Shown here: one piece after another, positions 1 through 64,000 of the stretch | How positions within the stretch are numbered: position 1 is the first letter of the stretch | How the letters are laid out: the number at the start of each line of letters is the position of its first letter | Assembly (NCBI GenBank): GCA_049322915.1 | Contig: JBMOPW010000035.1 | Location: 64,001-128,000, forward strand | Source: Candidatus Zhuqueibacterota bacterium | GTDB lineage: Bacteria; Zhuqueibacterota; Zhuqueibacteria; Thermofontimicrobiales; Thermofontimicrobiaceae | Direction of reading: 5' to 3' | DNA length: 64,000 nt | Translations under genes and position numbers: made by a program | The notes under the pieces: model-generated | Database searches by the model: none | What the model was told of the DNA's origin: nothing | The model's input: the letters and a program-made list of their open reading frames with translations, nothing else

Positions 1-4
1 GAAA

Positions 5-187
5 GTGTACGACCTGCTGGGGCGGGAAATAACATCACTGCTGGAAGGTGCGCTGCCGGCCGGCGCTCACCGCGTCATATTCGATGGACATAACCTATCG
101 AGCGGCATTTATTTATGTGCACTGAAAGTGAATAGCCGCGATGGTAACGCTTCCATGCAAATGAAGCGGATGATCTTAATGAAATAA
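5..187 (+). CDS. 3' end of a secreted protein with a T9SS-type/FlgD-like C-terminal sorting domain (gene begins before the window)
   Basis: Translation YDLLGREITSLLEG...LSSGIYLC...KRMILMK matches the typical C-terminal sorting domain pattern. Confidence 0.8.
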   Translation: MYDLLGREITSLLEGALPAGAHRVIFDGHNLSSGIYLCALKVNSRDGNASMQMKRMILMK

Positions 188-208
188 TAATTTTCTGCTG
201 CATGAGCT

Positions 209-247
209 AAAAAAGCCGGTATTCAATTGCGAATGCCGGCTTTTTTT
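209..247 (+). terminator. Intrinsic terminator, probably bidirectional
   Basis: AAAAAAGCCGGTATTC-aattgc-GAATGCCGGCTTTTTTT. Confidence 0.85.
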
Positions 248-499
248 GGTTCAACCGGCAATCTAACAGGAAGAATTTCATTGACCTCCTCTGTTTAACT
301 TCGCCATGGCAGTGAGACTGCATCACGTTCAATCTATGCGGTTAACTATCTGCGTCAAAAACGGATGCATGGTAAATGACTGGCCAGGCGTTGGAGAGTG
401 CACTGCGCGGAACGCGAAACGCTGCGCACCGGACGTCCCGACATTGTATGATTCCGAGGAGGCAACTTGATAATGTCTATTCATGTGGCTAAAACGAAG

Positions 500-540
500 A
501 AAGCCGCTACCTCGTGATTCAACCGAGATAGCGGCTTTTT
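500..540 (-). terminator. Intrinsic terminator downstream of the cytochrome c/b gene
   Basis: Inverted repeat AAAGCCGCTACCTCG...CGAGATAGCGGCTTT with A/T flanks. Confidence 0.7.
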
Positions 541-615
541 ATTATGTTGTTCAGGCGATTTCTTCAATGAATAAACATGTTTTTAAAACGATGCATTGCT
601 GCACCCGTTTTCCAA

Positions 616-2577
616 TCACTCTTTCTTCGTCAATTTTTCGTATTCCATTCCATGCTCCAGCTTAATCGTTTCTTCCGACATTTTGCCGGTGAAACAGGTG
701 GTGTTCATGGGATAGACATGGGGATCGAAGAACTGGTAATAGAAATGCCAGACAATGATAGCAACCGTGGCCAGAATGGCTTCATAATAATGAGCGACGG
801 TGCTGACATCCGAGACCAATTTCGGGAAATACTTCAACGAGATATTTTCAAACCACAAAATGAAGCCGGTCACGCTCATCACAATGGTGCCCCAGATGAG
901 CGCCCAGTACTCCGCTTTTTCGATGTAGTTATAATACGCGAACTTCGGGCGATCTTTCCGCAGACCCAGATTGTACTGAACATTTTGAATCACATCGAAC
1001 AGATCCTTCAATTTGGGCAGCATTTCCGTAATATGCCGTTTGCCGCGTTTTGTGGTAATGACATAGAACACGTGATAGAACGCGAGCAGCACCATCAATC
1101 CGCCAGCCAGCCGATGCAGATATCCTCGCATGGCAAACCCGCCGTCCCAGCGGGTGAATGGCGCAGCCCACCACGCTTCAGGAAATTTCAGGGCAAAACC
1201 GGTGATCACCAGGGTGATGAATGTGCCCATCAAAATGAAATGCTGGATTCGTTCGTTCAGGGACAACCGCACCATGGTAATTCCGTGCGATAATTCCTCA
1301 AAACTGTGATCCTCCACCCCTTTGATTTTCGCCTTGAATTTATGGATGAAATCGATGAGATTGTGCATGAACATGCCGCCAATGGTACCCACGATGAGGA
1401 ATATATAAAATGTGGTCACATAATAGATTGTCTTCTGCGACGTGGACGATCCTTTGATATGAATCGACCCAATCGCAACCATGTCGCTCACGCCTGGATG
1501 GCAGCTACCGCATGTTTGCTGCAGATTGGCTTTATTAACGGATGACTTGGGGTCGCTGGAGTGCAGTATTTTATGAACACCATGGCAACTGGCGCAGTTC
1601 GCTGTGACGACTGACCCGGCGCGATTTGCCAGTCCATGATAGCTGTCGTTATAACTATCCACTGCTTCTTTTTTTAGTCCGTACTTGGTGACGATCTGTT
1701 CTGCTTCATGACATCTCGGACAGGTTGTCTTTGAAATGACGGTTGAAAAGACCGTCGATTTCGGGTCGGTATGGGATTTAATATCATGTTCGGTATGGCA
1801 ATCGGTACATACCGGTGAATCCGTTGCGCCCGCCAACAATCCCTTGCCATGCACGCCAGCCATATATTCATCGAAAATTCCCTGGTGGCATTGCGCACAT
1901 GTCCTGGGAATATTGAACTTATTTGTCAGAGAAACCGGATTGCTGGAAGGCTGTAAATTGTGAGCGCCGTGACAATCGCTACATTTGGCTGCCTGCATAT
2001 TTCCTTCCTCAAGCGCAGAGCGGTAATGGATGCTCGTTTTATACGCCGCTGCCGGCTCTGAAATCGGAATATTGAACTTTTTCACAATGTTGGGATCAGA
2101 ATGACATTCACCGCAGATTTCGGGTTGATTCAGAACGAACATTGTTGACAGCGAGTCATCGATGGGGAACACGTAATGGGAGGTGTGGCAACTCCAGCAC
2201 TCAGGCGCCTCGAGATTGCCTTTGGCCAGGCTCTTCCCGTGAACGCTGGCCATATACTCCTGAGTCACATCGTCGTGGCAATTCCCGCAGTTCGGTTTTT
2301 CAAGTTTTTCGTCATGCGGAAGTTCGGTGATGGCGCTGTGACAATCGACGCAGGAAAGTCCGGCATGAACTGAATTGGAAAATTTTTCGAAATGGACAAA
2401 GAGGCTATCCTCCTTCCCATCTTCGTTCAGCCGGGTCAATGCCTTGTCGCTGTGGCATTCCATGCAGTCTTCGCTTGAAATATCCTGGCTCGCTCCAATT
2501 CCGGGAAATAGCAATACCATGGAAATTATGAAAGTCAGATAAACCGAAACCAACTTGCCTGTCATACTGTTCCTCAT
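616..2577 (-). CDS. Multiheme (11 CXXCH) cytochrome c fused to a C-terminal cytochrome b/FdnI-like membrane domain (CbcL-like)
   Basis: Signal peptide, 11 CXXCH motifs counted, then TM helices with ERIQH, LHR, EKAEYWAL and AHYYEA motifs. Confidence 0.9.
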   Translation of the reverse strand: MRNSMTGKLVSVYLTFIISMVLLFPGIGASQDISSEDCMECHSDKALTRLNEDGKEDSLFVHFEKFSNSVHAGLSCVDCHSAITELPHDEKLEKPNCGNCHDDVTQEYMASVHGKSLAKGNLEAPECWSCHTSHYVFPIDDSLSTMFVLNQPEICGECHSDPNIVKKFNIPISEPAAAYKTSIHYRSALEEGNMQAAKCSDCHGAHNLQPSSNPVSLTNKFNIPRTCAQCHQGIFDEYMAGVHGKGLLAGATDSPVCTDCHTEHDIKSHTDPKSTVFSTVISKTTCPRCHEAEQIVTKYGLKKEAVDSYNDSYHGLANRAGSVVTANCASCHGVHKILHSSDPKSSVNKANLQQTCGSCHPGVSDMVAIGSIHIKGSSTSQKTIYYVTTFYIFLIVGTIGGMFMHNLIDFIHKFKAKIKGVEDHSFEELSHGITMVRLSLNERIQHFILMGTFITLVITGFALKFPEAWWAAPFTRWDGGFAMRGYLHRLAGGLMVLLAFYHVFYVITTKRGKRHITEMLPKLKDLFDVIQNVQYNLGLRKDRPKFAYYNYIEKAEYWALIWGTIVMSVTGFILWFENISLKYFPKLVSDVSTVAHYYEAILATVAIIVWHFYYQFFDPHVYPMNTTCFTGKMSEETIKLEHGMEYEKLTKKE

Positions 2578-2624
2578 TTATGGATGATGTGATGATTTTA
2601 CAAATGAATGTAGCAACTGTGCAT

Positions 2625-2640
2625 TGCAATTATCTTGCCA
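2625..2640 (-). promoter_or_regulatory. Sigma-54 promoter (-24/-12) of the cytochrome c/b gene
   Basis: Minus strand TGGCAAGATAATTGCA = GG-N10-GC, 48 bp upstream of the start codon. Confidence 0.8.
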
Positions 2641-2763
2641 CCCAAAACTCGCCTTAATAAAATCAATTAAATAAGAGAATTCAATGCCCGTCACTTTGTT
2701 TCAGTGAATTGTTTTTTTCAGGTCGGGTACTTTTATCTGTTTATTTTTATTTGCGTAAAACAG

Positions 2764-2782
2764 GCGAAACAAATCGTTTCGC
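2764..2782. promoter_or_regulatory. Putative enhancer (bEBP binding site)
   Basis: Palindrome GCGAAAC-N5-GTTTCGC about 125 bp upstream of the sigma-54 promoter; the motif recurs at 4687-4705. Confidence 0.55.
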
Positions 2783-3134
2783 AGATCATGATACCCCAAC
2801 CCGGCTCTCGTTGTTAAATCCATTTAGTTTCTGTTATTTTGAATGTTAAATCAAATCTTCCCCTTATTTTTTTCTCACAGCGCCGACTCATAATTCTAAA
2901 ATTTTTATTGAATCTTTGATTTGAAACAACTATATTAGAACACTTTGTTTCACAGAAAAGCCGGCCGAACGAGTGGATCCAGGATTGTCAATTGATCCCG
3001 GCCAAAAATCAAGCAACGACCGATAGTTCAGATTGACATCATGCTTTTTCACTGAGCGCTAACGGACCAATGAATCGATACTTCTCTTTCGCGTCCAAAC
3101 TGGTATGGGAATTGAACGAAACTGGTAACTGAAT

Positions 3135-4460
3135 ATGGAACTGAATCCATCCCTGACAAACGATATATTAGACTCAATTGGCGAAGGATTGTTCACAGTA
3201 AATAAGGATTTTAAGATTAATTATTTTAATCGGGCTGCCGAGCGAATTACAGGTCTGAAACGCAAGGACGTCTACGGCAAATTTTGCAAACATATTTTTA
3301 AGTCAAATCGATGCTTCATCAAATGCCCGATCGCCCATGTTTTGGAGACAGGGAAAAACATCTATGACCTGGAATCGAAGATCAGAAACGTCAATGGCAA
3401 TTTCATCCCGATCAAAATGAACGTCTCCATTCTGCGCAACAACGAAAATGAGCCGGTGGGCGGCGTGATTTCCTTTCGCGATATATCCGAGTTGGAGATA
3501 TTGCGTGATAAGCACATCAAAAAGAACCTGTTTTATGGCATCATCGGCCACACCAAAGTGATGCAGGAAATCTTCGAATTGATCGAGGAGATTTCCGATT
3601 CGGATGCCACTGTGCTCATTCAGGGTGAATCCGGCACAGGTAAGGAAATGGTTGCCAACGCCGTACAGGCCACAAGTCTGCGCAAAGATCAGCCGTTTGT
3701 CAAAGTGAACTGTTCGGTTTTCACGCCGCAACTTCTGGCCAGCGAGTTGTTTGGTCACGTGAAGGGCGCGTTCACCGGAGCAATAAAAGAGCGACCGGGT
3801 CGATTTGAAATTGCGGACGGTGGGACCATATTCCTGGATGAGGTCGGCGAAATGCCTCTGCAAATGCAGTTGCAGCTGTTACGGGTGCTGCAGGAAGGCA
3901 CCTTCGAGCGGGTTGGCGAATCGGAGACGCGCCGCGTTGACATTCGGGTGATTGCCGCGACGAATAAAAATATCAAAGCATCCATCGCAGATGGGCATTT
4001 TCGGGAGGATTTGTACTATCGGCTCAACGTGATTCCCATTGAAATTCCTCCGATCAAAAAGCGCCCGGAAGACATCCCGCACCTGATAAAACATTTTTTG
4101 AAAAAATTTTCATTGATCTATAATAAAAACATACACGACATCGATGATACTGCGCTCGAATTACTCACCCATTATCCCTGGCCGGGCAATGTCCGCGAAT
4201 TGGAAAATGCCCTGGAGTACGCGTTTGTGCGGACGAAAGATAAAAAGATTATCGAAGCGATTAAATTGCCGCCGAATGTTCGGGAGCACGCTGACTTATC
4301 GTTGAATCAACCAGGCGCGTGTGAAATCGATAGCGAGTCTTCTCACATCATGCACTTACTGGAAAAATATCAATGGAATAAAACGAAAGTCGCCAAAGAA
4401 CTTGGCATTGGTCGCAGCACGCTCTGGCGCAAAATGAAATCCTTCACTGAGAAGGCCTGA
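3135..4460 (+). CDS. PAS-domain sigma-54-dependent transcriptional activator with C-X8-C-X3-C motif (OrpR-like)
   Basis: PAS N-terminus containing CKHIFKSNRCFIKC, GESGTGKE Walker A, GAFTGA loop, C-terminal HTH. Confidence 0.9.
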   Translation: MELNPSLTNDILDSIGEGLFTVNKDFKINYFNRAAERITGLKRKDVYGKFCKHIFKSNRCFIKCPIAHVLETGKNIYDLESKIRNVNGNFIPIKMNVSILRNNENEPVGGVISFRDISELEILRDKHIKKNLFYGIIGHTKVMQEIFELIEEISDSDATVLIQGESGTGKEMVANAVQATSLRKDQPFVKVNCSVFTPQLLASELFGHVKGAFTGAIKERPGRFEIADGGTIFLDEVGEMPLQMQLQLLRVLQEGTFERVGESETRRVDIRVIAATNKNIKASIADGHFREDLYYRLNVIPIEIPPIKKRPEDIPHLIKHFLKKFSLIYNKNIHDIDDTALELLTHYPWPGNVRELENALEYAFVRTKDKKIIEAIKLPPNVREHADLSLNQPGACEIDSESSHIMHLLEKYQWNKTKVAKELGIGRSTLWRKMKSFTEKA

Positions 4461-4686
4461 GTGAATCGGGGCGCTGCCATCCGCCCTGTCGAACCATTTG
4501 AAATCACGCTACCAGTGAATCATCAGTTCGGCCATTGCTCAATGAAATAGCCGTCGAATACTGTCATGGAGAAATTGTGTTGAAGAAAGTTGAGCGCAGT
4601 TGCTTGACGCCATCAGCAGCAGCGAGAGGGCAGATTTGGAGTGCAGTTTCAGGATCAACTATCATCGTGGCTGTGTTTCGTTTCAA

Positions 4687-4705
4687 GCGAAACACTTTGT
4701 TTCAC
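4687..4705. promoter_or_regulatory. Putative enhancer (bEBP binding site)
   Basis: GCGAAAC-ACTTT-GTTTCAC; the 16-mer AACACTTTGTTTCACA also occurs at 2939-2954. Confidence 0.55.
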
Positions 4706-4828
4706 AAAGGATATATCTATTAATTTCAAACAACTATCATCTCGTTTTTTCTTACAGTCAGATAATTGAAACACTCTGCCCGGCGCCGAATAAGAAAATC
4801 TGGCATGTTTTTATTGAAGTTATTCTGA

Positions 4829-4844
4829 TGGCATGAAATTTGAT
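4829..4844 (+). promoter_or_regulatory. Sigma-54-like promoter with variant -12 element (TTGA)
   Basis: TGGCATGAAATTTGAT = GG-N10-GA, followed by RBS GAGGGA and ATG at 4869. Confidence 0.55.
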
Positions 4845-4868
4845 GTAGCTCCGCTATTTGAGGGAACT

Positions 4869-5318
4869 ATGTCTGAAATGTTAGGAAATCAATATTTTTT
4901 AACGCGCAAATACGCGCTTGCCGCTCGGGAACTCGAATCGGCTCTGGTGAAAGATCCGCGAAGTAAAGTCATTCGACGGAAGCTCATCATTTGTTTTATC
5001 CAGACCGGCAACATTGACAAGGCGGAAGAACTGTTTCTGGACCTCGTCCAACAGGACGTATCGTTCATCATTGAATCAGATCCTATCATCGATGACTGTC
5101 CCTGTCCGGAACTGGTAAACGATGTCGAGGCGCAGATAGCCGGCGAGAAAAACTCGCCTTCGTACATGTTGAAGTTGGGCATGCTCTGGTTGTATTGTGA
5201 CATTAGAAAATCGATTCACTATTTCACGAGTTTGCAAAAAATTGAACCGAACAATCAAATGGTAAAAATTGTGCTATTCCATCTCAAGTCATTTTTGTTG
5301 AGCAAAGAGGTATTGTAG
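4869..5318 (+). CDS. TPR-like protein with a CPC motif
   Basis: Helical repeat pattern and DDCPCPEL; start moved from 4833 to the RBS-preceded ATG at 4869. Confidence 0.65.
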   Translation: MSEMLGNQYFLTRKYALAARELESALVKDPRSKVIRRKLIICFIQTGNIDKAEELFLDLVQQDVSFIIESDPIIDDCPCPELVNDVEAQIAGEKNSPSYMLKLGMLWLYCDIRKSIHYFTSLQKIEPNNQMVKIVLFHLKSFLLSKEVL

Positions 5319-5407
5319 CACTTTGGCGTAAGTAAGAAACACTGGAAATAATCACTGTATTTTAATCCGTCGTTACATGTCATTAAATTGTTAGCAGAGA
5401 GGAACAA

Positions 5408-6733
5408 ATGAAAGTAAAACTTTTTACCATTTGTAGTCTGTTGCTACTCTCCATGATTCTTATTTTTACCTGGGGATGTACTGATAAATACAAACCCGCT
5501 CCCAGCGTTTTCTCCTCTGTGGAAGAATCAAGTTGTACGCACTGTCACCTTGATGCAACTCTACTGAAACAAGTGGCCACGCCAATTCCCCCGGATGAAG
5601 GCGAATCAGGCGAGGGTTGAGGCGGCGCTGTGTCTCAGTTAGAGGCATGGGAAATGGTACTTGTTGATAACAGTTTTCTGAATACAAAACACGGCAGCTT
5701 CGGATGCACGTCATGTCACAAGGGTAATAAAGACGCGTACGACAAAGAGACCGCTCACGTCAGCCTGGTCGCTGCGCCGAGCGAAAATGATGCCACGTAC
5801 TGCTCCGGTTGCCATGAGGATATTGTGGCTCATTATGCATCCTCCCTTCACAAGACACAAAAAGGGTACTTCAAGCGAATCGAAAATCGATTGGGGTACA
5901 GCATAGAAAGTGACGCGGGCATAATGGAGAAATATGATGAGGAATGCGGGAAATGCCATGTCAGTTGTGGGCAATGCCACATCTCCCGACCGGTTTCAGT
6001 AAAAGGCGGATTCATCGCCGGGCACAATTTTGGCGCGCCGACGCGGGATAACAATTGCGTGGCATGTCACGGCAGCCGCGTTGGGGCAGAATACCTCGGA
6101 CAAAACGAAAACTATGCGGCTGATGTCCACCGCTACAAACCAGGCGGCAGCAATTGCACCATGTGCCACACCGGCATGGAAATGCACGGGACCGGCGAGG
6201 AATTCGACTACCGTTACCTGAATACGGATATGCCGCGCTGTGAAAATTGTCATGCAGATGTCGACACAATTAATTTCTACCATCAAAAGCATGTGTCCAG
6301 CACCACGATACCGACGCTCTCCTGTCAGGTATGCCATTCACAGGATTATAAAAACTGCAATAGCTGCCACACCGGCGGCGCCGGCATTACCGGGGATTCC
6401 TATTTCAAATTCAAGATTGCCAAGAATAAATTCAATCTCGAATCTGCAAACCGTACCTATGATTACGTGGCAGTCCGGCACATTCCGATTGCGCCGGACA
6501 CATACGCAAGTTGGGGAATAACTGATTTACCAAATTACAACACTGAACCTACGTGGAAATATGCAACGCCGCACAACATTCAACGCTGGACCGCTCGGAC
6601 AGATACGACGGGTAGCACCCGATGCTCGAGCAAATGCCATAATTCGACGACCTATTATTTAACTTCAGCCGACTTATTCGACTATGAAGTCGAAGCAAAT
6701 AAAGATATTATTATGGACGACAAACTCAAATAG
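5408..6733 (+). CDS. Probable selenocysteine-containing multiheme cytochrome c lipoprotein (441 aa, Sec71, 10 CXXCH + 1 CX3CH)
   Basis: ORFs 5408-5620 and 5630-6733 are in frame across TGA 5618-5620 (...ESGEG-U-GGAVSQLEAWE...). Only the first part has a lipoprotein signal (TWGC). A SECIS-like hairpin follows the TGA. Confidence 0.8.
5630..5648 (+). promoter_or_regulatory. Bacterial SECIS-like hairpin
   Basis: GUGUCUC-AGUUA-GAGGCAU; the loop starts 16 nt after the UGA and has G at loop position 2. Confidence 0.7.
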
Positions 6734-6778
6734 AAACACTTAATTCATTTCAAATCATTTAATTTAGGAGGTACAGAG

Positions 6779-7783
6779 ATGTACAAGAAAATTCCTGTTC
6801 TGTTCTTGATTTTATCATTAGCTTTGTTCATGGTAGTTGGTTGCGATGACGACGAAACCACGGAACCTGAAGAAATTAATGAGTTCGAACTGTTAACGGA
6901 AGTCGGTGATGTTTACGTTGCTAATTACACAACCCAGGGTGGGTTGGGCGTCAACACGACCATCACTGCTGTATTCGACAACCTGACAGACGGCAATACC
7001 GCCAATGATCCGTATATCATTGACTACCGCTCCGCTGCGGATTACGCGATTGTTCATATTAAAGGCGCCCATTCAATGGCCATGACCGATCTGGTCGCGA
7101 AACTTGATGATGGCACCATTCCCAAAGATAAAACCATTTTGAACGTTTGCTACACCGGTCAAACGGCAAGCTCCGCCACTGCATTTTTGAACCTGTTAGG
7201 ATACGAAGCACAGAACCTGTCTTACGGCATGTGCTCGGTCGATACATCCTTCAGTAACACCAAACAGTGGAAAAACGCTGTGAAAACTGACGAACATGCC
7301 GGCGATGTTGTCTCTACAGCTTCCACCACCACGACAACACACGATTTCCCGACGCTGTCCACAGGTGGAACCACCGCCGAAGAAATCTTCAAAGCACGTT
7401 TCAATGAAGTGATTGCCGCAAGCTGGCCCAAAATTGATGCCAACTTAGTGTGGGATAATCCAGGCAACTACTTCATCGTCAATTACTGGCCGGCCGCCGA
7501 ATATACCAATCCAGGCCATATTCCCGGCGCTTACCAGTTCTCACCAAATACAACGCTGCTCAGCACAGCGCAGTTAAACCTGTTGCCGACGGATAAAACC
7601 ATTGTGGTTTACTGCTACACTGGTCAGACATCGGCTCAGATTTGTACCTATCTGACCATGCTGGGCTACGATGCAAAGAGCTTGCTGTACGGATTCAATG
7701 GTTTCGCTCATGGAATTATGACGAAAAACAAGTATGCCGGTTCAGCAGCACCTGGAACATACGATGCTATTTTAGAAAAATAA
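6779..7783 (+). CDS. Tandem rhodanese-domain (sulfurtransferase) lipoprotein
   Basis: Lipobox VVGC; two rhodanese domains with HIKGA/HIPGA and active-site loops VCYTGQTA and YCYTGQTS. Confidence 0.9.
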   Translation: MYKKIPVLFLILSLALFMVVGCDDDETTEPEEINEFELLTEVGDVYVANYTTQGGLGVNTTITAVFDNLTDGNTANDPYIIDYRSAADYAIVHIKGAHSMAMTDLVAKLDDGTIPKDKTILNVCYTGQTASSATAFLNLLGYEAQNLSYGMCSVDTSFSNTKQWKNAVKTDEHAGDVVSTASTTTTTHDFPTLSTGGTTAEEIFKARFNEVIAASWPKIDANLVWDNPGNYFIVNYWPAAEYTNPGHIPGAYQFSPNTTLLSTAQLNLLPTDKTIVVYCYTGQTSAQICTYLTMLGYDAKSLLYGFNGFAHGIMTKNKYAGSAAPGTYDAILEK

Positions 7784-7796
7784 CTTAACGAGAACG

Positions 7797-7835
7797 AGCG
7801 GCATTCTTTCACAGTGGAAGAATGCCGCTTTCATT
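7797..7835 (+). terminator. Intra-operon stem-loop/terminator between rhodanese and porin
   Basis: AGCGGCATTCTT...AAGAATGCCGCT followed by TTCATTTATT. Confidence 0.7.
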
Positions 7836-7864
7836 TATTAAAACTTAAGCTGAGTAAACGAGCT

Positions 7865-9058
7865 ATGATACCAAAAATAAGAATAGGTCTTCTCAGTCTA
7901 TTGATGGTCTCTTTGAGTGTTGGCTATGTGTACGGGATCGATTTTCACGGCAAAACGTCCAACACCGTTTATAGCTATGAAGATACAACTCAACATACTC
8001 GCCTGTTTCAATTCATTCGCTTTAGCCTGGAATCACCCAAATTGAGCAACCTCTCTCTGAATACATCTCTCAGAGCTTTAACCGATCTCAACGAAACACT
8101 GGAAGACGAACAGCGATTCAAAGCTTACGCGCTCAATTTGCAGTACAAAAATCTGTTCAACCGAGTCGATCTCGTCCTCGGGCGCCAGTTTCTCCACCCG
8201 GGCGCCGCACTTGGAGGATTGGACGGTCTGTACACCAAAGTCAAAATTTCGAACCGAATGAATATCTCGGCGTACGCTGGCGCAGAAGCCCACTTCAACA
8301 GCAGCCTCAAAATTTACAAATCAGAGGACAGTTTTGTCGCCGGCGGCTTATTCGAAATGAATCGGTTCTTCTCCACAGGGACGCAATTGTTTTACCTGCA
8401 AAAATCCAATGAAGACGGATTGTTCTGGCAACTCGCCGGACTGAACCTGACCAATAGCTCGTTGCCCCGGACCAATGTCCGGTTGCAAGCGCACTTCGAT
8501 CTTCAAACATCCGCTTTTCACAGGTTGATGTTCTCGGCTAAACATGATGTGAATGATAAAATTTCACTCAATGCCGGCTTTAAAAATCAAATGCCGCAAA
8601 TCTACGCCAACTCCTTTTTCACACTATTTGATGTCGACGGTTACACCCAATTCAATGCTGGCTGCACCTACAAAATGGTTCAGAATCTCTTTCTGAGCGG
8701 GCAGTACCAACTCGTCCAGTTCGACCAGGAGTCGGCCAACCGCATTTTTTTCACCGTCAATAATCTGAACGGCAGCATTGGCGTCATTTATGAGACAGGA
8801 TACGCCGGCGAACAATTGGGGCTCATTCTCGACTATGCCCATTCCATCACACCTGCGTTGTTAGCGTCGATCAACATTGATTATTCCCGGTATAAAACAG
8901 AAAAAGTGTTCGAATACGAAAATCAGATCGCCAATGCGGTACGATTATCCTATCGTTTTCAACGTCACTGGTCCATCGATCTAGAGTATCAATGGTTGAC
9001 AAACCGTTTTAAAGAACAGGATTCACGAATTTTAAATCATGTCCACTTTAGTTGGTAA
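7865..9058 (+). CDS. Outer-membrane beta-barrel (porin of a porin-cytochrome complex)
   Basis: Signal peptide from ATG 7865, alternating beta-strand pattern, C-terminal aromatic residue (HVHFSW), directly upstream of multiheme genes. Confidence 0.75.
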   Translation: MIPKIRIGLLSLLMVSLSVGYVYGIDFHGKTSNTVYSYEDTTQHTRLFQFIRFSLESPKLSNLSLNTSLRALTDLNETLEDEQRFKAYALNLQYKNLFNRVDLVLGRQFLHPGAALGGLDGLYTKVKISNRMNISAYAGAEAHFNSSLKIYKSEDSFVAGGLFEMNRFFSTGTQLFYLQKSNEDGLFWQLAGLNLTNSSLPRTNVRLQAHFDLQTSAFHRLMFSAKHDVNDKISLNAGFKNQMPQIYANSFFTLFDVDGYTQFNAGCTYKMVQNLFLSGQYQLVQFDQESANRIFFTVNNLNGSIGVIYETGYAGEQLGLILDYAHSITPALLASINIDYSRYKTEKVFEYENQIANAVRLSYRFQRHWSIDLEYQWLTNRFKEQDSRILNHVHFSW

Positions 9059-9070
9059 GGGATAATAATC

Positions 9071-9949
9071 ATGAAAAAAATTGTATGTGTCGTGCTGGGG
9101 CTTCTTGTTGCTTTCTTTTTAAGCAATGTCTCAACGGCCCAGGAATTAGAACTCATCTTTTCCCATAAATATCACGCCATAGAGGTTGAAGCAGAATGCG
9201 AAGCCTGTCATGCTGCCTCGGCAAGCATGCTGTCAACCGATAACCTGTTGCCCGACATGGAAAAATGTTATACCTGCCACAGCCAGGATGAAGAATGCAG
9301 CAAATGCCACAAAGACCCGGACAATGCCATCGTCTATCCCCGAATCACGGATTACATCGCCAAGTTCCCGCACAGCACACACGCTGCCAAAGGACTGGCC
9401 TGCGAAAAATGTCATGCCGGAGTCGCTGAAAGTGGCAACATCCTGGAAAAACACCTGCCAACCATGGCCAGTTGCACCGACTGTCACGATCAGCTTGCCC
9501 GGGAGAATTATTGCTATACCTGCCATAACACCGGCGAGGCCCTGAAGCCTGGCGATCACAATTTAGCCTGGAACAAGGAGCATGGATTGGCTTCATACAC
9601 GGCCGATAACTCCTGCAAAACCTGCCATCCGGACGATATGTGTTTGAATTGCCACCGCGGCGATAATCTGGATCATCAGGTGCACTCACTGAATTTTGTG
9701 AATAATCACAGTCTCCAGGCAAAGGGCAACAAAGAGAATTGCTACACCTGTCATGAAGAATTGTCCTTCTGCGTCGACTGCCATCGCCAGCGAATGGTGA
9801 TGCCGCGGAACCACGCGACAGCGAGTTGGTCCAATACTTCTTCCGGAGGTGGGCATGCGCGAGCCGCGAAACTGGATATGGATTCATGCCTGAGCTGCCA
9901 TTCCGATGCCGCTGGAGATCCTGTGTGCGTTCAGTGTCACCAGAAATAA
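9071..9949 (+). CDS. Periplasmic dodecaheme cytochrome c
   Basis: Signal peptide; 12 CXXCH motifs counted. Confidence 0.9.
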   Translation: MKKIVCVVLGLLVAFFLSNVSTAQELELIFSHKYHAIEVEAECEACHAASASMLSTDNLLPDMEKCYTCHSQDEECSKCHKDPDNAIVYPRITDYIAKFPHSTHAAKGLACEKCHAGVAESGNILEKHLPTMASCTDCHDQLARENYCYTCHNTGEALKPGDHNLAWNKEHGLASYTADNSCKTCHPDDMCLNCHRGDNLDHQVHSLNFVNNHSLQAKGNKENCYTCHEELSFCVDCHRQRMVMPRNHATASWSNTSSGGGHARAAKLDMDSCLSCHSDAAGDPVCVQCHQK

Positions 9950-9992
9950 GTTCAATGTATTGTGGAAAATTGACGTCTTAGCCTGAGGGTGA

Positions 9993-10415
9993 ATGATGAA
10001 AACTTTTTTTACTCTGCTCATACTATCTCTGTCCACGGCTCTCGTCATTCTGAGCTGCGCGGAAGATAAAAATCCATTACCAAGCACCTCGCATCCGGAT
10101 GAATGGAATACTGTTGGCGCCGATAACTTCCATGGCAGCAAAGTATTAGCCGTCGGATCCAGTTCATGCAAAAGCTGTCACGGCGTCGACCTTAAAGGAA
10201 GCGACACCGGCGAAAGCTGTTTCAAATGTCACCAGAGCTATCCCCACTCCGAGGAATGGATGATGGCTGACAGTGATAATTCTCACAGTGAATATATCAA
10301 AAAGAATAGCGACGCCATGAATAAATGTAAAAACTGCCACGGCAGCAATCTGACCGGCGGGAAAAGCGGCGTCTCCTGTTTCAAATGTCATGCGGCTGAT
10401 ACATTGCCATTGTAA
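9993..10415 (+). CDS. Tetraheme cytochrome c lipoprotein
   Basis: Lipobox ILSC; 4 CXXCH in two internally repeated units (CKxCHG.xLxG...SCFKCH). Confidence 0.85.
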   Translation: MMKTFFTLLILSLSTALVILSCAEDKNPLPSTSHPDEWNTVGADNFHGSKVLAVGSSSCKSCHGVDLKGSDTGESCFKCHQSYPHSEEWMMADSDNSHSEYIKKNSDAMNKCKNCHGSNLTGGKSGVSCFKCHAADTLPL

Positions 10416-10727
10416 ATCATTCTTGCAATCTGAAACGCGATCTTATCTCGTTGAACTCAGGGAGCTTATCCAAGGGGTTTTCAATGTGTATTCATTAGCT
10501 GAAAATATCTCATGGCCACAACGGATAAGATCGCTTTTCAGGTTTTTTGTCATTATCAATAAATTACCCTCACACATATTTTCAGTATTAACTATCCCTC
10601 GTCTTTGGCACAACCATGCAAAGTTCGAAAGACTTTCATGTTGCGGCAATTCGCCGGCAGATGAAATTCCCGGATGCAACCATGACATTGTTGTTAAATT
10701 TTTTCACGTCAGGCGTCTGAAATTAAA

Positions 10728-12326
10728 ATGAAGAAATTGACTAAATTATTTTCCCGAATCAGTATCCGGCTATTCATTCTTCTCTCGCTGCACATTATCC
10801 TGGTTTTTGTGATTATCAACTATGTCAATTTCCATTATTTCGCTCATAAAATGGAAGGCTGTATGGCGGATTATGCCATTCAGGCCGGCAATTTGATCAA
10901 AGAGTCCACGCGAATCAGCATGTTACAAAACGACCGTGTGAACCTCGCTCGTATCATGACGAATTTGAACAGCGTTGAGTACATTGAAGGCATTCGAATT
11001 TATAACAAGAAAGGCGTCATTCAATTTTCCGGCGATTCCACAGAAGTAGGGCAAACAGTGAGCATTCATGACGAGCAGTGCATTTTTTGCCATGAAAGCG
11101 AAAAAGCCAGAGGCGCCATCCCTCAAAAAAATCGTTTCAGGGAATGCCCATCCACCAATGGCTATCGGGTGATGGGATTGATCAATCCCATTGAAAATTC
11201 ACCAGCATGCTATAACGCCGCCTGTCACGCGCATGCCAGCGACGAGACGATATTGGGACTGTTGGATATTCAATTGTCATTGAAAAAACTGGACGTCAAT
11301 ACCCGGGATGCGCGATCCAAGTCGTACATCTTTTATGGGATCATTACCATAATCTCGGCCATTGTATTCAACCGGATTATTCGCACGCAGATACAACGTC
11401 CGATTTCTGAACTGATTCAGGGCACGCAGCAAGTCGCGCATTTGAATCTGGAGCACATTATCCAGATCGACTCCCCTGAGGAAATGGCGAAGTTGGCCGC
11501 CTCTTTCAACAAAATGACGCTGAAATTGAAACAGGCTCAGGAAGAATTGAAAGAATGGTCCAACCGGCTGGAAGAGAAGGTGCAGCAGAAAACCGAAGAG
11601 TTGAGTCAGGCGCAGAGCCAATTGATCATGGCGGAGAAACTGGCTTCCATGGGGAAGCTTTCAGCGGTTGTCGCCCATGAGATCAACAATCCCCTCTCCG
11701 GCATTTTGACCTATTCCAAATTGATGATCAAAAGTCTCCAGCCTTATAAAAATGAACAGGCCGTCAGCAAGGCCATCGAAAATTTGAAAATCATCAGGGA
11801 CGAATCAAAGCGGTGCGGCGACATTGTCAGGAACCTGCTCATTTTTTCGAAAAAATCTTTCGGTGAGAAAAAGCAATCCAACCTGACATCGATACTCAAC
11901 AGAAGTATTGAACTGGTACAGCATAGCATCGCGATGCGCGAAATTCAACTGACAACAGATTTTGACACGGATGAAGCGCCCATCCATTGTGACGCTGCCG
12001 CTCTGGAACAAATGACGGTCGCGCTGCTGATCAATGCAATCGAAGCCATCCCTGAGGGATCGGGAAAAATAAACATCGCGTTGGAGAGAACAAATCAGGG
12101 GACGACGTACTCCATAAAAATCAGCGACAACGGCGTAGGCATCGATGAAGCGGCAATTCCCCATATCTTTGAGCCGTTTTATTCGACTAAGACCAATGAA
12201 AAAAGCGTGGGACTGGGATTAGCCGTGGTGTACGGCATCGTCGAACGTCATCAGGGCGCCATCCAGGTGAAATCACAAAAGGACGTGGGGACGATTTTCA
12301 CCATTGAGCTTCCTGTTTCAGAGTGA
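10728..12326 (+). CDS. HAMP sensor histidine kinase with a periplasmic heme-motif domain
   Basis: Two TM segments, CIFCH and CYNAACH, H-box AHEINNP, G-box GLGL. Confidence 0.9.
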   Translation: MKKLTKLFSRISIRLFILLSLHIILVFVIINYVNFHYFAHKMEGCMADYAIQAGNLIKESTRISMLQNDRVNLARIMTNLNSVEYIEGIRIYNKKGVIQFSGDSTEVGQTVSIHDEQCIFCHESEKARGAIPQKNRFRECPSTNGYRVMGLINPIENSPACYNAACHAHASDETILGLLDIQLSLKKLDVNTRDARSKSYIFYGIITIISAIVFNRIIRTQIQRPISELIQGTQQVAHLNLEHIIQIDSPEEMAKLAASFNKMTLKLKQAQEELKEWSNRLEEKVQQKTEELSQAQSQLIMAEKLASMGKLSAVVAHEINNPLSGILTYSKLMIKSLQPYKNEQAVSKAIENLKIIRDESKRCGDIVRNLLIFSKKSFGEKKQSNLTSILNRSIELVQHSIAMREIQLTTDFDTDEAPIHCDAAALEQMTVALLINAIEAIPEGSGKINIALERTNQGTTYSIKISDNGVGIDEAAIPHIFEPFYSTKTNEKSVGLGLAVVYGIVERHQGAIQVKSQKDVGTIFTIELPVSE

Positions 12327-12407
12327 AATCCGCCCCGTGAAATGGTGCCGATTCCGCTGCAGATGACTTCCATCAGAACTTATTGAAAATATTTCGAGGT
12401 TTATTTT

Positions 12408-13772
12408 ATGAACAACAAAGATATCAGCATTCTGATTGTCGATGATGAATTTTCGGTGCGGGACTCGCTCTGCCAATGGTTCAAAGCAGAGGGCTTTCAT
12501 GTGGCGACAGCGGAAAGTGCGAATACTGCGTTCGAAATGTTCAAACGTCAGACCTGGGATATTGTTCTGCTGGATATCAGAATGACGGGGATGGACGGGA
12601 TCGAATTCAACAGGCACATCATGAGTGTGGACAAAAGCGTCATCGTCATCATGATCACTGCATTCGCCACCGTCGAAACGGCGGTGCAGGCGATTAAGGA
12701 TGGGGCGTTTGACTATATTTCAAAACCAATTGATCCGGAATATCTATCGCATATCGTCCGCAATGCCCTGGAAAAACGGCAACTGGCGCGGGAGAATATT
12801 CAACTTCGGGAGCGGATCGAAGATTTGACCACGCCGGATGATATTATTGGCACGTCGGCGCGGCTGCGGGACGTGCTGAAGATGGTGGCCTCGGTCGCCA
12901 AATCCGATAGCACCGTGATGATCCGCGGTGAAAGCGGCACAGGGAAAGAACTGATTGCGCGCGCCATTCACAGCAATTCCCATCGCCGGTACGCGCCGAT
13001 CATCTCCATCAATTGCGGCGGAATGACTGAGTCGTTGCTGGAGAGTGAATTATTCGGCCATGAAAAAGGCGCCTTCACCGGCGCGGAACGACTGCGGATT
13101 GGCAAATTGGAGCGCGCCAATAAAGGTACAGTTTTTTTCGATGAAATCGGGAACATCAGCATGAAGATGCAAATGGACTTGCTGCGCGTGCTGGAAACAA
13201 AGCAGTTCACCCGACTGGGCAGCGAAAAACAGGTTGAAGTGGATTTTCGGGTAATCAGCGCCACAAATAAAGACCTGGAAAAGGCGGTCAAGTCCGGCGA
13301 TTTCCGCGAGGATTTATATTTTCGGTTGAATGTCATCTCGATTGAAATGCCTACGCTGCGCGATCGAAAAGAGGATATTCCGTTGCTGGCGCGATTCTTC
13401 TTCAATAAATACAGGCAATCCATGTCCAAGCCGATCAAGGACATATCCCAGGACGCAATGGAAACACTATTGAGCTACGAGTGGCCCGGCAACATCCGTG
13501 AATTGAGAAATGTGATCGAACGCGCAGTTGTCGTCTGCGACAATATTGTGATCAAACCCGACCATTTCACATTCCCATTTCGGGACAAATTCACATCGGC
13601 GGCATTCACAGATTACAGTCTGGAGGGCGCTGAGAAGATGCAGATTCAGCGGGTGTTGAAGCAAACCGGCGGCAACATTTCCAGGTCAGCAGAGATTCTG
13701 AAAATCGACCGCACGACGCTGTATAACAAGCTTAAAAAATTTGATCTCAACAAAATGACTTCATTCGAATGA
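12408..13772 (+). CDS. NtrC-family sigma-54 response regulator
   Basis: REC domain, GESGTGKE, GAFTGA, HTH. Confidence 0.92.
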   Translation: MNNKDISILIVDDEFSVRDSLCQWFKAEGFHVATAESANTAFEMFKRQTWDIVLLDIRMTGMDGIEFNRHIMSVDKSVIVIMITAFATVETAVQAIKDGAFDYISKPIDPEYLSHIVRNALEKRQLARENIQLRERIEDLTTPDDIIGTSARLRDVLKMVASVAKSDSTVMIRGESGTGKELIARAIHSNSHRRYAPIISINCGGMTESLLESELFGHEKGAFTGAERLRIGKLERANKGTVFFDEIGNISMKMQMDLLRVLETKQFTRLGSEKQVEVDFRVISATNKDLEKAVKSGDFREDLYFRLNVISIEMPTLRDRKEDIPLLARFFFNKYRQSMSKPIKDISQDAMETLLSYEWPGNIRELRNVIERAVVVCDNIVIKPDHFTFPFRDKFTSAAFTDYSLEGAEKMQIQRVLKQTGGNISRSAEILKIDRTTLYNKLKKFDLNKMTSFE

Positions 13773-14257
13773 TCCGCGCCATTTTCACGCCATCGACGAA
13801 AGCTCCCGATTCCCCCGCCGGCCAATTCACGCGCCGGAAATAACCGCCGGACATTCAGCCATTCCGAGTTACTGCAAATGAAAATCCGCTACCTCGGTCC
13901 CACTGGTTGGGCAAAGTAACGGATATGCATTTTCCCCACTCACCGCTTGTTCCGACGCCGTCCTCTCCTGTCGTGCATTACTTCATCAAAGAAGCACGAT
14001 GAGCGGACCAGCGAGCATATTCTCCTAGTGGATGGATTGATGGACGTCTTATTTCAATTGTATGCCGCGTTCATGGTTAACAACCTGCCGCCTCTAATGG
14101 AGTGAACGGTCAGGTTGTCAGGTCTTTATTCTACCGGATGTAACTTAAAAGGCTCCTTTTCTGCTGATGGGACTGAGGCCAGTTTATTGGAATTGCTGTC
14201 GCTGTGAACTGCAGCACAGGCAACTAGCAATCACAATTTACGAACGCCTCCACTCCA

Positions 14258-15430
14258 TCACTCGAAAGATTTGCGTTGGAAGTACTCGCTGTAAGCCGCC
14301 CACAGGCTGGTAACAAAACGCTCCGTGTCGTCTGCCGGTTTCCCTTCTGCCTGTTGCAATGATTCTTCCAATTTAGTGTTGATCATCTTGCTGATCTCGT
14401 GAAATCTATCAATTTCCTTCTGATACCATTGCATTGTGTCCGAGCCAATCTTCAGCCCCGGCAGTTCATTGCTGAGATTCTCCGGTTCGATGTTGCACAT
14501 CCATCCAAGTTCATACGGCTTGATATTGACATAATCGATATGGTCTTCGAGATTGGCATTGATCGATACCACGGTTCCGCTGATGGGAGCGGGAAAATTC
14601 AGGGACTGGTCGCCGCGCTGCACGGTGAACAGCAAATCACCTTTTTTGACTTTCTGCCCCTTCTTTGGCAGAACAACGCTTTTGATTTTGCTCAAAATCT
14701 TTTGGGAGAAATCATCGATGCCGACGCGCGCCAATCCGTTCAAATCAATTCTGACCCAGGTGTGAGTCGGCGCTATGAAAATCCCGGCTGGCACATTAAA
14801 TTCATGGCTTGATTTGGACTCGCCGTGCGAAGGAGTAATGAGATGCACCGCCGGCTTGGTGACACGCTCGATCTTGTCCTGGCGCCGGATTAACGACTTG
14901 TTGACAAAATCCACCAATTCATCTTCAGTGAATGGCTTTTGCACATAATCCGTGGCGCCGTATTTCATGGTCGCCACAGCGGTTTCAATGGTCGCGTAGC
15001 CGGTGATGACGATGATATCGATATCCGGACGCAGATGTTTTGCAGCCTTGGTCACTTCAACGCCATCCATCACTGGCATTTTCAAATCCGTGAACAGGAA
15101 ATCGTATTCGGTCTTCTTCAAAAGCCCCAGGGCCTCGGGACCGGTCTCCACGGTATCGATTGAATATCCGGCCAGCACCAGTATTTTTCGGAAACTTGCC
15201 AGTACCACTTCTTCATCGTCCACTGCCAGAATTTTAGCTTTGGGATGGTCGACTTCGACCCGTTTCAGGGATTTGGCCTCTTCCGTGAAATCTAACCGAA
15301 GGCCAATGTCCAGAGCTTCTTCCCGTTCTTTCTTAAGTTTGGAATGCTCCATTTTTTTAAGAACGATTCGTAAAACGGCGTCAGCCAGAATGAAAATAAT
15401 AACGGTTACAATCAGAAATAAGACGACCAT
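14258..15430 (-). CDS. Membrane-anchored response regulator receiver fused to a GcvH-like domain
   Basis: N-terminal TM, REC domain (LAVDDE...DLKMP...KPF), then HTWVR..VGIDDF..APISGTV..N..PYELGW. Confidence 0.8.
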   Translation of the reverse strand: MVVLFLIVTVIIFILADAVLRIVLKKMEHSKLKKEREEALDIGLRLDFTEEAKSLKRVEVDHPKAKILAVDDEEVVLASFRKILVLAGYSIDTVETGPEALGLLKKTEYDFLFTDLKMPVMDGVEVTKAAKHLRPDIDIIVITGYATIETAVATMKYGATDYVQKPFTEDELVDFVNKSLIRRQDKIERVTKPAVHLITPSHGESKSSHEFNVPAGIFIAPTHTWVRIDLNGLARVGIDDFSQKILSKIKSVVLPKKGQKVKKGDLLFTVQRGDQSLNFPAPISGTVVSINANLEDHIDYVNIKPYELGWMCNIEPENLSNELPGLKIGSDTMQWYQKEIDRFHEISKMINTKLEESLQQAEGKPADDTERFVTSLWAAYSEYFQRKSFE

Positions 15431-15506
15431 AATTTCTCCTTCCTAATAGAATGATAATTGGGTACCACGTGCGCAGGATATTCAATGCATCATTCGCCTC
15501 ATTCAC

Positions 15507-16301
15507 TTAGATGCGGCGAAGGCTCAAGTTATTCAGGTCTTTCTCCAGATTTGTCGGAACGACTTGAATCAGCCAGCCATCATGATACGGAGAGGTATTT
15601 AATTTATCCATCTCGCGTTCCAGGCGCTTGTTCAAAGCGACAATCTTACCGCCTAGTGGCGCCCACACCATGTGATTGAGATAGTCTTCCGAGATAATTC
15701 GCACACATAAATTCCCCTGTGATATCTCATTATTGACAAGCGGGAATTCTATTGAATTGATCGTTCCCATGCAGCCAGCGAACGTTTCCCCCAAACCCAG
15801 CGTGCAGATGCCGTCGCTATTCAATTTTGTCCAGGAGTGCTGACCTAATAAATAATACGGCGCTCCTTCGCTATTCTGCTGCGCGTCGTTCTGGAGTTGT
15901 AGGGATGATTGCGTTTCAGTTGCCCGTTCACTGAATTTCTTCGCACGAAAAATGACGCCAGCCAATTCTTCAAAATCAAACGGTTTGGGAATACAATCAA
16001 ATGCACCTGTCCTGAAAATTTTCACGGCATTGGCGTGTGAAGCATAGCCGGTGATGATGATGATTGGAATTGTCGCATTCAATTTTCTGGCATATTCGAT
16101 CACTTCGATTCCGGATTTACCAGGCAACATGAGATCCGACAGTATTAATTGATATTGATTTTTATCGAGTTTATCGAAAGCGCCCTCTGCGCTTTGCGCC
16201 ATATCGACATGAAATCCTTCGACGCTTAATATTCGTCTGGCTGCTTCAGCAACCACCAGTTCATCTTCGACCAGCAGAATATGATTATTTGGGTTCGTCA
16301 T
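15507..16301 (-). CDS. Response regulator receiver fused to a GcvH-like domain
   Basis: REC domain (LLVEDE...DLMLP...KPF) plus HSWTK...APLGGKIVALN...SPYHDGWL. Confidence 0.8.
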   Translation of the reverse strand: MTNPNNHILLVEDELVVAEAARRILSVEGFHVDMAQSAEGAFDKLDKNQYQLILSDLMLPGKSGIEVIEYARKLNATIPIIIITGYASHANAVKIFRTGAFDCIPKPFDFEELAGVIFRAKKFSERATETQSSLQLQNDAQQNSEGAPYYLLGQHSWTKLNSDGICTLGLGETFAGCMGTINSIEFPLVNNEISQGNLCVRIISEDYLNHMVWAPLGGKIVALNKRLEREMDKLNTSPYHDGWLIQVVPTNLEKDLNNLSLRRI

Positions 16302-17832
16302 GATTACATTTCGCAGATTCTTTTTTCGAACTGTCGCTCACCGGCAAACTCAACGTAAACGTTGTTCCTTTGCCCACTTCACTTTTCACTTCAATTTTCC
16401 CGTTGTGCTCTTCAACGATTCCCCAGACCACCGCCAACCCGAGGCCGGTGCCTTTCTGCCCCTTGGTGCTGTAAAACGGATCGAATATTTTTGAAAGATT
16501 CTCCAGGGGAATGCCACAGCCGAAGTCGGTGACATTGACTACAATACAATCCCGCTCTTTCACAATCACCCGTTCGGTAGAAATTAAAATTTCTCCGCCT
16601 TTGGGATCCATGGCATCCGCGGCATTCACTAACAAATTGATGAATACCTGCTGCAATTGATTGGCGTCCGCTTTAATCTCAGGCAAATCACCCGGTGAAT
16701 TCACCCGAACCGAGACATTCTTGAGATTCAATTGATTGCTCAGAATGTGTATTGTTCGCTCGATCACATCATCGATCCGAACAATCGAAATTTTCGCCGG
16801 CTCCTGGCGCGCGAAATCCAACAACCGTTTTACAATTTCGCGGCAACGCTTGCTCTCATGGACAATCACCTCCAGATCGCTCTTCACATCACTCGGTAGA
16901 TCCTTGCGCTTCAATAGAATGCTGCTGAACGAAAGCACGCCAGTGAGCGGATTGTTAATTTCATGAGCAATGCCGGACGTCAGCCGTCCCAATGACGCCA
17001 GCTTATCGGATTGGTAAAGCTGACGCTGCACCGCAGCGAGTTTACTGGTCATCTCGTTGAACGATTGCTCGAGAAAACCTAACTCATCATTTTTGAATTT
17101 ATCGATCTTGTATTCGAGATTTCCTGCAGCAACGATCTTCGTCGCCTTTACCAACTGGTCCACCGGCTTGCCTACCAGGTTATGTACCAAACCCAGGAGG
17201 AGCAAACTGATTGTAATGATTGCACAGACGGTAAGTAAAATGATTTTTGAACGATTGGCATGTATCTGTTGTTCCACTTCATCCAGCCTCATAGTAATAT
17301 CGAGTACACCCAGCACCGTTTGACTTTCAGGATGAGCGTGACACTCCGCCTGCCAACACCCCGGAGCATTGTAAATTGGATTGATAATAGCCAACTGCAT
17401 CTTGCCATCTCGGTTTTTAAATACTCGGGCCCGTTCCGGAATCGTCAACTTTTCCAGCGGCGCACCAACTGCATGGCAGACAAAACAGGATTCCGCTTTT
17501 TTATCCACAAGCTGGCCAATTTCCGTGCTGTCTGTGGAATAAGTGATTTCACCGAGCTTATTGAAAATGCGAATTTTATCCAGGCCTTCCTGATCGCCGA
17601 ATCCCTCGATGATGCGATAGATATGCTGCGGCTGATCCTGCAACATATCATATTCAGTTGCATTCTTGATCGTCTCACTGCACTGACTGGCGCGGTTCTT
17701 CAACTGGTCAATCATCGCTTTTTGCTCGGACTCGATGATGAAAAAAGAAAAAATTGTAATGATCGAAATGGTCACACCACACACAGCAAGTATGAGCTTA
17801 TAACTTATTTTATTGATGCTGGAATATACCAC
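16285..17832 (-). CDS. HAMP sensor histidine kinase with a periplasmic heme-motif domain
   Basis: CFVCH and CWQAECH; AHEINNP; GTGLGL; paralog of 10728-12326. Confidence 0.9.
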   Translation of the reverse strand: MVYSSINKISYKLILAVCGVTISIITIFSFFIIESEQKAMIDQLKNRASQCSETIKNATEYDMLQDQPQHIYRIIEGFGDQEGLDKIRIFNKLGEITYSTDSTEIGQLVDKKAESCFVCHAVGAPLEKLTIPERARVFKNRDGKMQLAIINPIYNAPGCWQAECHAHPESQTVLGVLDITMRLDEVEQQIHANRSKIILLTVCAIITISLLLLGLVHNLVGKPVDQLVKATKIVAAGNLEYKIDKFKNDELGFLEQSFNEMTSKLAAVQRQLYQSDKLASLGRLTSGIAHEINNPLTGVLSFSSILLKRKDLPSDVKSDLEVIVHESKRCREIVKRLLDFARQEPAKISIVRIDDVIERTIHILSNQLNLKNVSVRVNSPGDLPEIKADANQLQQVFINLLVNAADAMDPKGGEILISTERVIVKERDCIVVNVTDFGCGIPLENLSKIFDPFYSTKGQKGTGLGLAVVWGIVEEHNGKIEVKSEVGKGTTFTLSLPVSDSSKKESAKCNHDEPK

Positions 17833-17931
17833 TTTTTATCCTCACAGTTTTATTATCGATCTCCGGTCAGCATTTCATGACCCAAATGGCAAACGCATCA
17901 CTCGAACTTCTGTTCCTTGAACTGATTGCTT

Positions 17932-18735
17932 TCAACACGTAATGTCACCCAGCACACTGGTCACTAAATTGAGATAGTGCTCGGGAGGCAATGAATTGAT
18001 CAGATCCCTTGAAAATACGCCCATGTCATCCAGCAGAATATCTGATGTGAGCGAACCGGCCTGGCAGGTCTCTGACAGTTTGTACTCCAGCCATTTCATT
18101 TCATCCAGATACCAGGAGAATAACGTCTCTCCATTTCGACAATATGAAAGATCCTGGCTTAAATTTTTTGGTTCCACAATCAACATCCACCCGCGATTCA
18201 CCGGATCGAGCGTCAACTGGTTCGGCGCGAGTTGCAGTTCTGGATTCACGACTTTGATCCGGCCAGCTACCGGCGTCGGAATGGAAAAATTGTACTTCCC
18301 GCGTTTCACGTGGCCACAGCATCCGCCTTTTGTAATTTTTTCATCGACGCGGGGAAGCGTGATTTCATCGACAGAACCTAATACAACAGCGGCGACATTA
18401 TCAATGCCCAGTTTCACCTCGTGGGGACCAACAATCTCGATCCAGACATGCCGGGAACTGACAAAATAATTTTCACTCTGCTTGATTTTCACCAGGTGAT
18501 CGAGCGATGAAAAATATCTGAATGAATTGCGCGTGATAACGCTGGCGTCGGTGAAAAATCCCCGCAACGCCTTCTCCAACGGGCAGTTTTCGCACTCAAA
18601 ATTTCTATTGCAAATCTTGTAGGATAACTCTCCCAGTTCAACCCAATCACAGACACTATCACTTTTATCGATCAAGTGGGATAATGGTTTTGGTCTGGAA
18701 TTTCCCATGAGTATAAATCCCTTCTCATCTGACAT
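17932..18735 (-). CDS. Cys-rich domain fused to a GcvH-like domain
   Basis: C-D-W...KIC...FECENC followed by HVWIE..LGIDN..TPVAGRI..N..DPVNRGW. Confidence 0.75.
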   Translation of the reverse strand: MSDEKGFILMGNSRPKPLSHLIDKSDSVCDWVELGELSYKICNRNFECENCPLEKALRGFFTDASVITRNSFRYFSSLDHLVKIKQSENYFVSSRHVWIEIVGPHEVKLGIDNVAAVVLGSVDEITLPRVDEKITKGGCCGHVKRGKYNFSIPTPVAGRIKVVNPELQLAPNQLTLDPVNRGWMLIVEPKNLSQDLSYCRNGETLFSWYLDEMKWLEYKLSETCQAGSLTSDILLDDMGVFSRDLINSLPPEHYLNLVTSVLGDITC

Positions 18736-18766
18736 TGTTCCCGGTTTTCAAGATATAAAGGCAATG

Positions 18767-18782
18767 TTCAAATTCTATGCCA
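18767..18782 (-). promoter_or_regulatory. Sigma-54-like promoter (TTGA variant) for the GcvH/kinase operon
   Basis: Minus strand TGGCATAGAATTTGAA = GG-N10-GA. Confidence 0.55.
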
Positions 18783-18837
18783 ATTTTCTAATGTCAAATA
18801 AAACATTACATTAAACATTCAATAAAAATATTTTCTG

Positions 18838-18873
18838 ATGTGAAAAACCACACAGGAGTTGAAAAATTCAACA
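18838..18873. promoter_or_regulatory. Tandem palindromic enhancer sites between divergent sigma-54 promoters
   Basis: TGTGAAAAACCACA and GTTGAAAAATTCAAC, about 20 bp apart. Confidence 0.5.
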
Positions 18874-18927
18874 CTACACTCGAGCCTGCATTTTGATATC
18901 CTTCTGTTATTATTAATTTAAACTCCC

Positions 18928-18943
18928 TGGCATAAAGATTGCG
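18928..18943 (+). promoter_or_regulatory. Sigma-54 promoter of the Hmc/Hyb-like operon
   Basis: TGGCATAAAGATTGCG = GG-N10-GC. Confidence 0.8.
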
Positions 18944-19022
18944 TAATCGCAATAGGTGAACTTATTTTTTTTTATTATTAGATCAACGTTGCACAGTTCA
19001 ATATAACCATTGGAGGTACTCA

Positions 19023-19940
19023 TTGGAACTAACAAGAAGAAACTTTCTGAAATTCACTGCAGCCACCGGCACAGTGGGCATTGCCGGTGCTGCGAAGAAA
19101 GCGTCTGCTTATTCAGAAAAGCCTCTTGCAGCAGAATGGATGGGAGTGCTGGTCGATACGACAGTCTGTATTGGTTGTCGCAAATGTGAATGGGCCTGCA
19201 ACACTGCCAACAAGCTTTCTGAAAAATCCATTACTGAGTTCGAGGATAAGTCCGTGTTTGAGCAAATGAGAAGGCCGGACGATACCGCCTACACCGTCGT
19301 CAACGAGTATGAAAACACGAAAAACCTGCAACTCCCCTATCATGTCAAAGTCCAATGCATGCATTGCAATAGCGCGGCATGCGTCTCGGCATGCATCGTC
19401 GGAGCGCTGACAAAACACCAGCAAACAGGAACCGTTCATTACGATCCCTGGAAATGCATCGGGTGTCGCTACTGCATGGCGGCATGCCCATTTCAAATCC
19501 CTGCATACGAGTATCACAACGCATTGACGCCTCAGATTCGCAAGTGTACATTCTGCTTCGATCGGATTACACAGGCAGGTGGTATCCCTGCCTGCGTTGA
19601 GATATGCCCGGTCGAAGCGCTCACCTTTGGAAAGAGGAACAGCCTGATTCAGGTGGCGCGCGAAAAAATTGCCAGACAGCCCGAACGATACGTCGATCAT
19701 ATCTATGGCGAGCACGAATTGGGCGGAACCTCGTGGATGTACCTTTCTGGCCGACCCATGGAGGAAATGGATATGGAACGTTTCGGCAATCGCCCGATTC
19801 CCCAATATACCGAACCAATCCAGCATGCGATTTTTAAAAATTTTATACCGCCGCTTTCCTTGTTCGCGTTCCTGGGCATCATCATGAAATTGTTCAAAGA
19901 CAGGGACAATGGCCATTCAAAGGAAGGAGGTTCAAAATGA
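19023..19940 (+). CDS. Tat-exported 4Fe-4S protein (HybA/HmcB/NrfC-like)
   Basis: TTG start after GGAGG, RRNFLK Tat motif, CIGCRKCEWAC, CMHC..AACVSAC, CIGCRYCMAACP, KCTFC...ACVEICP, C-terminal TM. Confidence 0.9.
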   Translation: MELTRRNFLKFTAATGTVGIAGAAKKASAYSEKPLAAEWMGVLVDTTVCIGCRKCEWACNTANKLSEKSITEFEDKSVFEQMRRPDDTAYTVVNEYENTKNLQLPYHVKVQCMHCNSAACVSACIVGALTKHQQTGTVHYDPWKCIGCRYCMAACPFQIPAYEYHNALTPQIRKCTFCFDRITQAGGIPACVEICPVEALTFGKRNSLIQVAREKIARQPERYVDHIYGEHELGGTSWMYLSGRPMEEMDMERFGNRPIPQYTEPIQHAIFKNFIPPLSLFAFLGIIMKLFKDRDNGHSKEGGSK

Positions 19941-21127
19941 GTTCTCACCATGTCGCTGCTAAACCTGTGAACAAGAAATTTTTCACAACCGGCGTAAAAA
20001 TACTGTTCGCACTGTTTGGAACCGGAATGGCCTTTGGCCTGTATCGTTTCATCTTTGGCCTGGGTTCGGTCACCCATTTGAACAACCAATTTCCACTGGG
20101 TTTATGGATTGGCGTTGACGTTGCCAGCGGCGTTGCGCTGGCTGCAGGCGGATTCACGACAGCCGCATTGATTCATATTTTCTACCGCGACAAATACGCT
20201 GTATTCGGAAGGCCGGCGCACCTCACCGCGATGCTGGGATACACTTTTGTAGCCCTCGGCCTGTTATTCGACCTGGGCCGATGGTATAACGTCTGGCATC
20301 CAATGCTGCCGATGATGTGGCAGGGGAATTCCGTGCTCTTCGAAGTCGGCATCTGCGTGATGATGTACCTGACGGTTCTTTACATTGAATTCGTACCCAT
20401 TGTTGCTGAGCGCTTCATCGGAAAATCGCCCAAATGGATCGATTCGATCCTGAGAGTCCTCAACAGGATACTGGATAAAATCATGTGGATTTTCATCATC
20501 CTTGGGGTATTATTATCCTGTCTGCACCAATCTTCACTGGGGAACCTCATGGTCATTGCTCCCTATAAAATGCATCCGTTATGGTACACTCCAATTTTGC
20601 CGCTATTATTCCTTGTCTCGGCGATCGCTGTCGGCCTGCCCATGGTTATCTTTGAATGTACCATTGCCTCGAAATCGTTCGGCTGCAAACTGGAAATGGA
20701 CGCTTTAACGCCGCTATCCCGCATCGTCGCTGTGCTGCTGAGCCTGTACCTCTTCCTCAAGGTCGGTGACCTTACCATTCGCAACGCCTGGGGATACATT
20801 TTCGATGGCACCTATCAGACCAACTTCTTCTTGCTGGAGTTAGTCGCTGGCATTCTGGTTCCGCTGATCATGTTTCTGATGAAGAAGGTGCGGCAATCCC
20901 CGCCTCTGTTATTCACGGCAGCAGCCTTATACATCGTATTCGGCGTATTACTGAATCGAGTCAATGTATTTTTCATTGCCTATCGACCTAAATATATGAC
21001 GGAGCCGTATGTGCCGGCCATCGGAGAAGTGGCAGTCACAGTCGGCCTTATTTCCGCGCTGATGATATGCTATCGGATCATTGTCACAATTTTTCCAATT
21101 CTTCCGGCGCAGGCGAAAGACTCGTAG
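19937..21127 (+). CDS. NrfD/HybB/HmcC-family membrane subunit
   Basis: GVALAAGG, DLGR, LFEV..C, LHQSSLG motifs; multiple TM helices. Confidence 0.9.
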   Translation: MSSHHVAAKPVNKKFFTTGVKILFALFGTGMAFGLYRFIFGLGSVTHLNNQFPLGLWIGVDVASGVALAAGGFTTAALIHIFYRDKYAVFGRPAHLTAMLGYTFVALGLLFDLGRWYNVWHPMLPMMWQGNSVLFEVGICVMMYLTVLYIEFVPIVAERFIGKSPKWIDSILRVLNRILDKIMWIFIILGVLLSCLHQSSLGNLMVIAPYKMHPLWYTPILPLLFLVSAIAVGLPMVIFECTIASKSFGCKLEMDALTPLSRIVAVLLSLYLFLKVGDLTIRNAWGYIFDGTYQTNFFLLELVAGILVPLIMFLMKKVRQSPPLLFTAAALYIVFGVLLNRVNVFFIAYRPKYMTEPYVPAIGEVAVTVGLISALMICYRIIVTIFPILPAQAKDS

Positions 21128-21161
21128 AATTTCAAAAAACTTATTTCAGGAGAAATGAACA

Positions 21162-22292
21162 ATGCTTAAAAAGATATTTTTAATCATGTGTCTGATGGTT
21201 TCCGGATTATTCACCGTGCTTTTCGCTCAGCAGCGGACCATTCACACGACGGAAGGTGTGGATTGCTCGATCTGCCACTCGTGTAATAATCCAACAAAAA
21301 GCAAACCGTGCTTGAAAGCCTGTCCCCGACCGTTTCATAACAATGAAAAGGGCGAGAAACTTTCGTCCGAACAGGGACCCGATTTTGTCGTGCTGAACGA
21401 ACTGGAAGAATTGTACGAACCGGTTGTATTCTCACACACGATGCATTCAAAAATGACCAACATGTCCGGCGGATGCACCCTGTGTCATCATTTCACACCG
21501 ACCAACCAATCGCATCCCCCGTGTAAGGAGTGTCACAGCACTGAAGTCATTCACGAAAATCTGAATCAGCCTTGCCTGAAAGCTGCCTACCATCGGCAAT
21601 GTATTTCGTGTCACCAGGACTGGAGCGGCGACGCCAATTGTGAAAAATGTCATATGATGAAAGAGAAGATGAAAGCCGCAGGCGACAGCTATATTCAGCC
21701 AACGTATAAAAAATGTAAAGAACCTGATTTGAAAATCTACAAGACTGGCAATACAGAAGCTCCTACGGTTACGTTCTTTCACAGCAATCACGCCGGTTTT
21801 TATTGCCTGGAATGCAAAGACTGTCATCGCGATGATCCTTGCATCCGATGCCATTATCAGGGCAATGCAACTGTTTCAACCATTGATAAAGATACAGACG
21901 TCATGCACCACAAATGCTCCGCATGTCACGCCGTGGATAATCCCAGCGAGTGCGCGAAGTGTCACAGCAAAGAAGAAAAACAGGGATTTGATCATGGCCG
22001 CGATGCCGGTTGGGCGCTGAATAAATATCACAACAAACTCGCGTGCAATAGCTGCCATCCTAAAGAAACACGACTTGGCAAGCTGGATAAATCGTGCGGG
22101 AACTGCCACAAGAATTGGAATTCTCAGAATTTCAATCACGCCATTGTTGGCCTGGAATTGGATGAAATTCATCGGGATGCAGATTGCGCCGATTGCCATG
22201 TTAACCGACAATTCGACAAAAAACCAAGCTGCTCCAATTGTCACGATGAAACGCCGGAAGGCAAGCCAGGCGCCGTCACCCGGCAAAATTAG
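21162..22292 (+). CDS. Multiheme cytochrome c3-family protein (13 CXXCH; HmcA-like)
   Basis: Signal peptide; 13 CXXCH counted; PVVFSH..H and LKAAYH.QC c3-type motifs. Confidence 0.9.
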   Translation: MLKKIFLIMCLMVSGLFTVLFAQQRTIHTTEGVDCSICHSCNNPTKSKPCLKACPRPFHNNEKGEKLSSEQGPDFVVLNELEELYEPVVFSHTMHSKMTNMSGGCTLCHHFTPTNQSHPPCKECHSTEVIHENLNQPCLKAAYHRQCISCHQDWSGDANCEKCHMMKEKMKAAGDSYIQPTYKKCKEPDLKIYKTGNTEAPTVTFFHSNHAGFYCLECKDCHRDDPCIRCHYQGNATVSTIDKDTDVMHHKCSACHAVDNPSECAKCHSKEEKQGFDHGRDAGWALNKYHNKLACNSCHPKETRLGKLDKSCGNCHKNWNSQNFNHAIVGLELDEIHRDADCADCHVNRQFDKKPSCSNCHDETPEGKPGAVTRQN

Positions 22293-22321
22293 TAAACACA
22301 AAACGTATGCATTACGACAGT

Positions 22322-22400
22322 AAAGTGGAGTGATGGAAACATAATGATGATTTTGGAAAGTTGGAAATCCAGCCCATTCAACTTTCCACCACTCCACTTT
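22322..22400. repeat. Imperfect palindromic intergenic element
   Basis: AAAGTGGAGTG...GGAAAGTTG / CAACTTTCC...CACTCCACTTT. Confidence 0.55.
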
Positions 22401-22569
22401 TGCGTACTTCATCCTGGCCATCCATGGCCAGAGAGGAAAGATACATCGCTTCTGCCTCGATTGAAACAAGGATGGGTATGAGTTACACTATCCCTTCTGA
22501 GCATATCAGATTTTTGATTTTTGATAATTACCCGCCATAACGTCCATACAAACAACATTAAAAAAGATG

Positions 22570-22598
22570 TTGACATTTTAATATTTATTAATTATATT
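22570..22598 (+). promoter_or_regulatory. Sigma-70-type promoter upstream of the FDH maturation/FDH operon
   Basis: TTGACA-N17-TATATT. Confidence 0.7.
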
Positions 22599-22657
22599 GC
22601 CACCTTATAATTTTTGCCCGAAGCTTTCCTTCATGTATCTAACTAAGAGGTAAATGA

Positions 22658-22807
22658 ATGCTTAGTTACTATTGCCGTTGAGGGTGACGAGAATTATTCA
22701 TCCAAGTTTTGGATGACTCGCCATTATCAATGAGGACAAAGGTGACAAGCATTTTTCACCTTCTCTCCTCTAACATTTACTTCCTCTTCAAAATGGACGT
22801 TTATTAA
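22658..22807 (+). CDS. Candidate 49-aa leader peptide/micro-selenoprotein with two in-frame UGA codons (MLSYYCR-U-G-U-RELFIQ...)
   Basis: RBS AAGAGG 7 nt before ATG; TGA at 22679-81 and 22685-87; hairpin TCATCCA-AGTTT-TGGATGA at 22698-22716; TAA at 22805-07. Confidence 0.4.
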
Positions 22808-23074
22808 TTCTGAAAATCCATTTGATTCATAGTTACTTTGTGCAGCATATGCGTGTCAATATGTTTAGCTGAGAGCACTCATTTGAATTCATGAATCAGA
22901 CCGGCATGTTTTCTTTTATCGGAAATCAGATCACGCGACGTTGAAAGACAGCCAGGTCAATCAAATCTGTTAACAGCCAACCAGTGGCAATTACGGGCAT
23001 TGCGACATGTTCGTATGTGTTCATTACCGGCCACTATCAGGAAATCAGAGGAATTCACACGGAGCATTAGACAT

Positions 23075-23653
23075 TTGACAGGCATTATATTAGCGGGTGG
23101 CAAGAACAGCCGCATTTCCATGACCAAAGCCTTCATTCAACTGGGCGAACAAACAATCATCGAAAGAACCGTTGACATTTGCAAGACGTTGTTCAATGAG
23201 GTAATCATTGTCACCAACCACTTTGATGATTACCTTTATCTGGGAACAAAATTGGTTCAGGACGCAATTCCCAACACGGGTCCATTGGGCGGTCTGTACA
23301 GCGGATTAATGGCATCGACCAATCTGTATAATTTTGTCGTTGCCTGCGATATGCCCTTTATTAATCCTGCAATCATTCGGCACCTTCAGTTATATACACA
23401 AGACGAACATTACGATGTTATTCTCCCTGAATATAATGGATTCACCGAACCATTATTTGCCTTCTACTCGAAAAATTGTATCAATACCATCGAAGTATTT
23501 TTGAACCAGAACAGATTGAAAATCCGAACTTTTTTCACCAATATCAAAGTCAAAGAAGTGAAATGCGATAAGTTCAGCGCTATAGAAAAATCATTTTTTA
23601 ACATTAATACCCGGGAAGATTTACAATTAGCAAGAAACCTCATCTGTGGATAA
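23075..23653 (+). CDS. mobA: Molybdenum cofactor guanylyltransferase
   Basis: GIILAGGKNSR, GPLGGL, VACDMPF, FNINTREDL; start uncertain (TTG 23075 after GGAG; the open frame extends to 23000). Confidence 0.88.
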   Translation: MTGIILAGGKNSRISMTKAFIQLGEQTIIERTVDICKTLFNEVIIVTNHFDDYLYLGTKLVQDAIPNTGPLGGLYSGLMASTNLYNFVVACDMPFINPAIIRHLQLYTQDEHYDVILPEYNGFTEPLFAFYSKNCINTIEVFLNQNRLKIRTFFTNIKVKEVKCDKFSAIEKSFFNINTREDLQLARNLICG

Positions 23654-24428
23654 CTTATTAGAAACTGTCAATATAGTAAAAATTGTCGATGGCACCAGAA
23701 CGGAAGAAGTCGATCTCGTTGTCAGCGAAGCACCGCTCACACTTTTCGTGAACGAGCAGGAATTGGTCACATTGTTGTGTTCGCCTTCGCATCAACAGAA
23801 TATGGCGTTAGGATTTCTTTTCTCCGAAGGTTTTATTACAAAGAAAGTTGAGATTAAAGAAATTATCGAAAATAAAAATCGAGGAATCGTCTGGGTCACA
23901 TTGAGCAGACCCTTTGAAATCGATGATAATTTTCGCAAAGGCCGGACCGTCACGACCGGCTGCGCGCGAGGGTTAACTTTTCATAAAATCTTTGACCGAT
24001 GGAACGGCGACTATATCACGAGTAAATTCACAGTGGCGGCGAAAATAATTAGTGATATATCCGCTGATTTGAAACAAAATTCAACCCTGTATCTTCAGAG
24101 CGGCGGCGCCCATAGCGCAACACTCTACTACCAAGACACGTTGCTTTTTTCCAGAGAAGATATCGGCCGGCACAACGCAGTGGACAAAATCATTGGTGAA
24201 TGTCTAATGAATGACATCAGCGGCGATGATAAAATCTTGATGACAAGTGGAAGGGTTTCTTCCGAGATTTTACTGAAAGCCGCACGCTGGAAATTTCCTA
24301 TTCTCATTTCCAGAACTGCACCCACCTCGGCGGCTGTAAAATTGTCGGATGAATTGGGAATGACCTTAATCGGATTCGCCCGCGGAAAACGGATGAATGT
24401 ATACACGAATCATTGGCGAATTAACTAA
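23646..24428 (+). CDS. fdhD: Formate dehydrogenase accessory sulfurtransferase
   Basis: E.PL...GFLFSEG, TTGC, GGAH, REDIGRHNAVDK, SGRVSSE. Confidence 0.92.
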   Translation: MDNLLETVNIVKIVDGTRTEEVDLVVSEAPLTLFVNEQELVTLLCSPSHQQNMALGFLFSEGFITKKVEIKEIIENKNRGIVWVTLSRPFEIDDNFRKGRTVTTGCARGLTFHKIFDRWNGDYITSKFTVAAKIISDISADLKQNSTLYLQSGGAHSATLYYQDTLLFSREDIGRHNAVDKIIGECLMNDISGDDKILMTSGRVSSEILLKAARWKFPILISRTAPTSAAVKLSDELGMTLIGFARGKRMNVYTNHWRIN

Positions 24429-24437
24429 TCACGTAAA

Positions 24438-25382
24438 ATGAGCGAACTGATGACGATTGCAGCACAGATCAACTATCTCAAAAAACACGGTCAATTTTTC
24501 GATGAATATCTGACGTTCTATCAGGAAATTTTGACGCTTCAAGAAAGTATCCGAATCTCGATAAACACTGAACGGCTCGAAGCCTTCGCGCGAACCTCAG
24601 ATCCGCGGACGCGGCTGCAGCGTGGAGAGCCATTGATAGTGAAAAAAAATCTATACATCGAGCCGCGGATCGCCACCTCCTTTTTCAACGCATTGCTCAC
24701 AATTTTCAAACAGTATCCCCAGCAGTTCCCGGCCGAAACGATTGAAACCTTACATCAGACTGAAATCAATGATAAGCATTTGCCGATCGAATTGGTACAG
24801 CATTATCTTTCTGAAAATACCGAATATTTTATTCAATTATCCGAGCAGCTAAAAATAGAATCGAGCCTGCTGGTCTTTATAGCCAAAACAACCAGTCTCC
24901 CATTCATCGAAGCGTATCTCGATTTATTCAAACCATATCTTGCAGATGTCAATAAAACATGGGAGCAATCGCTCTGTCCATTCTGCGGCAGTATTCCTGC
25001 CATGGCGAGACTGGAAAAGGAATCAGGCCAAAGACACCTCTGGTGTGCCGTGTGCCATACAGAATGGACATTCGTTCGCAACCGGTGTCCCTACTGCGAT
25101 TATGAAAACTTAGAACAAAATCGGTATTTTTTCGAAGAGCATGATAGTCTGTATCGCGTTTATGTTTGCGATCAGTGCAAGCGATACCTGAAAACAATTG
25201 ATGAAAATAAGTACCGTTTTGTCGAAAAAATCAATCTGAGTTTAGAGGATATGATAACACAGTATTTGGATGAAATCGCTGTGGCAGAGGGGTATCAGAG
25301 TCCTCTGCGATGGAGCAATATGGATTTTCAATCGCACCATGATAACCAGGGTGAAAAAGACCAAACCGATCGCCCAATGTAG
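24438..25382 (+). CDS. fdhE: Formate dehydrogenase accessory protein
   Basis: CPFCG..P, CAVCHTEW..R..CPYC, CDQCKRYLK. Confidence 0.9.
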   Translation: MSELMTIAAQINYLKKHGQFFDEYLTFYQEILTLQESIRISINTERLEAFARTSDPRTRLQRGEPLIVKKNLYIEPRIATSFFNALLTIFKQYPQQFPAETIETLHQTEINDKHLPIELVQHYLSENTEYFIQLSEQLKIESSLLVFIAKTTSLPFIEAYLDLFKPYLADVNKTWEQSLCPFCGSIPAMARLEKESGQRHLWCAVCHTEWTFVRNRCPYCDYENLEQNRYFFEEHDSLYRVYVCDQCKRYLKTIDENKYRFVEKINLSLEDMITQYLDEIAVAEGYQSPLRWSNMDFQSHHDNQGEKDQTDRPM

Positions 25383-25460
25383 TTTATAAACCTGACAATG
25401 ACTCATTTTTAATAACTAACTCTGGTACCATAATAATTCTCAGAGGAGGCAAAGGCGTAT

Positions 25461-28400
25461 ATGAATGTATCAAGAAGAGGATTCATGAAGGCTTCATGGG
25501 TCGCTGGTTCCAGCCTCGCAATCAGCAGCCTCGGGTGGAGTAATGTTTTTGCAAAAACACCCAAGGAGTACAAGCTGAAATATGCGACTGAATCGACGAC
25601 GATTTGCCCGTATTGTGCTGTCGGCTGTGGCATCATCGTCGCATCGCATAACGGGAAAGTGATCAACACTGAAGGGAATCCTGACCATCCAATCAACCGC
25701 GGTGCTCTGTGCAGCAAGGGGAGTTCGCTCTATCAATTGGCTAACAATGAGCGACGACTCACCAAAGTGATGTACCGCGCCCCTTATAGTGAAAAGTGGG
25801 AAGAGAAATCATGGGAATGGGCGTTTGATGAAATTGCCAAACGCATTAAAACCGCTCGTGATGCCTCTTTCACGGAGAAAAACGATAAGGGACAGGTTGT
25901 GAATCGAACCACGCAAATAGCTTCTGTTGGCAGCGCGGCATTAGATAATGAGGAATGCTGGCTGTATCAGAAAATGCTGCGGTCTCTGGGCCTGGTGTTT
26001 GTCGAGCACCAGGCGCGTATATGACACTCGGCAACTGTAGCGGCTCTGGCAGAGTCGTTTGGCCGAGGGGCAATGACGAATCACTGGAATGACATTGCCA
26101 ACGCTGATGTTATTCTCATCATGGGAAGCAACGCAGCGGAGAATCACCCCATATCATTCAAATATGTCACCGAAGCAATCGAGCGCGGCGCCACGTTGAT
26201 CAATGTGGATCCGCGGTTTACCCGCACTTCATCGAAAGCTCACATCTATGCCTCGTTGCGTTCCGGGACTGATATTGCTTTTCTGGGTGGAATGATCAAG
26301 TATATTCTTGATAATGAGTTGTGTGACAAAGAATATATGGTCGAGTACACCAACGCCGCCCATTTAATTCATCCTGATTTTAAATTTGAAGATGGCTTAT
26401 TTTCGGGCTATGATGCGGAGAAACGAAAATACGATAAAGCGACGTGGAGCTATCAAGTCGATGGAAAGGGAATTCCCAAACGGGATAAATCATTGCAAAA
26501 TCCCAACTGCGCGTTTCAGTTGCTCAGGAAGCATTATTCCCGATACAACCTCGACCTGGTTTCCAAAATAACCGGAACTCCGGTCGAGAAATTGCTTGAA
26601 GTATACAAAGCCTATTGTGAAACGGGTAAACCGGGCAAAGCCGGAACGATCATGTACGCAATGGGTTGGACGCAACATACCGTTGGCACGCAAAATATCA
26701 GAACCATGTCCATCATTCAACTGTTATTGGGCAATATCGGCGTGGCCGGCGGCGGTGTCAATGCGCTGCGCGGGGAATCGAATGTACAGGGCTCAACCGA
26801 TCATGGATTACTATTCCATATTCTCCCTGGATATTTGAAAACGCCGAAAGCATCGCAGACGACCCTTGCGGATTATAACGACCAATCCTTCGCGAAATCA
26901 AAGGATCCGAACAGTGCGAACTGGTGGAGCAATTATGCAAAGTACTCCGTCAGTTTTCTGAAATCCATGTATGGCGCGAACGCCCAGAAGGATAATGAAT
27001 TCGGATATGCCTGGCTTCCCAAACTCGAGGACACAGGCAATTATTCATGGATCACTCTGTTCAACGAAATGGACAAAGGAAACATCAAGGGATTCCTTGC
27101 CTGGGGTCAAAATCCGGTGTGTAGCGGTCCCAACACTGACGCCACGATCAAGGCCATGTCGAAATTGGACTGGATGGTGAATGTCAATTTATGGGAAACC
27201 GAAACTGGCGCTTTCTGGAAAGCCCCGGAAGTCGATCCGAAGACAGTGAAAACCGAAGTGTTCATGCTGCCGTGCTCCGCTTCTATGGAAAAGGAAGGTA
27301 GCATTTCCAACAGCGGACGCTGGATGCAATGGCGCTACAAGGCTGTGAATCCTCCCGGCGATGCTTTAGCAGACGCTGAAATGATTCATGAAATTTTCAT
27401 TCGTTTACGAAAAATGTATGAAACCGAGGGTGGTGCGTATCCCGATCCAATTCTCAAATTGAAATGGGACTATGCGCCGGAAGGACATGTCGATCCGCAT
27501 CTCCTGGCCAAAGAAATCAATGGCTACGATTTGACCAGTGGTAAATTGATGGCGAAATTTGCTGACCTGAAAGATGATGGAACCACTTCCTCGGGTTGCT
27601 GGATTTATTGCGCCAGCTACACAGAAGCCGGCAACATGGCTGCGCGAACCGACAATAAGGATGCATCCGGAATTGGCCTGTATTCCAAATGGGCCTGGTG
27701 CTGGCCAGTGAATCGGCGCATACTTTATAATCGCGCCTCTGTCGATCTAAACGGTCAGCCACTGGATAAGGAGCATCCGGTCATTCGATGGGATCCCCTG
27801 GCCAATAAAGGTGAAGGCGCCTGGATTGGCGATGTGCCGGATGGACCCTGGCCACCGTTAGCAAATAAAGAAAAAGGAAGATACCCATTCATCATGCGAG
27901 ATGAAGGATTCGCCCGAATTTTCGGCATGGGTTTAGCAGATGGACCATTTCCGGAACACTACGAACCATTGGAGTGTCCGGTCGAGAAAAACCTGATGTC
28001 CGGTGTGTTGCTCAATCCCACTGCTAAAGCCTGGCATAAAGTTGAAGGCGGGATGAATACCTTCGCTGCCGCATGCGATCCTCGCTTCCCGTTCGTTGCC
28101 ACGACCTATCGGGTCTCAGAACACTGGCAGACTGGCGCTATGACTCGCCAGCAGGAATGGCTGGTTGAGATGCAACCCGAAATGTTTGTAGAAATGAGTA
28201 AGGAATTGGCAGGCGAATTAGGCATTATCAATGGCGACAAAGTGATCGTGGAATCGGCGCGCAGTAAAATTCATGCCAAAGCGATTGTCACCGCTCGATT
28301 TAAGCCATTTAAATTCGGAGATGGTGCAATCATCCACGAAGTCGGATTGCCCTGGTGTTATGGATTTATGGGATTGGCAAAGGGCGACAGCGCTAACAAA

Positions 28401-28487
28401 TTAGCGCCTGCAATCGGCGATGCCAATACAATGATCCCTGAATCCAAAGCATTCTTGGTGAATGTCAGGAAGGAGGTGGCATCATGA
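25461..28487 (+). CDS. fdnG: Selenocysteine-containing formate dehydrogenase alpha subunit (1008 aa, Sec188)
   Basis: Tat motif SRRGFMK and CPYCAVGC; TGA 26022-24 lies in EHQARI-U-HSATVAALAESFGRGAMTNHW and joins ORFs 25461-26024 and 26073-28487. Confidence 0.95.
26040..26058 (+). promoter_or_regulatory. SECIS element of fdnG
   Basis: GCGGCUCU-GGC-AGAGUCGU; the loop G lies 23 nt after the UGA. Confidence 0.8.
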
Positions 28488-29284
28488 AGCACGTATCATT
28501 TTTAATTGATATTACCAAATGCATCGGCTGCCGAAGCTGTCAGGTCGCCTGCAAACAATGGAATCAGTTGCCTGGTGAAAGCACCGTCAACAGCGGTACG
28601 CATCAGAATCCACCCGCCCTTTCTGCAAAAACCTGGACGTTGATTACGTTCAATGAATTTGAGAAAGAAGATGGCGTCAACTGGTTTTTCACTAAAATTG
28701 GTTGCATGCACTGCGAACAACCGGGCTGCGCTTCGGTCTGTCCCGTAGGCGCGTTGGAGAAAACGGAGACTGGCGCTGTGATCTATCATGACAATAAATG
28801 CATCGGTTGCCGTTATTGCATGATGGGCTGCCCGTTCCGGATACCGACGTTTGAATGGGACAAGGCATTCCCCTACATCCGCAAATGCACATTTTGTTTC
28901 GACCGGTTATCTGAGGGCGAAATGCCGGCCTGCGCGAAAGCATGTCCCACCGGCGCCATTCTATTTGGCGACCGAGATGAATTGATCCAAACAGGAAAAA
29001 GCCGAATTCAGAGCAAATCGGACAAATACAATCCGCACGTCTATGGTGAAAAAGAAGTCGGTGGCACCTCGGTGCTGTACCTGGCTCCGAAAGAAGTCGA
29101 TTTTGCTTCATTGGGCTTCCCGGTTCTGGGCGAGCGGGCGCTGCCAACCTGGACGCACAATGCGCTGAAATTCGTTCCGAGTCAAATCGTCGTTGTGGGT
29201 GCGTTAATGAGCGCATTCTACTGGCTCACCAAGCGGAAACAAAAGAACAGAGCCGAACAGAAGGAGGTGAACCATGCCGAATAA
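28484..29284 (+). CDS. Formate dehydrogenase iron-sulfur beta subunit (FdnH/HybA-like)
   Basis: Four 4Fe-4S Cys sets and a C-terminal TM; ATGA overlap with fdnG. Confidence 0.9.
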   Translation: MKHVSFLIDITKCIGCRSCQVACKQWNQLPGESTVNSGTHQNPPALSAKTWTLITFNEFEKEDGVNWFFTKIGCMHCEQPGCASVCPVGALEKTETGAVIYHDNKCIGCRYCMMGCPFRIPTFEWDKAFPYIRKCTFCFDRLSEGEMPACAKACPTGAILFGDRDELIQTGKSRIQSKSDKYNPHVYGEKEVGGTSVLYLAPKEVDFASLGFPVLGERALPTWTHNALKFVPSQIVVVGALMSAFYWLTKRKQKNRAEQKEVNHAE

Positions 29285-30392
29285 ACAAGACAAACTCATT
29301 GGAAACGGATCAATTATACTCATTGTATTGATTGCTCTGGGACTTATCGTCGCGTTGATTCGCTACTTCTTTGGTCTGGGCGCCATCTCCAACCTGTCCG
29401 ATGCCTATCCCTGGGGAATCTGGATCAGCTTCGACCTTCTCTGTGGTGTGGCATTAGCGGCTGGTGCGTTTGTCACCGCTGCCGCGGTTCACATCTTCGG
29501 CGGCGAAACCATGAAACCGCTATTGCGCCCCGCGATCCTGACCGGCTTCTTAGGCTATGTATTGGTGGTTTTGGCGCTGTTGGTCGACCTGGGTCAATAT
29601 CAACGAATCTGGCACTTGCTCATCTTTTGGAATTTGCATTCTCCATTGTTTGAAGTAGGTTGGTGCGTAATGACCTACACGACCGTGCTGGCGCTGGAGT
29701 TCGTGCCAATCGTGTTGGAGCGTTATAAACTAAAAACGCCTCTGAAATTTTTCAAAAAAATATCTATTGGCTTGATCATCGCCGGCATTGTTTTATCAAC
29801 GATGCACCAGTCGTCTCTGGGAACCATGTTTTTAATTATGCCGGAAAAATTGCATGCCCTGTGGCACACGCCATTTATTCCTGTGTTATTTCTGACATCT
29901 GCAATTGCAGTAGGCATTGCCATGGTGATCTTTGAATCAACGATCAGCACTCGCGTTTTCAAGCGTGAATCCGAAACCGCTGCTCAGGGCAAACTGGCGC
30001 TTGGATTACCATGGGTGTTGGGTCTATATTTCATCATGAAAATCGCTGATTTAGCGGCTCAGGGTGAATTAGGCCTGATCGTTGAAGGATCGAAAGCGAG
30101 CTACCTGTTCATGCTTGAATTGATCATCGGAGTCATCATTCCATTCTTCATCTTTTTAAGCAAGAGCGTACGCAAGAGCACCAAAGCCATGTTCAATGGT
30201 TCTCTTTTCGTCATCGCCGGTTTGATCCTCAACAGATTCAATGTATCGTTATTCAGCATCAAAGCGCCGGAGCAAGCCTGGTATTTCCCGCATCTGATGG
30301 AAATACTGATTACGACCGGAATCGTCTCAGCCGGAATTTTCGCGTATTATTTAATTGCCCGGCATTTTCCAGTGTTTGCTGAAGAGCATTAA
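29274..30392 (+). CDS. NrfD/HybB-family membrane anchor of FDH
   Basis: PWGIW..FD..GVALAAG, DLGQ, MHQSSLG. Confidence 0.88.
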   Translation: MPNKQDKLIGNGSIILIVLIALGLIVALIRYFFGLGAISNLSDAYPWGIWISFDLLCGVALAAGAFVTAAAVHIFGGETMKPLLRPAILTGFLGYVLVVLALLVDLGQYQRIWHLLIFWNLHSPLFEVGWCVMTYTTVLALEFVPIVLERYKLKTPLKFFKKISIGLIIAGIVLSTMHQSSLGTMFLIMPEKLHALWHTPFIPVLFLTSAIAVGIAMVIFESTISTRVFKRESETAAQGKLALGLPWVLGLYFIMKIADLAAQGELGLIVEGSKASYLFMLELIIGVIIPFFIFLSKSVRKSTKAMFNGSLFVIAGLILNRFNVSLFSIKAPEQAWYFPHLMEILITTGIVSAGIFAYYLIARHFPVFAEEH

Positions 30393-30410
30393 TTCATTGT
30401 TGGAGTCCGC

Positions 30411-30451
30411 GTAATCCTTTCAAACGTCGAAAATACTTTTGGAAGGATTAC
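30411..30451 (+). terminator. Stem-loop after the FDH membrane subunit
   Basis: GTAATCCTTTCAAA / TTTGGAAGGATTAC; no strong U tract. Confidence 0.5.
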
Positions 30452-30527
30452 CAGTCGGCAGTGTTCCACTGGACAGATGATACAGGAATTGCAAACCCAT
30501 CATGTATAATATTTGGAAATTAAAATT

Positions 30528-31679
30528 ATGATAAACAGATTAAAATTCCTCTTTCTAATTTCAAACATGTTTTTAATTTTAATTTTCTGCAGTTCAGCAA
30601 AGGGTCAATCAGTAAAACCATTATTAAAAGCCGGCGATCCGATCCCAGCCGTTGAATTGAAAGCGAATTTGACGCCCGAACAAAAACAGTATCTGGGCGT
30701 CAAGAATGCCAAAAAATTTCGATTCGGCGATATCCAGGCATCGGTTGTGGTTGTTGAGTATTTCAATAAATACTGCCCTCATTGTCAGAAGCAAGCGCCT
30801 ATCATGAATCAATTGTATCAGCAAATCCTCCAGGATGAGTCGCTGAAATCGCAGGTGAAAATGATTGGCATCGGCTCTGGCAATAATGAGAAGCAAGTGG
30901 AATTGTTCAGGCAGGAGAAAAACATTCCATTCCCTCTCATTCCTGACGATCAATTCATTCTGCACGATGAGATCGGCAGGCCGCGCACGCCGTTTATTAT
31001 ACTCATAAAAAAATCCGGGACAGAGCAGGGCATCGTAGGCGCCACATTTTTAGGAATTGTACTGACCAATGACCAACTGCTGGAAGACATCCGAAAGCTC
31101 GTGTTTACGGACGTGATGGTGCTCGATGAACAACGTGCGGTCACGGCCGCAGATGAGAATGCGAAGGGATTCCCCAAATTAAGCGACCAGGAATTCAGGC
31201 AAATCGTGGTCGAAAAATTCCAGGCGACCCATGAGAAAGTGATGCTGTTCGAGCGAATCCTTGTATTGGATGAGATGTTTGATATCGTGTACAAAATTCG
31301 CACACAGTCGATACATCCTCAGACGAAGCAGGTGACCGAGCGATCCTTTTTCATTCGGAAAGTCTATCGCAACACAGTCTGCGGCACTTGCCATGATGCG
31401 CATTTCTGGTATACGTTTGATACCAGTGGCAAAATTCTCAATTTTTATTCCATTTACTTGACCAAGGCATATAACCGACAGTGGAACGAAAGCGAGCTGT
31501 CCACTTTTTCTCAACGCATCATTGGTAAGTCGATCGTGGACAGATTCGAATTCAATCCCATAACAGACGCTGTAACAGCAGCGACCATCACATCGAGCCT
31601 GATATTCGATACACTGGCTGAAACGAAAGACCTGTTTGCTCAATTGAAAAAGTCTGGTGCCGTGGAATACAATCACTAA
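30528..31679 (+). CDS. Exported TlpA/redoxin-domain protein fused to an FMN-binding-like domain with CXXCH
   Basis: Signal peptide, YCPHC, VCGTCH, DAVTAATITS. Confidence 0.7.
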   Translation: MINRLKFLFLISNMFLILIFCSSAKGQSVKPLLKAGDPIPAVELKANLTPEQKQYLGVKNAKKFRFGDIQASVVVVEYFNKYCPHCQKQAPIMNQLYQQILQDESLKSQVKMIGIGSGNNEKQVELFRQEKNIPFPLIPDDQFILHDEIGRPRTPFIILIKKSGTEQGIVGATFLGIVLTNDQLLEDIRKLVFTDVMVLDEQRAVTAADENAKGFPKLSDQEFRQIVVEKFQATHEKVMLFERILVLDEMFDIVYKIRTQSIHPQTKQVTERSFFIRKVYRNTVCGTCHDAHFWYTFDTSGKILNFYSIYLTKAYNRQWNESELSTFSQRIIGKSIVDRFEFNPITDAVTAATITSSLIFDTLAETKDLFAQLKKSGAVEYNH

Positions 31680-31715
31680 TCAACTGTATGTATAAACGTT
31701 AAGGAGAATGTAACA

Positions 31716-32810
31716 ATGAGAAAAGCGATTCTGATTCTGTTCCTAAGCTTTCTTTTTATCCCTGCTCTATTTGCTCAGGTGGAATTAAAACACTATGGAT
31801 TTCTCAAGGGTGACATGGTCTATGCCACAAAAGGCGTTATGTCCTTTGGCAAAGACAATCTCTCCGCTGCCCAATTGGCTTCTGGTGTCGATAATCCTGC
31901 TCTCGGCTTCACTGCCCAACATTCCCGTTTCGGGTTGAAAGGCACAGCCGGCGATGCAATTAAAGTTGGTGGTTTGTTAGAACTGGACTTCTTCTGGGGT
32001 GGATTCGATGCCAATGCCCGCTCCCGCGTGCGCCTGGCCTACGCCTCCATGCAGAAGGGGAATATGGAACTCCGCTTTGGTCAGCAGTGGGATTTATTCT
32101 CACCGAACATTCCAATGACGGTCAATACCAATGGCATTCTCTGGTATAGCGGCAATTACGGCTTCCGACGCGCTCAGATCCAATTCCATTATAAAATGCC
32201 CCTGGGCGGCATGTCTCCGCTGATTCAACTCTCGGTTGGCGAAGCGGCAAAAGAGGAAAGCACGCTGGGAGATGACAACAAGGCTGCCTTCCCCATGCTG
32301 CAAGGTCGGTTGTCGAATAAATTCATGGACAAACACACTGTCGGCGCTTACTTTGTCCATGCCAAATTCGATCCGAATCCCGATCTGGATGACGATGAGT
32401 ACACGACGTCTGGATTTGGCGTTGATTTTGACATGCAATTCAGCGCTATGCTGGCTGTGAAAGGTGAATTCAATAGCGGCACTAACCTGAACAATGCCAA
32501 CCTGTTCACGATTGCCGGCAACGGATTAGCCGACGTTGACAGAAAAAGCATGGGGTTCTGGTTCAATGCCATTTCCAAACCTTCCACCAAAGTCAATTTT
32601 GTGCTGGGATACGGAATGGATAAGAACCAGACCGACGACCTGGCCGAAGGGGCCATTGAGCAAAACAGCACCATTTATGGGGATATTATTTTCCCGATGG
32701 GCAATGGATTTTGCATCTCCCTGGAAGCTCAGAGCATTTCAACAAAAATTAAAGACGGCGACACCAACAGCGCCCTGGTATTTGACATAGCTGGAATTAT
32801 TAATTTCTAA
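31716..32810 (+). CDS. Outer-membrane porin (DcaP-like)
   Basis: YGFLKGD, SRFG, ELDF, RVRLAY, GQQWDLFSP; C-terminal Phe. Confidence 0.75.
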   Translation: MRKAILILFLSFLFIPALFAQVELKHYGFLKGDMVYATKGVMSFGKDNLSAAQLASGVDNPALGFTAQHSRFGLKGTAGDAIKVGGLLELDFFWGGFDANARSRVRLAYASMQKGNMELRFGQQWDLFSPNIPMTVNTNGILWYSGNYGFRRAQIQFHYKMPLGGMSPLIQLSVGEAAKEESTLGDDNKAAFPMLQGRLSNKFMDKHTVGAYFVHAKFDPNPDLDDDEYTTSGFGVDFDMQFSAMLAVKGEFNSGTNLNNANLFTIAGNGLADVDRKSMGFWFNAISKPSTKVNFVLGYGMDKNQTDDLAEGAIEQNSTIYGDIIFPMGNGFCISLEAQSISTKIKDGDTNSALVFDIAGIINF

Positions 32811-32826
32811 GAAATAGTAAAATCAT

Positions 32827-32862
32827 TCGTCATCCACCTCATGGTGGATGACGACCCTTTTA
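32827..32862 (+). terminator. Stem-loop/terminator after the FDH-porin operon
   Basis: Perfect 12-bp stem TCGTCATCCACC-TCAT-GGTGGATGACGA then CCCTTTT. Confidence 0.65.
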
Positions 32863-32873
32863 ATGAAGCATAA

Positions 32874-32972
32874 AATCTCCGAGTCCTTTTACCTGCAGGG
32901 AAACCCATGGTAAATCGACCGATAGGGTTTGATTGGAAACAAGCAAGCCTCCCGGACTTGGAAAGGAGATCC
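32874..32972 (+). ncRNA. Moco RNA motif (molybdenum/tungsten cofactor riboswitch)
   Basis: ATCTCCGAG...ACCT...GGT...AGGG...GGAAAC...GCCTCCC...TGGAAAGGAGAT, with P1 formed by ATCTCC/GGAGAT. Confidence 0.85.
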
Positions 32973-32977
32973 TTATT

Positions 32978-33139
32978 ATGTCTGCTCATTTTCATACCAG
33001 TTTCACCTCAAAGGAAATTCTCTTTTTCACCCCAGATATCACATTGCGCTATGTTCAATCTTATTTGTCTGGCATGGGAGCTTTGTCATTTTGTTGTCCA
33101 GCTTACCCTGAAACCGCAGGACTTTATTGTATTTGCTGA
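32978..33139 (+). CDS. Possible 53-aa Cys-containing small ORF using the riboswitch RBS
   Basis: AAGGAG 9 nt before ATG; MSAHFH...FCCPAYPETAGLYCIC; no recognised homology. Confidence 0.3.
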   Translation: MSAHFHTSFTSKEILFFTPDITLRYVQSYLSGMGALSFCCPAYPETAGLYCIC

Positions 33140-33276
33140 GACTTAATTATTGAGCGTTCATCGTTTTTTGTTTGTGTGCCTGACAATGCCAATTCATAGT
33201 CAATGCTTGCTTGTTGGGATACATCCTGGCAGACATGCATTGATTCCATTTTAACTTTTATTTATGGGAGTAAAAA

Positions 33277-34071
33277 ATGAAATTGTTGTCCAAACGTTCG
33301 TTGTCCTTTCTTCTTGTTGTCTTTCTTTTATGCACCTTGATCATTAGCTGCGATAAGGATAATCCGGCTGAACCGAAACCAGAAGAGGATAGTTATCTCT
33401 GGATTCACTTCAAATCGGACTCAACCAAAATCGAGTTTGAGGCATTGCCCAAAATCGATGCGGATGGTGAAGAGGCAATTCAACTCAGCTCATTTATCGA
33501 TACAACGCTCGTAGCAATTTTCCGAGATAAAAATGGTAATCCGTATGACGCCAGAAAACTTTATGCTTATCAGGTCAAAGGTGAAGATGGATTCTCCGCA
33601 TCATCAAAAGGCTATTTAAACAACACATGGGAGCAACTCTCTCTGGGACATATCATCACAGCGACCCGGCAGGTTGTTTTTCCAGACGATAAAATCGATC
33701 TGGCTGGCGCCTATAATGTCAAATCAACCCTTCACATCTTTCTCCACCGCAAGTTTGATATCATCACCCCGGACACAACGACCTTCGTTGAACTCCGCGC
33801 GCTGAATCAAACATCCATCACGAACCTTGATGGGCAGATGGAAAACGCCCTGGTTCTGAAAGATTTCGTAACAACGCTGGTGACCGCCCCTGAAAGTCGT
33901 ACGTTCAATATGAGATCGCTGGACGATTTCGGGCCCTCCTCCGACATGACCTGGGAGCAATTCCAGACTGGTTATTGGCTGATGAGCAGTGAATCGACCA
34001 TGTTCACCGATCCAGCTTTCAATTCAGGAAGATATAAAGTAAAAGTCTTAGAAAAAATTCTGGTGAATTAA
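33277..34071 (+). CDS. Lipoprotein of unknown function
   Basis: Lipobox IISC; two similar halves (..TWEQ...G); 3 bp upstream of the TonB receptor. Confidence 0.75.
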   Translation: MKLLSKRSLSFLLVVFLLCTLIISCDKDNPAEPKPEEDSYLWIHFKSDSTKIEFEALPKIDADGEEAIQLSSFIDTTLVAIFRDKNGNPYDARKLYAYQVKGEDGFSASSKGYLNNTWEQLSLGHIITATRQVVFPDDKIDLAGAYNVKSTLHIFLHRKFDIITPDTTTFVELRALNQTSITNLDGQMENALVLKDFVTTLVTAPESRTFNMRSLDDFGPSSDMTWEQFQTGYWLMSSESTMFTDPAFNSGRYKVKVLEKILVN

Positions 34072-34074
34072 CCT

Positions 34075-36018
34075 ATGAGTCGATTCCAATTGTATATCGT
34101 ACTTCTGACACTTGCTCTGTTGCTCCCTTCAGGCTATGCGCAAGAGGTGTATCCGGCGAAAAGCGACTCCGGTGTTCAATACTTCCGGCTTCAGGAGATT
34201 GTTATTTATGGCAACCGGGACAAGGTGAATCAGTGCACCGTCCTTGAACTTGATCAGCAACAAATGAAAACCAGGAACTCCACAACGGTTTCTGAACTGC
34301 TGAGCTTTGAGCCCGGATTGAATCTCACCTCAGGATACAAAAGCGAGACTGAAACCCGAATTCGGGGATTTCGCTCCAGCGACGTACTGGTGCTGATGGA
34401 TGGAAGACCGATCAATCCCGGTTATTATGGCCGTGTCGATCTCTCCATGTTACCATTGGATAATCTGGCGAAGGTCACTGTGATCAAAGGGCCGGCATCC
34501 GTGGCATATGGTGCAAACGCGATGGGTGGCGTAATTAACATCGTCACTCAGAATGGAATGGAAAATCCCCGGACTGTTGTTGAGGCTAAACTTGGCGATT
34601 ACCAGTATCGCAGCATAAACCTGAATCACAGTCGCCAGATCGGCCGTTTCAACTACTGGATTTCCGGGTACGAGCATCATGCCAATGGCTTGGCGATGAG
34701 CCGCGAATTCGAGCCCACGAAATATGAGGACGGCGGCAAAAGAGAATTGAGCCGGTATCATAAACTGGGCATCAGCGGTAAAGTTGGGTTTTCGCCCCAT
34801 GATAATTTATGGCTTACGCTTTCGTCGGATTACCATTGGGCAAAGAAAGACATTCCAGTCGCCACACGGTTCGTTCCCGGTGATACGCCCCGGTACTGGC
34901 GTTTCCCGAACTGGGAGCGGTACAGTCTTGCTTTGAGCGGCGAATGGAAATTGAATTCCGGATTGTCCATGAAATCGATCATTTTCACCGATGCATACAA
35001 TGATCGGTTGATCAATTATTTGACCGCTGAAATGGACGAGGATTACATCGATTACGACTCATTGCTCGAGAATTTCACCACCGGGGGCCTGGTTCAGGGT
35101 GAATATTTCCCGTCGCCCCGGCATCACCTCCTTGTGGGCGTTCAGTTTCGACGCGATCAGATGGATAAGAAACCCGATCTCAATGAACCGTGGGAAAATC
35201 ACTTTGCATCAACAGGGTCGTTCTATGCTCAGGACGATTTCAAACCCTGGGAAAAAACACTGGTGACATTGGGCGTTGGTTACTTCTATCATCGAACGGA
35301 AGTTGGGCCGGGCAGTGGGAACGTAACACCGATGGCAAGCATTCAGCAACAGCTATGGCACGACTGGAATCTGTTCGCCAGTTATTCTCAGGCCGTTCGT
35401 TTTCCGACCCTGCATCAGCTCTACAGCGTGACTTCAGGAAATTCTGAACTTCAGCCGGAATATGCCAATAAATTCGAATTAGGCGTCAAGAAAATCTTTG
35501 GTTCATCCCATCCGCATCGGTTTCTCTCCGTTGACCTGGCCTTGTTTTACAATGAACTGGAGGATATGATTTATCGATCGTCCCGTTCATTGCGCTACAA
35601 AAACATATCCCGATCGACCATGCAGGGGGTTGAATTCAGAATGAATTATTCGGTAAATCGATATGTCTCCGGTGAATTAAGCTACAGCTTTATCGACTTC
35701 CCCCAGCCAACGATGGAGATTGATGAATATCTTCCGGCCAACAAGTTCCGGGGGATGGTCACAGTCAAATCTAACGTTGGAACGAAGCTCAGTTACGAAG
35801 CAGCGTACGTCGATGAGCGGTTGTTCTATTACACCAGCACGTTCTTTACTGTGATGCCTGATTTTTATATCCATAATGTCAATGTAAGTCAAGAGATAAC
35901 TCAATGGTTAAGTGTCCGGCTGGAGGTCAGCAATCTTCTGGATAAATACTATGAAGAAGAATTTGGCTATCCTCAGCCGGGTCGACAAGTCCTGGGAGGT
36001 ATCCGCTTCATATTTTAA
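34075..36018 (+). CDS. TonB-dependent receptor
   Basis: Plug IRGF..VLVLMDGRP, KGPASVAYGANAMGGVINIVT, NLLDKYY, C-terminal F. Confidence 0.92.
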   Translation: MSRFQLYIVLLTLALLLPSGYAQEVYPAKSDSGVQYFRLQEIVIYGNRDKVNQCTVLELDQQQMKTRNSTTVSELLSFEPGLNLTSGYKSETETRIRGFRSSDVLVLMDGRPINPGYYGRVDLSMLPLDNLAKVTVIKGPASVAYGANAMGGVINIVTQNGMENPRTVVEAKLGDYQYRSINLNHSRQIGRFNYWISGYEHHANGLAMSREFEPTKYEDGGKRELSRYHKLGISGKVGFSPHDNLWLTLSSDYHWAKKDIPVATRFVPGDTPRYWRFPNWERYSLALSGEWKLNSGLSMKSIIFTDAYNDRLINYLTAEMDEDYIDYDSLLENFTTGGLVQGEYFPSPRHHLLVGVQFRRDQMDKKPDLNEPWENHFASTGSFYAQDDFKPWEKTLVTLGVGYFYHRTEVGPGSGNVTPMASIQQQLWHDWNLFASYSQAVRFPTLHQLYSVTSGNSELQPEYANKFELGVKKIFGSSHPHRFLSVDLALFYNELEDMIYRSSRSLRYKNISRSTMQGVEFRMNYSVNRYVSGELSYSFIDFPQPTMEIDEYLPANKFRGMVTVKSNVGTKLSYEAAYVDERLFYYTSTFFTVMPDFYIHNVNVSQEITQWLSVRLEVSNLLDKYYEEEFGYPQPGRQVLGGIRFIF

Positions 36019-36090
36019 AAGTAATTTTTAAATTGCATTCGCCTATTTCGTGATAATGTAAAAATTTCATATACGCCTAAAAAATTACAA

Positions 36091-36123
36091 CCCTCTCCGA
36101 TGGTTCAATCCCATCGGAGAGGG
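36091..36123. terminator. Perfect hairpin between convergent operons
   Basis: CCCTCTCCGATGG-ttcaatc-CCATCGGAGAGGG. Confidence 0.6.
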
Positions 36124-36342
36124 ATAACTGGAGTGGAACGATGCCAATAAAATAATCGAGGATTATTTGTATAATTGGTTAAATTAGGGATAATGGGAAA
36201 ACGATCATTGCTATCTCGGGGATGCCATTGGAATCATTTTTGAGATTGAGTAGCTGAAGGTTTTAGAACGACGTTATCACTGGATTAAAAAAAGTCCTAC
36301 TCTATGACTGTAACATTTTATCATAACAGACCGCGCGCAATT

Positions 36343-36957
36343 TCAGTTTCGATTGAACTTGACTGCCCGGACAAAATATTCCCCCGGGGCGTCATTAATG
36401 GTTTCGACAGTGTAATCAAGCGTTTGCAGCAGATCGCCCAATTGATTTCCCCGGATGAGTCGATGATTTTTGACCGGGCTATGCAGGGTTTCGTGAAATG
36501 TATTTAACTCCGCACTGCTGCGCAGGTGAATGATGCTCAGTTCTCCCCCGTTTTTCAACACCCGCCAACATTCCCTCAGCGCCACGGCCGTATCTGCGAA
36601 ATGCGGAAACACCTGAAACGCGATAATGATATCGAATTTCTCATGGCGAAAAGGCAGATGATGGACATCGGCGCAGAATGGCGAAATAGACTCATAGTTT
36701 TTGGAAGCGGCGACGGCTGCCATTTCTGCGGCATAGTCGATGGCGTACACTCGCGCGCCGGGCTGCGCCAGCTTTTTCAGCGCAGGGAAAATGACCCCGG
36801 TGCCGCAACCCAGATCGAGTATGCAATTCGCGCGGTGTATGGCCAGCCTCGAAAGCAGTGATTCAATGCGTTCGCCGGGATAGTTCATCCGGCGATCCCA
36901 TTCCGGCGCCAGGTTGTTGAAATGCTGGCGCGTCTTCCGGTCGTTCAGATTCATCAT
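36343..36957 (-). CDS. Class I SAM-dependent methyltransferase
   Basis: ILDLGCGTG, VLKNGG; start moved to ATG 36957, which overlaps the upstream stop. Confidence 0.85.
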   Translation of the reverse strand: MMNLNDRKTRQHFNNLAPEWDRRMNYPGERIESLLSRLAIHRANCILDLGCGTGVIFPALKKLAQPGARVYAIDYAAEMAAVAASKNYESISPFCADVHHLPFRHEKFDIIIAFQVFPHFADTAVALRECWRVLKNGGELSIIHLRSSAELNTFHETLHSPVKNHRLIRGNQLGDLLQTLDYTVETINDAPGEYFVRAVKFNRN

Positions 36958-37460
36958 AGGTAAATGACATTCCTCTTTTTTAATGCGCTCAAAATGAGCG
37001 GGATGAGCACTCCCTGAAGGGCAATTCCCGGCAGTGAAACAATGGCGCCAATCGTGACGGCTACCGCCGGAAAACCCAGCAGAGGCAGAAACACGAATAG
37101 CATCAGCACATAAGCCACGCGCTCGCCGACAAGGGCTGAAATCAGGCACACCCAGAAATTCGACTTTCGCTTTTTGTAGAAATACGAGATGATCGAGGCC
37201 GCGGTCATTCCCTCAACGCTCATGATGACCGCTGTCGGGAATAGCGGCGGCATCCCGGTGATCAGCGCTGAAACCCATGGGCCAGCCAGTCCGACGAGGA
37301 TCGCGTATGGAAAGTCCAGCACGAAACCGGCCAACAGGATGGGCAGAAATATGGGCAGGAACAGTCTGCCAAGCCCCAGAATGTGAAATACAATCGGCAC
37401 CAACACGCACAGCGCCAGGAATAACGCGCTCAGAGAAATTTGACGAGTTTTTATGTGCAT
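36954..37460 (-). CDS. ECF transporter S component
   Basis: About 6 TM; SALFLAL..P..FH...FLPIF.P...TGMPP motif. Confidence 0.8.
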   Translation of the reverse strand: MHIKTRQISLSALFLALCVLVPIVFHILGLGRLFLPIFLPILLAGFVLDFPYAILVGLAGPWVSALITGMPPLFPTAVIMSVEGMTAASIISYFYKKRKSNFWVCLISALVGERVAYVLMLFVFLPLLGFPAVAVTIGAIVSLPGIALQGVLIPLILSALKKRNVIYL

Positions 37461-37524
37461 ACCGCCCGGTTAATTTCGATTTCAGTTCATCCCCTGAAGA
37501 GTATGATTGCCTGGTCGTTTGGAT

Positions 37525-39396
37525 TTACAACTCATAGCTGAATTGGCTCATGAAAGTTCGTCCCGGCAATGGATAGCCTTTCATAATCGTGTACTGCGCG
37601 TCGAGCAAATTTTCAATCGCCAGGGACACTTCCATCCGCTGCAGGAGCCGGTACCGTAATTTCAAATGAACCAGCGTATACTCCGGCATTTTTTCAAATG
37701 TGGTCTGAAGCGGAAAAACATTCTCCTGATAACTGGAATAAAGGTCGCTCACATATTCGCCGTACAGGGCCAGATGCGCTTTGTTCCATGCATAATCCAG
37801 GAGGAAATTCAATTTGTTCGGTGAATAAGGGATCATTTTTTTTGACTTCAGGTACGAGTATGATGTTCGGATGAAGAAATGCTCCGCCGGTTTCACATTC
37901 AGCGCGACCTCCATTCCCATGGCTTCGTTTTCTCCAATGTTTTGATTCTGCTTCACGCCAGGGCTGATGACCACGGTTTCGATAAATTGATCGCCGCTGT
38001 AATAAAATCCGCAGATGTCAACGGACGCTGCCGGGCCAAAGGATTGATTGACGCCCATTTCGTAATTCCACAAACGCTCCGGGAGCAGATCCGGATTGGC
38101 CGGCGGGAACAGGAACAGGTCTTTGATGGACGGCGTGCGGAATCCTTTGGCAGCCGTAACGCGCAGCGACGTCTGCGAATATGGCTGAAACACAAGCCCG
38201 AATTTGGGTATCCATTCGCCGCCAAAATTTGAATTATGCTCGAACCGAACCCCGGAGGAGAGCGTCAACTTTTTCCGGAACAGCTTTTGCAAATGAACGT
38301 ACAGCGCGCGCTCATCGTTGAAAAAGGCGCCAAGTTTGACTCCATTGGTCCACGCTGCGCCGCCATAGCGCTTCACGTCACTCCCGATTGTCGTTTTTAT
38401 GTCCAGGGGCATATTGAAATTCTGGAAGAACAGGAACCCATTGGTCTGATCATCTGAGTCCCAGCCATCGGACAGTTTGTGCTTGCCAAAATTCCCATGT
38501 AATTTGATGGTTCCGTGGGTTCGAGCGAACGTATTGGTCAGGGTGATGTCCATGGAACTCCGGGTGATGTCGCCATAATCGAAATAGCCGTACAAATCGA
38601 TATTCTCCGGGCCGGGATCGTGGAATTCGTACGGATTCAGACTTCCGTTGAAACTCACCTGGAACCGCTCATTGATCTGATAGCCTAATTTCACGGCAAA
38701 ATCGTAGGCCTTGAAATCGGAGTTCGGCCGATCTCCATCGGATTGCTGATACCCCAACGCCGCGAAATAGCGAAACTTATCCACTGCTCCGCTATGCTGC
38801 AATTTCATCTTTTGAGTATTGAAACTGCCATACCCCAACTGCGCTTTGGTAGTGAAGCCGACTGCCGGGAGTTGCCGGGTGATGATGTTCACAACGCCGC
38901 CCATGGCATTGGTTCCGTATACCGCAGCGGCAGGACCGCGCAGCACTTCAATGTGATCGACATTGTCAACCAGATAGGCGTCATTGATGGGGTGGCTGAA
39001 AATGCCCTGAAAGTCCGGCCGGCCGTCGATGAGCATCAACACCTGGGAGTTGGAGCTACCGCCGACACCGCGGATTGTCACGCCGCCGGCTGCCAATGAG
39101 GACACGCCATAGCCGATGGATGAACGACGCGTTGTATAAACGCCCGGGGTCAGGTAGGAGATCAGATCCGCGACATTGGTGAATTGCGTGGTCTGAATGT
39201 CCGATGGGGAAATGACGGAGACGCTGGCGGCAGCATCTTTTTGACGCATCTCAAACCGCTGACCGGTCACGATGACCGGCCCATGTACGTATTTTACCGA
39301 ATCCGGTATCGCTGTGGATTCCTGCGCCGGGAGAGGATTTATCATCAGAGAGACTAAAAGGATCGTGCCGCTTACTGCGTTTTGAATGACGTTCAC
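37525..39396 (-). CDS. TonB-dependent receptor
   Basis: IRG..VLMLIDGRP, IEVLRGPA.AVYGTNAMGGVVNIIT, ENLLD..Y...PGR. Confidence 0.92.
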   Translation of the reverse strand: MNVIQNAVSGTILLVSLMINPLPAQESTAIPDSVKYVHGPVIVTGQRFEMRQKDAAASVSVISPSDIQTTQFTNVADLISYLTPGVYTTRRSSIGYGVSSLAAGGVTIRGVGGSSNSQVLMLIDGRPDFQGIFSHPINDAYLVDNVDHIEVLRGPAAAVYGTNAMGGVVNIITRQLPAVGFTTKAQLGYGSFNTQKMKLQHSGAVDKFRYFAALGYQQSDGDRPNSDFKAYDFAVKLGYQINERFQVSFNGSLNPYEFHDPGPENIDLYGYFDYGDITRSSMDITLTNTFARTHGTIKLHGNFGKHKLSDGWDSDDQTNGFLFFQNFNMPLDIKTTIGSDVKRYGGAAWTNGVKLGAFFNDERALYVHLQKLFRKKLTLSSGVRFEHNSNFGGEWIPKFGLVFQPYSQTSLRVTAAKGFRTPSIKDLFLFPPANPDLLPERLWNYEMGVNQSFGPAASVDICGFYYSGDQFIETVVISPGVKQNQNIGENEAMGMEVALNVKPAEHFFIRTSYSYLKSKKMIPYSPNKLNFLLDYAWNKAHLALYGEYVSDLYSSYQENVFPLQTTFEKMPEYTLVHLKLRYRLLQRMEVSLAIENLLDAQYTIMKGYPLPGRTFMSQFSYEL

Positions 39397-39448
39397 CTGT
39401 TCCTTCCTCCAGATTTGTTCAGTACTTTCGGTTTATTAGACTGCGTTG

Positions 39449-39475
39449 GTGTCACGTTTTTTAAAATTGTGCTAC
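39449..39475. promoter_or_regulatory. Putative NikR operator upstream of the TonB receptor
   Basis: GTGTCAC-N13-GTGCTAC. Confidence 0.65.
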
Positions 39476-39491
39476 CTGGGTCGAAAAAAAA

Positions 39492-39908
39492 TCAAACATC
39501 CTTGCCGGTGGTTGTCATCACCAGCTTTCCGTGCTTGACGCCTCGAAGGCTGATCAGTTTATCGGATATTTTTCGGATCGCCGCGGTTTTGCCCCGGACT
39601 GCGATCACCTCCAGGCAGTTATGATGATCAAGATGGATATGCGTCGCTGCAATGATTTGCTCGTTGAATTGGTGCTGAACGTTGGTCAGCATTTCGGTGA
39701 GTTCGCGGACGTGATGGTCGAAGATGATGGTAATTGTGCCCACGGATTCCGCTTCATCGTCGCCCCAATGCTGCAGCACCAGTTCGTTCCGAATCAGATC
39801 GCGAATCGCTTCCGATCGGTTCTTGTAGCTGCGCGCGAAAATGAGCTGATCAAATTTTTCCAACAATGCGTTTTCGATGGAAACGCCGAAACGAGTAATT
39901 TGGCTCAT
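39492..39908 (-). CDS. nikR: Nickel-responsive regulator
   Basis: RFGVSI...Y.NRSEAIRDLIR, HIHLDHHNCLEV; start placed at the ATG 8 nt after GGAG. Confidence 0.95.
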   Translation of the reverse strand: MSQITRFGVSIENALLEKFDQLIFARSYKNRSEAIRDLIRNELVLQHWGDDEAESVGTITIIFDHHVRELTEMLTNVQHQFNEQIIAATHIHLDHHNCLEVIAVRGKTAAIRKISDKLISLRGVKHGKLVMTTTGKDV

Positions 39909-39920
39909 GGTCATGTCTCC

Positions 39921-39966
39921 GTAGCACAATTTTCAGAATGATAACACAATTCTGGTAAAAAGTCAA
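39921..39966 (-). promoter_or_regulatory. nikR sigma-70 promoter overlapped by a putative NikR operator
   Basis: Minus strand TTGACT-N17-TATCAT; GTGTTAT-N13-GTGCTAC at 39947-39921. Confidence 0.65.
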
Positions 39967-40410
39967 GACAAAATTTTTATTTCTTACAGCGCGATAACAA
40001 CGACGATCGAATCGCCGGTCACACCTGGCGCTGCATCCTGAAAATACGGGCGTGAATTGTCTCTCTCCCACTGCTGCCGGAAACCGAATCGAGCATCCCT
40101 TCGGAACCGCCAACTCGCCGGACAGCGATTCATCCGCTCTCCGATTTCGACGAATCGCTCGATTACGGGAACGACAATTGATCACCGGAAAAATTATTGA
40201 GTTGCAAAAGTGAGAATAATTTGATATGTTATGGCTCCAAAAATTTGCACCCCATGGTCGGACTTTGGTATGATCGGGACGGGTTCGCGGAACCGCTCCG
40301 CTCTTCTCCGGTTAGAAGCGGAGCGAACGTCGCGTGAGTGGGATATCTCCGGTGGAGATTGCGAATAAAATGCAGGGGCGCTCCGGGGCTGCCCGGCTTT
40401 ATTGAAAAGG

Positions 40411-41025
40411 ATGAAATTGAAATCACGATTCACAACACGAGACATTGCACTTATTTCGCTTCTTGCAGCGCTGTGGGCCGCGCTCGAAATATCATTGGGC
40501 AGCGCGTTGAAGCTGTTCAAAATCCCGTTCTCAGGTTCTATCCTGACGTTTTTGGGATTGTTCATCATCTTCGCCGGCCGCTGCTCTCTCTCCAGACGCG
40601 GGAGCGTGGTCATTATGGGCGCCACAACCGCGTTTCTCAAGCTCGTTTATTTGGGTGGACTGGCGCTGTTTCCGGTCACTGGAATATTGATCGAATCGGT
40701 TCTGGTCGAATTGATCCTGAAAAAGCAACCACCGACTCGAATAGAATTTTTAGTCGCTGGTTCTGCCGGACTGCTCTGGAGTCTGTTTCACCCGTTCTTC
40801 GCGCAGGGCGTGCTGGCTGGCTGGGGCTTGCTCCGGGTTTATGTGCTTGTTATCGAGAGGGGCACGCGCTTGCTGGGAATAGAGTCTCAGTATGCCTGGA
40901 TTGTCTTCGCTGTTTTAATCTTCATCCATGCCGCGTTGGGGCTGCTGGCTGGTTCGCTGGGCTGGAAATTTTCTCGCATCATTTTGCACCGCTCGCACAC
41001 GGCGCCCGTCCATAAAATTGCATAA
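40411..41025 (+). CDS. Membrane protein, ECF S-component-like
   Basis: About 6 hydrophobic helices; the correct frame among overlapping ORFs. Confidence 0.6.
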   Translation: MKLKSRFTTRDIALISLLAALWAALEISLGSALKLFKIPFSGSILTFLGLFIIFAGRCSLSRRGSVVIMGATTAFLKLVYLGGLALFPVTGILIESVLVELILKKQPPTRIEFLVAGSAGLLWSLFHPFFAQGVLAGWGLLRVYVLVIERGTRLLGIESQYAWIVFAVLIFIHAALGLLAGSLGWKFSRIILHRSHTAPVHKIA

Positions 41026-41315
41026 CTATTTATTCTCGATTCCCTTGGCCGCCATTTCCAACTGGTCGGAAGCGATGACTGCGGGCTTGCCAATGAGGGC
41101 CAAATCGCGGACATACTCTGCCGACGCTCCATTTTCCGCGGCGACGCAGGCTTTAAATGCAATCTCGGCGATTGGCAAACAGCATTCAGCCATCAGCTCT
41201 TTCAAAAGCAATAAATAGAAACAGTTGCAGGGTTTCACCCATCTGGTGACAGGATAATTCCATCTGAACATGCTGTTATTCCTGTCGCTTGATCGCTTCT
41301 TTTAGGTTGATATAA

Positions 41316-41347
41316 GAAAGGCAGCGCAGAACGTGCATTCTGCGCCA
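41316..41347 (-). terminator. Intrinsic terminator
   Basis: GCGCAGAA-N6-TTCTGCGC followed on the minus strand by TGCCTTTCTT. Confidence 0.5.
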
Positions 41348-41372
41348 CCGCATTACTCACGAATCGAAATGT

Positions 41373-43256
41373 TTACCGCGCCAGGATCATCTTTCTCACC
41401 TGGTCTGCTTCAGCCGTTTTCAGCCGATAGAAATAAACGCCGCTGGTGACCCGCGCCCCGGCGTCGCTTCGGCCATCCCAGGAAATTTGATGAAGGCCGG
41501 CATCCATGTGGCCGTCAATCAGCGTTCGAATGAACTGGCCGCGGGCGTTGAAAATCGTCAATCGAACCTCCATTGGCCGTGGCAGTGCAAAAGAAATCTG
41601 GGTTGATGGATTGAATGGATTGGGATAATTCTGGATCAGCTCAATAGTTTCGGGCAGTGTCGAAGGATCCATATCGCTCACCGCGCTGCCCTCGGAGAGG
41701 ATGAAATTCTGTCCTGTCTGCTGCATCCCGGTGAAAATATCCAGATACAGCATGGCAGGCGTCGAATGGTAATTCGCCTGATATACACCGATTTGCCAGT
41801 ATCCCTCCGGGATATTTTCAAAGGAATAATTGCCGGCTCCGTCGGTGTAGCTGATCAAATAACCCTGAGCATTCAATTCATTATCATTCACGGCAACGAC
41901 GTAGACATCCGCTGCCGGCGCACCGCTGGCGTAGCTCACAGCGCCCGAAACGGACGTGACTCCGGCATCCACATCGAAATCGAAATCCTTGCCGGTCACC
42001 GTTTGATTCTCGCCGACAGCCACCTGCTGATAACCAAACGCCGGCGTCGTTAATGTGTAGCCATCCTTTGTCGCCTGCAACATGGTCAGCACACCCGGCT
42101 TGACTCCCAATCGATAATCACCATTGTCATCGCTGAGAGTCTGGTAAAAGTTCAACTCGAATGTGGTGAAATCCATGGCCATTCCATTTACAGTCACCCC
42201 GGCAAGACCGGCCCCATCGATCGTGCATTTGCCGGTGATGAACGACGTGTATTTTTTGAACACGAAATTCGATGTCAGCGTTTCATTTTCGCTGATCGTC
42301 AGTGTGTCAGTCTCCGGTTCAACGTAGCTATCGGTCGGCCAGGGGAAACCCTGATTGAAACCGGCATTGGCCAGATAACTCACCACGATATACACTGTCC
42401 CGGGCATCACGCCAATTCGGTACTGGCCCTGGGCATTGCTCATGGAATAGGAGAAGAAATCGGTCATTTCATCGGACCCGGCATAGATAAACACGCCGGG
42501 AACCGGCGTTCCCTCTTCGGTGGCGAGCTGACCTTCCACGAAACATGGGAACAGCGCCAGACTGATGTCCACTGTTTGGTTTTCAGCGCCGGTCACAGTC
42601 ACGTTCACCGTATCTGAAGGCTGATGATTGGGCACAATTTCGTACGCGACGACCTTCCAGTTGCCGGGAATGACAGCAATTTTGTAATCCCCGTTGGCGT
42701 CGGAAATGGCGCCGCGTGTCTCACCTGTACTTTCAGCCGTGACAATCACATTTTGAATCGGATTACCAGTGGTCTGATCCGTCACCCTTCCCATGATGAA
42801 TGGCGGCTGGTATTCCGCCAGAATCGTGAACTGCACCTGATCTGTGGAGCCGTCTTCATCCGTCATCCGGAAGATGCCGGTCATGCCGGTCGGCACCAGC
42901 ACCTCTTCCATGTCGAAAGTGACAGTCGTGGTTATTTTGCCATCGACGCCGGTCTCGTCGCCGGGCAAATCGTTCTCAGGCGCGTTCGGATCGCGAATCC
43001 AGCCAATGCCGTCAGTGATAATATTGAAGCCAAACGTGGGTTCCTGAAAGTTGATTTGTCCATCGCCATCGATATCAAGAAAATATTCAATAATCAGGCT
43101 ATTACCGGCCCGGGCCAGATCGCCGGTGAAGACGAACTCTGCCGGGAACTGAGTCACCTGAATTGATTTCTGACCGTTCAATTTGGCGTTGGTAATTCCC
43201 AAGACCACCGCCGGGACAAATAAAAGCACTACAAAAAAAATGATACATCGTCTCAT
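41373..43256 (-). CDS. Secreted protein with carboxypeptidase-regulatory-like repeats and a FlgD/T9SS-type C-terminal domain
   Basis: Signal peptide after AGGAGG; repeated G.V.D..G.P...SD.NG.Y units; QNYPNPFNPST...SGVYFYRL. Confidence 0.85.
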   Translation of the reverse strand: MRRCIIFFVVLLFVPAVVLGITNAKLNGQKSIQVTQFPAEFVFTGDLARAGNSLIIEYFLDIDGDGQINFQEPTFGFNIITDGIGWIRDPNAPENDLPGDETGVDGKITTTVTFDMEEVLVPTGMTGIFRMTDEDGSTDQVQFTILAEYQPPFIMGRVTDQTTGNPIQNVIVTAESTGETRGAISDANGDYKIAVIPGNWKVVAYEIVPNHQPSDTVNVTVTGAENQTVDISLALFPCFVEGQLATEEGTPVPGVFIYAGSDEMTDFFSYSMSNAQGQYRIGVMPGTVYIVVSYLANAGFNQGFPWPTDSYVEPETDTLTISENETLTSNFVFKKYTSFITGKCTIDGAGLAGVTVNGMAMDFTTFELNFYQTLSDDNGDYRLGVKPGVLTMLQATKDGYTLTTPAFGYQQVAVGENQTVTGKDFDFDVDAGVTSVSGAVSYASGAPAADVYVVAVNDNELNAQGYLISYTDGAGNYSFENIPEGYWQIGVYQANYHSTPAMLYLDIFTGMQQTGQNFILSEGSAVSDMDPSTLPETIELIQNYPNPFNPSTQISFALPRPMEVRLTIFNARGQFIRTLIDGHMDAGLHQISWDGRSDAGARVTSGVYFYRLKTAEADQVRKMILAR

Positions 43257-43519
43257 GTCGTTTACCTCCTGGATGTTATTCAAATGAGATTTTACAATGG
43301 CTGCGCGAGCCGGATGTTCGCTCAGGCTGCAACCGAAATATTTAAAATGACAAACTAAAAATACGGTAATTCTTCAAAGAAGCAAGTCATTTTTAATATG
43401 TTAACTTTTTTTCTTTTATTTGAAATGCCATGATTTTCAATTCTGAAATTAGAAATCTCCGGCCCGATTCCACGGTAACTGAGTAGTCATTTGTAGTACA
43501 CAAAGACTGCCAACCGATC

Positions 43520-43541
43520 GTTCGGGATTGTCATCCCGAAC
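43520..43541. repeat. REP-like palindrome
   Basis: GTTCGGGAT-TGTC-ATCCCGAAC. Confidence 0.55.
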
Positions 43542-43677
43542 AAAATATTTTTGTAACTGCTCAGCCACCAAGTCTCAAAGGCGCGAATAAAAAGATACAT
43601 CTAACCTGAATTATTCATGAACTTGCTCAGAATTTGATTCAACATTCAGATTTTCAATTAGCTAAAGGCTAAGCTAT

Positions 43678-43828
43678 GTATCCACTCAATAAAAGATGGA
43701 AATGCCATTGCGAGGAACGTTTTCTGTGACGAAGCAATCCCGTGATTTACCCCAGGAGATTGCTTCGTCCCGATAAATCGGGACTTCGCAATGACACGTT
43801 TTCTTACCATAACTTATTGAGCGGATAC
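43678..43828. mobile_element. MITE (151 bp) with 15-bp terminal inverted repeats and 8-bp target-site duplication
   Basis: GTATCCACTCAATAA ... TTATTGAGCGGATAC (1 mismatch), flanked by TAAGCTAT at 43670-77 and 43829-36. Confidence 0.85.
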
Positions 43829-44275
43829 TAAGCTATTTTGAAACTCAGTTTGTATACGTTTATTCTAAAAAGAGCACCATTCAGGTTAGCCAGCCTCCTT
43901 TAAAAATACTATGAATAATGCAGGCTGAATTCTCGATTCAGAAAAGCTGAACGTGGTTTAAAGAAATTGAATCTCACAAGATATGGTGGCTGACCAGTTA
44001 CATTCGCGGTTCAGAAACCGGACTGATTTTAAACTTGATTTTGTCCTGCGTTTTTTTTATTATTGAACTGTCCTCCAAAATACGCAGTGCGTTTTTTTCA
44101 AGAAAATAGCGCCCGTTCGCCACATTAACCAGACCAGGATTTTCAATGTTTGCTTTGCTGAAAAAAATCATGGAAACCATTCACCCCAAATAGCAAAGGG
44201 AATGCGACTCGGCGGCTCAGCGTTTCATGATCATGTAACCAAATCCCATCAGTCCGCGTCACAAATCATGACGAT

Positions 44276-47200
44276 ATGAACCTGATAAAGCTTTCCATCG
44301 AACGACCGGTAGCGGTCTCCATGTTTTTTCTTGCCGTAATTGTCACTGGATTTATGTCCCTCTCGCGACTGCCACTGGAGCTAACGCCGGATGTGGATTA
44401 TCCCCAGCTATCCGTGACGACGAGCTGGCCCAACAGCTCCGCTGAGATGGTGGAAGCCTTTATCACGGCGCCCATTGAAGCGGTCGCCCAGACGCTGGCC
44501 GATGTGCATAAAGTGAGCTCCGTTTCCAACGAGGGAAGCTCCAGCATCACCATCGAGTTGCTGCGCGAGGCCAATGTCGATTTCATCGCCCTGGAATTGA
44601 ACGAAAAATTGGCGGTCATCCGAAAACAGCTCCCCTACGGCTCAACCGCGCCGAAGATCGATAAGTACATTCCCAGGGAATTTCAGACCGAAGCGTTTTT
44701 GTCCTACCAGCTATTTGGCGATTTCACGCCGCTGGAAGTTCGACAATATGCGCTCAAGCATATTCACGGCGCGCTGTTGGGCGTGGACGGCGTCGCTGAC
44801 GTCTTGATTTTCGGCGGTCAGGATGAGGAAATCCACATCGTCCTGGACGAGGCCAAAATGAAATTGTTGGGTTTGCGCTATAGCGAGATCACGTCGGCCA
44901 TTCGCGAAATGTCGGTTGAATCCACCGCAGGGCGAATTTACCGGGGCGACTATAAATACGACATCGTGGTCAGAAATCCCATCCGATCGGTTGCCGAAAT
45001 TTCCTCGATCCAAATGAAAAATGATCGAAATCAGCTCGTCCGCCTGTACGACATTGCCAGGATCAACCACAGCGTGCAGGACGTGCGGCAGATCAGCCGC
45101 ATCAATGGCAATCCGGCCATTCGCATCGAAATTGTCCGGGAACCAGGAACGAACACGATAAAAGTGGCTGATCAGGTGTTCGCGAAAATCGAAGAACTGC
45201 AGAAAAAGTTTCCGGCAACAATGAGCCTGATAAAGGAGTTCGACCAGAGCGAACGGATTCGGAAAGAACTGAAAGACCTGACCTATCGCGCTCTGTTCTC
45301 CATCGTTGTCATTTTTCTGGTGCTGTTATTTTTCATGCGCAGATTCCGGCTGCCGTTCATCATTCTCTCGACCATATTTTTCTCCGTGCTGCTCACCATC
45401 AATTTTTTCTACGCCGCTGATATCGGGCTGAATCTGCTGACACTGGCCGGCCTCTCGCTGGGATTCGGCATGCTGGTGGATAATGCCATTGTCGTGCTGG
45501 ACAGCATTTACCGTCACTGGCGCAACAATCTGCCACTGAAGGACGCCTGTATTCAGGGCACGTCTGCGGTGAGCCTGGCCATTGTGACCACAACGCTCAC
45601 CACGGTTGTCGCGTTTCTGCCCTTCCTTTACCTTACCGGCACATTGAGACTTTATTACTTTCCTTTTGTCAGTTCCGTTGGTTTTTCACTGCTCTCTTCA
45701 TTGCTCATTGCATTCACATTTATGCCCTCATTAGCCAACCAGATACTCCGCCGCGAATTCTCGCTGCAAAATCAACCGCCGCGGCAGCGCTATCTGGATA
45801 CCAAGGGCAGAGCGATCTACCAGCAGTTGCTCAAATGGACGCTTGGCCATCGCTTCGTCACAGTGCTGCTCACGGCGCTCATTCTGTCGGGCAGCTTTTA
45901 TATCTTTGATAAATATGTCACCAAAGGACAAATCTGGAGCGGCTGGGGCTCGGACACCTATGTCGCCATTTCCATCGGGATGCCAGCCGGCGCGGACATT
46001 GAAAACACGGATAAAGTCGCTCGTTTTTTTGAGGAGAAGCTAATCGGACAGAAGGGCGTCCAAAAATTTGTCACCAATATTTACAATAAAGAGCAGGCCT
46101 CCATCCGAGTCACATTTCCGGATTCGCTGCATTTCACAACAGCGCCGCTCATCGTGAAAGAAAAGATGACGGCGGCCGCAGTGCAACTGGCTGGTATCTC
46201 CATCAGCGTTTATGGATTTGGACCGGGTTTCTACAGCGGTGGCGGCGGCAGCAGCGCCAGTTTCAGATTGAAAGTGCTGGGCTATAATTACAACGAAGTC
46301 AAAAACATTGCCGAACATGTTGGACAAAAACTACAGCGATACAGCCGCGTCCGCGATGTCGATGTGAGTAGTTCCGGCTGGGGCTGGCGCGATAATCGTT
46401 CCGAAATCACCCTGACATTGGACCGCGATGAAATTGCCAAATACAAACTCTCCAATTTCGATGTGTTGCAACAGGTGCAGGCCTATCTACGCGAAAGCCT
46501 GGATTTGAGTAAATTGAAAATCGATGGCCGCGAGGTGTCCTATCGGATCAAAATGGAAGGCTATCATAATTTCACACTGGAGGATTTCAAAAATCTGCTG
46601 CTGGTTTCGCCCGCCGGGGAATCGGTGCGGCTGGAGCGCCTGGCGTCCATTGACGAGAGAAAAGTCATGTCCAGCATCGTGCGCGAAGACCAGCAATATC
46701 GGCGCTGGGTGACATTCGAATATCGCGGCCCGTATAAACTGGGCGATCAACTGGTGGAGACGATTATTAAGACAACCCATCTGCCGGCCGGGTATGAATT
46801 GTCGCGGGAACGCTGGGATTACTTGCAGGACAAGGAGAAGAAGCAGATATATCTCGTTCTGAGTTTGTCTGTATTGCTTGTCTTCATCGTGACGGGCGCG
46901 CTGTTTGAGTCGTTCCGGCAGCCGACCATCATTCTCACCACAATACCGCTCGCGCTGATCGGAATTTTCCTGATCTTCTACCTGACAGATACCAATTTCG
47001 ACCAATCAGCCTACATCGGTGTGATCTTTCTGTCCGGGATTGTTGTGAACAATGGCATCATTCTCGTGGATCACATCAATTTCCTGCGCCGGAAGGGGAT
47101 GCAGAAATCCGAGGCCATCATCACCGGGGCGTCCGAACGAGTCCGACCCATTTTGATGACCACAGCTACCACTATTTTCGGTCTGTTGCCGCTGGTTCTT

Positions 47201-47338
47201 TTCTCGCAGGAAGAAAAGAGCATCTGGTACTCGCTGTCCATCGCCACGATCGGCGGTCTGATCAGCTCGGCGTTCTTTGTGCTGATGGTGATTCCTGTGT
47301 TTTACGATCTAGTGAGCGGGAAGAAGGACGTCCGTTGA
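44276..47338 (+). CDS. RND efflux transporter permease subunit (AcrB family)
   Basis: 1020 aa; SIERPVA, GMLVDNAIVV, RVRPILMT. Confidence 0.92.
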   Translation: MNLIKLSIERPVAVSMFFLAVIVTGFMSLSRLPLELTPDVDYPQLSVTTSWPNSSAEMVEAFITAPIEAVAQTLADVHKVSSVSNEGSSSITIELLREANVDFIALELNEKLAVIRKQLPYGSTAPKIDKYIPREFQTEAFLSYQLFGDFTPLEVRQYALKHIHGALLGVDGVADVLIFGGQDEEIHIVLDEAKMKLLGLRYSEITSAIREMSVESTAGRIYRGDYKYDIVVRNPIRSVAEISSIQMKNDRNQLVRLYDIARINHSVQDVRQISRINGNPAIRIEIVREPGTNTIKVADQVFAKIEELQKKFPATMSLIKEFDQSERIRKELKDLTYRALFSIVVIFLVLLFFMRRFRLPFIILSTIFFSVLLTINFFYAADIGLNLLTLAGLSLGFGMLVDNAIVVLDSIYRHWRNNLPLKDACIQGTSAVSLAIVTTTLTTVVAFLPFLYLTGTLRLYYFPFVSSVGFSLLSSLLIAFTFMPSLANQILRREFSLQNQPPRQRYLDTKGRAIYQQLLKWTLGHRFVTVLLTALILSGSFYIFDKYVTKGQIWSGWGSDTYVAISIGMPAGADIENTDKVARFFEEKLIGQKGVQKFVTNIYNKEQASIRVTFPDSLHFTTAPLIVKEKMTAAAVQLAGISISVYGFGPGFYSGGGGSSASFRLKVLGYNYNEVKNIAEHVGQKLQRYSRVRDVDVSSSGWGWRDNRSEITLTLDRDEIAKYKLSNFDVLQQVQAYLRESLDLSKLKIDGREVSYRIKMEGYHNFTLEDFKNLLLVSPAGESVRLERLASIDERKVMSSIVREDQQYRRWVTFEYRGPYKLGDQLVETIIKTTHLPAGYELSRERWDYLQDKEKKQIYLVLSLSVLLVFIVTGALFESFRQPTIILTTIPLALIGIFLIFYLTDTNFDQSAYIGVIFLSGIVVNNGIILVDHINFLRRKGMQKSEAIITGASERVRPILMTTATTIFGLLPLVLFSQEEKSIWYSLSIATIGGLISSAFFVLMVIPVFYDLVSGKKDVR

Positions 47339-47372
47339 CCGGCGCCCCGGGTTACAAAGGCGCGGTATCCCG

Positions 47373-48722
47373 TTATTCCCCCCGATTCAACCGCTCCATC
47401 ATGGAATACAATTTCCGGCGGGTAATGCCCAACAATTGAGCAGCGCGGGTTTTATTGCCGGCTGCTTTTTTAATGGCATTCTGAATCAATGTCTTCTCCA
47501 CATCATCGATGGAGATACCCTGTTCAGGAATATCCAGCGGAATCAGGAGAGCGCTGTCCGGTACACCCTGAATTTGAATGGGCAGCAGATCCGGGGTGAT
47601 GGGCTCATCCCCGGCCAGAATAATCATGCGCTCGATGATATTTTCCAATTCGCGGATATTGCCGGGCCAGTGATAATTCATGAGGGCGCGCAGCGTGGAC
47701 GCATCGATTTTGTCTGCCGGCATGTCGTTCTTTTTGAGAAAATGATCGACCAGTTCCGGAATGTCCTCTTTGCGTTCGCGCAGCGGGGGAAGATAGATAG
47801 GAAACACATTGAGTCGGTAGTACAGGTCCTCGCGGAACGTCTCGTTCCGGATCAGCTCTTCCAGATTGCGGTTGGTGGCGGCAATGGTTCGAACATCGAC
47901 CTGGACTGGCGCTTCTCCGCCCAATCGCGTCAACTCCCTCGATTGCAGCACGCGCAACAATTTCACCTGCGTCGCCGGCGCAATATCGCCAATTTCGTCC
48001 AGAAACAGACTGCCGCCCGAGGCCAGTTCGAAGCGACCCAGCTTCTGTCTCTCCGCGCCGGTGAACGCGCCTTTCTCGTGACCGAACAATTCGCTCTCCA
48101 GCAGCGTCTCCGGCAGCGCAGCGCAGTTCACAGCGATTATGGGCCTGGACGCCCGCGGACTCAAATTGTGAATGGCCTGCGCGATCAATTCCTTCCCGGT
48201 GCCACTCTCGCCGCGGATCAACACCGTAGCGTCCCGCGGCGCAACCTTTTCCACCATCTGATACACCCGGCTCATGGCTTCGCTCTGGCCGATGATATTT
48301 TTGATGGAGTACTTGTCCTTCAGTTGGTCTTTGAGCGCCACATTTTCGTGAGCCAATTCTTTCCCCCGGAGGATCTGCTTCACTTTCAATTTGATCTCCA
48401 CCATTTCGAACGGCTTGATGAGATAATCATAAGCTCCCTTGCGCATGGCTTCCACAGCGGTCGGTGCCGTGGCGAACGCGGTCATCAACACCACCTCCGT
48501 CTCCGGCGACGATTTTTTCACCTCTTCCAGCACCTGGATGCCGTCTTTCCCTGGCATTTTCAAATCGGTAATGACAATGTCAAAATCCCCTTTGAGAAAT
48601 TTCGCCACGCCGGAATCCCCGTCGTAGGCCAATTCCACGCTATGATTGTCCAATTCCAGCGCCGCTTTCAGCACGTGACACATTCGCTTTTCATTGTCGA
48701 TGATTAAGATTTTCCCGCTCAT
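47373..48722 (-). CDS. NtrC-family sigma-54 response regulator
   Basis: REC, GESGTGKE, GAFTGA, HTH; start moved to MSGKILIID. Confidence 0.92.
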   Translation of the reverse strand: MSGKILIIDNEKRMCHVLKAALELDNHSVELAYDGDSGVAKFLKGDFDIVITDLKMPGKDGIQVLEEVKKSSPETEVVLMTAFATAPTAVEAMRKGAYDYLIKPFEMVEIKLKVKQILRGKELAHENVALKDQLKDKYSIKNIIGQSEAMSRVYQMVEKVAPRDATVLIRGESGTGKELIAQAIHNLSPRASRPIIAVNCAALPETLLESELFGHEKGAFTGAERQKLGRFELASGGSLFLDEIGDIAPATQVKLLRVLQSRELTRLGGEAPVQVDVRTIAATNRNLEELIRNETFREDLYYRLNVFPIYLPPLRERKEDIPELVDHFLKKNDMPADKIDASTLRALMNYHWPGNIRELENIIERMIILAGDEPITPDLLPIQIQGVPDSALLIPLDIPEQGISIDDVEKTLIQNAIKKAAGNKTRAAQLLGITRRKLYSMMERLNRGE

Positions 48723-48732
48723 GTCCTTTTCC

Positions 48733-50118
48733 TTATCGCATGGGTAAATAAAACCGGAAGGATGTCCACTGGTCCTGATTGGTTTCCACTTCAATGCGGC
48801 CGCCATGCTTTTCAACAATCTGTTTGCTGATGGCCAGACCGAGGCCGCTGCCCGATGATTTCGTCGTGTAAAATGGCTCGAACACTTTCGTCGCATCCCC
48901 GTCGATGCCCGGCCCATTATCGACAACGGCTACCCGGGCGTAGACGCCATTTTTCACTTTCACCCGATTGACCTGAATTTTAATGACGCCCAGATTTTCA
49001 ACAGCCTGGTACGCATTGATAAGCAGATTGATGAGCACCTGCTGGATGGCGTTGGCGTCGAAAGCGAATGAATCGAGCTTGTCCGGCGCCTGGACAGAAA
49101 TATCCACCTGCTTTTCAGAATCATCCCGCTCCATCGCCGCCACTGCCTTTTCCACCACGTCGATCAAATTTGCGCTCTTCAGATCCAGCTTCGGCTCCCG
49201 GGCGAACGACAGAAAATGATTGACCAGCGTGTTGAGCCGCCTCACTTCAGCGGAAATGTAATCGAACAATTCGTCCGAAGTATTCTCCCGGGAATACTTC
49301 TCCTTGAGCACATCGGCCGTGCCTTTGATGATGCCCAGTGGATTGCGGATTTCGTGCGCCACGGAAGCCGCCATCTGTCCCATCACCGCCAGCCGCTCTT
49401 TCTGCTGCAACGACTGGTGCGTGCGAATGAGCAGGGTTATCAGCCACGAGATGAAAAATGCAAAGATCACGATGAGCCCGAGACTCAGCAGGCTGCCGAA
49501 GATCAGCCCGCGCTTGAACATCGCGAGCAACTGGAAAAAATCGGCGTTTGCCTCCAGCACCAGAATCGCCGGCACTTCGAGAAATTCATTGGTGAGCGGC
49601 GCATAGACATTTTTGAACCGATTGCCTTCGACCAGATGGATGGGAGAAACAGAGATATTGCCCAGCCAGGCGGAATCGATCACGGCGATGTCCTGACTCA
49701 AATAGGTCCGCTGGTTGCCAAAAAAACTGTGGCGGCCATCGTCCAGAACCACCTGATTGGTCCGGTCGATGATATAGGCTGCCTCCAGCTCCTGCTGGTC
49801 GAGCAGCCGGGTCAGTTCCGGCTGAATGAGCCCGCGCCGCCATCGCTCGTCCTCGCTGGCGATGATCGCTTCCACATCGCTGGTGTTGATATTGCGCACC
49901 ATCAGCCCGGCAATGGAAATGAGCCGCTTCTCCAACTCTTTCTCCAGGAAATGCTGCATGCGATACAGGAAAAACCAGCTTCCCAGGTTGAATAGCACCA
50001 GCATGATGACGGTGGAGAAAACCAGGAACCGGAGATAAAATTTTCGTTTTTGAAGCAGACGCTCTTCTGTGTTCAACGTCCCGGTCACGATTTGTCCTCT
50101 CCGAATAGTCTCAGCCAT
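48733..50118 (-). CDS. Sensor histidine kinase
   Basis: Two TM, AHEIRNP, DNGPG, GSGLGL; start uncertain. Confidence 0.9.
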   Translation of the reverse strand: MAETIRRGQIVTGTLNTEERLLQKRKFYLRFLVFSTVIMLVLFNLGSWFFLYRMQHFLEKELEKRLISIAGLMVRNINTSDVEAIIASEDERWRRGLIQPELTRLLDQQELEAAYIIDRTNQVVLDDGRHSFFGNQRTYLSQDIAVIDSAWLGNISVSPIHLVEGNRFKNVYAPLTNEFLEVPAILVLEANADFFQLLAMFKRGLIFGSLLSLGLIVIFAFFISWLITLLIRTHQSLQQKERLAVMGQMAASVAHEIRNPLGIIKGTADVLKEKYSRENTSDELFDYISAEVRRLNTLVNHFLSFAREPKLDLKSANLIDVVEKAVAAMERDDSEKQVDISVQAPDKLDSFAFDANAIQQVLINLLINAYQAVENLGVIKIQVNRVKVKNGVYARVAVVDNGPGIDGDATKVFEPFYTTKSSGSGLGLAISKQIVEKHGGRIEVETNQDQWTSFRFYLPMR

Positions 50119-50576
50119 TCGTCCAATTGCTTCGGTGTCACTTCATCAGTGTACTTTTGATTCAGAGAATCCTGGAGCGGCGGTTTGAAGATCCGGGAAT
50201 AGAACTCCTCCGGGGACATGGTCTGTGCGCCATTCTGCCGGGCATAAAAAATGAGGTCATTATCCGCAGACACCAGATGCAGCGATCGCTTGTCGCCTGC
50301 GTCCCGGATCAGTTTTTTGATCACAGGGTCCGCTTTCTCCGGCGGCTTGGAATAAATCACGCGGGGCCATTGCGGCGTTGGCCCGGTCGTCGCGGACGGT
50401 CTGATTTGGTCGCCGTCGAAGACAACCGTACATTGAATCGCATGGCCGGAGCGATAGGTCTGAAGCAGGCTCAGCAGGATGTTTCTGGCGTGTTCCAGGC
50501 TTTTGCCCAGCGCATCCCGAAGCCGCGGGACCAGGTGAATCATATTATACCCGTCGATGATGTAATGCGGATTCAT
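50085..50576 (-). CDS. NYN-domain (YacP/Rae1-like) ribonuclease
   Basis: IIDGYN, VVFDG, AD, VSAD motifs. Confidence 0.8.
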   Translation of the reverse strand: MNPHYIIDGYNMIHLVPRLRDALGKSLEHARNILLSLLQTYRSGHAIQCTVVFDGDQIRPSATTGPTPQWPRVIYSKPPEKADPVIKKLIRDAGDKRSLHLVSADNDLIFYARQNGAQTMSPEEFYSRIFKPPLQDSLNQKYTDEVTPKQLDEWLRLFGEDKS

Positions 50577-50584
50577 GGCGAATC

Positions 50585-52762
50585 TCACTTGCTCCGTAAT
50601 TCAAAAACCCCGTCCCAATCTTCCGAGCGCGGATGTTCGATGAAGATCTTGCAGCGCCGCACAAATTCCTGAGACGGACCATCGGCCGGATTGAGCGACA
50701 GCGCCTTTTGAAATAAATTATAGGCGCGAATCCAGTCGCGGTCGCGGTACATTTCCAGACCTTTGACAAAATACTCCAGGCTGCTGGAGAGCACGGGATT
50801 GATGTTATCCGATTTTCTATCGATGACTTCATAAATACGCACCGGCCGCTTCTTGCCTTTGACGCGAATGAAATCCAGTTCTCGACACCATATTTTTTCG
50901 TGGATGAGCTGGAACGTGTCCTCGCTGATCATGATGGATGTGCCGTACATTTTATTGGCGCCCTCCAGCCGCGACGCCAGATTGACGCTATCGCCAATGG
51001 CTGTGTAATCGAACCGATTTTTACTGCCGATATTGCCGGCAATCATCGGCCCGGAATTGATGCCGATTCGTTTTTCGAACATCGGTTTGCCCTCTTTGGC
51101 CCACCGTTTTCGCAGCTCGACCAATTCCTTCTGCATGTCCAGCGCCGCGTAACAGGCGCGCAGGGCGTGATCCTCCTGTGGCACCGGAATGCCGAAAATC
51201 GCCACGATGGCATCGCCTTCATATTTGTCCAGATAGCCCTCGTACGTCAGCACAATCTCCGTCATCACGGACAGATATTCATTGAGCACAGCCACCAGAT
51301 TCTCCGGCTCCAGGTTTTCCGAGACAGTGGTAAAGTTTTTGATATCCGAGAAGAACGCTGTGGCGACTTTTCGCTCGCCTCCCAACTTGAGCATGTTGGG
51401 ATCTTTGAGCAATTCATTCACCACTGTCGCTGAAATATAATTCTGGAACATACCTTTGATTTTACGCTTGTCTTTCAGTTCATCGATATAGCGGTAGCTG
51501 ATCACCGCGATGTAGCAGAAAATGATGCCGATGATGGGGCGGACATTTTCCACCCAGAGATTTCTATTTTCAAAGGCGATGAACGTCATGTAGATGAAAC
51601 CAGCGGCGATGAGCAGGATGATGGGAATATTGATGCGCATTTTGAAAAATGGCGCAATGGCGCCGATGGCGATGCACAATAAAATGAGCGTGATATGACT
51701 GATGTGCTTGGAATTTTCATAAATATAATCCTGCGTGAGGATGTTGCAGAGAATATTGGCATGAATTTCCACGCCGGGGAATGCGCTCTGAAACGGCACC
51801 GGACGCAGGTCGTACAGCCCGGCAGCCGACGCACCGACGATCACCACTTTGCCGTCAAAAAATTCCGGCGGGACGCGGTTGGTGTACACATCGTAAAAGG
51901 ATACGTAGCGAAACGTCTGGTACGAGCCTTTGTAATTGATCAACAAGTACCCGTTATCATCGATGGGGATATCCCGAATTTCGCTACCATCTCCTGATTT
52001 AATTTTGAGCCGGATGAACTCGCCGGGCCGAATTTCGATCTGGTCGGGCTGAATGTCGTACAGATAAATCACCATGGCCATGGCCAGCGACGGATAGAGC
52101 CGGCCGGCGAAATTCATGAAGAGAGGCATTTTTCGGATGACACTGTCATCGTCCGGCTGGAAGTTGGCAAATCCCAATTTTTGTGAGGCGTTGTACAGTG
52201 GAATCAATTTGCCATCGAAGCGATCGACCTGGGGAAATTGCGCCACAATATGCTGTGGAAATTCATACGAAAACCGAAGCGTATCCAGTCCGGCCGGCGC
52301 CGCATCCATTTTATAGAGGAATGCCTCCGGCTCCGCTTTGGAGAATGACAGAGCGTGCACCACGTTGTTGGCTTTTTGGGTCGCGCGGACCAGCATGGTA
52401 TCGGCCACACGGTCGATATCCTGTTCCATGAACAGCATATCGAATCCCAGCACCAGCGTGCCAGCCTCGGCCATGCTCGTGCTGATCTGCGCGTAATAAT
52501 CGCGCGGCCACTGATGAAACCGGCCCAGTTTATTCAAGCTGCGATTGTCAATGTCAACGACGACAATATCATCGATAGTCTGGCCGGCGCGCTCGGCTTC
52601 CAGCTTGCGGATCTTGGTCGAGTAGCGCAGATCCAGGCTTTTAGATTCAAAATTATCGAATATATCAGGGAAGAAAACTTCGGTGATTAGAATGATTGCG
52701 ATGGCCGTTGTCAGTCCCAGTCCAACCCCAAAAATCAAACGCCGTAAAAGAGTTTTGCCCAT
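50585..52762 (-). CDS. CHASE2-domain adenylate/guanylate cyclase
   Basis: VVDID..WPR, PGVEIHA, FFSDIKNFT, DKYEGDA, GDSVNLASRLE. Confidence 0.92.
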   Translation of the reverse strand: MGKTLLRRLIFGVGLGLTTAIAIILITEVFFPDIFDNFESKSLDLRYSTKIRKLEAERAGQTIDDIVVVDIDNRSLNKLGRFHQWPRDYYAQISTSMAEAGTLVLGFDMLFMEQDIDRVADTMLVRATQKANNVVHALSFSKAEPEAFLYKMDAAPAGLDTLRFSYEFPQHIVAQFPQVDRFDGKLIPLYNASQKLGFANFQPDDDSVIRKMPLFMNFAGRLYPSLAMAMVIYLYDIQPDQIEIRPGEFIRLKIKSGDGSEIRDIPIDDNGYLLINYKGSYQTFRYVSFYDVYTNRVPPEFFDGKVVIVGASAAGLYDLRPVPFQSAFPGVEIHANILCNILTQDYIYENSKHISHITLILLCIAIGAIAPFFKMRINIPIILLIAAGFIYMTFIAFENRNLWVENVRPIIGIIFCYIAVISYRYIDELKDKRKIKGMFQNYISATVVNELLKDPNMLKLGGERKVATAFFSDIKNFTTVSENLEPENLVAVLNEYLSVMTEIVLTYEGYLDKYEGDAIVAIFGIPVPQEDHALRACYAALDMQKELVELRKRWAKEGKPMFEKRIGINSGPMIAGNIGSKNRFDYTAIGDSVNLASRLEGANKMYGTSIMISEDTFQLIHEKIWCRELDFIRVKGKKRPVRIYEVIDRKSDNINPVLSSSLEYFVKGLEMYRDRDWIRAYNLFQKALSLNPADGPSQEFVRRCKIFIEHPRSEDWDGVFELRSK

Positions 52763-52825
52763 GGATCGCTCCCATTAAATTAGTGATTCCTCGCAATTGA
52801 ACTCAGGTTCATGGCGCATGTGAAT

Positions 52826-53617
52826 CTATTTCTCCAACAACTCGCCGTAATAAATGAACGCCACCTGTCCGACGAGCTTTATTTCCGAAATCGATTCATC
52901 AAAATCAACCTGCAACACGCCGCCGGGTGCGTGCACGGTGATAGGCCGGCGCATTCCGCGCTGTTTCACGGCCAGAATCGCCGACGAAACCGTGCCTGTC
53001 CCGCACGCAAGCGTCTCCTCCTCCACACCGCGTTCGTAGGTTCGCAGCTTCATGGTTCGGTCGTCCAGAATTTGAGCAAAATTTGTATTCGTGCCCCACG
53101 GCTGGAACGCCGCGTGATGACGATATTTCCGGCCAATTCGCTCCACATCCACCCGGTCCACGTCCGGCACAAATAGCACATAATGGGGCACGCCCACATT
53201 CACGTACCCACCCTCGGCGAAGTCCGGCTCTTCCACGACGCCAGGGTTTTCCCGAACCTCCACCGGCGCCGGCATGGTGAGGCTCACCCAATCGTCGCGG
53301 ACTTCAGCGCGGTATTCCACGCCCAGCACATCAAAGCGCACCGCGGCCGGAGCGATGTTGTGTTTGAATGCATAATACGCTGCTGCGCGCGCGCCATTGC
53401 CGCACATCTCTCCGATGTAACCGTCGGAGTTGTAATAGACAAGGGAGAAATCGCTGACAGCGCTGCGCTGAATGAGCAAAATACCATCCGCTCCAACCGA
53501 GCGTCGGCGCTGGCAGATGCGGTGAAAAAACGCATGCTCGTCGCCTCGCAGCCGGCCGTCGCGATTGTCGATGAGAATGAAGTCATTGCCGGTGGCTGAT
53601 ATCTTTGTAAATTGCAT
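52826..53617 (-). CDS. dapF: Diaminopimelate epimerase
   Basis: GNDF, GADG, EMCGNG, GVPH, RTYERGVEEETLACGTG. Confidence 0.95.
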   Translation of the reverse strand: MQFTKISATGNDFILIDNRDGRLRGDEHAFFHRICQRRRSVGADGILLIQRSAVSDFSLVYYNSDGYIGEMCGNGARAAAYYAFKHNIAPAAVRFDVLGVEYRAEVRDDWVSLTMPAPVEVRENPGVVEEPDFAEGGYVNVGVPHYVLFVPDVDRVDVERIGRKYRHHAAFQPWGTNTNFAQILDDRTMKLRTYERGVEEETLACGTGTVSSAILAVKQRGMRRPITVHAPGGVLQVDFDESISEIKLVGQVAFIYYGELLEK

Positions 53618-53636
53618 CGTTGATCTTTCGGTCTTG

Positions 53637-53713
53637 GGAATACACATTGTCTTGCCTCAATAAAGTGAGAAGCGAGAGGCGAGAAGTAACTTTGGAACAC
53701 ACATTGTCTTGCC
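53637..53713. repeat. 20-bp direct repeat pair
   Basis: GGAA(T/C)ACACATTGTCTTGCC at 53637-56 and 53694-713, with a 37-bp spacer. Confidence 0.7.
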
Positions 53714-53851
53714 GGAATCCATCCAGCCAGACCATTGGAAATTCTGTACCGGTTCAATTTCATCCCCCGGAACACTTTGCTGATTCGATGGCCAGGATGC
53801 TTCAGCCGCTCCATCCCGGTGAATTGAGTTCGAATTATCGAATCGACATTT

Positions 53852-55108
53852 CTACAGCAGATCCTCCACCCGCTCGCGTTCCCGAATGACTTCGGCGCTG
53901 GCGCCATCCACCCATACCTCTGCCGGGCGCGGCCGGGTATTGTAGTTGCTGGACAGAGAATAGCCATACGCCCCAGCGGACATGACGGATAGTAAATCGC
54001 CGCGTTTCATCCGGGGCAGCATTCTCTCTTTTGCAAGAAAATCGCCAGTCTCGCATATCGGCCCAACCACATCGGCCATCTCTCTGGCGCTGGTGTCGTG
54101 GCGCAGCGGCACGATTTGATGATAGGCGCCGTACAGGCTGGGACGGATCAAATCGTTCATCCCGGCATCGACGACGATGAATTTTTTATCCCGCGATTCC
54201 TTCACATACAGCACGCGGGTCATCAGCGCGCCGGTCTCGGCGATAATGGAGCGGCCCGGTTCAAACAGAATTTCGCAATTCAATGGGCTCAGCACTTCGA
54301 TCACTTTCCGGGCTAGATCGTCCGGGTGAGGGACTGCTTCCTCCGCTGGCTCGGCGTACTCCGGGATCAGGTCAGGATAATGGACGCCCAGTCCGCCGCC
54401 AATGTCGACATGCTGGATGCGAATCCCTTCGTCCCTGAGCTGGTTGACAAAATTGAAGAGCTTCTTCGCGGTGGCCACATAATATTCCAGATTCAAAATC
54501 TGGGAGCCGATGTGACAATGAACTCCGACAATCTCGATGCCGGCCATGCCATGCGCCTGTTTGAAAACTTCCAACGCCTGATTGATGTCAATGCCGAATT
54601 TATTGATGGATTTGCCGGTGGAAATATAGGGATGGCCGTGAATATCGATGTCCGGATTCACGCGGATGGCGACCGGCGCCTTCCTGCCCATGCGCTGCGC
54701 GATGGCGTCGATGATTTCCAGTTCAGGAATCGACTCCACATTGAAAGCAAGGATGCCGCTCTGTATGCCATATTTGATCTCTTCGTCGGTCTTGCCAACG
54801 CCGGCGTAGACAATTTTATTGGCCGGAATGCCGGCTTTCAGAAATAGAAATAATTCCCCTCCGGACACCACATCGCCGCCGCTGCCCAGCGAGGCCATGA
54901 GCTTCAGAATCTGGAAATTAGAATTTGCCTTGGCCGCATAGCAGACCACGTGGTTCACCGGTGCAAAGGCTTTATCGATGGTTTGATAGTTCCCGACGAT
55001 CATTTTTTTGCTGTACACATACAATGGCGTGCCGTGCTCTGCAGCCAGGTCAGCCATTTTCACTTCATCACAATAAAACTCATTGTTTTGATACCGAAAC
55101 AGATTCAT
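53852..55108 (-). CDS. lysA: Diaminopimelate decarboxylase
   Basis: GTPLYVY, YAAKAN, HIGSQ, EPGR, GPICETGD, GAYG..SSNYN. Confidence 0.96.
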   Translation of the reverse strand: MNLFRYQNNEFYCDEVKMADLAAEHGTPLYVYSKKMIVGNYQTIDKAFAPVNHVVCYAAKANSNFQILKLMASLGSGGDVVSGGELFLFLKAGIPANKIVYAGVGKTDEEIKYGIQSGILAFNVESIPELEIIDAIAQRMGRKAPVAIRVNPDIDIHGHPYISTGKSINKFGIDINQALEVFKQAHGMAGIEIVGVHCHIGSQILNLEYYVATAKKLFNFVNQLRDEGIRIQHVDIGGGLGVHYPDLIPEYAEPAEEAVPHPDDLARKVIEVLSPLNCEILFEPGRSIIAETGALMTRVLYVKESRDKKFIVVDAGMNDLIRPSLYGAYHQIVPLRHDTSAREMADVVGPICETGDFLAKERMLPRMKRGDLLSVMSAGAYGYSLSSNYNTRPRPAEVWVDGASAEVIRERERVEDLL

Positions 55109-55298
55109 AGTCTCTCCACTTCTTCAGTTAATGTTCCATCATCGTGACAATGGCGGCCAGCGTCCGTCCTGGTGACGACCATCAGAGGCGCTCCAGTTTC
55201 GCTGACTGCACCGACTTCGCGTCGCGTTATTATCAATCCTAAGTATGAATGTTCGGAATATCTATTGCCTCGCAAGTCAGTCAGGTCTCTCCTGCCAT

Positions 55299-56978
55299 TC
55301 ACTTTTTAAACATAATATCTTCGCCCTCGGTCGGCCATTGCGAGCGCACTTTTACCGAATCGGCATAAAAGACAAATCGTTCGGCTGGTTGAAACGGGAC
55401 GATTTTCCCGAAGCTGTAGACGCCGTTGCTGTCAGCGTCGCGAAAAGCCTGGATGGTGTAGACGCCAGGCAGGATGTTTTCGAAACGATAGGCCCCGGCA
55501 GAATCGACCATGATCGTATAGGAAAATTTTTCGCTCTGAGCGGTCACGTGAAATTTTCCAGTCGCGCCTTCATCCTCATCGGTTATTTTCCCGCGAATGG
55601 CCGTGAGTGTATCCGCATTCAGGGTTCTGAAATACACGCTGAACAGACTATCGGACAGGCTGTTCCCGGCGAGATCGCGCACCGAGTCGACCGGAGCGGA
55701 GATCAAATAACCGGTGAAACTTTTCAGCGCCGCGGCCGGGTGAAAGATGAACTCGGCCGGATTTTTCCATTCGAAAGCGCCCGAAATTTTCTCGCGCGAC
55801 TGATCCTCCACGTGGAAATGCGACTCGATACTCTCCCGCTGCATCGCTTCGGAAAACGCGAATCGTATCTCCGTGTTGAGTTCCACACCCTTGCTGCTGT
55901 CATCGATGCTCTTAAAATTCAATCGCGGTTGCAGCGTATCGGAAATTGTCTTGCCATCAAAGAAGATAGAGCAATAAGCAGTATCCAGGCCATTGCCGGC
56001 GAGGTCGAGAATCTGCTGAGCCGAAAGCTCGTAGGGTATCGCCGATTGGAGCGCCGTCGTCAAAATCACATGGGAAGGTTCTGTTGAATTTTGATAGCAC
56101 GACTTGATCGGCAAAATATCGTTCGGGTCTTGTTCGGACGCAATGGTGAAATAGCGCGCCGGGTTTTCGACCTGGAACGACGCTATAGCTTCGCTGAACC
56201 GAAGCGCGACGGTCGAATTATCCAGCGCCAGGGCCGATTTCACTTTCGGCCCGATCGTATCTTCAGCAGTCACCTTGAAATTCACACCCCTCACAAGCCG
56301 ATTATCCAGTGTCAATTGGACATCGCCGTTGGGAATGCCGATATTTTCCACACCTCGCGTGTATTTTCGATTCTTGTCTTTATCGCCAAATGCAAAAATC
56401 CGATAGCTGCCCGGCGCCACATACATCAAGGTGTAATCCCCTGTTTTGCTGCATTGCGTGTAATAGTCAGCTAAAATCTCCGCGGGATTGGGGTCAGTGC
56501 CGGCCAAAATCTGGTACGCGCACACCAGCATGCCTTCCACGCCGGAACTGCCATGCACTTTTCCGCTGATCTGGCCGGTGTCTATGATGTCCCCGGTCGA
56601 AAAAGCGATGGAAAACGATTCGCGCATTTTATTATTTCGCAAATCGCTGGTTTGAGCGCCCACTGTCAGCACATAGGTTTTTTGGGCTTTGAGGCTATCG
56701 CCGAATGTCAGGTTCAACTTCTCGCCGCGCCATTTGAATGTCATTTCTTCCGATGGCCAGGGCGAAATAAATATCGCATCCTCGACCGACTTCTTCGTGA
56801 CGGCCTCGCTGAACACAATCTGAACCGACGTATTCAACCGGACATTCGTCGTCCCGGCAGCCGGAGAGATGCTGATAATTTCGGGCGGCGCTGTATCGGT
56901 CGGTCCGCCGGATGGCGGCATCTGTTTCGCGCACCCGATAAACAGGATGATCAATAAAATACGATGGAGTGTCTTCAT
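55299..56978 (-). CDS. Ig-like (Big_5) domain lipoprotein
   Basis: Lipobox IGC followed by AKQMPPSGGP.D..PP; repeated FSE Ig-like domains. Confidence 0.8.
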   Translation of the reverse strand: MKTLHRILLIILFIGCAKQMPPSGGPTDTAPPEIISISPAAGTTNVRLNTSVQIVFSEAVTKKSVEDAIFISPWPSEEMTFKWRGEKLNLTFGDSLKAQKTYVLTVGAQTSDLRNNKMRESFSIAFSTGDIIDTGQISGKVHGSSGVEGMLVCAYQILAGTDPNPAEILADYYTQCSKTGDYTLMYVAPGSYRIFAFGDKDKNRKYTRGVENIGIPNGDVQLTLDNRLVRGVNFKVTAEDTIGPKVKSALALDNSTVALRFSEAIASFQVENPARYFTIASEQDPNDILPIKSCYQNSTEPSHVILTTALQSAIPYELSAQQILDLAGNGLDTAYCSIFFDGKTISDTLQPRLNFKSIDDSSKGVELNTEIRFAFSEAMQRESIESHFHVEDQSREKISGAFEWKNPAEFIFHPAAALKSFTGYLISAPVDSVRDLAGNSLSDSLFSVYFRTLNADTLTAIRGKITDEDEGATGKFHVTAQSEKFSYTIMVDSAGAYRFENILPGVYTIQAFRDADSNGVYSFGKIVPFQPAERFVFYADSVKVRSQWPTEGEDIMFKK

Positions 56979-57427
56979 GAAACCTGATGGTTAATGTTCA
57001 CCGCTGGAAATTGGACGTTCTGTCGCTGTAAAAAAAGTCACTGTCACAATCTTCACATCGCGGAAAAGCCATAATTTTAACAATAAAGCACATCTCGGTT
57101 GCTGTGGCGGATCGCGCTGGCAGTGCATACAGGCGCGACTCTGTCGTCATGCGACAGCATCGAGTTGATAACAATTTTTCAATCTATCCGAGGTGTAAAT
57201 CACTGTAAAAATAAATAAACCAAAGTCAAATAGCAAGGTTTTTTTAGAATATTTCTCAACGCCGCACGGGCGAAGCTCCCCATTATTTTGCTAAATTTCA
57301 GCATCTGTGAAACTGACAGACTGTTTAGATCGTTCTATAACTATCCGAAAATTAATAAATTTTTAGATTTCCCAGATTCAAAGCAACGACAGGTGGTGTC
57401 CAGTCGGAAACGCTCTTCGGAGGTAGT

Positions 57428-58120
57428 ATGATTTTTAAAACCAGACAATTCACTATTGGCATTTCTATCATCGTTATCGGGCTATTTGTGCTGCTCACAA
57501 ATCTGCAGGTCATTTCGTTCGATTCCCAATTCTACTGGGGACTGGCATTCCTGCTGCTAGGCGTTGTGTCGCTGAATATTTTCAGCTTGAACACCGTGCG
57601 ACGCGGCCGGCTGATTTTCGGGATCATTCTGATAATCATCGGTCTGCTGATGATTCTCGACTCCCTGAATTTCGTCCCGGATGGCGTTCAATCCGCTCTA
57701 TTCTTCTGGGCAGGCGCGGCGCTCTTTATCGCATTCTACATCCGCAACAATCGCCACTGGTGGAGCATCATACCCGGCGGATTATTCATCATCTTTGGAA
57801 CGCTCACTATACTCGAGGATTCCCGGCTATTCGAGGACGATATGTTATGGGTCGTCTTTCTCGCAGGCCTCAGCCTGATTTTCTGGTTTCTGTATTTGAT
57901 CAAAGACGAAGCCAATCAACTTGATTGGACGATTCGTCCGGCTCTTGTATTCACTATCATCACGGTCACGGTCATGTTCCTCACATGGACCGATCAATTC
58001 GAAGCCTTGTGGTTTCCGGTTGCTGTGATTCTCTTAGGCGGCTATCTGGTGATTTCGAAATTCATCTCTGGAAGCAATGATAAACCGCCCCATTCGGATG
58101 TCCCTCCCACGAATTCCTGA
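57428..58120 (+). CDS. Multi-pass membrane protein (LiaF/DUF5668-like repeats)
   Basis: About 8 hydrophobic helices; RBS GGAGG. Confidence 0.7.
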   Translation: MIFKTRQFTIGISIIVIGLFVLLTNLQVISFDSQFYWGLAFLLLGVVSLNIFSLNTVRRGRLIFGIILIIIGLLMILDSLNFVPDGVQSALFFWAGAALFIAFYIRNNRHWWSIIPGGLFIIFGTLTILEDSRLFEDDMLWVVFLAGLSLIFWFLYLIKDEANQLDWTIRPALVFTIITVTVMFLTWTDQFEALWFPVAVILLGGYLVISKFISGSNDKPPHSDVPPTNS

Positions 58121-58165
58121 TTCAATTTCTTACACCAATGACAGAATACCAAAGCGAGGCGATTC

Positions 58166-59014
58166 ATGGACATGGACACCCAAATTGACAATGCAGCAAT
58201 CGAACTACAAAAAGCAGATGCGCTGCTCATAACCGCCGGCGCAGGCATTGGCGTGGATTCCGGACTGCCCGATTTTCGCGGGAACACCGGCTTCTGGAAA
58301 GCTTATCCGCCCATGGCCAGACTGGGGATTTCGTTTCATGAAATGGCCAATCCGCGCTGGTTCGACCAGGATCCCACGTTAGCATGGGGTTTTTATGGCC
58401 ATCGGCTAAATCTCTATCGCTCGACTGAACCGAACGCCGCTTTTTACCAGCTCAAGGAAATAGCCGAAAAAAAGCCGGCCGGCTATTTCATCTTCACCTC
58501 GAATGTGGATGGCCAATTTCAAAAAGCCGGATTCGCAGACGATCGGATTGAAGAATGCCACGGCTCCATCTATCATCTTCAATGCGTCTCCAACTGCAAC
58601 GACACTATCTGGAGGGCCGATGGCATCAATGTGACTGTGGACGAGAACAGCTTCAGGGCGATTCCTCCGCTGCCTTCCTGCCGAACCTGCGCCGGCCTGG
58701 CGCGGCCCAATGTGCTGATGTTCGGCGATTGGACCTGGCTCGCGTACCGCGCTGAAATCCAGGCTGATTCATTTCGAGCATGGCTGCGCCAGGTGGCGAA
58801 AAGCAATGCGCGAATCGTTGTCATCGAAATCGGCGCCGGTGAAAGCGTCCCGACCGTCCGAAGGCGTTCTGAAACTATCGTCGCAAACTTCAACGCGCGC
58901 CTCATCCGCATCAATCCCCGGGATTATGACGCGCCGCGTGACTCTATTTCCATTCCCTGCGGCGCCGCAGAAGGGATGGAAAAAATTTATCAGCAACTTC
59001 AGCACATGGGGTGA
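58166..59014 (+). CDS. Sir2-family NAD-dependent deacylase
   Basis: GAGIGVDSGLPDFRG, TSNVDG, ECHGS, Zn-binding cysteines, RPNVLMF. Confidence 0.9.
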   Translation: MDMDTQIDNAAIELQKADALLITAGAGIGVDSGLPDFRGNTGFWKAYPPMARLGISFHEMANPRWFDQDPTLAWGFYGHRLNLYRSTEPNAAFYQLKEIAEKKPAGYFIFTSNVDGQFQKAGFADDRIEECHGSIYHLQCVSNCNDTIWRADGINVTVDENSFRAIPPLPSCRTCAGLARPNVLMFGDWTWLAYRAEIQADSFRAWLRQVAKSNARIVVIEIGAGESVPTVRRRSETIVANFNARLIRINPRDYDAPRDSISIPCGAAEGMEKIYQQLQHMG

Positions 59015-59073
59015 AATGAGTAGCTATTCGTATTCCCAAAAAATTCAGTCAATATCAACGAAAGGGAGGATTT

Positions 59074-59529
59074 ATGGAATATGAGCACAGACAAACAGCC
59101 TTTGTTATCATTGTCCCAATCACAATTCTTTGCATGATTGCGGTGGCGATTCTACCGGCTTACAACGCGCTTCAGCATCCGACACTGACCGTGGTGATTG
59201 CATTTCTCGTGGCAATGGCTCTTTTTTATGATCTGAAAGTGAAGATAAGCCATAACACAATTTTATGCAGCTTCGGGATCGGGCTGATTCAACGGAGAAT
59301 TCCAATTTCAGAGATCGCCGAAGCGAAGACGGTTCAAAATCCGTGGTATGCAGGATGGGGCATCCGCTGGCTGCCAGGGCAGTACTGGATGTGGAACGTC
59401 TCGGGCCTTCAGGCCGTCGAACTGATCTTTAAGGATGGCCGACGATTTCGGATCGGTACGGATGAACCTGAAAAACTTGCTTCGGCGATTCAGATGAATC
59501 TGTCACTCACGTCCCAGGCAGGCAATTAA
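59074..59529 (+). CDS. Hypothetical membrane protein
   Basis: Two TM plus GWGIR...IGTDEP motif; RBS GGAGG. Confidence 0.7.
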   Translation: MEYEHRQTAFVIIVPITILCMIAVAILPAYNALQHPTLTVVIAFLVAMALFYDLKVKISHNTILCSFGIGLIQRRIPISEIAEAKTVQNPWYAGWGIRWLPGQYWMWNVSGLQAVELIFKDGRRFRIGTDEPEKLASAIQMNLSLTSQAGN

Positions 59530-59572
59530 CTGAAAATGAAACCGCCTCGTTCATTAAACTGGCCATGACATA

Positions 59573-60832
59573 ATGGACACTTCTCATAGATTATCCCGCA
59601 ATATTCGTCTCTTCTATTATCAGCACTTTCTGGTCGGGCTTTCCACGATGTGGGCGCCCATCATCGTCATTTTTCAAATGCAGGCCGTCGGGCTATCGCT
59701 CACTCAGGTCATGGTTGGCGAATCAATTTTTGCAGCGACCATTGTCCTGTTCGAAGTGCCCACCGGCGTGTTCGCCGATCGAATGGGAAGAAAAATGACA
59801 TTGATCGCCGGTATGACGTTCTTTGTCTGCGCAATGGTCGTCTTCACTCTGGCGACCAATTTCGCGCTGGTGATTATCAGCCAGATTCTTTTCGGTCTCG
59901 CCACCGCCTTTCAGTCCGGTGCGGACTCGGCGCTGCTGTTCGATTCGCTGAAAGCACTGAATCAGGAAACTGAATATCAAAAAGTGCTGGGCCGGGCCCA
60001 AACAATCAGTTACCTCACCGCAATTCCCATGAATATTGCAGGCGGGTTGATCGCCGCCCGGTTCGGCTTCCGACTGACGATAGCGCTCTCCACAGTCATC
60101 ACGGCGGTCAGCCTGATCAATTTCTTTATGCTCTTCGAGCCGCCAATCTCAATTGAAGGCAAACGCCCCGGGAAAACAGTGCTCTGGCATACCTGGAAAG
60201 CATCGCGCTATATCTGGAAGCATCGCATGGTGCGCTTCACTATTGGGTTTTCCATGGCCATCGGCCTCGGCATGAAGCTGAGTTTCCACACCATGAATCC
60301 TTTTTGGGAACACTGGCACGTCCCGATCAGCTATTTCGGCTTTGCCTTTGCCGGCTACAACCTGGTCGCGGCGCTGTCTTCTCACTACGCCTATCGGATC
60401 ATCAAAAGGCTGGGCGACCTGACGACGCTGCTCTTCCTTCTGGTGCTGGTGAGCGGCACTTTCTTCCTGATGGGAGGTCTATCGTTTGGAATTCTCGGAG
60501 CATTGCTCATCCCGGCGACGTTTCAAATTGTGCGCTCCCTGGAACCCATTGCTACGGACGATATGGTCAATCGAGTCACGTTCAGCCATCACCGCGCCAC
60601 AGTGCTTTCGCTGAAATCCTTTCTCCGACAGGTCACGCAAATCGCTTTGCTGCCTCTGTTTGGCATTCTTTCGGATTCGTACGGATTGACGAGCGCCTAT
60701 GCCTGGACTGGAGCCTTCGTGGTTCTGACAGGTTTACTGGCCTTGTTTCGACTTCATTCCCTGCCGGCGGATTACCGGCACGGGTTCATTCCCGACAGCG
60801 CAAGAATTGCCGAACAGGAAGCGTCTGAGTGA
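59573..60832 (+). CDS. MFS transporter
   Basis: FEVPTG..ADRMGRK, SGADSALL; about 12 TM. Confidence 0.9.
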   Translation: MDTSHRLSRNIRLFYYQHFLVGLSTMWAPIIVIFQMQAVGLSLTQVMVGESIFAATIVLFEVPTGVFADRMGRKMTLIAGMTFFVCAMVVFTLATNFALVIISQILFGLATAFQSGADSALLFDSLKALNQETEYQKVLGRAQTISYLTAIPMNIAGGLIAARFGFRLTIALSTVITAVSLINFFMLFEPPISIEGKRPGKTVLWHTWKASRYIWKHRMVRFTIGFSMAIGLGMKLSFHTMNPFWEHWHVPISYFGFAFAGYNLVAALSSHYAYRIIKRLGDLTTLLFLLVLVSGTFFLMGGLSFGILGALLIPATFQIVRSLEPIATDDMVNRVTFSHHRATVLSLKSFLRQVTQIALLPLFGILSDSYGLTSAYAWTGAFVVLTGLLALFRLHSLPADYRHGFIPDSARIAEQEASE

Positions 60833-61098
60833 TGAAGAAAGACTGTTCGTTTCAAATTCGTTCGAGCCGTCATTTGCAAAGAATCCGGCGTCAGAGCTAC
60901 ATTCTGTGAATCAGGTTTCCCGGCTGGCATCATCGCGATTGGCTGTCACTCGTTTGGAGCGATCCGCACGACAATCGCAAGGCCATCCGTTCATCTTCCA
61001 TTGATGCAGCATTACGGGAACTATCGACTGCGCGCCGAATTGGCGCCCGGCCAAAAATTCGCTTGCCTAATAGAAATATTTTTGCTAATATTAGCGCT

Positions 61099-62001
61099 AT
61101 GAAACCACGACTCATTGTTCACGGCGGCGCCTGGAGCATTCCTGACGAATACGACGCTGCCCACATGCATGGCGTTCGCGAGGCGATCCGCGCCATCTAC
61201 CCGGAATTGATGAAGGGAATCAGCGCGCTCGATGCGGTGGAATCTGCCGTGAAAGTACTGGAAGAAGATTCCACATTCGACGCCGGCCGCGGCGCATTCC
61301 TCAATGCCGGCGGTGAGATTGAATTGGATGCCATGATAATGGACGGCGCCACATTAAATTTTGGCGCGGTCGCTGCCATCCAGAATATCCTTCACCCCAT
61401 CAGTGTGGCCCGGCTCATCATGGAAAAAACCGAGCACTGTTTTTTGGCTGGCAACGGCGCCCAGCGATTTGCACAACAAGTCGGCTTCTCTCAATTAGAT
61501 CCTATTGCATTGCTCACCGACCGCGAGTTCGCCTTTTTTGAACAGATAAAAAACGACCCGAATTTTACACCGCGGCTCCCATTTGAACCGCATCCCACAG
61601 GGACAGTGGGCGCTGTGGCGCTGGATCGGTACGGGAATCTGGCTGCTGCCACATCCACCGGCGGCACGCCGCGAAAGCTCCCCGGGCGTGTGGGCGATTC
61701 GCCCATTGTCGGCGCCGGCACCTATGCGGACAATCTGACCGGCGCTGCATCAGCCACAGGCTGGGGCGAGTCAATTATGAAAGTCGTATTGAGCAAAACC
61801 GCCTGCGATTTTCTGCCACGTCACACATCTCATGATGCAGCAGACAAGGCCATCCGGATTTTATCCGAGCGCGTCAACGGACTGGGCGGCATCATTCTCA
61901 TTGACCGAAATGGCCAGTATGGCTTCGCTCACAACACGCTGAAAATGGCCTTTGCGTACGCCGGCGATGACCGGGATGTCATCGTGAACATGCGAATCTG
62001 A
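61099..62001 (+). CDS. Isoaspartyl peptidase/L-asparaginase (Ntn hydrolase)
   Basis: IVHGGA, GTVGAVALD, TSTGG, GRVGDSP. Confidence 0.92.
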   Translation: MKPRLIVHGGAWSIPDEYDAAHMHGVREAIRAIYPELMKGISALDAVESAVKVLEEDSTFDAGRGAFLNAGGEIELDAMIMDGATLNFGAVAAIQNILHPISVARLIMEKTEHCFLAGNGAQRFAQQVGFSQLDPIALLTDREFAFFEQIKNDPNFTPRLPFEPHPTGTVGAVALDRYGNLAAATSTGGTPRKLPGRVGDSPIVGAGTYADNLTGAASATGWGESIMKVVLSKTACDFLPRHTSHDAADKAIRILSERVNGLGGIILIDRNGQYGFAHNTLKMAFAYAGDDRDVIVNMRI

Positions 62002-62182
62002 TTCGAACATCACCGGGGCGCTCGGGTATTTTTTTTCACACGCATTCATGAAATGCCGCTTCCGCACTCCGATTCAGCAGACCAGTCTTGCGGCGTTCAT
62101 GCGCCCTGAACTTTTCATTGACATTTTCATTTTTTGAAACTACATTGACTGCAATTATTTTTAGCGCGGCATGTCCCTTTCG

Positions 62183-62211
62183 GGAATAAATCCAATGTAT
62201 AAGTTGTCTAA
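62183..62211 (+). promoter_or_regulatory. Putative ECF-sigma autoregulatory promoter
   Basis: GGAATA-N17-GTCTA just upstream of the ECF sigma gene. Confidence 0.45.
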
Positions 62212-62224
62212 AAAGTAAAACGAC

Positions 62225-62788
62225 ATGGAAGCTCACCACGAGACCGACGAACAACTCATCCAGGACATTCGGGCCGGAGATGATGCTGCGTTCAAAGTAT
62301 TGGTTCAACGCTATGAATCGCGGGTGGCGGCGACGGTCATTGGCATGTTGGGCCGGTGCCCTGAGGCGGAAGACGTTGGTCAGGAGACCTTCATTCGGTT
62401 CTACGATGCGATCGATTCATTTCGCGGGGATTCCTCGGTGGCCACGTACCTGACGCGGATCGCCATGAATCTGTCGCTCAACGAATTGAAGCGGCGCAAG
62501 CGGCGAGCGCTATTTTTTCGGCGCACCGCCGACACCGATCTGAATATTCCCGACGCACATGATGCAAGCGACCATGTCGATAAAAAGGAATTTGTTCAGC
62601 ACGCATTGCAGCGACTGGAGCCCAAATTCAAAGCCGTGCTTGTGCTTCGATTGATTGATGGGTATTCAACCACGGAAACGGCTCACATCCTCAAGCTGCC
62701 CGTGGGGACGGTGCTTTCCCGGCTTGCCCGGGGGCAACAAAAATTGAAGGAGATTTTAACACCAATCATGGAGTTCAACCATGGATAA
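62225..62788 (+). CDS. ECF RNA polymerase sigma factor
   Basis: AEDVGQETF, TYLTRIAMN, PVGTVLSRLARG. Confidence 0.93.
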   Translation: MEAHHETDEQLIQDIRAGDDAAFKVLVQRYESRVAATVIGMLGRCPEAEDVGQETFIRFYDAIDSFRGDSSVATYLTRIAMNLSLNELKRRKRRALFFRRTADTDLNIPDAHDASDHVDKKEFVQHALQRLEPKFKAVLVLRLIDGYSTTETAHILKLPVGTVLSRLARGQQKLKEILTPIMEFNHG

Positions 62789-63206
62789 AAAACTGCTCGA
62801 ATTACTTTATCGGTCAATCGACAGCGTGTTGAGCGAGTCTGAACGCCAGAAGCTGGATCAGGCGCTCAGGGAATCCGCCTCACTTCGCGCGGAGAAAAAG
62901 GCGCTGCTGAAGATGCGCTCTCATCTGCTGCCTGAACAGCCAGTGAAATTTAAGCCGTATTTCGCGGACCGTGTGATGAATCGAATCAACGCCCGGAAAA
63001 CGCCGGCAGTTGTTCAGGATACCTATTTTGACTCATTGTTAGCTCTGGTCAAACCCGTGGCGATCGCGCTGGTCATCATTCTGATTTCGCTGCTGACGTA
63101 CAATCTGAAATCAACGAAAAATTACACGCTGGCCGGAGCAATGGGACAGGAACTCGCTCAGTTGGAGCATGCAATCGATCCGGCGTATCTGATTGAAACG
63201 GAGTAA
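62781..63206 (+). CDS. Putative anti-sigma factor (single TM)
   Basis: Overlaps the ECF gene; cytoplasmic N-terminal domain plus one TM. Confidence 0.7.
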   Translation: MDKKLLELLYRSIDSVLSESERQKLDQALRESASLRAEKKALLKMRSHLLPEQPVKFKPYFADRVMNRINARKTPAVVQDTYFDSLLALVKPVAIALVIILISLLTYNLKSTKNYTLAGAMGQELAQLEHAIDPAYLIETE

Positions 63207-63210
63207 TGCC

Positions 63211-63729
63211 ATGAAGATAAAAACCAAGCCTTTAATCCATCTATTGCTGATTTTCATTTTAGGCGCATTCATCGGGGTTGTCGTCGACAGAACCGTGATC
63301 GAGAAGCAGATGCGCAAGCGCTTCGTCAAGTTCGAGGATCCTGAATTCATGAAACGCGTCATGTTCCGCATCGTCCAGCCGACTGAAAAACAACGCGAAC
63401 AAATCGATTCGATCATGGATAAGTACAGTGTCCGCCTGAATAAGCTCCGGTTCACCATGCGCCAGGAAGCAACGACGATGATCGACTCATTGAAAAATGA
63501 GCTTTCTCCAGTTTTAACCGATGAACAAAAGCAACGGATGGAGGAGCATCAGAAGAAAATGATGCAGGGCAGTAAGTTTGGATTCCCATTTCCGAAACCC
63601 GGCGCTCCGTTTCCGCGCGACGGATTTGATCCGCAGCTTCGGCCCCAGCCGCCGGACAGCTCCTTTCATCCGGATCCCCACCAGGGACAGCAGCCCCGGC
63701 CGGATCGCCGGATGCCCCACAAAAATTAA
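63211..63729 (+). CDS. Spy/CpxP-like helical periplasmic protein
   Basis: N-terminal TM, PTEKQ and LTDEQ motifs, Pro-rich tail; third gene of the ECF cluster. Confidence 0.65.
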   Translation: MKIKTKPLIHLLLIFILGAFIGVVVDRTVIEKQMRKRFVKFEDPEFMKRVMFRIVQPTEKQREQIDSIMDKYSVRLNKLRFTMRQEATTMIDSLKNELSPVLTDEQKQRMEEHQKKMMQGSKFGFPFPKPGAPFPRDGFDPQLRPQPPDSSFHPDPHQGQQPRPDRRMPHKN

Positions 63730-63745
63730 TCGATGATCAGACATG

Positions 63746-63781
63746 AAACGCTCCCGGAAATTTTGGGAGCGTTTTCATTTT
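63746..63781 (+). terminator. Intrinsic terminator
   Basis: AAACGCTCCC-N9-GGGAGCGTTTTCATTTT. Confidence 0.7.
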
Positions 63782-64000
63782 AGTCCAGCCGATTCCTCTT
63801 TCAAAACCAATGACTCACAGGCGTCGCAGAGAAGCCTGCCGAACAGCACCGTCACTCCCAATTTCAAACGCAGCAATAAATTTCGCCAAGGATGTACTCC
63901 TGCCGCCGGCAGCCCTCCCTCATCCCGACTTTTTTTACATTTTTTCATTCCCGGGGAATATTTCTGAATTTGCAATTGTCAAACAGTCAAAATCAACAAG

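Follow-up and report, generated by a model that had tools for sequence, protein, structure and literature searches.

The window analysed here, a 64,000-nt stretch of Candidatus Zhuqueibacterota bacterium (GCA_049322915.1, contig JBMOPW010000035.1, positions 64,001–128,000 of the forward strand), encodes side by side a candidate selenocysteine (Sec)-containing multiheme cytochrome, a rhodanese and a porin–cytochrome conduit. To our knowledge, the enzymes of S0 and thiosulfate respiration in anaerobes lacking Dsr or molybdo-reductases are largely unknown. Our analysis indicates that the operon probably serves to reduce, at the cell envelope, either polysulfide or sulfur of the thiosulfate type.

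Organisation and probable regulation of the locus

The six open reading frames that the initial annotation had described as a single co-oriented cluster all lie on the + strand at the positions it proposed, and a gene-neighbourhood survey recovered the gene order in many genomes. The cluster consists of two modules, the first comprising the Sec-cytochrome (5408..6733, +) and a double rhodanese (6779..7783, +), and the second an outer-membrane β-barrel (7865..9058, +), a 12-heme periplasmic cytochrome c (9071..9949, +; 12 CxxCH) and a small 4-heme lipoprotein cytochrome (9993..10415, +; 4 CxxCH), with a terminator-like hairpin (7796..7830, +; 16-pair stem) between the two.

The remaining gene (4869..5318, +) encodes a cytoplasmic TPR protein (Pfam TPR_19) with a CPC motif and no signal peptide; its homologs begin MSEML, in agreement with the start originally called, and 20 of 26 carry a CxC motif. 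It had been counted as part of the redox cluster, but it groups with a sigma-54 regulator, an activator match being present in 22 of the 27 loci with the TPR gene, and the protein probably has a regulatory role rather than one in the redox chain. In the window, a PAS-domain sigma-54 enhancer-binding protein (3135..4460, +; Pfam Sigma54_activat, PAS, HTH_8) is the probable activator of the operon. A sigma-54 −24/−12 promoter-like site (4829..4843, +) matches 9 of 11 positions of the consensus; scores of at least 9/11 were obtained in 18/26 upstream regions versus 1.5% of shuffles, and a sigma-70 promoter scan gave matches at chance level only. The palindrome at 4675..4695 is a candidate activator-binding site, and 10 of 26 regions, counting the variant in the window, have a related palindrome 100–270 bases 5′ of where the TPR gene starts.

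On the opposite strand (616..2577, −), an inner-membrane protein combines 11 hemes with a cytochrome b (Pfam Cytochrome_C7, Ni_hydr_CYTB) and is one that we take to be CbcL-like. Its homologs occur close to the cluster in several loci, in both orientations, and it is a candidate quinol-side electron source.

The selenocytochrome and its rhodanese partner

Codon 71 of the cytochrome gene is an in-frame TGA (5618..5620, +; GEG-U-GG context) that is conserved across loci: 52 of the 59 non-redundant loci from genomes retain it, as do 60 of 68 classifiable metagenome loci (80 fetched), natural Cys codons (TGT/TGC) occur in two genome loci and the Cys form in four metagenome loci, and neither TAA nor TAG was found at this codon among the classified genome and metagenome loci. 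The SECIS-like hairpin that follows (5628..5648, +; loop AGUUA, z −2.0 in the window) has a mean z of −2.0 against synonymous shuffles (25 sequences), compared with −0.17 in 144 control segments, and, of 83 distinct TGA segments, 82 carry a G within the first two bases of the loop. The genome also contains selA, selB, the tRNA-Sec gene (selC) and selD, so that a conserved TGA aligned with Cys, a SECIS-like hairpin with a loop G and the full sel gene set, which are the features of a bacterial selenoprotein, coincide here, and the Sec-multiheme lipoprotein first proposed stands as a real selenoprotein candidate. The presence of selA in 39/44 cytochrome genomes versus 130/167 overall is weak evidence in the same direction. 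That the TGA is a true stop, giving a 70-residue monoheme lipoprotein and then a separate 10-heme protein from GTG at 5630, is highly improbable: an SD-like GAGG overlaps the TGA, gene callers take the GTG start (116 of the 120 matches listed cover 72–83% of the query), the hairpin is not significantly weaker in non-TGA segments (p 0.34; six segments, one of them mis-picked) and a 90% complete genome with the TGA form (G140) has no selA match, but the segment downstream of the TGA has no signal peptide of its own and therefore would be out of reach of heme c maturation, contiguous forms with Cys, Arg, Leu or Ile at this codon exist, the codon was never classed as TAA or TAG, and hairpin conservation exceeds the amino-acid requirement.

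The selenocytochrome has 11 hemes, as it carries ten CxxCH motifs and one conserved CxxxCH, and nine axial-type His are available to them, fewer than one each. The best structural match of its model was Shewanella OTR (SO4144, PDB 1sp3; Z 9.3, rmsd 4.5, 263 aligned), far ahead of HAO (4.4) and ONR (4.3), and comparison with OTR profiles (hhalign) gave a probability of 98.8; the heme spacing is colinear with that of OTR, and C180–H184 aligns with the heme II motif. Judged from the model, the protein shares the heme-packing core of the OTR/HAO/ONR structural superfamily and belongs to it. It differs from the 8-heme OTR in having two more N-terminal hemes and one inserted heme, a lipid anchor and the Sec loop, and in that the position of Lys56, the heme II ligand, is not conserved. 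No match was obtained to the OTR model TIGR04315 at E 0.01, to any NCBIfam model (June 2026) or, with Foldseek against the PDB, at E 0.001 or better; a separate true OTR is encoded in the same genome (contig C7).

The family comprises 2315 matches, from KSB1-like, Calditrichota, Desulfobacterota, Chloroflexota, Actinomycetota and Bacillota records, and its cultured hosts include Dethiobacter alkaliphilus, Desulfovibrio ferrophilus and Desulfitibacter alkalitolerans. A 2026 review, which lists an OTR-family selenoprotein, does not have it in its table of 119 families, and no publication calling it a selenoprotein was found in the open literature, as distinct from subscription journals, bioRxiv supplements and the BSepDB supplementary list. 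Public annotation routinely shows these selenocytochromes as leaderless truncated proteins. The Sec-cytochrome family is uncatalogued and the barrel family unnamed.

The adjoining gene encodes a double rhodanese lipoprotein, as had been claimed: its 334 residues contain two Pfam Rhodanese stretches, and the active-site-type C124 and C279 (CYTGQT), one per domain, are invariant in 46 aligned double rhodaneses. On sequence grounds each domain has a sulfurtransferase active-site Cys loop. The rhodanese adjoins the selenocytochrome gene in 52/52 TGA genome loci and in all 26 TGA metagenome loci whose flanks reach at least 1.3 kb on either side, and the cytochrome was found in 36 of the 37 phylum genomes with a double rhodanese of this type; one homolog (P0135) is a natural fusion of the two. 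At all seven non-TGA genome loci the rhodanese is deleted or broken, yet the barrel and 12-heme genes are retained. This co-loss amounts to at least four changes on the tree (quick tree version), with metagenome locus L141 as one further case, and its repetition makes a direct link between Sec and a sulfur carrier. Because an intact rhodanese persists at four metagenome loci of the Cys form, Sec as such is dispensable. The Bacteroidetes-type lipoprotein export pattern (PMC5080379) occurs in 20/40 rhodaneses and 0/14 small lipoproteins.

The initial inference of a sulfur role is backed by this co-loss and by a thiosulfate-induced cultured relative. D. alkaliphilus DealDRAFT_1917 is homologous to the selenocytochrome (34% identity, E 1e-68; E 4e-123 against the family profile), its protein begins immediately after the Sec position, and it adjoins a rhodanese (DealDRAFT_1917/1918 = WP_008516925.1, WP_008516926.1; known here from protein records, not DNA). 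Unlike the setting of the window operon, Dethiobacter is monoderm and without the barrel, and its clade lacks R161, Y314 and K315. Reported abundances of DealDRAFT_1917 were modestly higher on thiosulfate than on ferrihydrite (2.4-fold, q 0.032, 3 peptides) and those of SelB 2.1-fold higher (both PMC10376724 supplement), and the rhodanese, >100-fold more abundant, did not change significantly (PMC10376724). Cells of strain Z-1002 oxidising Fe(II) contained more of the homolog than did cells reducing Fe(III) (PMC10376724). The same study presents DealDRAFT_1917 as a signal-less SirA-like cytochrome, Sec going unmentioned in its main text.

The conduit module and its relation to known systems

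The AlphaFold2 model of the barrel (pLDDT 87) is plugless, with 22 strands counted from DSSP and a backbone diameter of approximately 40 Å by formula, with shear assumed. By fold it is most similar to usher and TonB-receptor barrels (Z approximately 19), MtrB is not among the best 50 fold matches listed, the barrel profile gave a single chance-level match against PDB sequences and no NCBIfam family was matched. The 12-heme gene adjoins the barrel in 31/33 loci and in 17/17 further regions with a recognised barrel, and its product is probably an insert of the barrel. The 4-heme lipoprotein is a short member of a repeat-built family and probably caps the conduit on the outside; by visual inspection of N-termini, 16 of 17 regions have relatives of it, with 3 to 24 hemes, close to the barrel. 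As gene content, the adjacency of a barrel, a periplasmic multiheme and a lipoprotein multiheme matches the layout of a porin–cytochrome conduit.

The analogy to Geobacter sulfurreducens extHIJKL drawn at the outset holds in part. A rhodanese lipoprotein lies beside a barrel of approximately 45 kDa, as with ExtH/ExtI, and like MccSep/ExtKL (GSU2937-2936) the selenocytochrome is a multiheme cytochrome c with one Sec from an in-frame UGA and a SECIS, encoded alongside these two partners. What does not carry over is the layout of the selenocytochrome and the conduit. MccSep, first described in 2026, is reported as a 5-heme tetramer, soluble in the periplasm, which has a His/Cys heme (C239), carries its U325 in a C-terminal Ig domain and reduces polysulfide by means of Sec plus heme, the authors leaving the passage of sulfur across the envelope open (PMC13510729); the protein here is a lipoprotein with 11 hemes and U71 in an N-terminal Gly-rich loop. 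The rhodanese likewise differs, with 334 residues as against the 49 kDa of ExtH. In the HMM comparison, the cluster parts are not Ext orthologs: the selenocytochrome gene had no match to NF040886 (MccSep/ExtKL, cut-off 250) even at E 1, the best score in the genome (34.6 bits) falling on another gene; the ExtH model (NF040901) was weakly matched by 3/46 rhodaneses (best E 7.6e-5); and no match to Ext models was found among 32 barrels, the presence of an ExtI model in the library being assumed. MccSep was also not among the structural matches of the selenocytochrome model, in a PDB copy that may not contain MccSep entries.

By layout, the conduit module resembles ExtABCD more than ExtHIJKL. ExtABCD and OmbB/OmaB/OmcB-type conduits are described as having a periplasmic dodecaheme cytochrome, an outer-membrane integral protein and swappable outer lipoprotein cytochromes (PMC6148476), a composition shared here, but ExtB has 18 membrane segments (PMC6148476) and MtrB 26 strands (PMC12133095), as against the 22 predicted for this barrel, and the 12-heme protein scores 20 bits against a cut-off of 192 for TIGR03508 (decaheme MtrA/DmsE).

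Proposed sulfane-sulfur reduction and competing readings

On balance we favour an operon encoding an extracytoplasmic sulfane-sulfur reductase, to which the rhodanese hands over sulfur, together with a wire able to feed it. The abundant membrane-anchored double rhodanese would load sulfane sulfur (polysulfide, S0 or thiosulfate) as Cys persulfides, and Sec71, on a flexible loop rich in Gly in the 11-heme lipoprotein, would attack these; the resulting Se–S bond would be reduced at a heme that lacks a distal His, probably heme 4 (C180–H184, at the OTR heme II position), and sulfide would leave. Electrons may run from formate or hydrogen through quinol and the CbcL-like cytochrome b/c to the 12-heme protein in the 22-strand barrel, with a putative transfer from there to the Sec enzyme. 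No dsrA was found in the genome (96% complete).

The two modules may also be mere neighbours under one promoter, the Sec enzyme working in the periplasm on inner-membrane electrons without contacting the barrel; this reading, compatible with sulfane-sulfur chemistry, is possible though doubtful. A hairpin with z < −2 lies 3′ of the rhodanese gene in 33/46 loci, and in P0131 the cytochrome is fused to an inner-membrane cytochrome b, which suggests that in some organisms it acts in the periplasm. The barrel is moreover widespread without the cytochrome. Module 2, present in 95 of 167 phylum genomes as against 44 for the selenocytochrome module, is a general conduit of the phylum. The one joint system originally envisaged resolves into separable parts, the barrel being present in 53/123 cytochrome-free genomes and the Sec-cytochrome/rhodanese pair in monoderm Bacillota. 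Against mere proximity, the modules adjoin each other at 33 of 59 loci, with varying gene order (barrel upstream in L012, L013 and L106), and the barrel is found in 42/44 cytochrome genomes versus the above 53/123, although kin are not independent. The occurrence of the barrel elsewhere in 5/5 genomes was discounted in view of that background.

We regard as unlikely that the cytochrome is mainly the outer electron-transfer subunit of a metal-reducing conduit, with Sec and rhodanese as accessories against fouling by sulfur or selenium or for selenite/tellurite detoxification. It does stay beside the barrel and 12-heme genes after loss of Sec and rhodanese, no other lipoprotein cytochrome adjoins these genes in G072 and G073, the surface reductase OcwA is a weak fold match (Z 4.0) and MccSep is reported to reduce selenite too (PMC13510729); yet Sec is retained in most loci, half of the TGA loci, like the monoderms, have the pair with no barrel next to it, and the conduit has a small-lipoprotein partner of its own.

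Quite unlikely, in our estimation, is the reverse direction, in which the pair would oxidise sulfide or polysulfide or serve sulfur disproportionation while the conduit exports electrons to Fe(III), Mn(IV) or partner cells. The genetic evidence is silent on direction, members occur in Desulfobulbus, Desulfolithobacter and Thermodesulfobacteriaceae records, conduits of the same layout export electrons in Geobacter (PMC6148476), and D. alkaliphilus AHT1 is reported to disproportionate S0 and thiosulfate (PMC10376724). However, levels of the Dethiobacter homolog go up during thiosulfate reduction, strain Z-1002 has the homolog yet is described as not disproportionating (PMC10376724), and the Sec-type formate dehydrogenase and Hmc-like genes also encoded in the window suit a reducing heterotroph.

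Some observations run counter to a sulfane-sulfur reductase, namely the modest Dethiobacter induction and the unchanged rhodanese there, the Fe(II)/Fe(III) pattern in strain Z-1002, the missing R161, Y314 and K315 in the Dethiobacter clade, the loss of OTR Lys56 and the dispensability of Sec in the Cys-form loci; counter to a feeding wire are the lack of an adjacent barrel in 26/52 TGA loci, its frequency in cytochrome-free genomes and the P0131 fusion.

Were the sulfane-sulfur reductase reading to hold, the locus could tentatively be seen as a second, independently evolved Se-dependent sulfur respiration, in which a surface OTR-fold selenoenzyme, a rhodanese persulfide and a 22-strand conduit would act on extracellular S0 or polysulfide, the pair being the missing thiosulfate/sulfur reductase of D. 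alkaliphilus and other anaerobes without Dsr or Psr. The Dethiobacter-type reductase would then have escaped notice because its gene is truncated at UGA in annotation, and the cultured hosts and existing proteomics data make the Sec-cytochrome hypothesis testable now.

Gene cluster and its candidate selenocysteine codon

All six co-oriented open reading frames described in the initial annotation were found on the forward strand: a TPR protein (4869-5318), a multiheme lipoprotein (5408-6733, TGA read as selenocysteine, Sec; hereafter the Sec cytochrome), a double rhodanese (6779-7783), a barrel (7865-9058), a 12-heme cytochrome (9071-9949) and a 4-heme lipoprotein (9993-10415). The closest named relatives are mostly labelled candidate division KSB1, with one same-genus record labelled Cytophagia. 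With TGA as Sec, the Sec cytochrome has 441 residues, a lipobox Cys24, U71 within GEG-U-GG, and 10 CxxCH motifs plus one CxxxCH, both cysteines of which are kept in 65 of the 66-67 longer relatives.

The in-frame TGA of this gene very probably encodes Sec. In the genome set of 59 non-redundant loci (25 + 40 regions less 6 duplicates; second copies and three fragmentary genomes of the phylum lie outside it), codon 71 was TGA at 52, a Cys codon at two and another residue or an altered loop at five. Among 80 metagenome loci, 60 carried TGA, four a true Cys, two Ile and two a miscalled Cys (5'-cut fragments), the other 12 being without class, and neither TAA nor TAG occurred at the Sec codon among the classes assigned. 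The 30 bases from +10 of the TGA had a mean folding z of -1.99 against synonymous shuffles (17/25 below -1.64), compared with -0.17 for control segments under the same measure (15/144 below -1.64), and 83 distinct TGA segments gave a mean z of -2.04; 82 of these have G in the first two hairpin-loop positions. The source genome contains selA, selB, tRNA-Sec and selD. Against these results a true stop at the TGA is highly improbable, even though hairpin strength did not discriminate TGA from six non-TGA segments (p 0.34) and 116 of the 120 homologs among the matches listed start 3' of the TGA, with coverage of only 72-83%. No signal peptide was found in the portion 3' of the TGA; a portion without its own signal peptide depends on read-through for cytochrome c maturation, so read-through would be required here.

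Two selD-family matches exceeded the cut-off in the source genome (G000:C2:57472-58398 and C14:562220-563146); one match has a TGA in frame, the other lies within a 736-codon frame. In the full-length database homologs P0149, P0152, P0172, P0199, P0240, P0402 and P0445, Trp occupies the Sec position or one next to it, and for some Trp-bearing homologs the gene caller may have read TGA as Trp instead of Sec being truly lost.

The Sec-rhodanese pair and the putative conduit module

Sec and the rhodanese behave as one unit. A rhodanese match was present at 52/52 TGA genome loci (two clipped by contig ends, two frameshifted) and at all 26 TGA metagenome loci having at least 1.3 kb on each side; it was not seen at two TGA loci with downstream DNA only, from a clade whose rhodanese is usually upstream. 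At the non-TGA genome loci the rhodanese was damaged or lost in 7/7, and the barrel and 12-heme genes were retained in 7/7. The two Cys forms carried a rhodanese with an internal deletion and frameshift (genome G087) or a 79-residue remnant (G088), and G071 a leaderless remnant; G002, G003, G072 and G073 had no rhodanese at the locus, and G002, G072 and G073 (97-100% complete) none anywhere in the genome. A quick tree of the post-loop region gave at least four changes from TGA, each nested within TGA forms. The metagenome locus L141 (Ile), where upstream DNA is short, followed the same pattern of rhodanese loss, but four Cys-form metagenome loci retain an intact rhodanese, counter to a strict Sec-rhodanese rule. 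Phylum-wide, the cytochrome occurred in 36 of the 37 genomes having this rhodanese, and the database protein P0135 fuses the Sec-cytochrome family to a rhodanese.

Variant architectures were also observed. A rhodanese of four domains (644 aa) adjoins the Sec cytochrome at locus L018 (6394-8325); in the database proteins P0131 and P0122-P0134 the cytochrome is fused to a multiheme/cytochrome b module, or to extra hemes and a C-terminal membrane anchor, one of these records being labelled Anaerolineae; and a 9-heme protein (~580 aa, signal peptide) lies within or after the cluster at L006, L007, L074, L081, L083 and L085 (two lineages).

As modelled, the barrel is 22-stranded and unplugged, and it superposes on barrels of the usher and TonB-receptor types (Z about 19). 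The 12-heme gene adjoins it in 31/33 loci, the remaining two being at contig ends. Of 18 barrel regions sampled at a distance from any Sec cytochrome, the barrel was recognised in 17, of which all 17 held a 12-14-heme gene and 16 a repeat-built lipoprotein resembling the 4-heme one (judged by eye). This layout is shared with that described for Geobacter ExtABCD, whose outer lipoproteins are reported to be exchanged between species (PMC6148476). The putative conduit is a separate, general module. The single coupled system first proposed is partly upheld: the six genes do stand together, but the barrel family (95/167 phylum genomes) occurs in 53/123 genomes without the Sec-cytochrome family, as against 42/44 with it, and the Sec pair adjoins the barrel at 26/52 TGA loci, with differing gene orders. 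Whatever the chemistry, it is doubtful, although with some weight, that the two modules are merely uncoupled neighbours. A further porin-like protein of no NCBIfam family (31716-32810, +) follows a formate dehydrogenase cluster and a thioredoxin-fold/FMN-binding-like protein.

Relatives, fold and proposed chemistry

The initial annotation had proposed a system analogous to Ext and possibly assembled independently of it. In the searches, the ExtKL model did not match the Sec-cytochrome gene, the ExtH model matched 3/46 rhodaneses weakly, and an NCBIfam search gave no match for the Sec cytochrome or the barrel. The cluster parts accordingly do not appear to be Ext orthologs. MccSep/ExtKL is described as a periplasmic pentaheme protein whose U325 sits in an Ig domain (PMC13510729), whereas the window protein has 11 heme motifs, U71 and a lipobox. 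The family table of a 2026 selenoproteome review has entries for ExtKL, for a GSU2204 barrel and for the OTR family, but none with the GEG-U-GG motif or the Sec-cytochrome layout (PMC13188914). The cluster would hold a selenoprotein family absent from catalogues. Functionally it would follow the ExtH/MccSep type of logic, but it is assembled from unrelated parts on a separable, ExtABCD-like conduit.

The AlphaFold2 model of residues 38-441, of high confidence overall (pLDDT 92.8, pTM 0.90), leaves the Sec loop unstructured (pLDDT about 75). A Foldseek search with the Sec-cytochrome model returned no significant match; in a wide VIA search octaheme tetrathionate reductase (OTR, 1sp3) scored best (Z 9.3, rmsd 4.5, 263 aligned), above HAO (4.4), ONR (4.3) and OcwA (4.0). 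The Lys56-ligated heme of OTR has a catalytic role. In a profile comparison with 25 same-class OTRs (probability 98.8), C180xxC183H184 lined up with the motif of OTR heme II, of which Lys56 is a ligand (PMC3769277), whereas this Lys is not retained in the Sec cytochrome. Across 148 aligned sequences, nine His outside the heme motifs are conserved at 93% or more, three of them interchanging with Met; on these counts, one or two hemes out of the 11 probably have no distal His. H358 (His in 130/148) is replaced by Arg, Gln or Asn, as would a pocket residue be; R161, Y314 and R357 are also conserved. We infer that Sec71 lies close to an open heme. A true OTR is encoded elsewhere in the source genome (G000:C7:2644-3906, TIGR04315, 596 bits), and TIGR04315 matches in 32/125 class genomes, with an internal stop in none.

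We lean towards sulfane-sulfur reduction, in which the rhodanese would bear sulfane sulfur as a persulfide, Sec71 would attack it, and the open heme in the OTR-like core would reduce the Sec adduct to sulfide. Electrons could come from quinol through a CbcL-like protein (616-2577) and, if the Sec enzyme is at the surface, also along the 12-heme/barrel wire.

A relative in the cultured bacterium Dethiobacter alkaliphilus bears on this chemistry. DealDRAFT_1917 has 10 hemes, no signal peptide and an adjacent rhodanese, in an organism described as lacking Dsr and molybdopterin sulfur reductases (PMC10376724). A search of protein records recovered WP_008516925.1. In its cluster stands MCW3489883.1, which is OMD50_RS07060, paired with DealDRAFT_1917 at 98% (PMC10376724 supplement). 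WP_008516925.1 matches the window Sec cytochrome at 34% identity over residues 82-438 (E 1e-68) and starts immediately past the Sec position; Sec is predicted in the D. alkaliphilus homolog. R161, Y314 and K315 are missing from the Dethiobacter clade. Because D. alkaliphilus is monoderm, it shows that the Sec-cytochrome/rhodanese pair is able to work without a barrel. On thiosulfate versus ferrihydrite, DealDRAFT_1917 was 2.4-fold up (q 0.032, 3 peptides) and SelB 2.1-fold up, whereas the adjacent rhodanese, itself >100-fold more abundant, did not change (PMC10376724). In strain Z-1002 the homolog was raised in Fe(II)-oxidising relative to Fe(III)-reducing cells (PMC10376724). Beside sulfane-sulfur reduction, a chiefly electron-transfer or detoxifying role is unlikely, and so is an oxidative or disproportionating direction.

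Regulation and genomic surroundings

A sigma-54-type site (4829-4843) recurs in 18/26 regions versus 1.5% of shuffles, and 10/26 also have a palindrome farther upstream; a strong hairpin lies 3' of the rhodanese in 33/46 loci, and a PAS sigma-54 activator accompanies the TPR gene in 22/27. Together, the site, the hairpin and the TPR/activator pairing fit one activated promoter, which would yield more transcript of the Sec-cytochrome/rhodanese module than of the conduit. The activator's PAS domain carries a Cys motif, C-x8-C-x3-CP (3135-3500, +; likewise at L074 and L093), possibly a metal or persulfide sensor.

GcvH-like domains joined to response-regulator or other domains lie amid two-component genes (14258-18735, -; 14258-15430 confirmed, 15507-16301 and 17932-18735 by eye); proteins of the GcvH kind can serve as sulfur carriers. 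An Hmc-like quinone-linked complex (19023-22292, +) comprises an HmcB/HybA-like Fe-S protein, an HmcC/HybB-like membrane protein and a 13-heme cytochrome, in a source genome with no dsrA. The formate dehydrogenase alpha subunit (25461-28487, +) has an in-frame TGA (26022-26024) in the usual Sec context, with beta and NrfD-like subunits downstream and FdhD- and FdhE-like genes upstream. Upstream of the window on the same contig (G000:C35:44622-48225) lie genes for a 19-heme protein of >920 aa and a 4-heme cytochrome, and L004, L012, L013 and L015 are likewise flanked by 17-19-heme genes.

Follow-up and report, generated by a model that had tools for sequence, protein, structure and literature searches.

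An in-frame UGA joins two open reading frames into one predicted 11-heme selenocysteine lipoprotein cytochrome with a tandem-rhodanese neighbour

Within a 64,000-nucleotide stretch of a Candidatus Zhuqueibacterota genome (hereafter the window), the UGA at 5618–5620 lies inside one gene (5408–6733, forward strand) and, on comparison with homologues, is very probably decoded as selenocysteine (Sec). The product is predicted to be an exported, lipid-anchored c-type cytochrome with 11 covalently bound hemes. The best overall explanation, to which we assign a probability of about 0.6, combines this Sec cytochrome gene with a role for its product as a sulfane-sulfur reductase.

For this locus the ORF list held two entries in the same frame, one of 70 aa (5408–5620) ending at the TGA and one of 367 aa (5630–6733) opening with GTG. 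The sequence-only reading had joined them into one 441-aa lipoprotein, and the coordinates were confirmed: the single frame 5408–6733 holds exactly one internal TGA and stops at TAG (6731–6733), and homologues are likewise full-length with one in-frame TGA. A signal peptide (5408–5479) extends up to the lipobox Cys24, and a motif scan placed heme motif 1 (CTHCH, residues 43–47, 5534–5548) 5′ of the Sec codon. CXXCH motifs begin at residues 43, 100, 132, 180, 187, 217, 250, 278, 306, and 317 and a CX3CH at residue 406, giving 10 + 1 = 11 heme motifs. As had been claimed, the 367-aa ORF accounts for nine CXXCH and the CX3CH, and no signal peptide of its own was found in it. From the sequence, three parts may be distinguished: an N-terminal heme-1 module, a Gly-rich arm G-E-G-U-G-G carrying Sec71, and a core discussed below; homologues agree with the earlier placement of Sec71 in a Gly-rich loop rather than in a CxxU motif. 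In the AlphaFold2 model, residues 70–72 have pLDDT below 50. Across 103 non-redundant Sec- or Cys-type homologues, aligned with residues numbered +7 relative to the 441-aa product, the lipobox Cys is kept in 93%, heme motif 1 never varies at C43, C46, and H47, and the only conserved Cys outside the heme motifs is that of the lipobox.

Conservation of the UGA was examined at two depths. Within the phylum, 167 genomes were surveyed and the gene was found in 44, with 47 non-self matches, 44 of which cover codon 71; these carry TGA in 39 cases, Cys in two, and Leu, Arg, and Gly in one each. A survey of species genomes across phyla returned at least 593 relatives, and in the best 80 loci, where the junction codon was read, 76 have TGA, two Cys, one Arg, and one Gly. 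Phylum labels among the relatives include KSB1, Calditrichota, Thermodesulfobacteriota, Eisenbacteria, Krumholzibacteriota, Planctomycetota, Chloroflexota, and Gemmatimonadota. The expectation that homologues would keep TGA or Cys at this position was thus borne out, and neither another stop codon (TAA or TAG) nor a shift of frame at this point, either of which had been named beforehand as evidence against a single gene, was found in any of the 44 phylum matches or best 80 loci. The Cys codons, TGT and TGC, occur in continuous ORFs (L034 and L035, the same loci as L083 and L084), and proteins P0027 and P0122 read G-E-G/S-C-G-G at the Sec position. A tree of 107 non-redundant rows contains 101 with Sec, and the rest, the Cys pair included, branch from within these at four positions. 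All heme motifs are retained where the codon is Leu, Arg, or Gly, so neither Sec nor Cys is required for the protein to persist. The Sec reading is comparative.

A stop at the TGA followed by a fresh start at GTG 5630 would instead yield two proteins, and the earlier caveat that a GAGG overlapping the TGA could serve as the ribosome-binding site was correct as to the sequence: GAGG is present at 5619–5622, with the GTG 9 nt beyond the TGA. Gene callers annotate homologues in just this way. Nearly all of the best 120 of 2315 database homologues, the set examined, are 313–392 aa long and cover 72–83% of the query, three that were aligned (P0005, P0013, and P0041) begin directly after the TGA, and the labels given are truncated “hypothetical” or “cytochrome c family” proteins without an export signal; the suggestion that gene callers split the family therefore holds for this set. 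Coding conservation, however, runs across the TGA and through the 9 nt ahead of the GTG, with G-E-G-U-G-G and V-x-x-L-E-x-W conserved around the Sec codon. Each TGA-type relative encodes CXXCH and ...GEG 5′ of the TGA, and where the contig does not break off within the gene, the signal peptide and lipobox Cys are there as well. The caveat is answered by this crossing of the TGA and by the C-terminal part, which carries 10 heme motifs and needs export for heme attachment yet has no signal peptide. The continuous Cys-type ORFs, the occurrence of TGA and never TAA or TAG at the junction, and the position of the GTG within a hairpin stem likewise count against two separate proteins, which we regard as very improbable.

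That hairpin is SECIS-like (5630–5648, forward strand) and was found where it had been described, as GUGUCUC-AGUUA-GAGGCAU with a 7-bp stem (5630–5636/5642–5648) and the loop AGUUA (5637–5641); the stem begins 9 nt and the loop 16 nt past the UGA. A fold of the single sequence was no better than that of shuffled sequences (z = −0.22; 81 of 200 shuffles folded at least as well), so support for the hairpin is comparative. In 77 sequences, 83.1% of the cells of the 7-bp stem are paired, against 35.6–54.9% with the partner slid, and double-sided changes number 46 cells against a shuffled mean of 13.0, a value reached by none of 500 shuffles. Compensation can be seen at pair 30–44 (GC 45, CG 9, AU 7, and UA 2) and pair 31–43 (CG 33, GC 20, and UG 10). 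The loop follows the consensus NGUUR, with the G of column 36 and the T of column 38 invariant in the 77 sequences. Synonymous-codon entropy reaches its minimum for the gene at codons 70–79 (0.33, against a gene mean of 0.853). Conservation of the hairpin in homologues, which had been proposed as a check, was therefore observed in both pairing and compensatory change; because the hairpin lies inside coding sequence, part of its conservation reflects protein constraint. In the window sequence the stem can be extended to 9 bp (5628–5650); the outer two pairs (columns 26–48 and 27–47) are not conserved, with about half of the sequences unpaired, and were rejected. Standard pairs are missing at several stem positions in 11–24 of the 77 sequences, and some lineages seem to have a shifted register.

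The genome encodes a complete Sec machinery. Profile searches identified selA (561.6 bits), selB (364.6 bits), and two copies of selD, one with an in-frame TGA, together with a tRNA-Sec (63 bits) confirmed by ARAGORN. The use of Sec had first been argued from fdnG in the window, and this argument stood: the gene (25467–28472) matches TIGR01553 with 1431 bits and has a single, canonical in-frame TGA at 26022, where the product reads ...HQARI-U-HSATV. In the window TGA also serves as a normal stop codon, ending 12 of 30 long frames. A pseudogene, an assembly error, or read-through by a near-cognate tRNA inserting Trp or Cys is the default reading of any in-frame stop, and nothing specific at this locus speaks for it. 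Set against the Sec machinery, the covarying hairpin, and the same TGA kept across many phyla down to approximately 40% protein identity with every heme motif intact, such an origin is scarcely credible.

By sequence and model comparison, the core of the protein is remotely homologous to octaheme tetrathionate reductase (OTR), the nearest that this analysis turned up among solved or curated proteins. Alignment by hhalign to the genome's own OTR homologue gave a probability of 97.6% (E = 2.7e-12, 178 columns), a profile search of the PDB returned 1sp3 (OTR) at E = 1.4e-5, and VIA-align superposed 258 residues on OTR with Z = 6.8 and an rmsd of 4.8 Å, the next match having Z = 2.9. Foldseek against the PDB gave nothing at E ≤ 0.001, and a single-sequence phmmer search of the PDB gave nothing significant. 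At 12.6 bits against a cut-off of 375, the locus is not a member of TIGR04315; a true member (596 bits), without a stop, lies elsewhere in the genome. A Sec-containing TIGR04315 variant is listed as annotated in GenBank in the review PMC13188914. The remotely homologous core is what the two proteins share, and OTR acts on an S–S compound; OTR has eight hemes whereas 11 are predicted here, and the N-terminal heme module, the Sec arm, the lipid anchor, and a rhodanese partner are all on the side of the 11-heme cytochrome. The sequence-only reading had instead likened the heme core to the Geobacter methacrylate-system cytochrome Mcc, a likeness that was not upheld: Mcc, compared by its description in PMC4427408, is a tetraheme protein.

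Among the heme c selenoproteins that are catalogued, of which PMC13188914 lists few (ExtKL/MccSep, the GSU2204 family, and the Sec variant of OTR), MccSep offers a precedent for the function proposed below. MccSep, or ExtKL (Geobacter sulfurreducens GSU2937-2936; NCBIfam NF040886), is a pentaheme selenoprotein polysulfide reductase that was biochemically characterized only in August 2026, in which, according to PMC13510729, Sec in a D-G-U-P loop beside a heme reduces polysulfide. Both are multiheme c-type cytochromes whose single Sec sits in a flexible loop that contains Gly (D-G-U-P and G-U-G-G) and not in a CxxU motif, both are split at the UGA by gene callers and followed by a SECIS-like hairpin, and in both the Cys forms derive from Sec forms. 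The gene for MccSep clusters with a rhodanese-like lipoprotein, ExtH, and a porin of approximately 45 kDa, ExtI (PMC5877670), neighbours that can be likened to those described below by gene kind alone. There is no detectable sequence relation between the two. MccSep has five hemes and the present protein 11; Sec is residue 325 there, in a C-terminal Ig-like domain, and residue 71 here, near the N terminus; MccSep is soluble and periplasmic whereas the 11-heme protein is a lipoprotein; and for the part played by its heme-ligating Cys239 the 11-heme family has no conserved non-motif Cys. NF040886 had no match at the locus (its best score anywhere in the genome was 34.6 bits, the cut-off being 250), and family protein P0001 matched no NCBIfam model at E ≤ 0.01, in keeping with the earlier suggestion of a family separate from ExtKL. 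The GSU2204-family selenoprotein (NF041027), also CXXCH-containing and listed in PMC13188914, is set apart by the same absence of a match to P0001.

Directly downstream, at 6779–7783 on the forward strand, lies a gene for a 334-aa tandem-rhodanese lipoprotein (PF00581, two stretches, E = 1.6e-22) with a CYTGQT loop in both domains; the loop cysteines, Cys124 and Cys279, are both invariant in 38 sequences. Of 47 phylum loci, 37 have a rhodanese next to the cytochrome gene, as do 63 of the 76 Sec-type loci surveyed across phyla; the other 13 of these have none within 2.5 kb, several of them ending at a contig edge. The match is only partial where the cytochrome has Cys (two loci), and none was found for the Leu and Arg types. 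Farther along the same strand are a putative outer-membrane β-barrel of 414 aa (7814–9058; porin-like, Pfam BBP2_2, E = 9.4e-5), a secreted 292-aa cytochrome with 12 CXXCH (9071–9949) that follows the porin in several relatives, and a 140-aa cytochrome with four CXXCH and a lipoprotein-like N terminus (9993–10415). Of the parts of a porin–cytochrome outer-membrane conduit (Mtr/Pcc type), the multiheme cytochromes are present, and the barrel is a candidate by a sub-threshold match (21.9 bits, gathering cut-off 23.7). Of 47 non-self phylum loci, 18 have the barrel within reach, as do 22 of 80 loci across phyla; it is syntenic in KSB1/Calditrichota-type loci and absent near most others. The 12-heme cytochrome is within reach in 12 of the 80.

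Upstream on the forward strand are a 161-aa TPR protein (4833–5318; Pfam TPR_19), found at this position in 26 of 47 non-self phylum loci, and a 441-aa PAS, sigma-54 activator, and HTH regulator (3135–4460); a histidine kinase (10728–12326) and a sigma-54 response regulator (12408–13772) lie downstream of the cluster. Allowing two mismatches, a sigma-54 promoter pattern matched the window 32 times, where chance predicts 37, and no site upstream of 5408 or 4833 was convincing. On the reverse strand (616–2577) is a 653-aa fusion of a multiheme cytochrome c with 11 CXXCH and a cytochrome b561-type membrane domain (Pfam Cytochrome_C7 and Ni_hydr_CYTB), which we take to resemble CbcL and which is a candidate for electron entry from quinol.

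Judged by these neighbours and by analogy, there is about an even chance that the protein reduces sulfane sulfur supplied by the rhodanese, by means of Sec and heme. The Sec cytochrome would work paired with the adjacent tandem-rhodanese lipoprotein, whose cysteines would take up sulfane sulfur as persulfide from polysulfide, S0, thiosulfate, or tetrathionate. The Sec71 selenolate, on its flexible arm, would attack the S–S bond to form an Se–S intermediate, and electrons arriving through the heme chain would reduce this intermediate with release of sulfide. Electrons from the quinol pool would enter this chain by way of the CbcL-like protein and the periplasmic cytochrome with 12 hemes, and the 414-aa barrel may admit substrate or dock the lipoproteins. 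In Wolinella Sud/Psr, a periplasmic rhodanese-type carrier likewise hands sulfane sulfur to a respiratory reductase, which is a molybdoenzyme there, in contrast to the Sec- and heme-containing cytochrome here. The alignment of 103 homologues has 11 invariant heme motifs against 10 conserved non-motif His, and the heme left without a conserved distal His is probably the catalytic one; Sec71 is a candidate to ligate this heme or to sit over it. That Sec71 is the sixth (distal) ligand of this heme, and comes off the iron to attack sulfane sulfur delivered by the rhodanese with its two cysteines, is a doubtful, tentative proposal. We know of no natural selenolate-ligated heme c, and if true this would be the first.

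The same selenoprotein could alternatively form the end of an extracellular or periplasmic conduit that reduces selenite, tellurite, metals, or minerals, with the rhodanese handling selenium as perselenide or being accessory. The cluster of lipoprotein cytochrome, putative barrel, 12-heme periplasmic cytochrome, and CbcL-like inner-membrane protein is in keeping with such a conduit, and the approximately 46-kDa product has approximately 4.2 kDa of peptide per heme, which by the range given in PMC7096707 is typical of electron-transfer proteins rather than enzymes and counts against an enzymatic role. Reports on the Geobacter system also link ExtI to selenite and tellurite reduction (PMC5877670) and describe selenite as a substrate of MccSep, albeit a poorer one (PMC13510729). 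The part conserved across phyla, however, is the cytochrome with its rhodanese rather than the barrel or the periplasmic cytochrome, and the nearest characterized relatives act on S–S compounds; we consider a conduit unlikely.

Quite unlikely, too, is an oxidative role in which the selenoprotein would oxidize thiosulfate, sulfide, or persulfide, as TsdA and SoxAX do, and pass the electrons into the heme chain. Multiheme chains are reversible, thiosulfate oxidation involves rhodaneses, and the chemistry of MccSep is related in PMC13510729 to the reverse of thiosulfate oxidation by TsdA/SoxAX. Against this, a respiratory reductase accounts at least equally well for the sigma-54 regulators and for the quinol-linked protein resembling CbcL, and neither sox nor dsr genes appeared among the annotated neighbours (616–18735).

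A description of the family was not found in the mostly open-access literature searched, and the 11-heme Sec cytochromes seem to have been overlooked by selenoprotein lists. Their architecture is unlike that of the catalogued heme c selenoproteins, and the species-level genomes that contain them number at least 593 and come from many phyla, most of them uncultured. As annotated, truncated and without an export signal, they cause metabolic reconstructions to miss a complete exported redox enzyme and probably a sulfur-cycling trait of the host organisms as well; thousands of database entries would be corrected by a curated HMM and an annotation rule that takes Sec into account. The conserved pairing with a rhodanese that has two active sites provides a directly testable model of Sec- and heme-dependent S–S chemistry. 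Were Sec71 to ligate the heme and act as tentatively proposed above, the family would represent a previously undescribed route of sulfur (or selenium) respiration that spans phyla, among them the uncultured KSB1, Calditrichota, Chloroflexota, and Planctomycetota.

In the sequence-only reading, a UGA codon was proposed to join two open reading frames into one multiheme selenoprotein. The window sequence bears this arrangement out: an ATG-initiated 70-amino acid frame (5408–5620) is closed by TGA at 5618–5620, and the 367-amino acid GTG frame at 5630–6733 lies in the same frame, such that read-through gives a 441-amino acid product from 5408–6733 with a predicted selenocysteine at position 71 (Sec71). 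As had been noted, the product contains ten CXXCH motifs (residues 43, 100, 132, 180, 187, 217, 250, 278, 306, and 317) and one CX3CH motif (residue 406). A signal peptide, whose last residue is Cys24, is found at its N terminus.

The machinery for Sec insertion, which had been left to be checked, was found in the organism's own genome (G000; 6.25 Mb, 45 contigs): selA and selB adjoin each other, tRNA-Sec scores 63 bits against a gathering score of 47, with ARAGORN agreeing on it and its TCA anticodon, and there are two copies of selD (G000:C14:562220–563146 and G000:C2:57472–58398). One selD carries an in-frame TGA and is thus of the Sec type; the other sits inside a 736-amino acid open frame, which suggests a fusion with another domain. 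Use of Sec by this genome is, as had been noted, also evident from the FdnG-type formate dehydrogenase alpha subunit gene (fdnG; 25467–28472, + strand), where the canonical Sec codon at 26022 is followed by a strong hairpin. TGA otherwise serves as a normal stop, closing 12 of the 30 long stop-to-stop frames in the window.

Within the phylum, 44 of 167 genomes proved to carry the gene when searched in six frames, and 44 of the 47 non-self matches cover codon 71. TGA occupies this position in 39 of 44, the remainder having Cys (2; TGT and TGC), Leu (1), Arg (1), or Gly (1); TAA or TAG, either of which would have spoken against read-through, was seen in none of the 44. In every TGA-type relative of the phylum, CXXCH and a following G-E-G are encoded upstream of the TGA, as are the signal peptide and lipobox Cys wherever the locus is uncut by a contig end. 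An all-phyla scan using one genome per species returned at least 593 relatives, of which the best 80 have TGA (76), Cys (2), Arg (1), or Gly (1) at codon 71, under record labels that include KSB1, Calditrichota, Thermodesulfobacteriota, Eisenbacteria, Krumholzibacteriota, Phycisphaerae, Anaerolineae, Dehalococcoidia, and Gemmatimonadota. These two sets overlap, and removal of redundancy left 107 rows (101 Sec, 2 Cys, and 4 other). In a maximum-likelihood tree of these rows, midpoint-rooted for display only, the two Cys forms and the rest of the non-Sec forms are nested among Sec rows at four places; Sec is therefore likely to be the ancestral state of the family. Some genomes contain a second, divergent copy beside the main one (L061 in G003, L062 in G006, and L063 in G004; ∼40% identity), with the motif K-G-E-G-U-G-G and TGA also present. 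In G003, Leu replaces Sec in the main copy and the second copy retains TGA.

The hairpin described at 5630–5648, with its loop 16 nt past the UGA, is present and extends to 9 bp in the window sequence. Its single-sequence fold was not better than that of shuffles (z = −0.22; 81 of 200 folded as well or better), and the case therefore rests on comparison. Among 77 Sec-type sequences, the conservation proposed as a check was observed, the 7-bp stem (5630–5636 with 5642–5648) being paired in 83.1% of cells, compared with 35.6–54.9% of stem cells when the partner was slid by 1–3 columns. True base-pair swaps occur at one stem pair (GC 45, CG 9, AU 7, UA 2) and at a second (CG 33, GC 20, UG 10), both-side changes number 46 cells versus a shuffled mean of 13.0, and the covariation score was reached by 0 of 500 shuffles; 40 same-phylum sequences agree. 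The loop reads NGUUR, with the G and one U invariant. As caveats, the hairpin lies within coding sequence, individual pairs are unpaired in 7–24 of the 77 sequences, and in some lineages the register appears to be shifted. Independent support comes from normalized synonymous-codon entropy over 36 Sec-type genes (average 0.853), where codons 70–79 form the lowest window of the whole gene (0.33) and the eleven lowest windows all fall between codons 59 and 91.

No NCBIfam model matched the protein at E ≤ 0.01, and Pfam matches were to generic multiheme families only. The suggestion of a family separate from ExtKL (MccSep), the multiheme selenoprotein of Geobacter sulfurreducens, is upheld: model NF040886 has no match at the locus, and its best score genome-wide reaches 34.6 bits, with the cut-off at 250. 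The likeness of the heme core to Mcc, the Geobacter methacrylate-system cytochrome, was not sustained, Mcc being described in the abstract of PMC4427408 as a tetraheme cytochrome. Membership of the octaheme tetrathionate reductases (OTR; TIGR04315) was rejected at 12.6 bits against a cut-off of 375, and likeness to OTR proper is limited to remote kinship of the core. For that core, profiles and a predicted structure point to a remote relationship: a profile search of the family against the PDB gave OTR entry 1sp3 (E = 1.4e-5), hhalign against the own genome's OTR gave a probability of 97.6% (E = 2.7e-12, 178 columns), and VIA-align of an AlphaFold2 model (pLDDT 80.2) placed 1sp3 first (Z 6.8, rmsd 4.8 Å, 258 residues; next match Z 2.9). 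A Foldseek search with the model gave no match. The true OTR gene of this genome lies at G000:C7:2644–3906 (− strand; TIGR04315, 596 bits) and has no stop.

Three CXXCH-containing families are named in a May 2026 review of prokaryotic selenoproteins (PMC13188914): ExtKL, that of GSU2204, and a TIGR04315 variant with Sec. None of these fits the locus. Our literature search, incomplete in coverage, found no account of a Sec 11-heme cytochrome family. As anticipated, gene callers split the gene: among the best 120 of 2315 database hits, nearly all are 313–392 amino acids long and cover 72–83% of the query, and three aligned short homologues start just 3′ of the TGA. Those among the matches listed that bear a name are called "hypothetical" or "cytochrome c family protein." By these lengths and starts, the family is systematically annotated as truncated.

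Directly downstream of the cytochrome gene is a 334-amino acid tandem-rhodanese lipoprotein, with a CYTGQT active-site loop in each of its two rhodanese domains. A rhodanese homologue adjoins the cytochrome in 37 of 47 same-phylum loci and in 63 of the 76 Sec-type loci from the best 80 across phyla, and 38 sequences show no variation at either catalytic Cys. At both Cys-type loci (L034/L083 and L035/L084) the rhodanese match is partial and the neighbor shortened, and at the Leu- and Arg-type loci (L053 and L054/L091) no rhodanese neighbor was found, which hints at coupled loss in a few, closely related cases. In some phyla the partner is far longer (644–746 amino acids; L112, L120, L127, and L158) and may be fused to further domains. 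Around the pair are genes for a TPR protein, a PAS and sigma-54 activator, a putative 414-amino acid barrel (sub-threshold Pfam match), a secreted 12-heme cytochrome, a lipoprotein-like 4-heme cytochrome, and a histidine kinase with a sigma-54 response regulator. The barrel and 12-heme cytochrome accompany the pair mainly in KSB1/Calditrichota-type loci, and the conserved core of the cluster is the cytochrome and rhodanese.

Also in the window, a 653-amino acid CbcL-like protein (616–2577, − strand) joins a multiheme cytochrome c (11 CXXCH) to a cytochrome b561-type membrane domain. A sigma-54 −24/−12 match with one mismatch (TGGCAAGATAATTGCA, 2625–2640, − strand) lies ∼50 nt upstream of its start; the pattern overall is not enriched in the window. 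Three neighboring genes (14258–15430, 15507–16301, and 17932–18735, all − strand) contain a glycine-cleavage H-protein (lipoyl-carrier) domain, fused in two of them behind a response-regulator receiver domain, with a histidine kinase (16285–17832, − strand) in their midst. As a two-component output, this domain is unusual.

None of the 11 heme motifs varies across 103 non-redundant Sec- and Cys-type sequences, and no extra Cys is conserved apart from that of the lipobox; only ten non-motif His are conserved (H95, H117, H148, H206, H241, H260, H292, H295, H358, and H389). One heme is therefore left without a histidine partner and would be the natural candidate for the catalytic site. At 4.2 kDa/heme, the cytochrome falls in a range that PMC7096707 gives as more typical of electron carriers, which counts somewhat against a classical enzyme. 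Rival readings have the cytochrome reducing selenite or metals, or running in the oxidative direction. For a sulfur-reducing role, a precedent is MccSep, whose Sec, in a flexible D-G-U-P loop, is described in PMC13510729 as attacking polysulfide beside a His/Cys heme, and whose gene neighbors encode a rhodanese lipoprotein and a porin of 45 kDa (PMC13510729 and PMC5877670). A Gly-rich arm that links the heme-1 module to the OTR-like core carries Sec71; both systems share Sec on a flexible Gly-containing stretch and a rhodanese lipoprotein neighbor. By analogy with MccSep, the rhodanese would carry sulfane sulfur as a persulfide, Sec71 would accept it as a Se–S adduct, and the heme chain would reduce this adduct to sulfide.

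Follow-up and report, generated by a model that had tools for sequence, protein, structure and literature searches.

We analysed a window of 64,000 nt, that is, the whole stretch of DNA presented here, from a Candidatus Zhuqueibacterota bacterium (GCA_049322915.1, contig JBMOPW010000035.1, positions 64,001-128,000, forward strand; lineage Bacteria; Zhuqueibacterota; Zhuqueibacteria; Thermofontimicrobiales; Thermofontimicrobiaceae), and all coordinates below are those of the window. An operon for an FeS protein, an NrfD-type membrane protein and a cytochrome c is followed, across an intergenic gap of ~780 nt, by an operon with the order mobA, fdhD, fdhE, Sec-FDH alpha subunit (TGA at 26022), FeS subunit and a second NrfD protein, and the element described here sits inside this gap. 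The genes referred to in the window are as follows.

5408-6733: Sec multihaem cytochrome gene, with an in-frame UGA at 5618
19023-19940: TAT-signal FeS protein, upstream operon
19937-21127: NrfD-type membrane protein, upstream operon
21162-22292: multihaem cytochrome c, upstream operon
23075..23653, + strand: mobA, first gene of the mobA-fdhD-fdhE-Sec-FDH operon, probable start TTG 23075

TTG 23075 is the most likely start of mobA: the similarity to relatives begins there, as does the Pfam match, which starts at residue 28 when the frame is counted from its opening at 23000. The element recurs in G016, a KSB1 MAG (74% complete) from another family of the same order, and in L060, a metagenome contig that is a close relative of G016; the window's own genome, of 6.25 Mb, is denoted G000. 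The upstream operon ends in a hairpin in both contexts, the window and G016. In the window the element is composed of the following parts.

22570..22598, + strand: sigma-70-type promoter TTGACA-N17-TATATT with an A-tract before it; 11 of 12 positions matched
22605..22646, + strand: presumed 5' untranslated leader, weakly conserved in the alignments; transcription start inferred from the -10 box
22647..22651, + strand: Shine-Dalgarno (SD) sequence GAGGT, 6 nt from the ATG (7 nt in G016 and L060)
22658..22687, + strand: conserved core of the mini-ORF, M-L-S-Y-Y-C-R-UGA-G-UGA, with UGA1 at 22679-22681 and UGA2 at 22685-22687
22688..22697, + strand: spacer of 10 nt between UGA2 and the hairpin, fixed in length and free in sequence
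22698..22716, + strand: apical SECIS-like hairpin TCATCCA-AGTTT-TGGATGA, with CGAG/CTCG beneath and PrxU SECIS geometry
22717..22754, + strand: 3' arm able to pair back onto the mini-ORF to give an extended hairpin (TCAATG opposite CGTTGA, plus AAAGGTGAC)
22732..22770, + strand: terminator-like hairpin T (GAGGA..AAGGTGA / TCACCTT..TCCTC), -9.8 kcal/mol, without a U-tract in the window
22688..22807, + strand: extension of the frame seen only in the window, 39 codons up to TAA 22805-22807, which crosses hairpin T and a C-rich, G-poor tract

The promoter is the single strong sigma-70-like site within 22000-23400, and its hexamers and their spacing are the same in the window, G016 and L060. Promoters of a similar type, with an A-tract and TTGACATT, precede unrelated genes in relatives, which makes the promoter type generic for the clade. 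Some 50 nt separate the promoter from GAGGT, which overlaps the AAGAGG at 22645-22650; the ATG follows at 22658, and the frame reads ATG CTT AGT TAC TAT TGC CGT TGA GGG TGA. The G of the hairpin loop is at 22706, separated from UGA2 by 18 nt and from UGA1 by 24 nt; the C/G ratio is 1.9 at 22728-22805. The promoter, ribosome-binding site, ATG, double-UGA frame, hairpin and spacings are thus all located where the initial annotation had placed them. The open tail of 39 codons to which it had also drawn attention is present up to TAA 22807, but such a tail has a chance expectation of ~8% and this one is not conserved, since the frames of G016 and L060 stop after L-K.

The hairpin ends ~360 nt before the mobA start, and the ten-codon frame lies ~390 nt upstream of mobA. 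No other promoter matching at least 10 of 12 positions was found between the element and the next same-strand operon, in the window or in G016; the promoter of the element is the sole strong one ahead of the next operon, and the arrangement is therefore compatible with a leader role.

SECIS geometry and the selenocysteine machinery

Reference Sec sites were collected from the own genome and its relatives, comprising Sec-FDH (three genomes), the Sec multihaem cytochrome and PrxU (six genes). Orthologues of the Sec multihaem cytochrome occur in four of the five relatives tested with one in-frame TGA apiece, and G016 has such a gene; the six PrxU genes come from the own genome and from four of the five relatives. 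In all six PrxU SECIS elements, the stem occupies positions +11 to +17 after the UGA and the loop consists of A18-G19-U20-U21, and the stem covaries between genes (UCAGC/GCUGA, UCGGC/GCUGA and UCCGC/GCGGA). UGA2 and the hairpin of the element adopt exactly this PrxU geometry in the window, G016 and L060, with the loop G at +19. Counted from UGA1, the loop G is at +25, and the SECIS of all three Sec-FDH genes has it at +24/25. The cytochrome SECIS has an AGUUA loop with the G at +18 in four of five genes, the G016 gene having CGUUG instead. Within the window, the spacings that the initial annotation gave for the two other SECIS elements were confirmed: 17 nt lie between the UGA at 5618 and the loop G in the cytochrome, whose loop is AGUUA, and 23 nt in Sec-FDH (UGA 26022).

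Measured against the SECIS elements of the clade itself, the hairpin is SECIS-like, as the initial annotation had called it. The element shares with the PrxU SECIS the stem at +11 to +17, the AGUU loop with its G at +19 and a UGA placed within an SD-led frame; it differs in that its host frame has 10-12 codons instead of encoding an enzyme, and in that an extra UGA, 6 nt upstream, shares the single hairpin. A tRNA-Sec scoring above the Rfam cut-off is present in all five genomes tested, G000 and G016 included, and the SelB wing domain was found in four of the five, G000 included, but not in G016, which is 74% complete. Rfam gave no match at the site (E <=1), in a scan in which a genuine FDH SECIS scored just 22 bits against a gathering score of 63. 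Insertion of Sec at both UGAs of the element is predicted.

Conservation, distribution and genomic context

With an 828-nt query that spanned the entire gap, the element was detected in a single relative out of 60, G016, at 72% identity over 22559-22721 (E 9e-15); the other eight matches of this query, in seven further genomes, correspond to the mobA start, a 29-nt stretch or the promoter alone. Shorter queries showed that the core is 84% identical over 75 nt between the window and G016; the remainder of the ~780-nt gap gives no alignment between the two. Weak BLAST matches in relatives to 22548-22601 proved on inspection to be generic promoters with an A-tract and TTGACATT before unrelated genes, and five more weak matches that we inspected have neither the frame nor the hairpin. 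No further carrier was found among the 21 genomes of the order or the 125 of the class: BLAST against the class genomes gave three of 125 at E <=0.01, the third being a 32-nt match without the frame, which leaves two carriers, and a covariance model built from the window, G016 and L060 likewise gave two of 125. A hairpin scan across all GTDB species genomes matched the G016 contig alone. In JGI metagenome contigs, a scan that allowed every synonymous codon choice for the peptide and TGN at both UGA positions gave one match, L060, and viral contigs gave none to the peptide pattern. A 269-nt groundwater contig represents a near-identical strain, ~96% identical to the window; none of the listed changes falls in 22626-22715 and five fall in 22527-22625, with five more, unlisted, near the contig ends. 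The element is rare and known from two deep lineages, with one close variant each. The initial annotation had proposed a search for the small upstream frame and its hairpin in related genomes, and both are indeed conserved, as the unit carried by G016 and L060.

The bases that differ between the window and G016 are distributed over the element as follows.

SD to ATG: 3 of 14, including a 1-nt indel
ATG to UGA2: 2 of 30, TGC/TGT and GGG/GGA, at third positions and synonymous
Spacer: 6 of 10, with equal length and an unchanged UGA-to-loop distance
Apical hairpin: 2 of 20, one loop base deleted and one closing base changed
Next 20 bases (3' arm): 11 of 20
Terminator-like region: 11 of 31

The SD sequence, the ATG and the two UGAs one codon apart are kept in all three sequences. 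The frame of G016 is M-L-S-Y-Y-C-R-UGA-G-UGA-L-K-stop, and that of L060 ends likewise, the two differing over the frame stretch solely by CTG>CTA and TAG>TAA, so that both the L and the stop are kept. All four in-frame changes (TGC>TGT, GGG>GGA, CTG>CTA and TAG>TAA) are silent when the frame is read as it stands in each lineage. The codons after UGA2 are wholly different, R-E-L onward for 39 codons in the window and L-K-stop in G016. This pattern fits a coding frame followed by a protein-binding loop.

We also asked how often such an arrangement arises in the genome at large. AGU-loop hairpins with stems of 6 bp or longer at such distances from a preceding TGA number 37 across the 6.25 Mb genome. 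Two sites show the composite motif, in which a TGA lies in frame with an SD-led start no more than 30 codons away and is followed at the given spacings by an AGU[U/A]-loop hairpin, all outside long ORFs; one of the two is the mini-ORF site. This descriptor was written after the site had been seen and provides a rough background instead of a test, the real test being conservation. The second composite match (G000:C35:58303, minus strand) was rejected, as no co-directional gene lies behind it. Look-alike sites with a TGA and a hairpin on contigs C7 and C14 turned out to be a ~100-nt repeated element with no common frame. The notion that the element is a chance assembly of motifs, or functionless neutral DNA left from a common ancestor or a transfer, could appeal to the frequency of single AGU-loop hairpins after TGA and to the restriction of the carriers to two lineages; yet the composite motif is found just twice in 6.25 Mb, and the core has stayed 84% identical over 75 nt while its flanks have diverged past alignment and the adjoining cytochrome is only 61% identical as a protein. 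We consider this notion highly improbable; the element is not a product of chance.

Upstream of the element, G016 has the same FeS-NrfD-cytochrome c operon as the window, with protein identities of 80, 87 and 61%. Downstream, it carries a paralogous FeS-NrfD-cytochrome set, the small and large subunits of a [NiFe] hydrogenase, hycI, hypB, hypF and hypD, and in L060 the element likewise lies ahead of an FeS-NrfD-cytochrome c-[NiFe] hydrogenase operon. A [NiFeSe] hydrogenase behind the G016 element was considered and rejected: the Ni-binding motif of the large subunit, DPCLACAIH, contains Cys, and the TGA is an ordinary stop. No selenoprotein was found in the downstream operon of G016. G016 yielded no further hydrogenase, and G000 and G018 yielded none. 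Among seven orthologous cytochrome c loci, the element lies behind two. One relative, G013, keeps the synteny from the cytochrome to mobA without the element, and another, G018, has a different promoter-led stretch before hypF; the orthologous Sec-FDH operons of these two genomes (76% identity in G013, 86% in G018) are without a comparable leader. A possible degenerate remnant 3' of the G018 cytochrome, with the strings TGAACGAG and GAATTATT in common, is too weak to claim. The element is not specific to the FDH operon, and the proposal of the initial annotation that it specifically gates mobA-fdhD-fdhE-fdnG is not supported, given the hydrogenase operon that it heads in G016 and L060 and the leaderless Sec-FDH operons of G013 and G018.

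Alternative RNA folds and the probable decoding of the mini-ORF

The RNAalifold consensus of the window, G016 and L060 is a single long hairpin with 39 pairs (2 compensatory), in which the mini-ORF forms the 5' arm and the SECIS-like stem-loop the tip. In its 3' arm, UCAAYG is opposite CGUUGA and AAAGGUGAC is opposite AGUUACU, and GAGGU is paired with the RCCUU that comes next. The two compensated pairs are at the same positions as the silent changes in the ORF, and the coding and structural explanations are consequently inseparable there; the covariation is non-significant, 108 of 500 shuffles of the three sequences reaching the observed value. The cells of the long hairpin are 97% paired, against 36-46% in slid controls, a flattering comparison because the structure was derived from the same sequences. 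The RNA of the element is unusually stable in the window (z = -3.9, 0 of 200 shuffles as stable), but not in G016 (z = -1.85).

In the alternative hairpin T, AAAGGUGA pairs with UC(A/G)CCUU(U), and in G016 and L060 it has -11.7 kcal/mol and is followed by the U-tract UUUUAUUAU. For transcripts cut at the T loop, the minimum-energy fold is the extended hairpin that pairs with the ORF in all three sequences, and when a ribosome-sized footprint is placed on the ORF, T is predicted to form in all three. In G016 and L060, T is predicted in every state, free full-length RNA included. The pairings of the ORF and of T are mutually exclusive in these in silico folds. Two further pairings, which the initial annotation had suggested could sequester the ribosome-binding site, do exist in the window but have no counterpart in G016 and L060.

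These folds raise the question of whether the element acts purely as a structured RNA, its UGAs not being decoded as Sec: an sRNA, or a leader with SelB or some other protein as its ligand, with the frame either incidental or yielding only the heptapeptide MLSYYCR released at UGA1. The 39-pair hairpin fits all three sequences, the fold of the window is stable (z = -3.9), both ORF substitutions are compensated on the opposite arm, and a promoter, a short RNA and a terminator make up the usual shape of an sRNA gene; the leader of E. coli selAB is, moreover, said to show that a SECIS-like hairpin can work without UGA decoding. The distribution of changes is lopsided, however, with 2 of 30 bases changed in the 5' arm against 11 of 20 in its partner, which indicates a constraint on the ORF strand beyond pairing, and the SD sequence, the ATG, both UGAs and the exact UGA-loop distance are kept while the spacer drifts. 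No Rfam family matches, and the slid control is flattering to the structure for the reason given above. We regard a purely structural RNA as unlikely.

A translated, Sec-decoding mini-ORF with a real SECIS is, in our judgement, the probable nature of the element, whether the frame serves as a sensor or yields a micro-selenopeptide. This is favoured because constraint is much stronger on the ORF strand than on the strand with which it pairs, because an SD sequence and an ATG are present and the changes are silent, and because the spacing is fixed over a drifting spacer in exact PrxU-type geometry.

The frame could constitute a stand-alone gene for a micro-selenoprotein, a Cys-x-Sec-x-Sec peptide with a redox or a metal/selenium-binding role, with T ending the gene. 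Its product would be MLSYYCRUGULK in G016 and L060 and would have 49 residues in the window. The unit has its own strong promoter, an SD sequence and, in G016 and L060, a U-tract terminator; 10 of 10 residues are identical across two families, against only 61% for the neighbouring cytochrome, and L-K-stop is kept between G016 and L060 by two silent changes. Precedents for two Sec residues a few positions apart, or for a Sec near the stop with the SECIS beyond the stop codon, are provided by the UxxU double-Sec, 'UXX-star' and 'KCU-star' families tabulated among prokaryotic selenoproteins (PMC13188914). Those are folded proteins with database models, whereas the 49-residue read-through of the mini-ORF matches no model in Pfam or NCBIfam (E <=10), including those of the known prokaryotic selenoprotein families, and a word-indexed search of 5.8 billion proteins, which covered lengths of 26-86 residues and took three 5-residue words in common as its criterion, gave no homologue with Cys. 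The UxU motif does not figure in that table, which holds only families having database models (PMC13188914). In addition, the part after UGA2 is conserved neither in sequence nor in length (2 versus 39 residues), and no maturation or partner gene is common to the two contexts. We hold a gene for a micro-selenoprotein to be possible but rather doubtful.

A candidate Sec-decoding leader and its relation to known systems

Our preferred, though tentative, reading is that the element is a Sec-decoding leader which may act as an attenuator and sense the capacity for Sec insertion. It would form a conserved head of a transcription unit, with a strong promoter, a short leader, an SD sequence, a ten-codon double-UGA frame and a SECIS-like hairpin. 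The mini-ORF would be translated, with hairpin-bound SelB allowing both UGAs to be read as selenocysteine, so that the frame would work as a sensor of the leader-peptide type ahead of whichever respiratory operon comes next, Sec-FDH in the window and FeS-NrfD-cytochrome c-[NiFe] hydrogenase in G016. The mini-ORF is predicted to be the 5' arm of a long hairpin whose partner strand holds the 5' half of the terminator-like T; a ribosome resting on, leaving or passing the UGA pair would decide the fold while the polymerase is just downstream. An effect on downstream transcription would follow, and could go in either direction.

The sensor is favoured because the regulatory codons are in tandem, the element is at the head of an operon and the ORF and the terminator-like hairpin pair alternatively, because the product beyond residue 10 is unconserved, and because in Treponema primitia selenium controls transcription via UGA and SECIS (PMC3892789). 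Several observations weigh against it. The element occurs in only two independent lineages, in two of 125 class genomes and at two of seven cytochrome loci, and the Sec-FDH operons of G013 and G018 lack it; the G016 operon has no detectable selenoprotein, so that what is sensed and what is regulated have no obvious connection. In all states of G016 and L060 T is predicted, which resembles the end of a small gene more than a switch, and in the window T has no U-tract. Between the element and the next gene lie 240-310 unconserved bases, and mere counting of codons would not demand seven conserved sense codons. Moreover, the silent changes between the window and G016 are also compensated in the RNA fold, with non-significant covariation.

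A more speculative version of the attenuator, which we think distinctly unlikely, is that one conserved sensor has two outputs, the position of the frame end setting the sign of the response to the supply of Sec-tRNA and SelB. In G016 and L060, the frame stops three codons past UGA2 before an intrinsic terminator, and the selenium-free [NiFe] hydrogenase operon would conceivably be expressed under Sec scarcity. In the window, the frame extends over hairpin T and the C-rich, G-poor tract; Sec-competent ribosomes alone might then shield the RNA, and Sec-FDH would be on when Sec is plentiful. A parallel is Desulfovibrio vulgaris, in which hydrogenases reportedly switch in dependence on selenium.

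Leader-peptide transcription attenuators of amino-acid operons, of the trpL, hisL and pheL type, have a short SD-led frame at the head of the operon, adjacent codons for the sensed amino acid, and an overlap of the frame with alternative hairpins, one of them terminator-like (PMC3892789), and the element is alike in these respects, its alternative hairpins being predicted folds. It differs in that the putatively sensed codon is a recoded stop needing SelB and a SECIS, and in that it heads respiratory instead of biosynthetic operons, one of them without a selenoprotein; T in the window has no U-tract, and regulation is in our case a prediction from sequence. In E. coli, a SECIS-like element in the 5'-UTR of selAB, beside the selA start, reportedly controls the sel genes without any need for UGA decoding (Thanbichler and Bock 2002). 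Like it, the element has a SelB-type hairpin in a leader and not within a selenoprotein gene; unlike the selAB element, its hairpin is remote from the next start (~360 nt), and the genes downstream are mobA, fdhD, fdhE and FDH, or hydrogenase genes, instead of sel genes, which does not correspond to an operator of the selAB type. In fdhFSec of T. primitia, the fate of the ribosome at UGA and SECIS decides onward transcription under selenium control (PMC3892789). There, the UGA and its SECIS lie inside the enzyme gene (PMC3892789), whereas the element described here has a dedicated ten-codon frame with two UGAs, ~390 nt upstream of the first gene.

We found no description of a leader frame with Sec codons in the open-access full-text literature, and neither 'leader' nor 'small ORF' occurs in the 2026 review of the prokaryotic selenoproteome (PMC13188914). 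In kind, the element would combine leader-peptide sensing with SECIS-dependent recoding, as judged from the two lineages that carry it. How bacteria sense their selenium status is poorly understood. If the frame instead yields a peptide of 12 residues, Cys-x-Sec-x-Sec, there is to our knowledge no shorter selenoprotein. On either reading, the element offers a compact testable construct of ~170 nt. If it is a leader, its tandem-Sec-codon frame would do for selenocysteine what the trp and his leaders do for their amino acids, as a sensor that works without a regulator protein and could be moved before any operon.

Boundaries of the mini-ORF region

The region that carries the double-UGA mini-ORF lies between the FeS-NrfD-cytochrome operon and mobA. 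Its upstream flank is marked by the following feature:

22302-22416: long near-perfect hairpin, immediately 3' of the cytochrome c gene

This hairpin probably terminates transcription of the upstream operon. A plant-microRNA match to its minus strand was spurious (23 bits versus 73). On the downstream flank, the longest open frame of mobA begins with TTG 23000. The mobA start is likely to be TTG 23075 instead, because the domain match begins there, as does the similarity between genomes, and a GGAG is situated 10 nt upstream.

Near-identical promoters, consisting of an A-tract and TTGACATT-N17-TATAWT, precede many unrelated genes of this order, as observed in the DNA stretches L006, L008, L009, L010, L047 (related genome G018), and L050 (related genome G007). 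These promoters are so closely alike that they give rise to BLAST matches between genomes.

Other in-frame TGA codons and AGUU-type hairpins

An in-frame TGA with a SECIS element was also found in a cytochrome gene of the window:

5408-6733, + strand: multihaem cytochrome c gene, in-frame TGA at 5618

The encoded protein has a signal of the lipoprotein type, the TGA occurs in the context GESGEG-U-GGAV, and the SECIS has an AGUUA loop. One in-frame TGA is retained in the orthologues of four of the five relatives tested, and a published review table includes a multihaem cytochrome selenoprotein family (PMC13188914).

Two tandem PrxU paralogues (L086/L087) are located in G018 (contig C127, 12857-14283), with 87% and 49% identity to the PrxU of the source genome, G000. 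In both genes a TGA lies in frame, and the SECIS has an AGUU loop and a stem that has covaried.

G000 itself contains two copies of an intergenic element of ~100 nt:

Contig C7, ~212,840-212,960, + strand: copy 1
Contig C14, ~653,990-654,110, - strand: copy 2

In each copy, a G-U-rich hairpin whose loop is AGUUU comes after a TGA, and the two copies have no reading frame in common.

Moco riboswitch and H-protein-domain proteins

32865-32984, + strand: Moco (molybdenum/tungsten cofactor) riboswitch, 73 bits versus a gathering score of 36
14258-15430, 15507-16301, and 17932-18735, - strand: three proteins with a glycine-cleavage H-protein (lipoyl-type) domain

The riboswitch is situated 3' of the FDH cluster and upstream of an ORF (33277-34071) that has no Pfam match. 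Two of the three H-protein-domain proteins carry a fused response-regulator receiver domain, and both fusions adjoin a histidine kinase. A 45% identical counterpart of an H-protein-domain protein is located beside the same FeS-NrfD-cytochrome operon in G016, a KSB1 MAG from another family of the order. The H-protein domain is an uncommon output domain for a response-regulator fusion.
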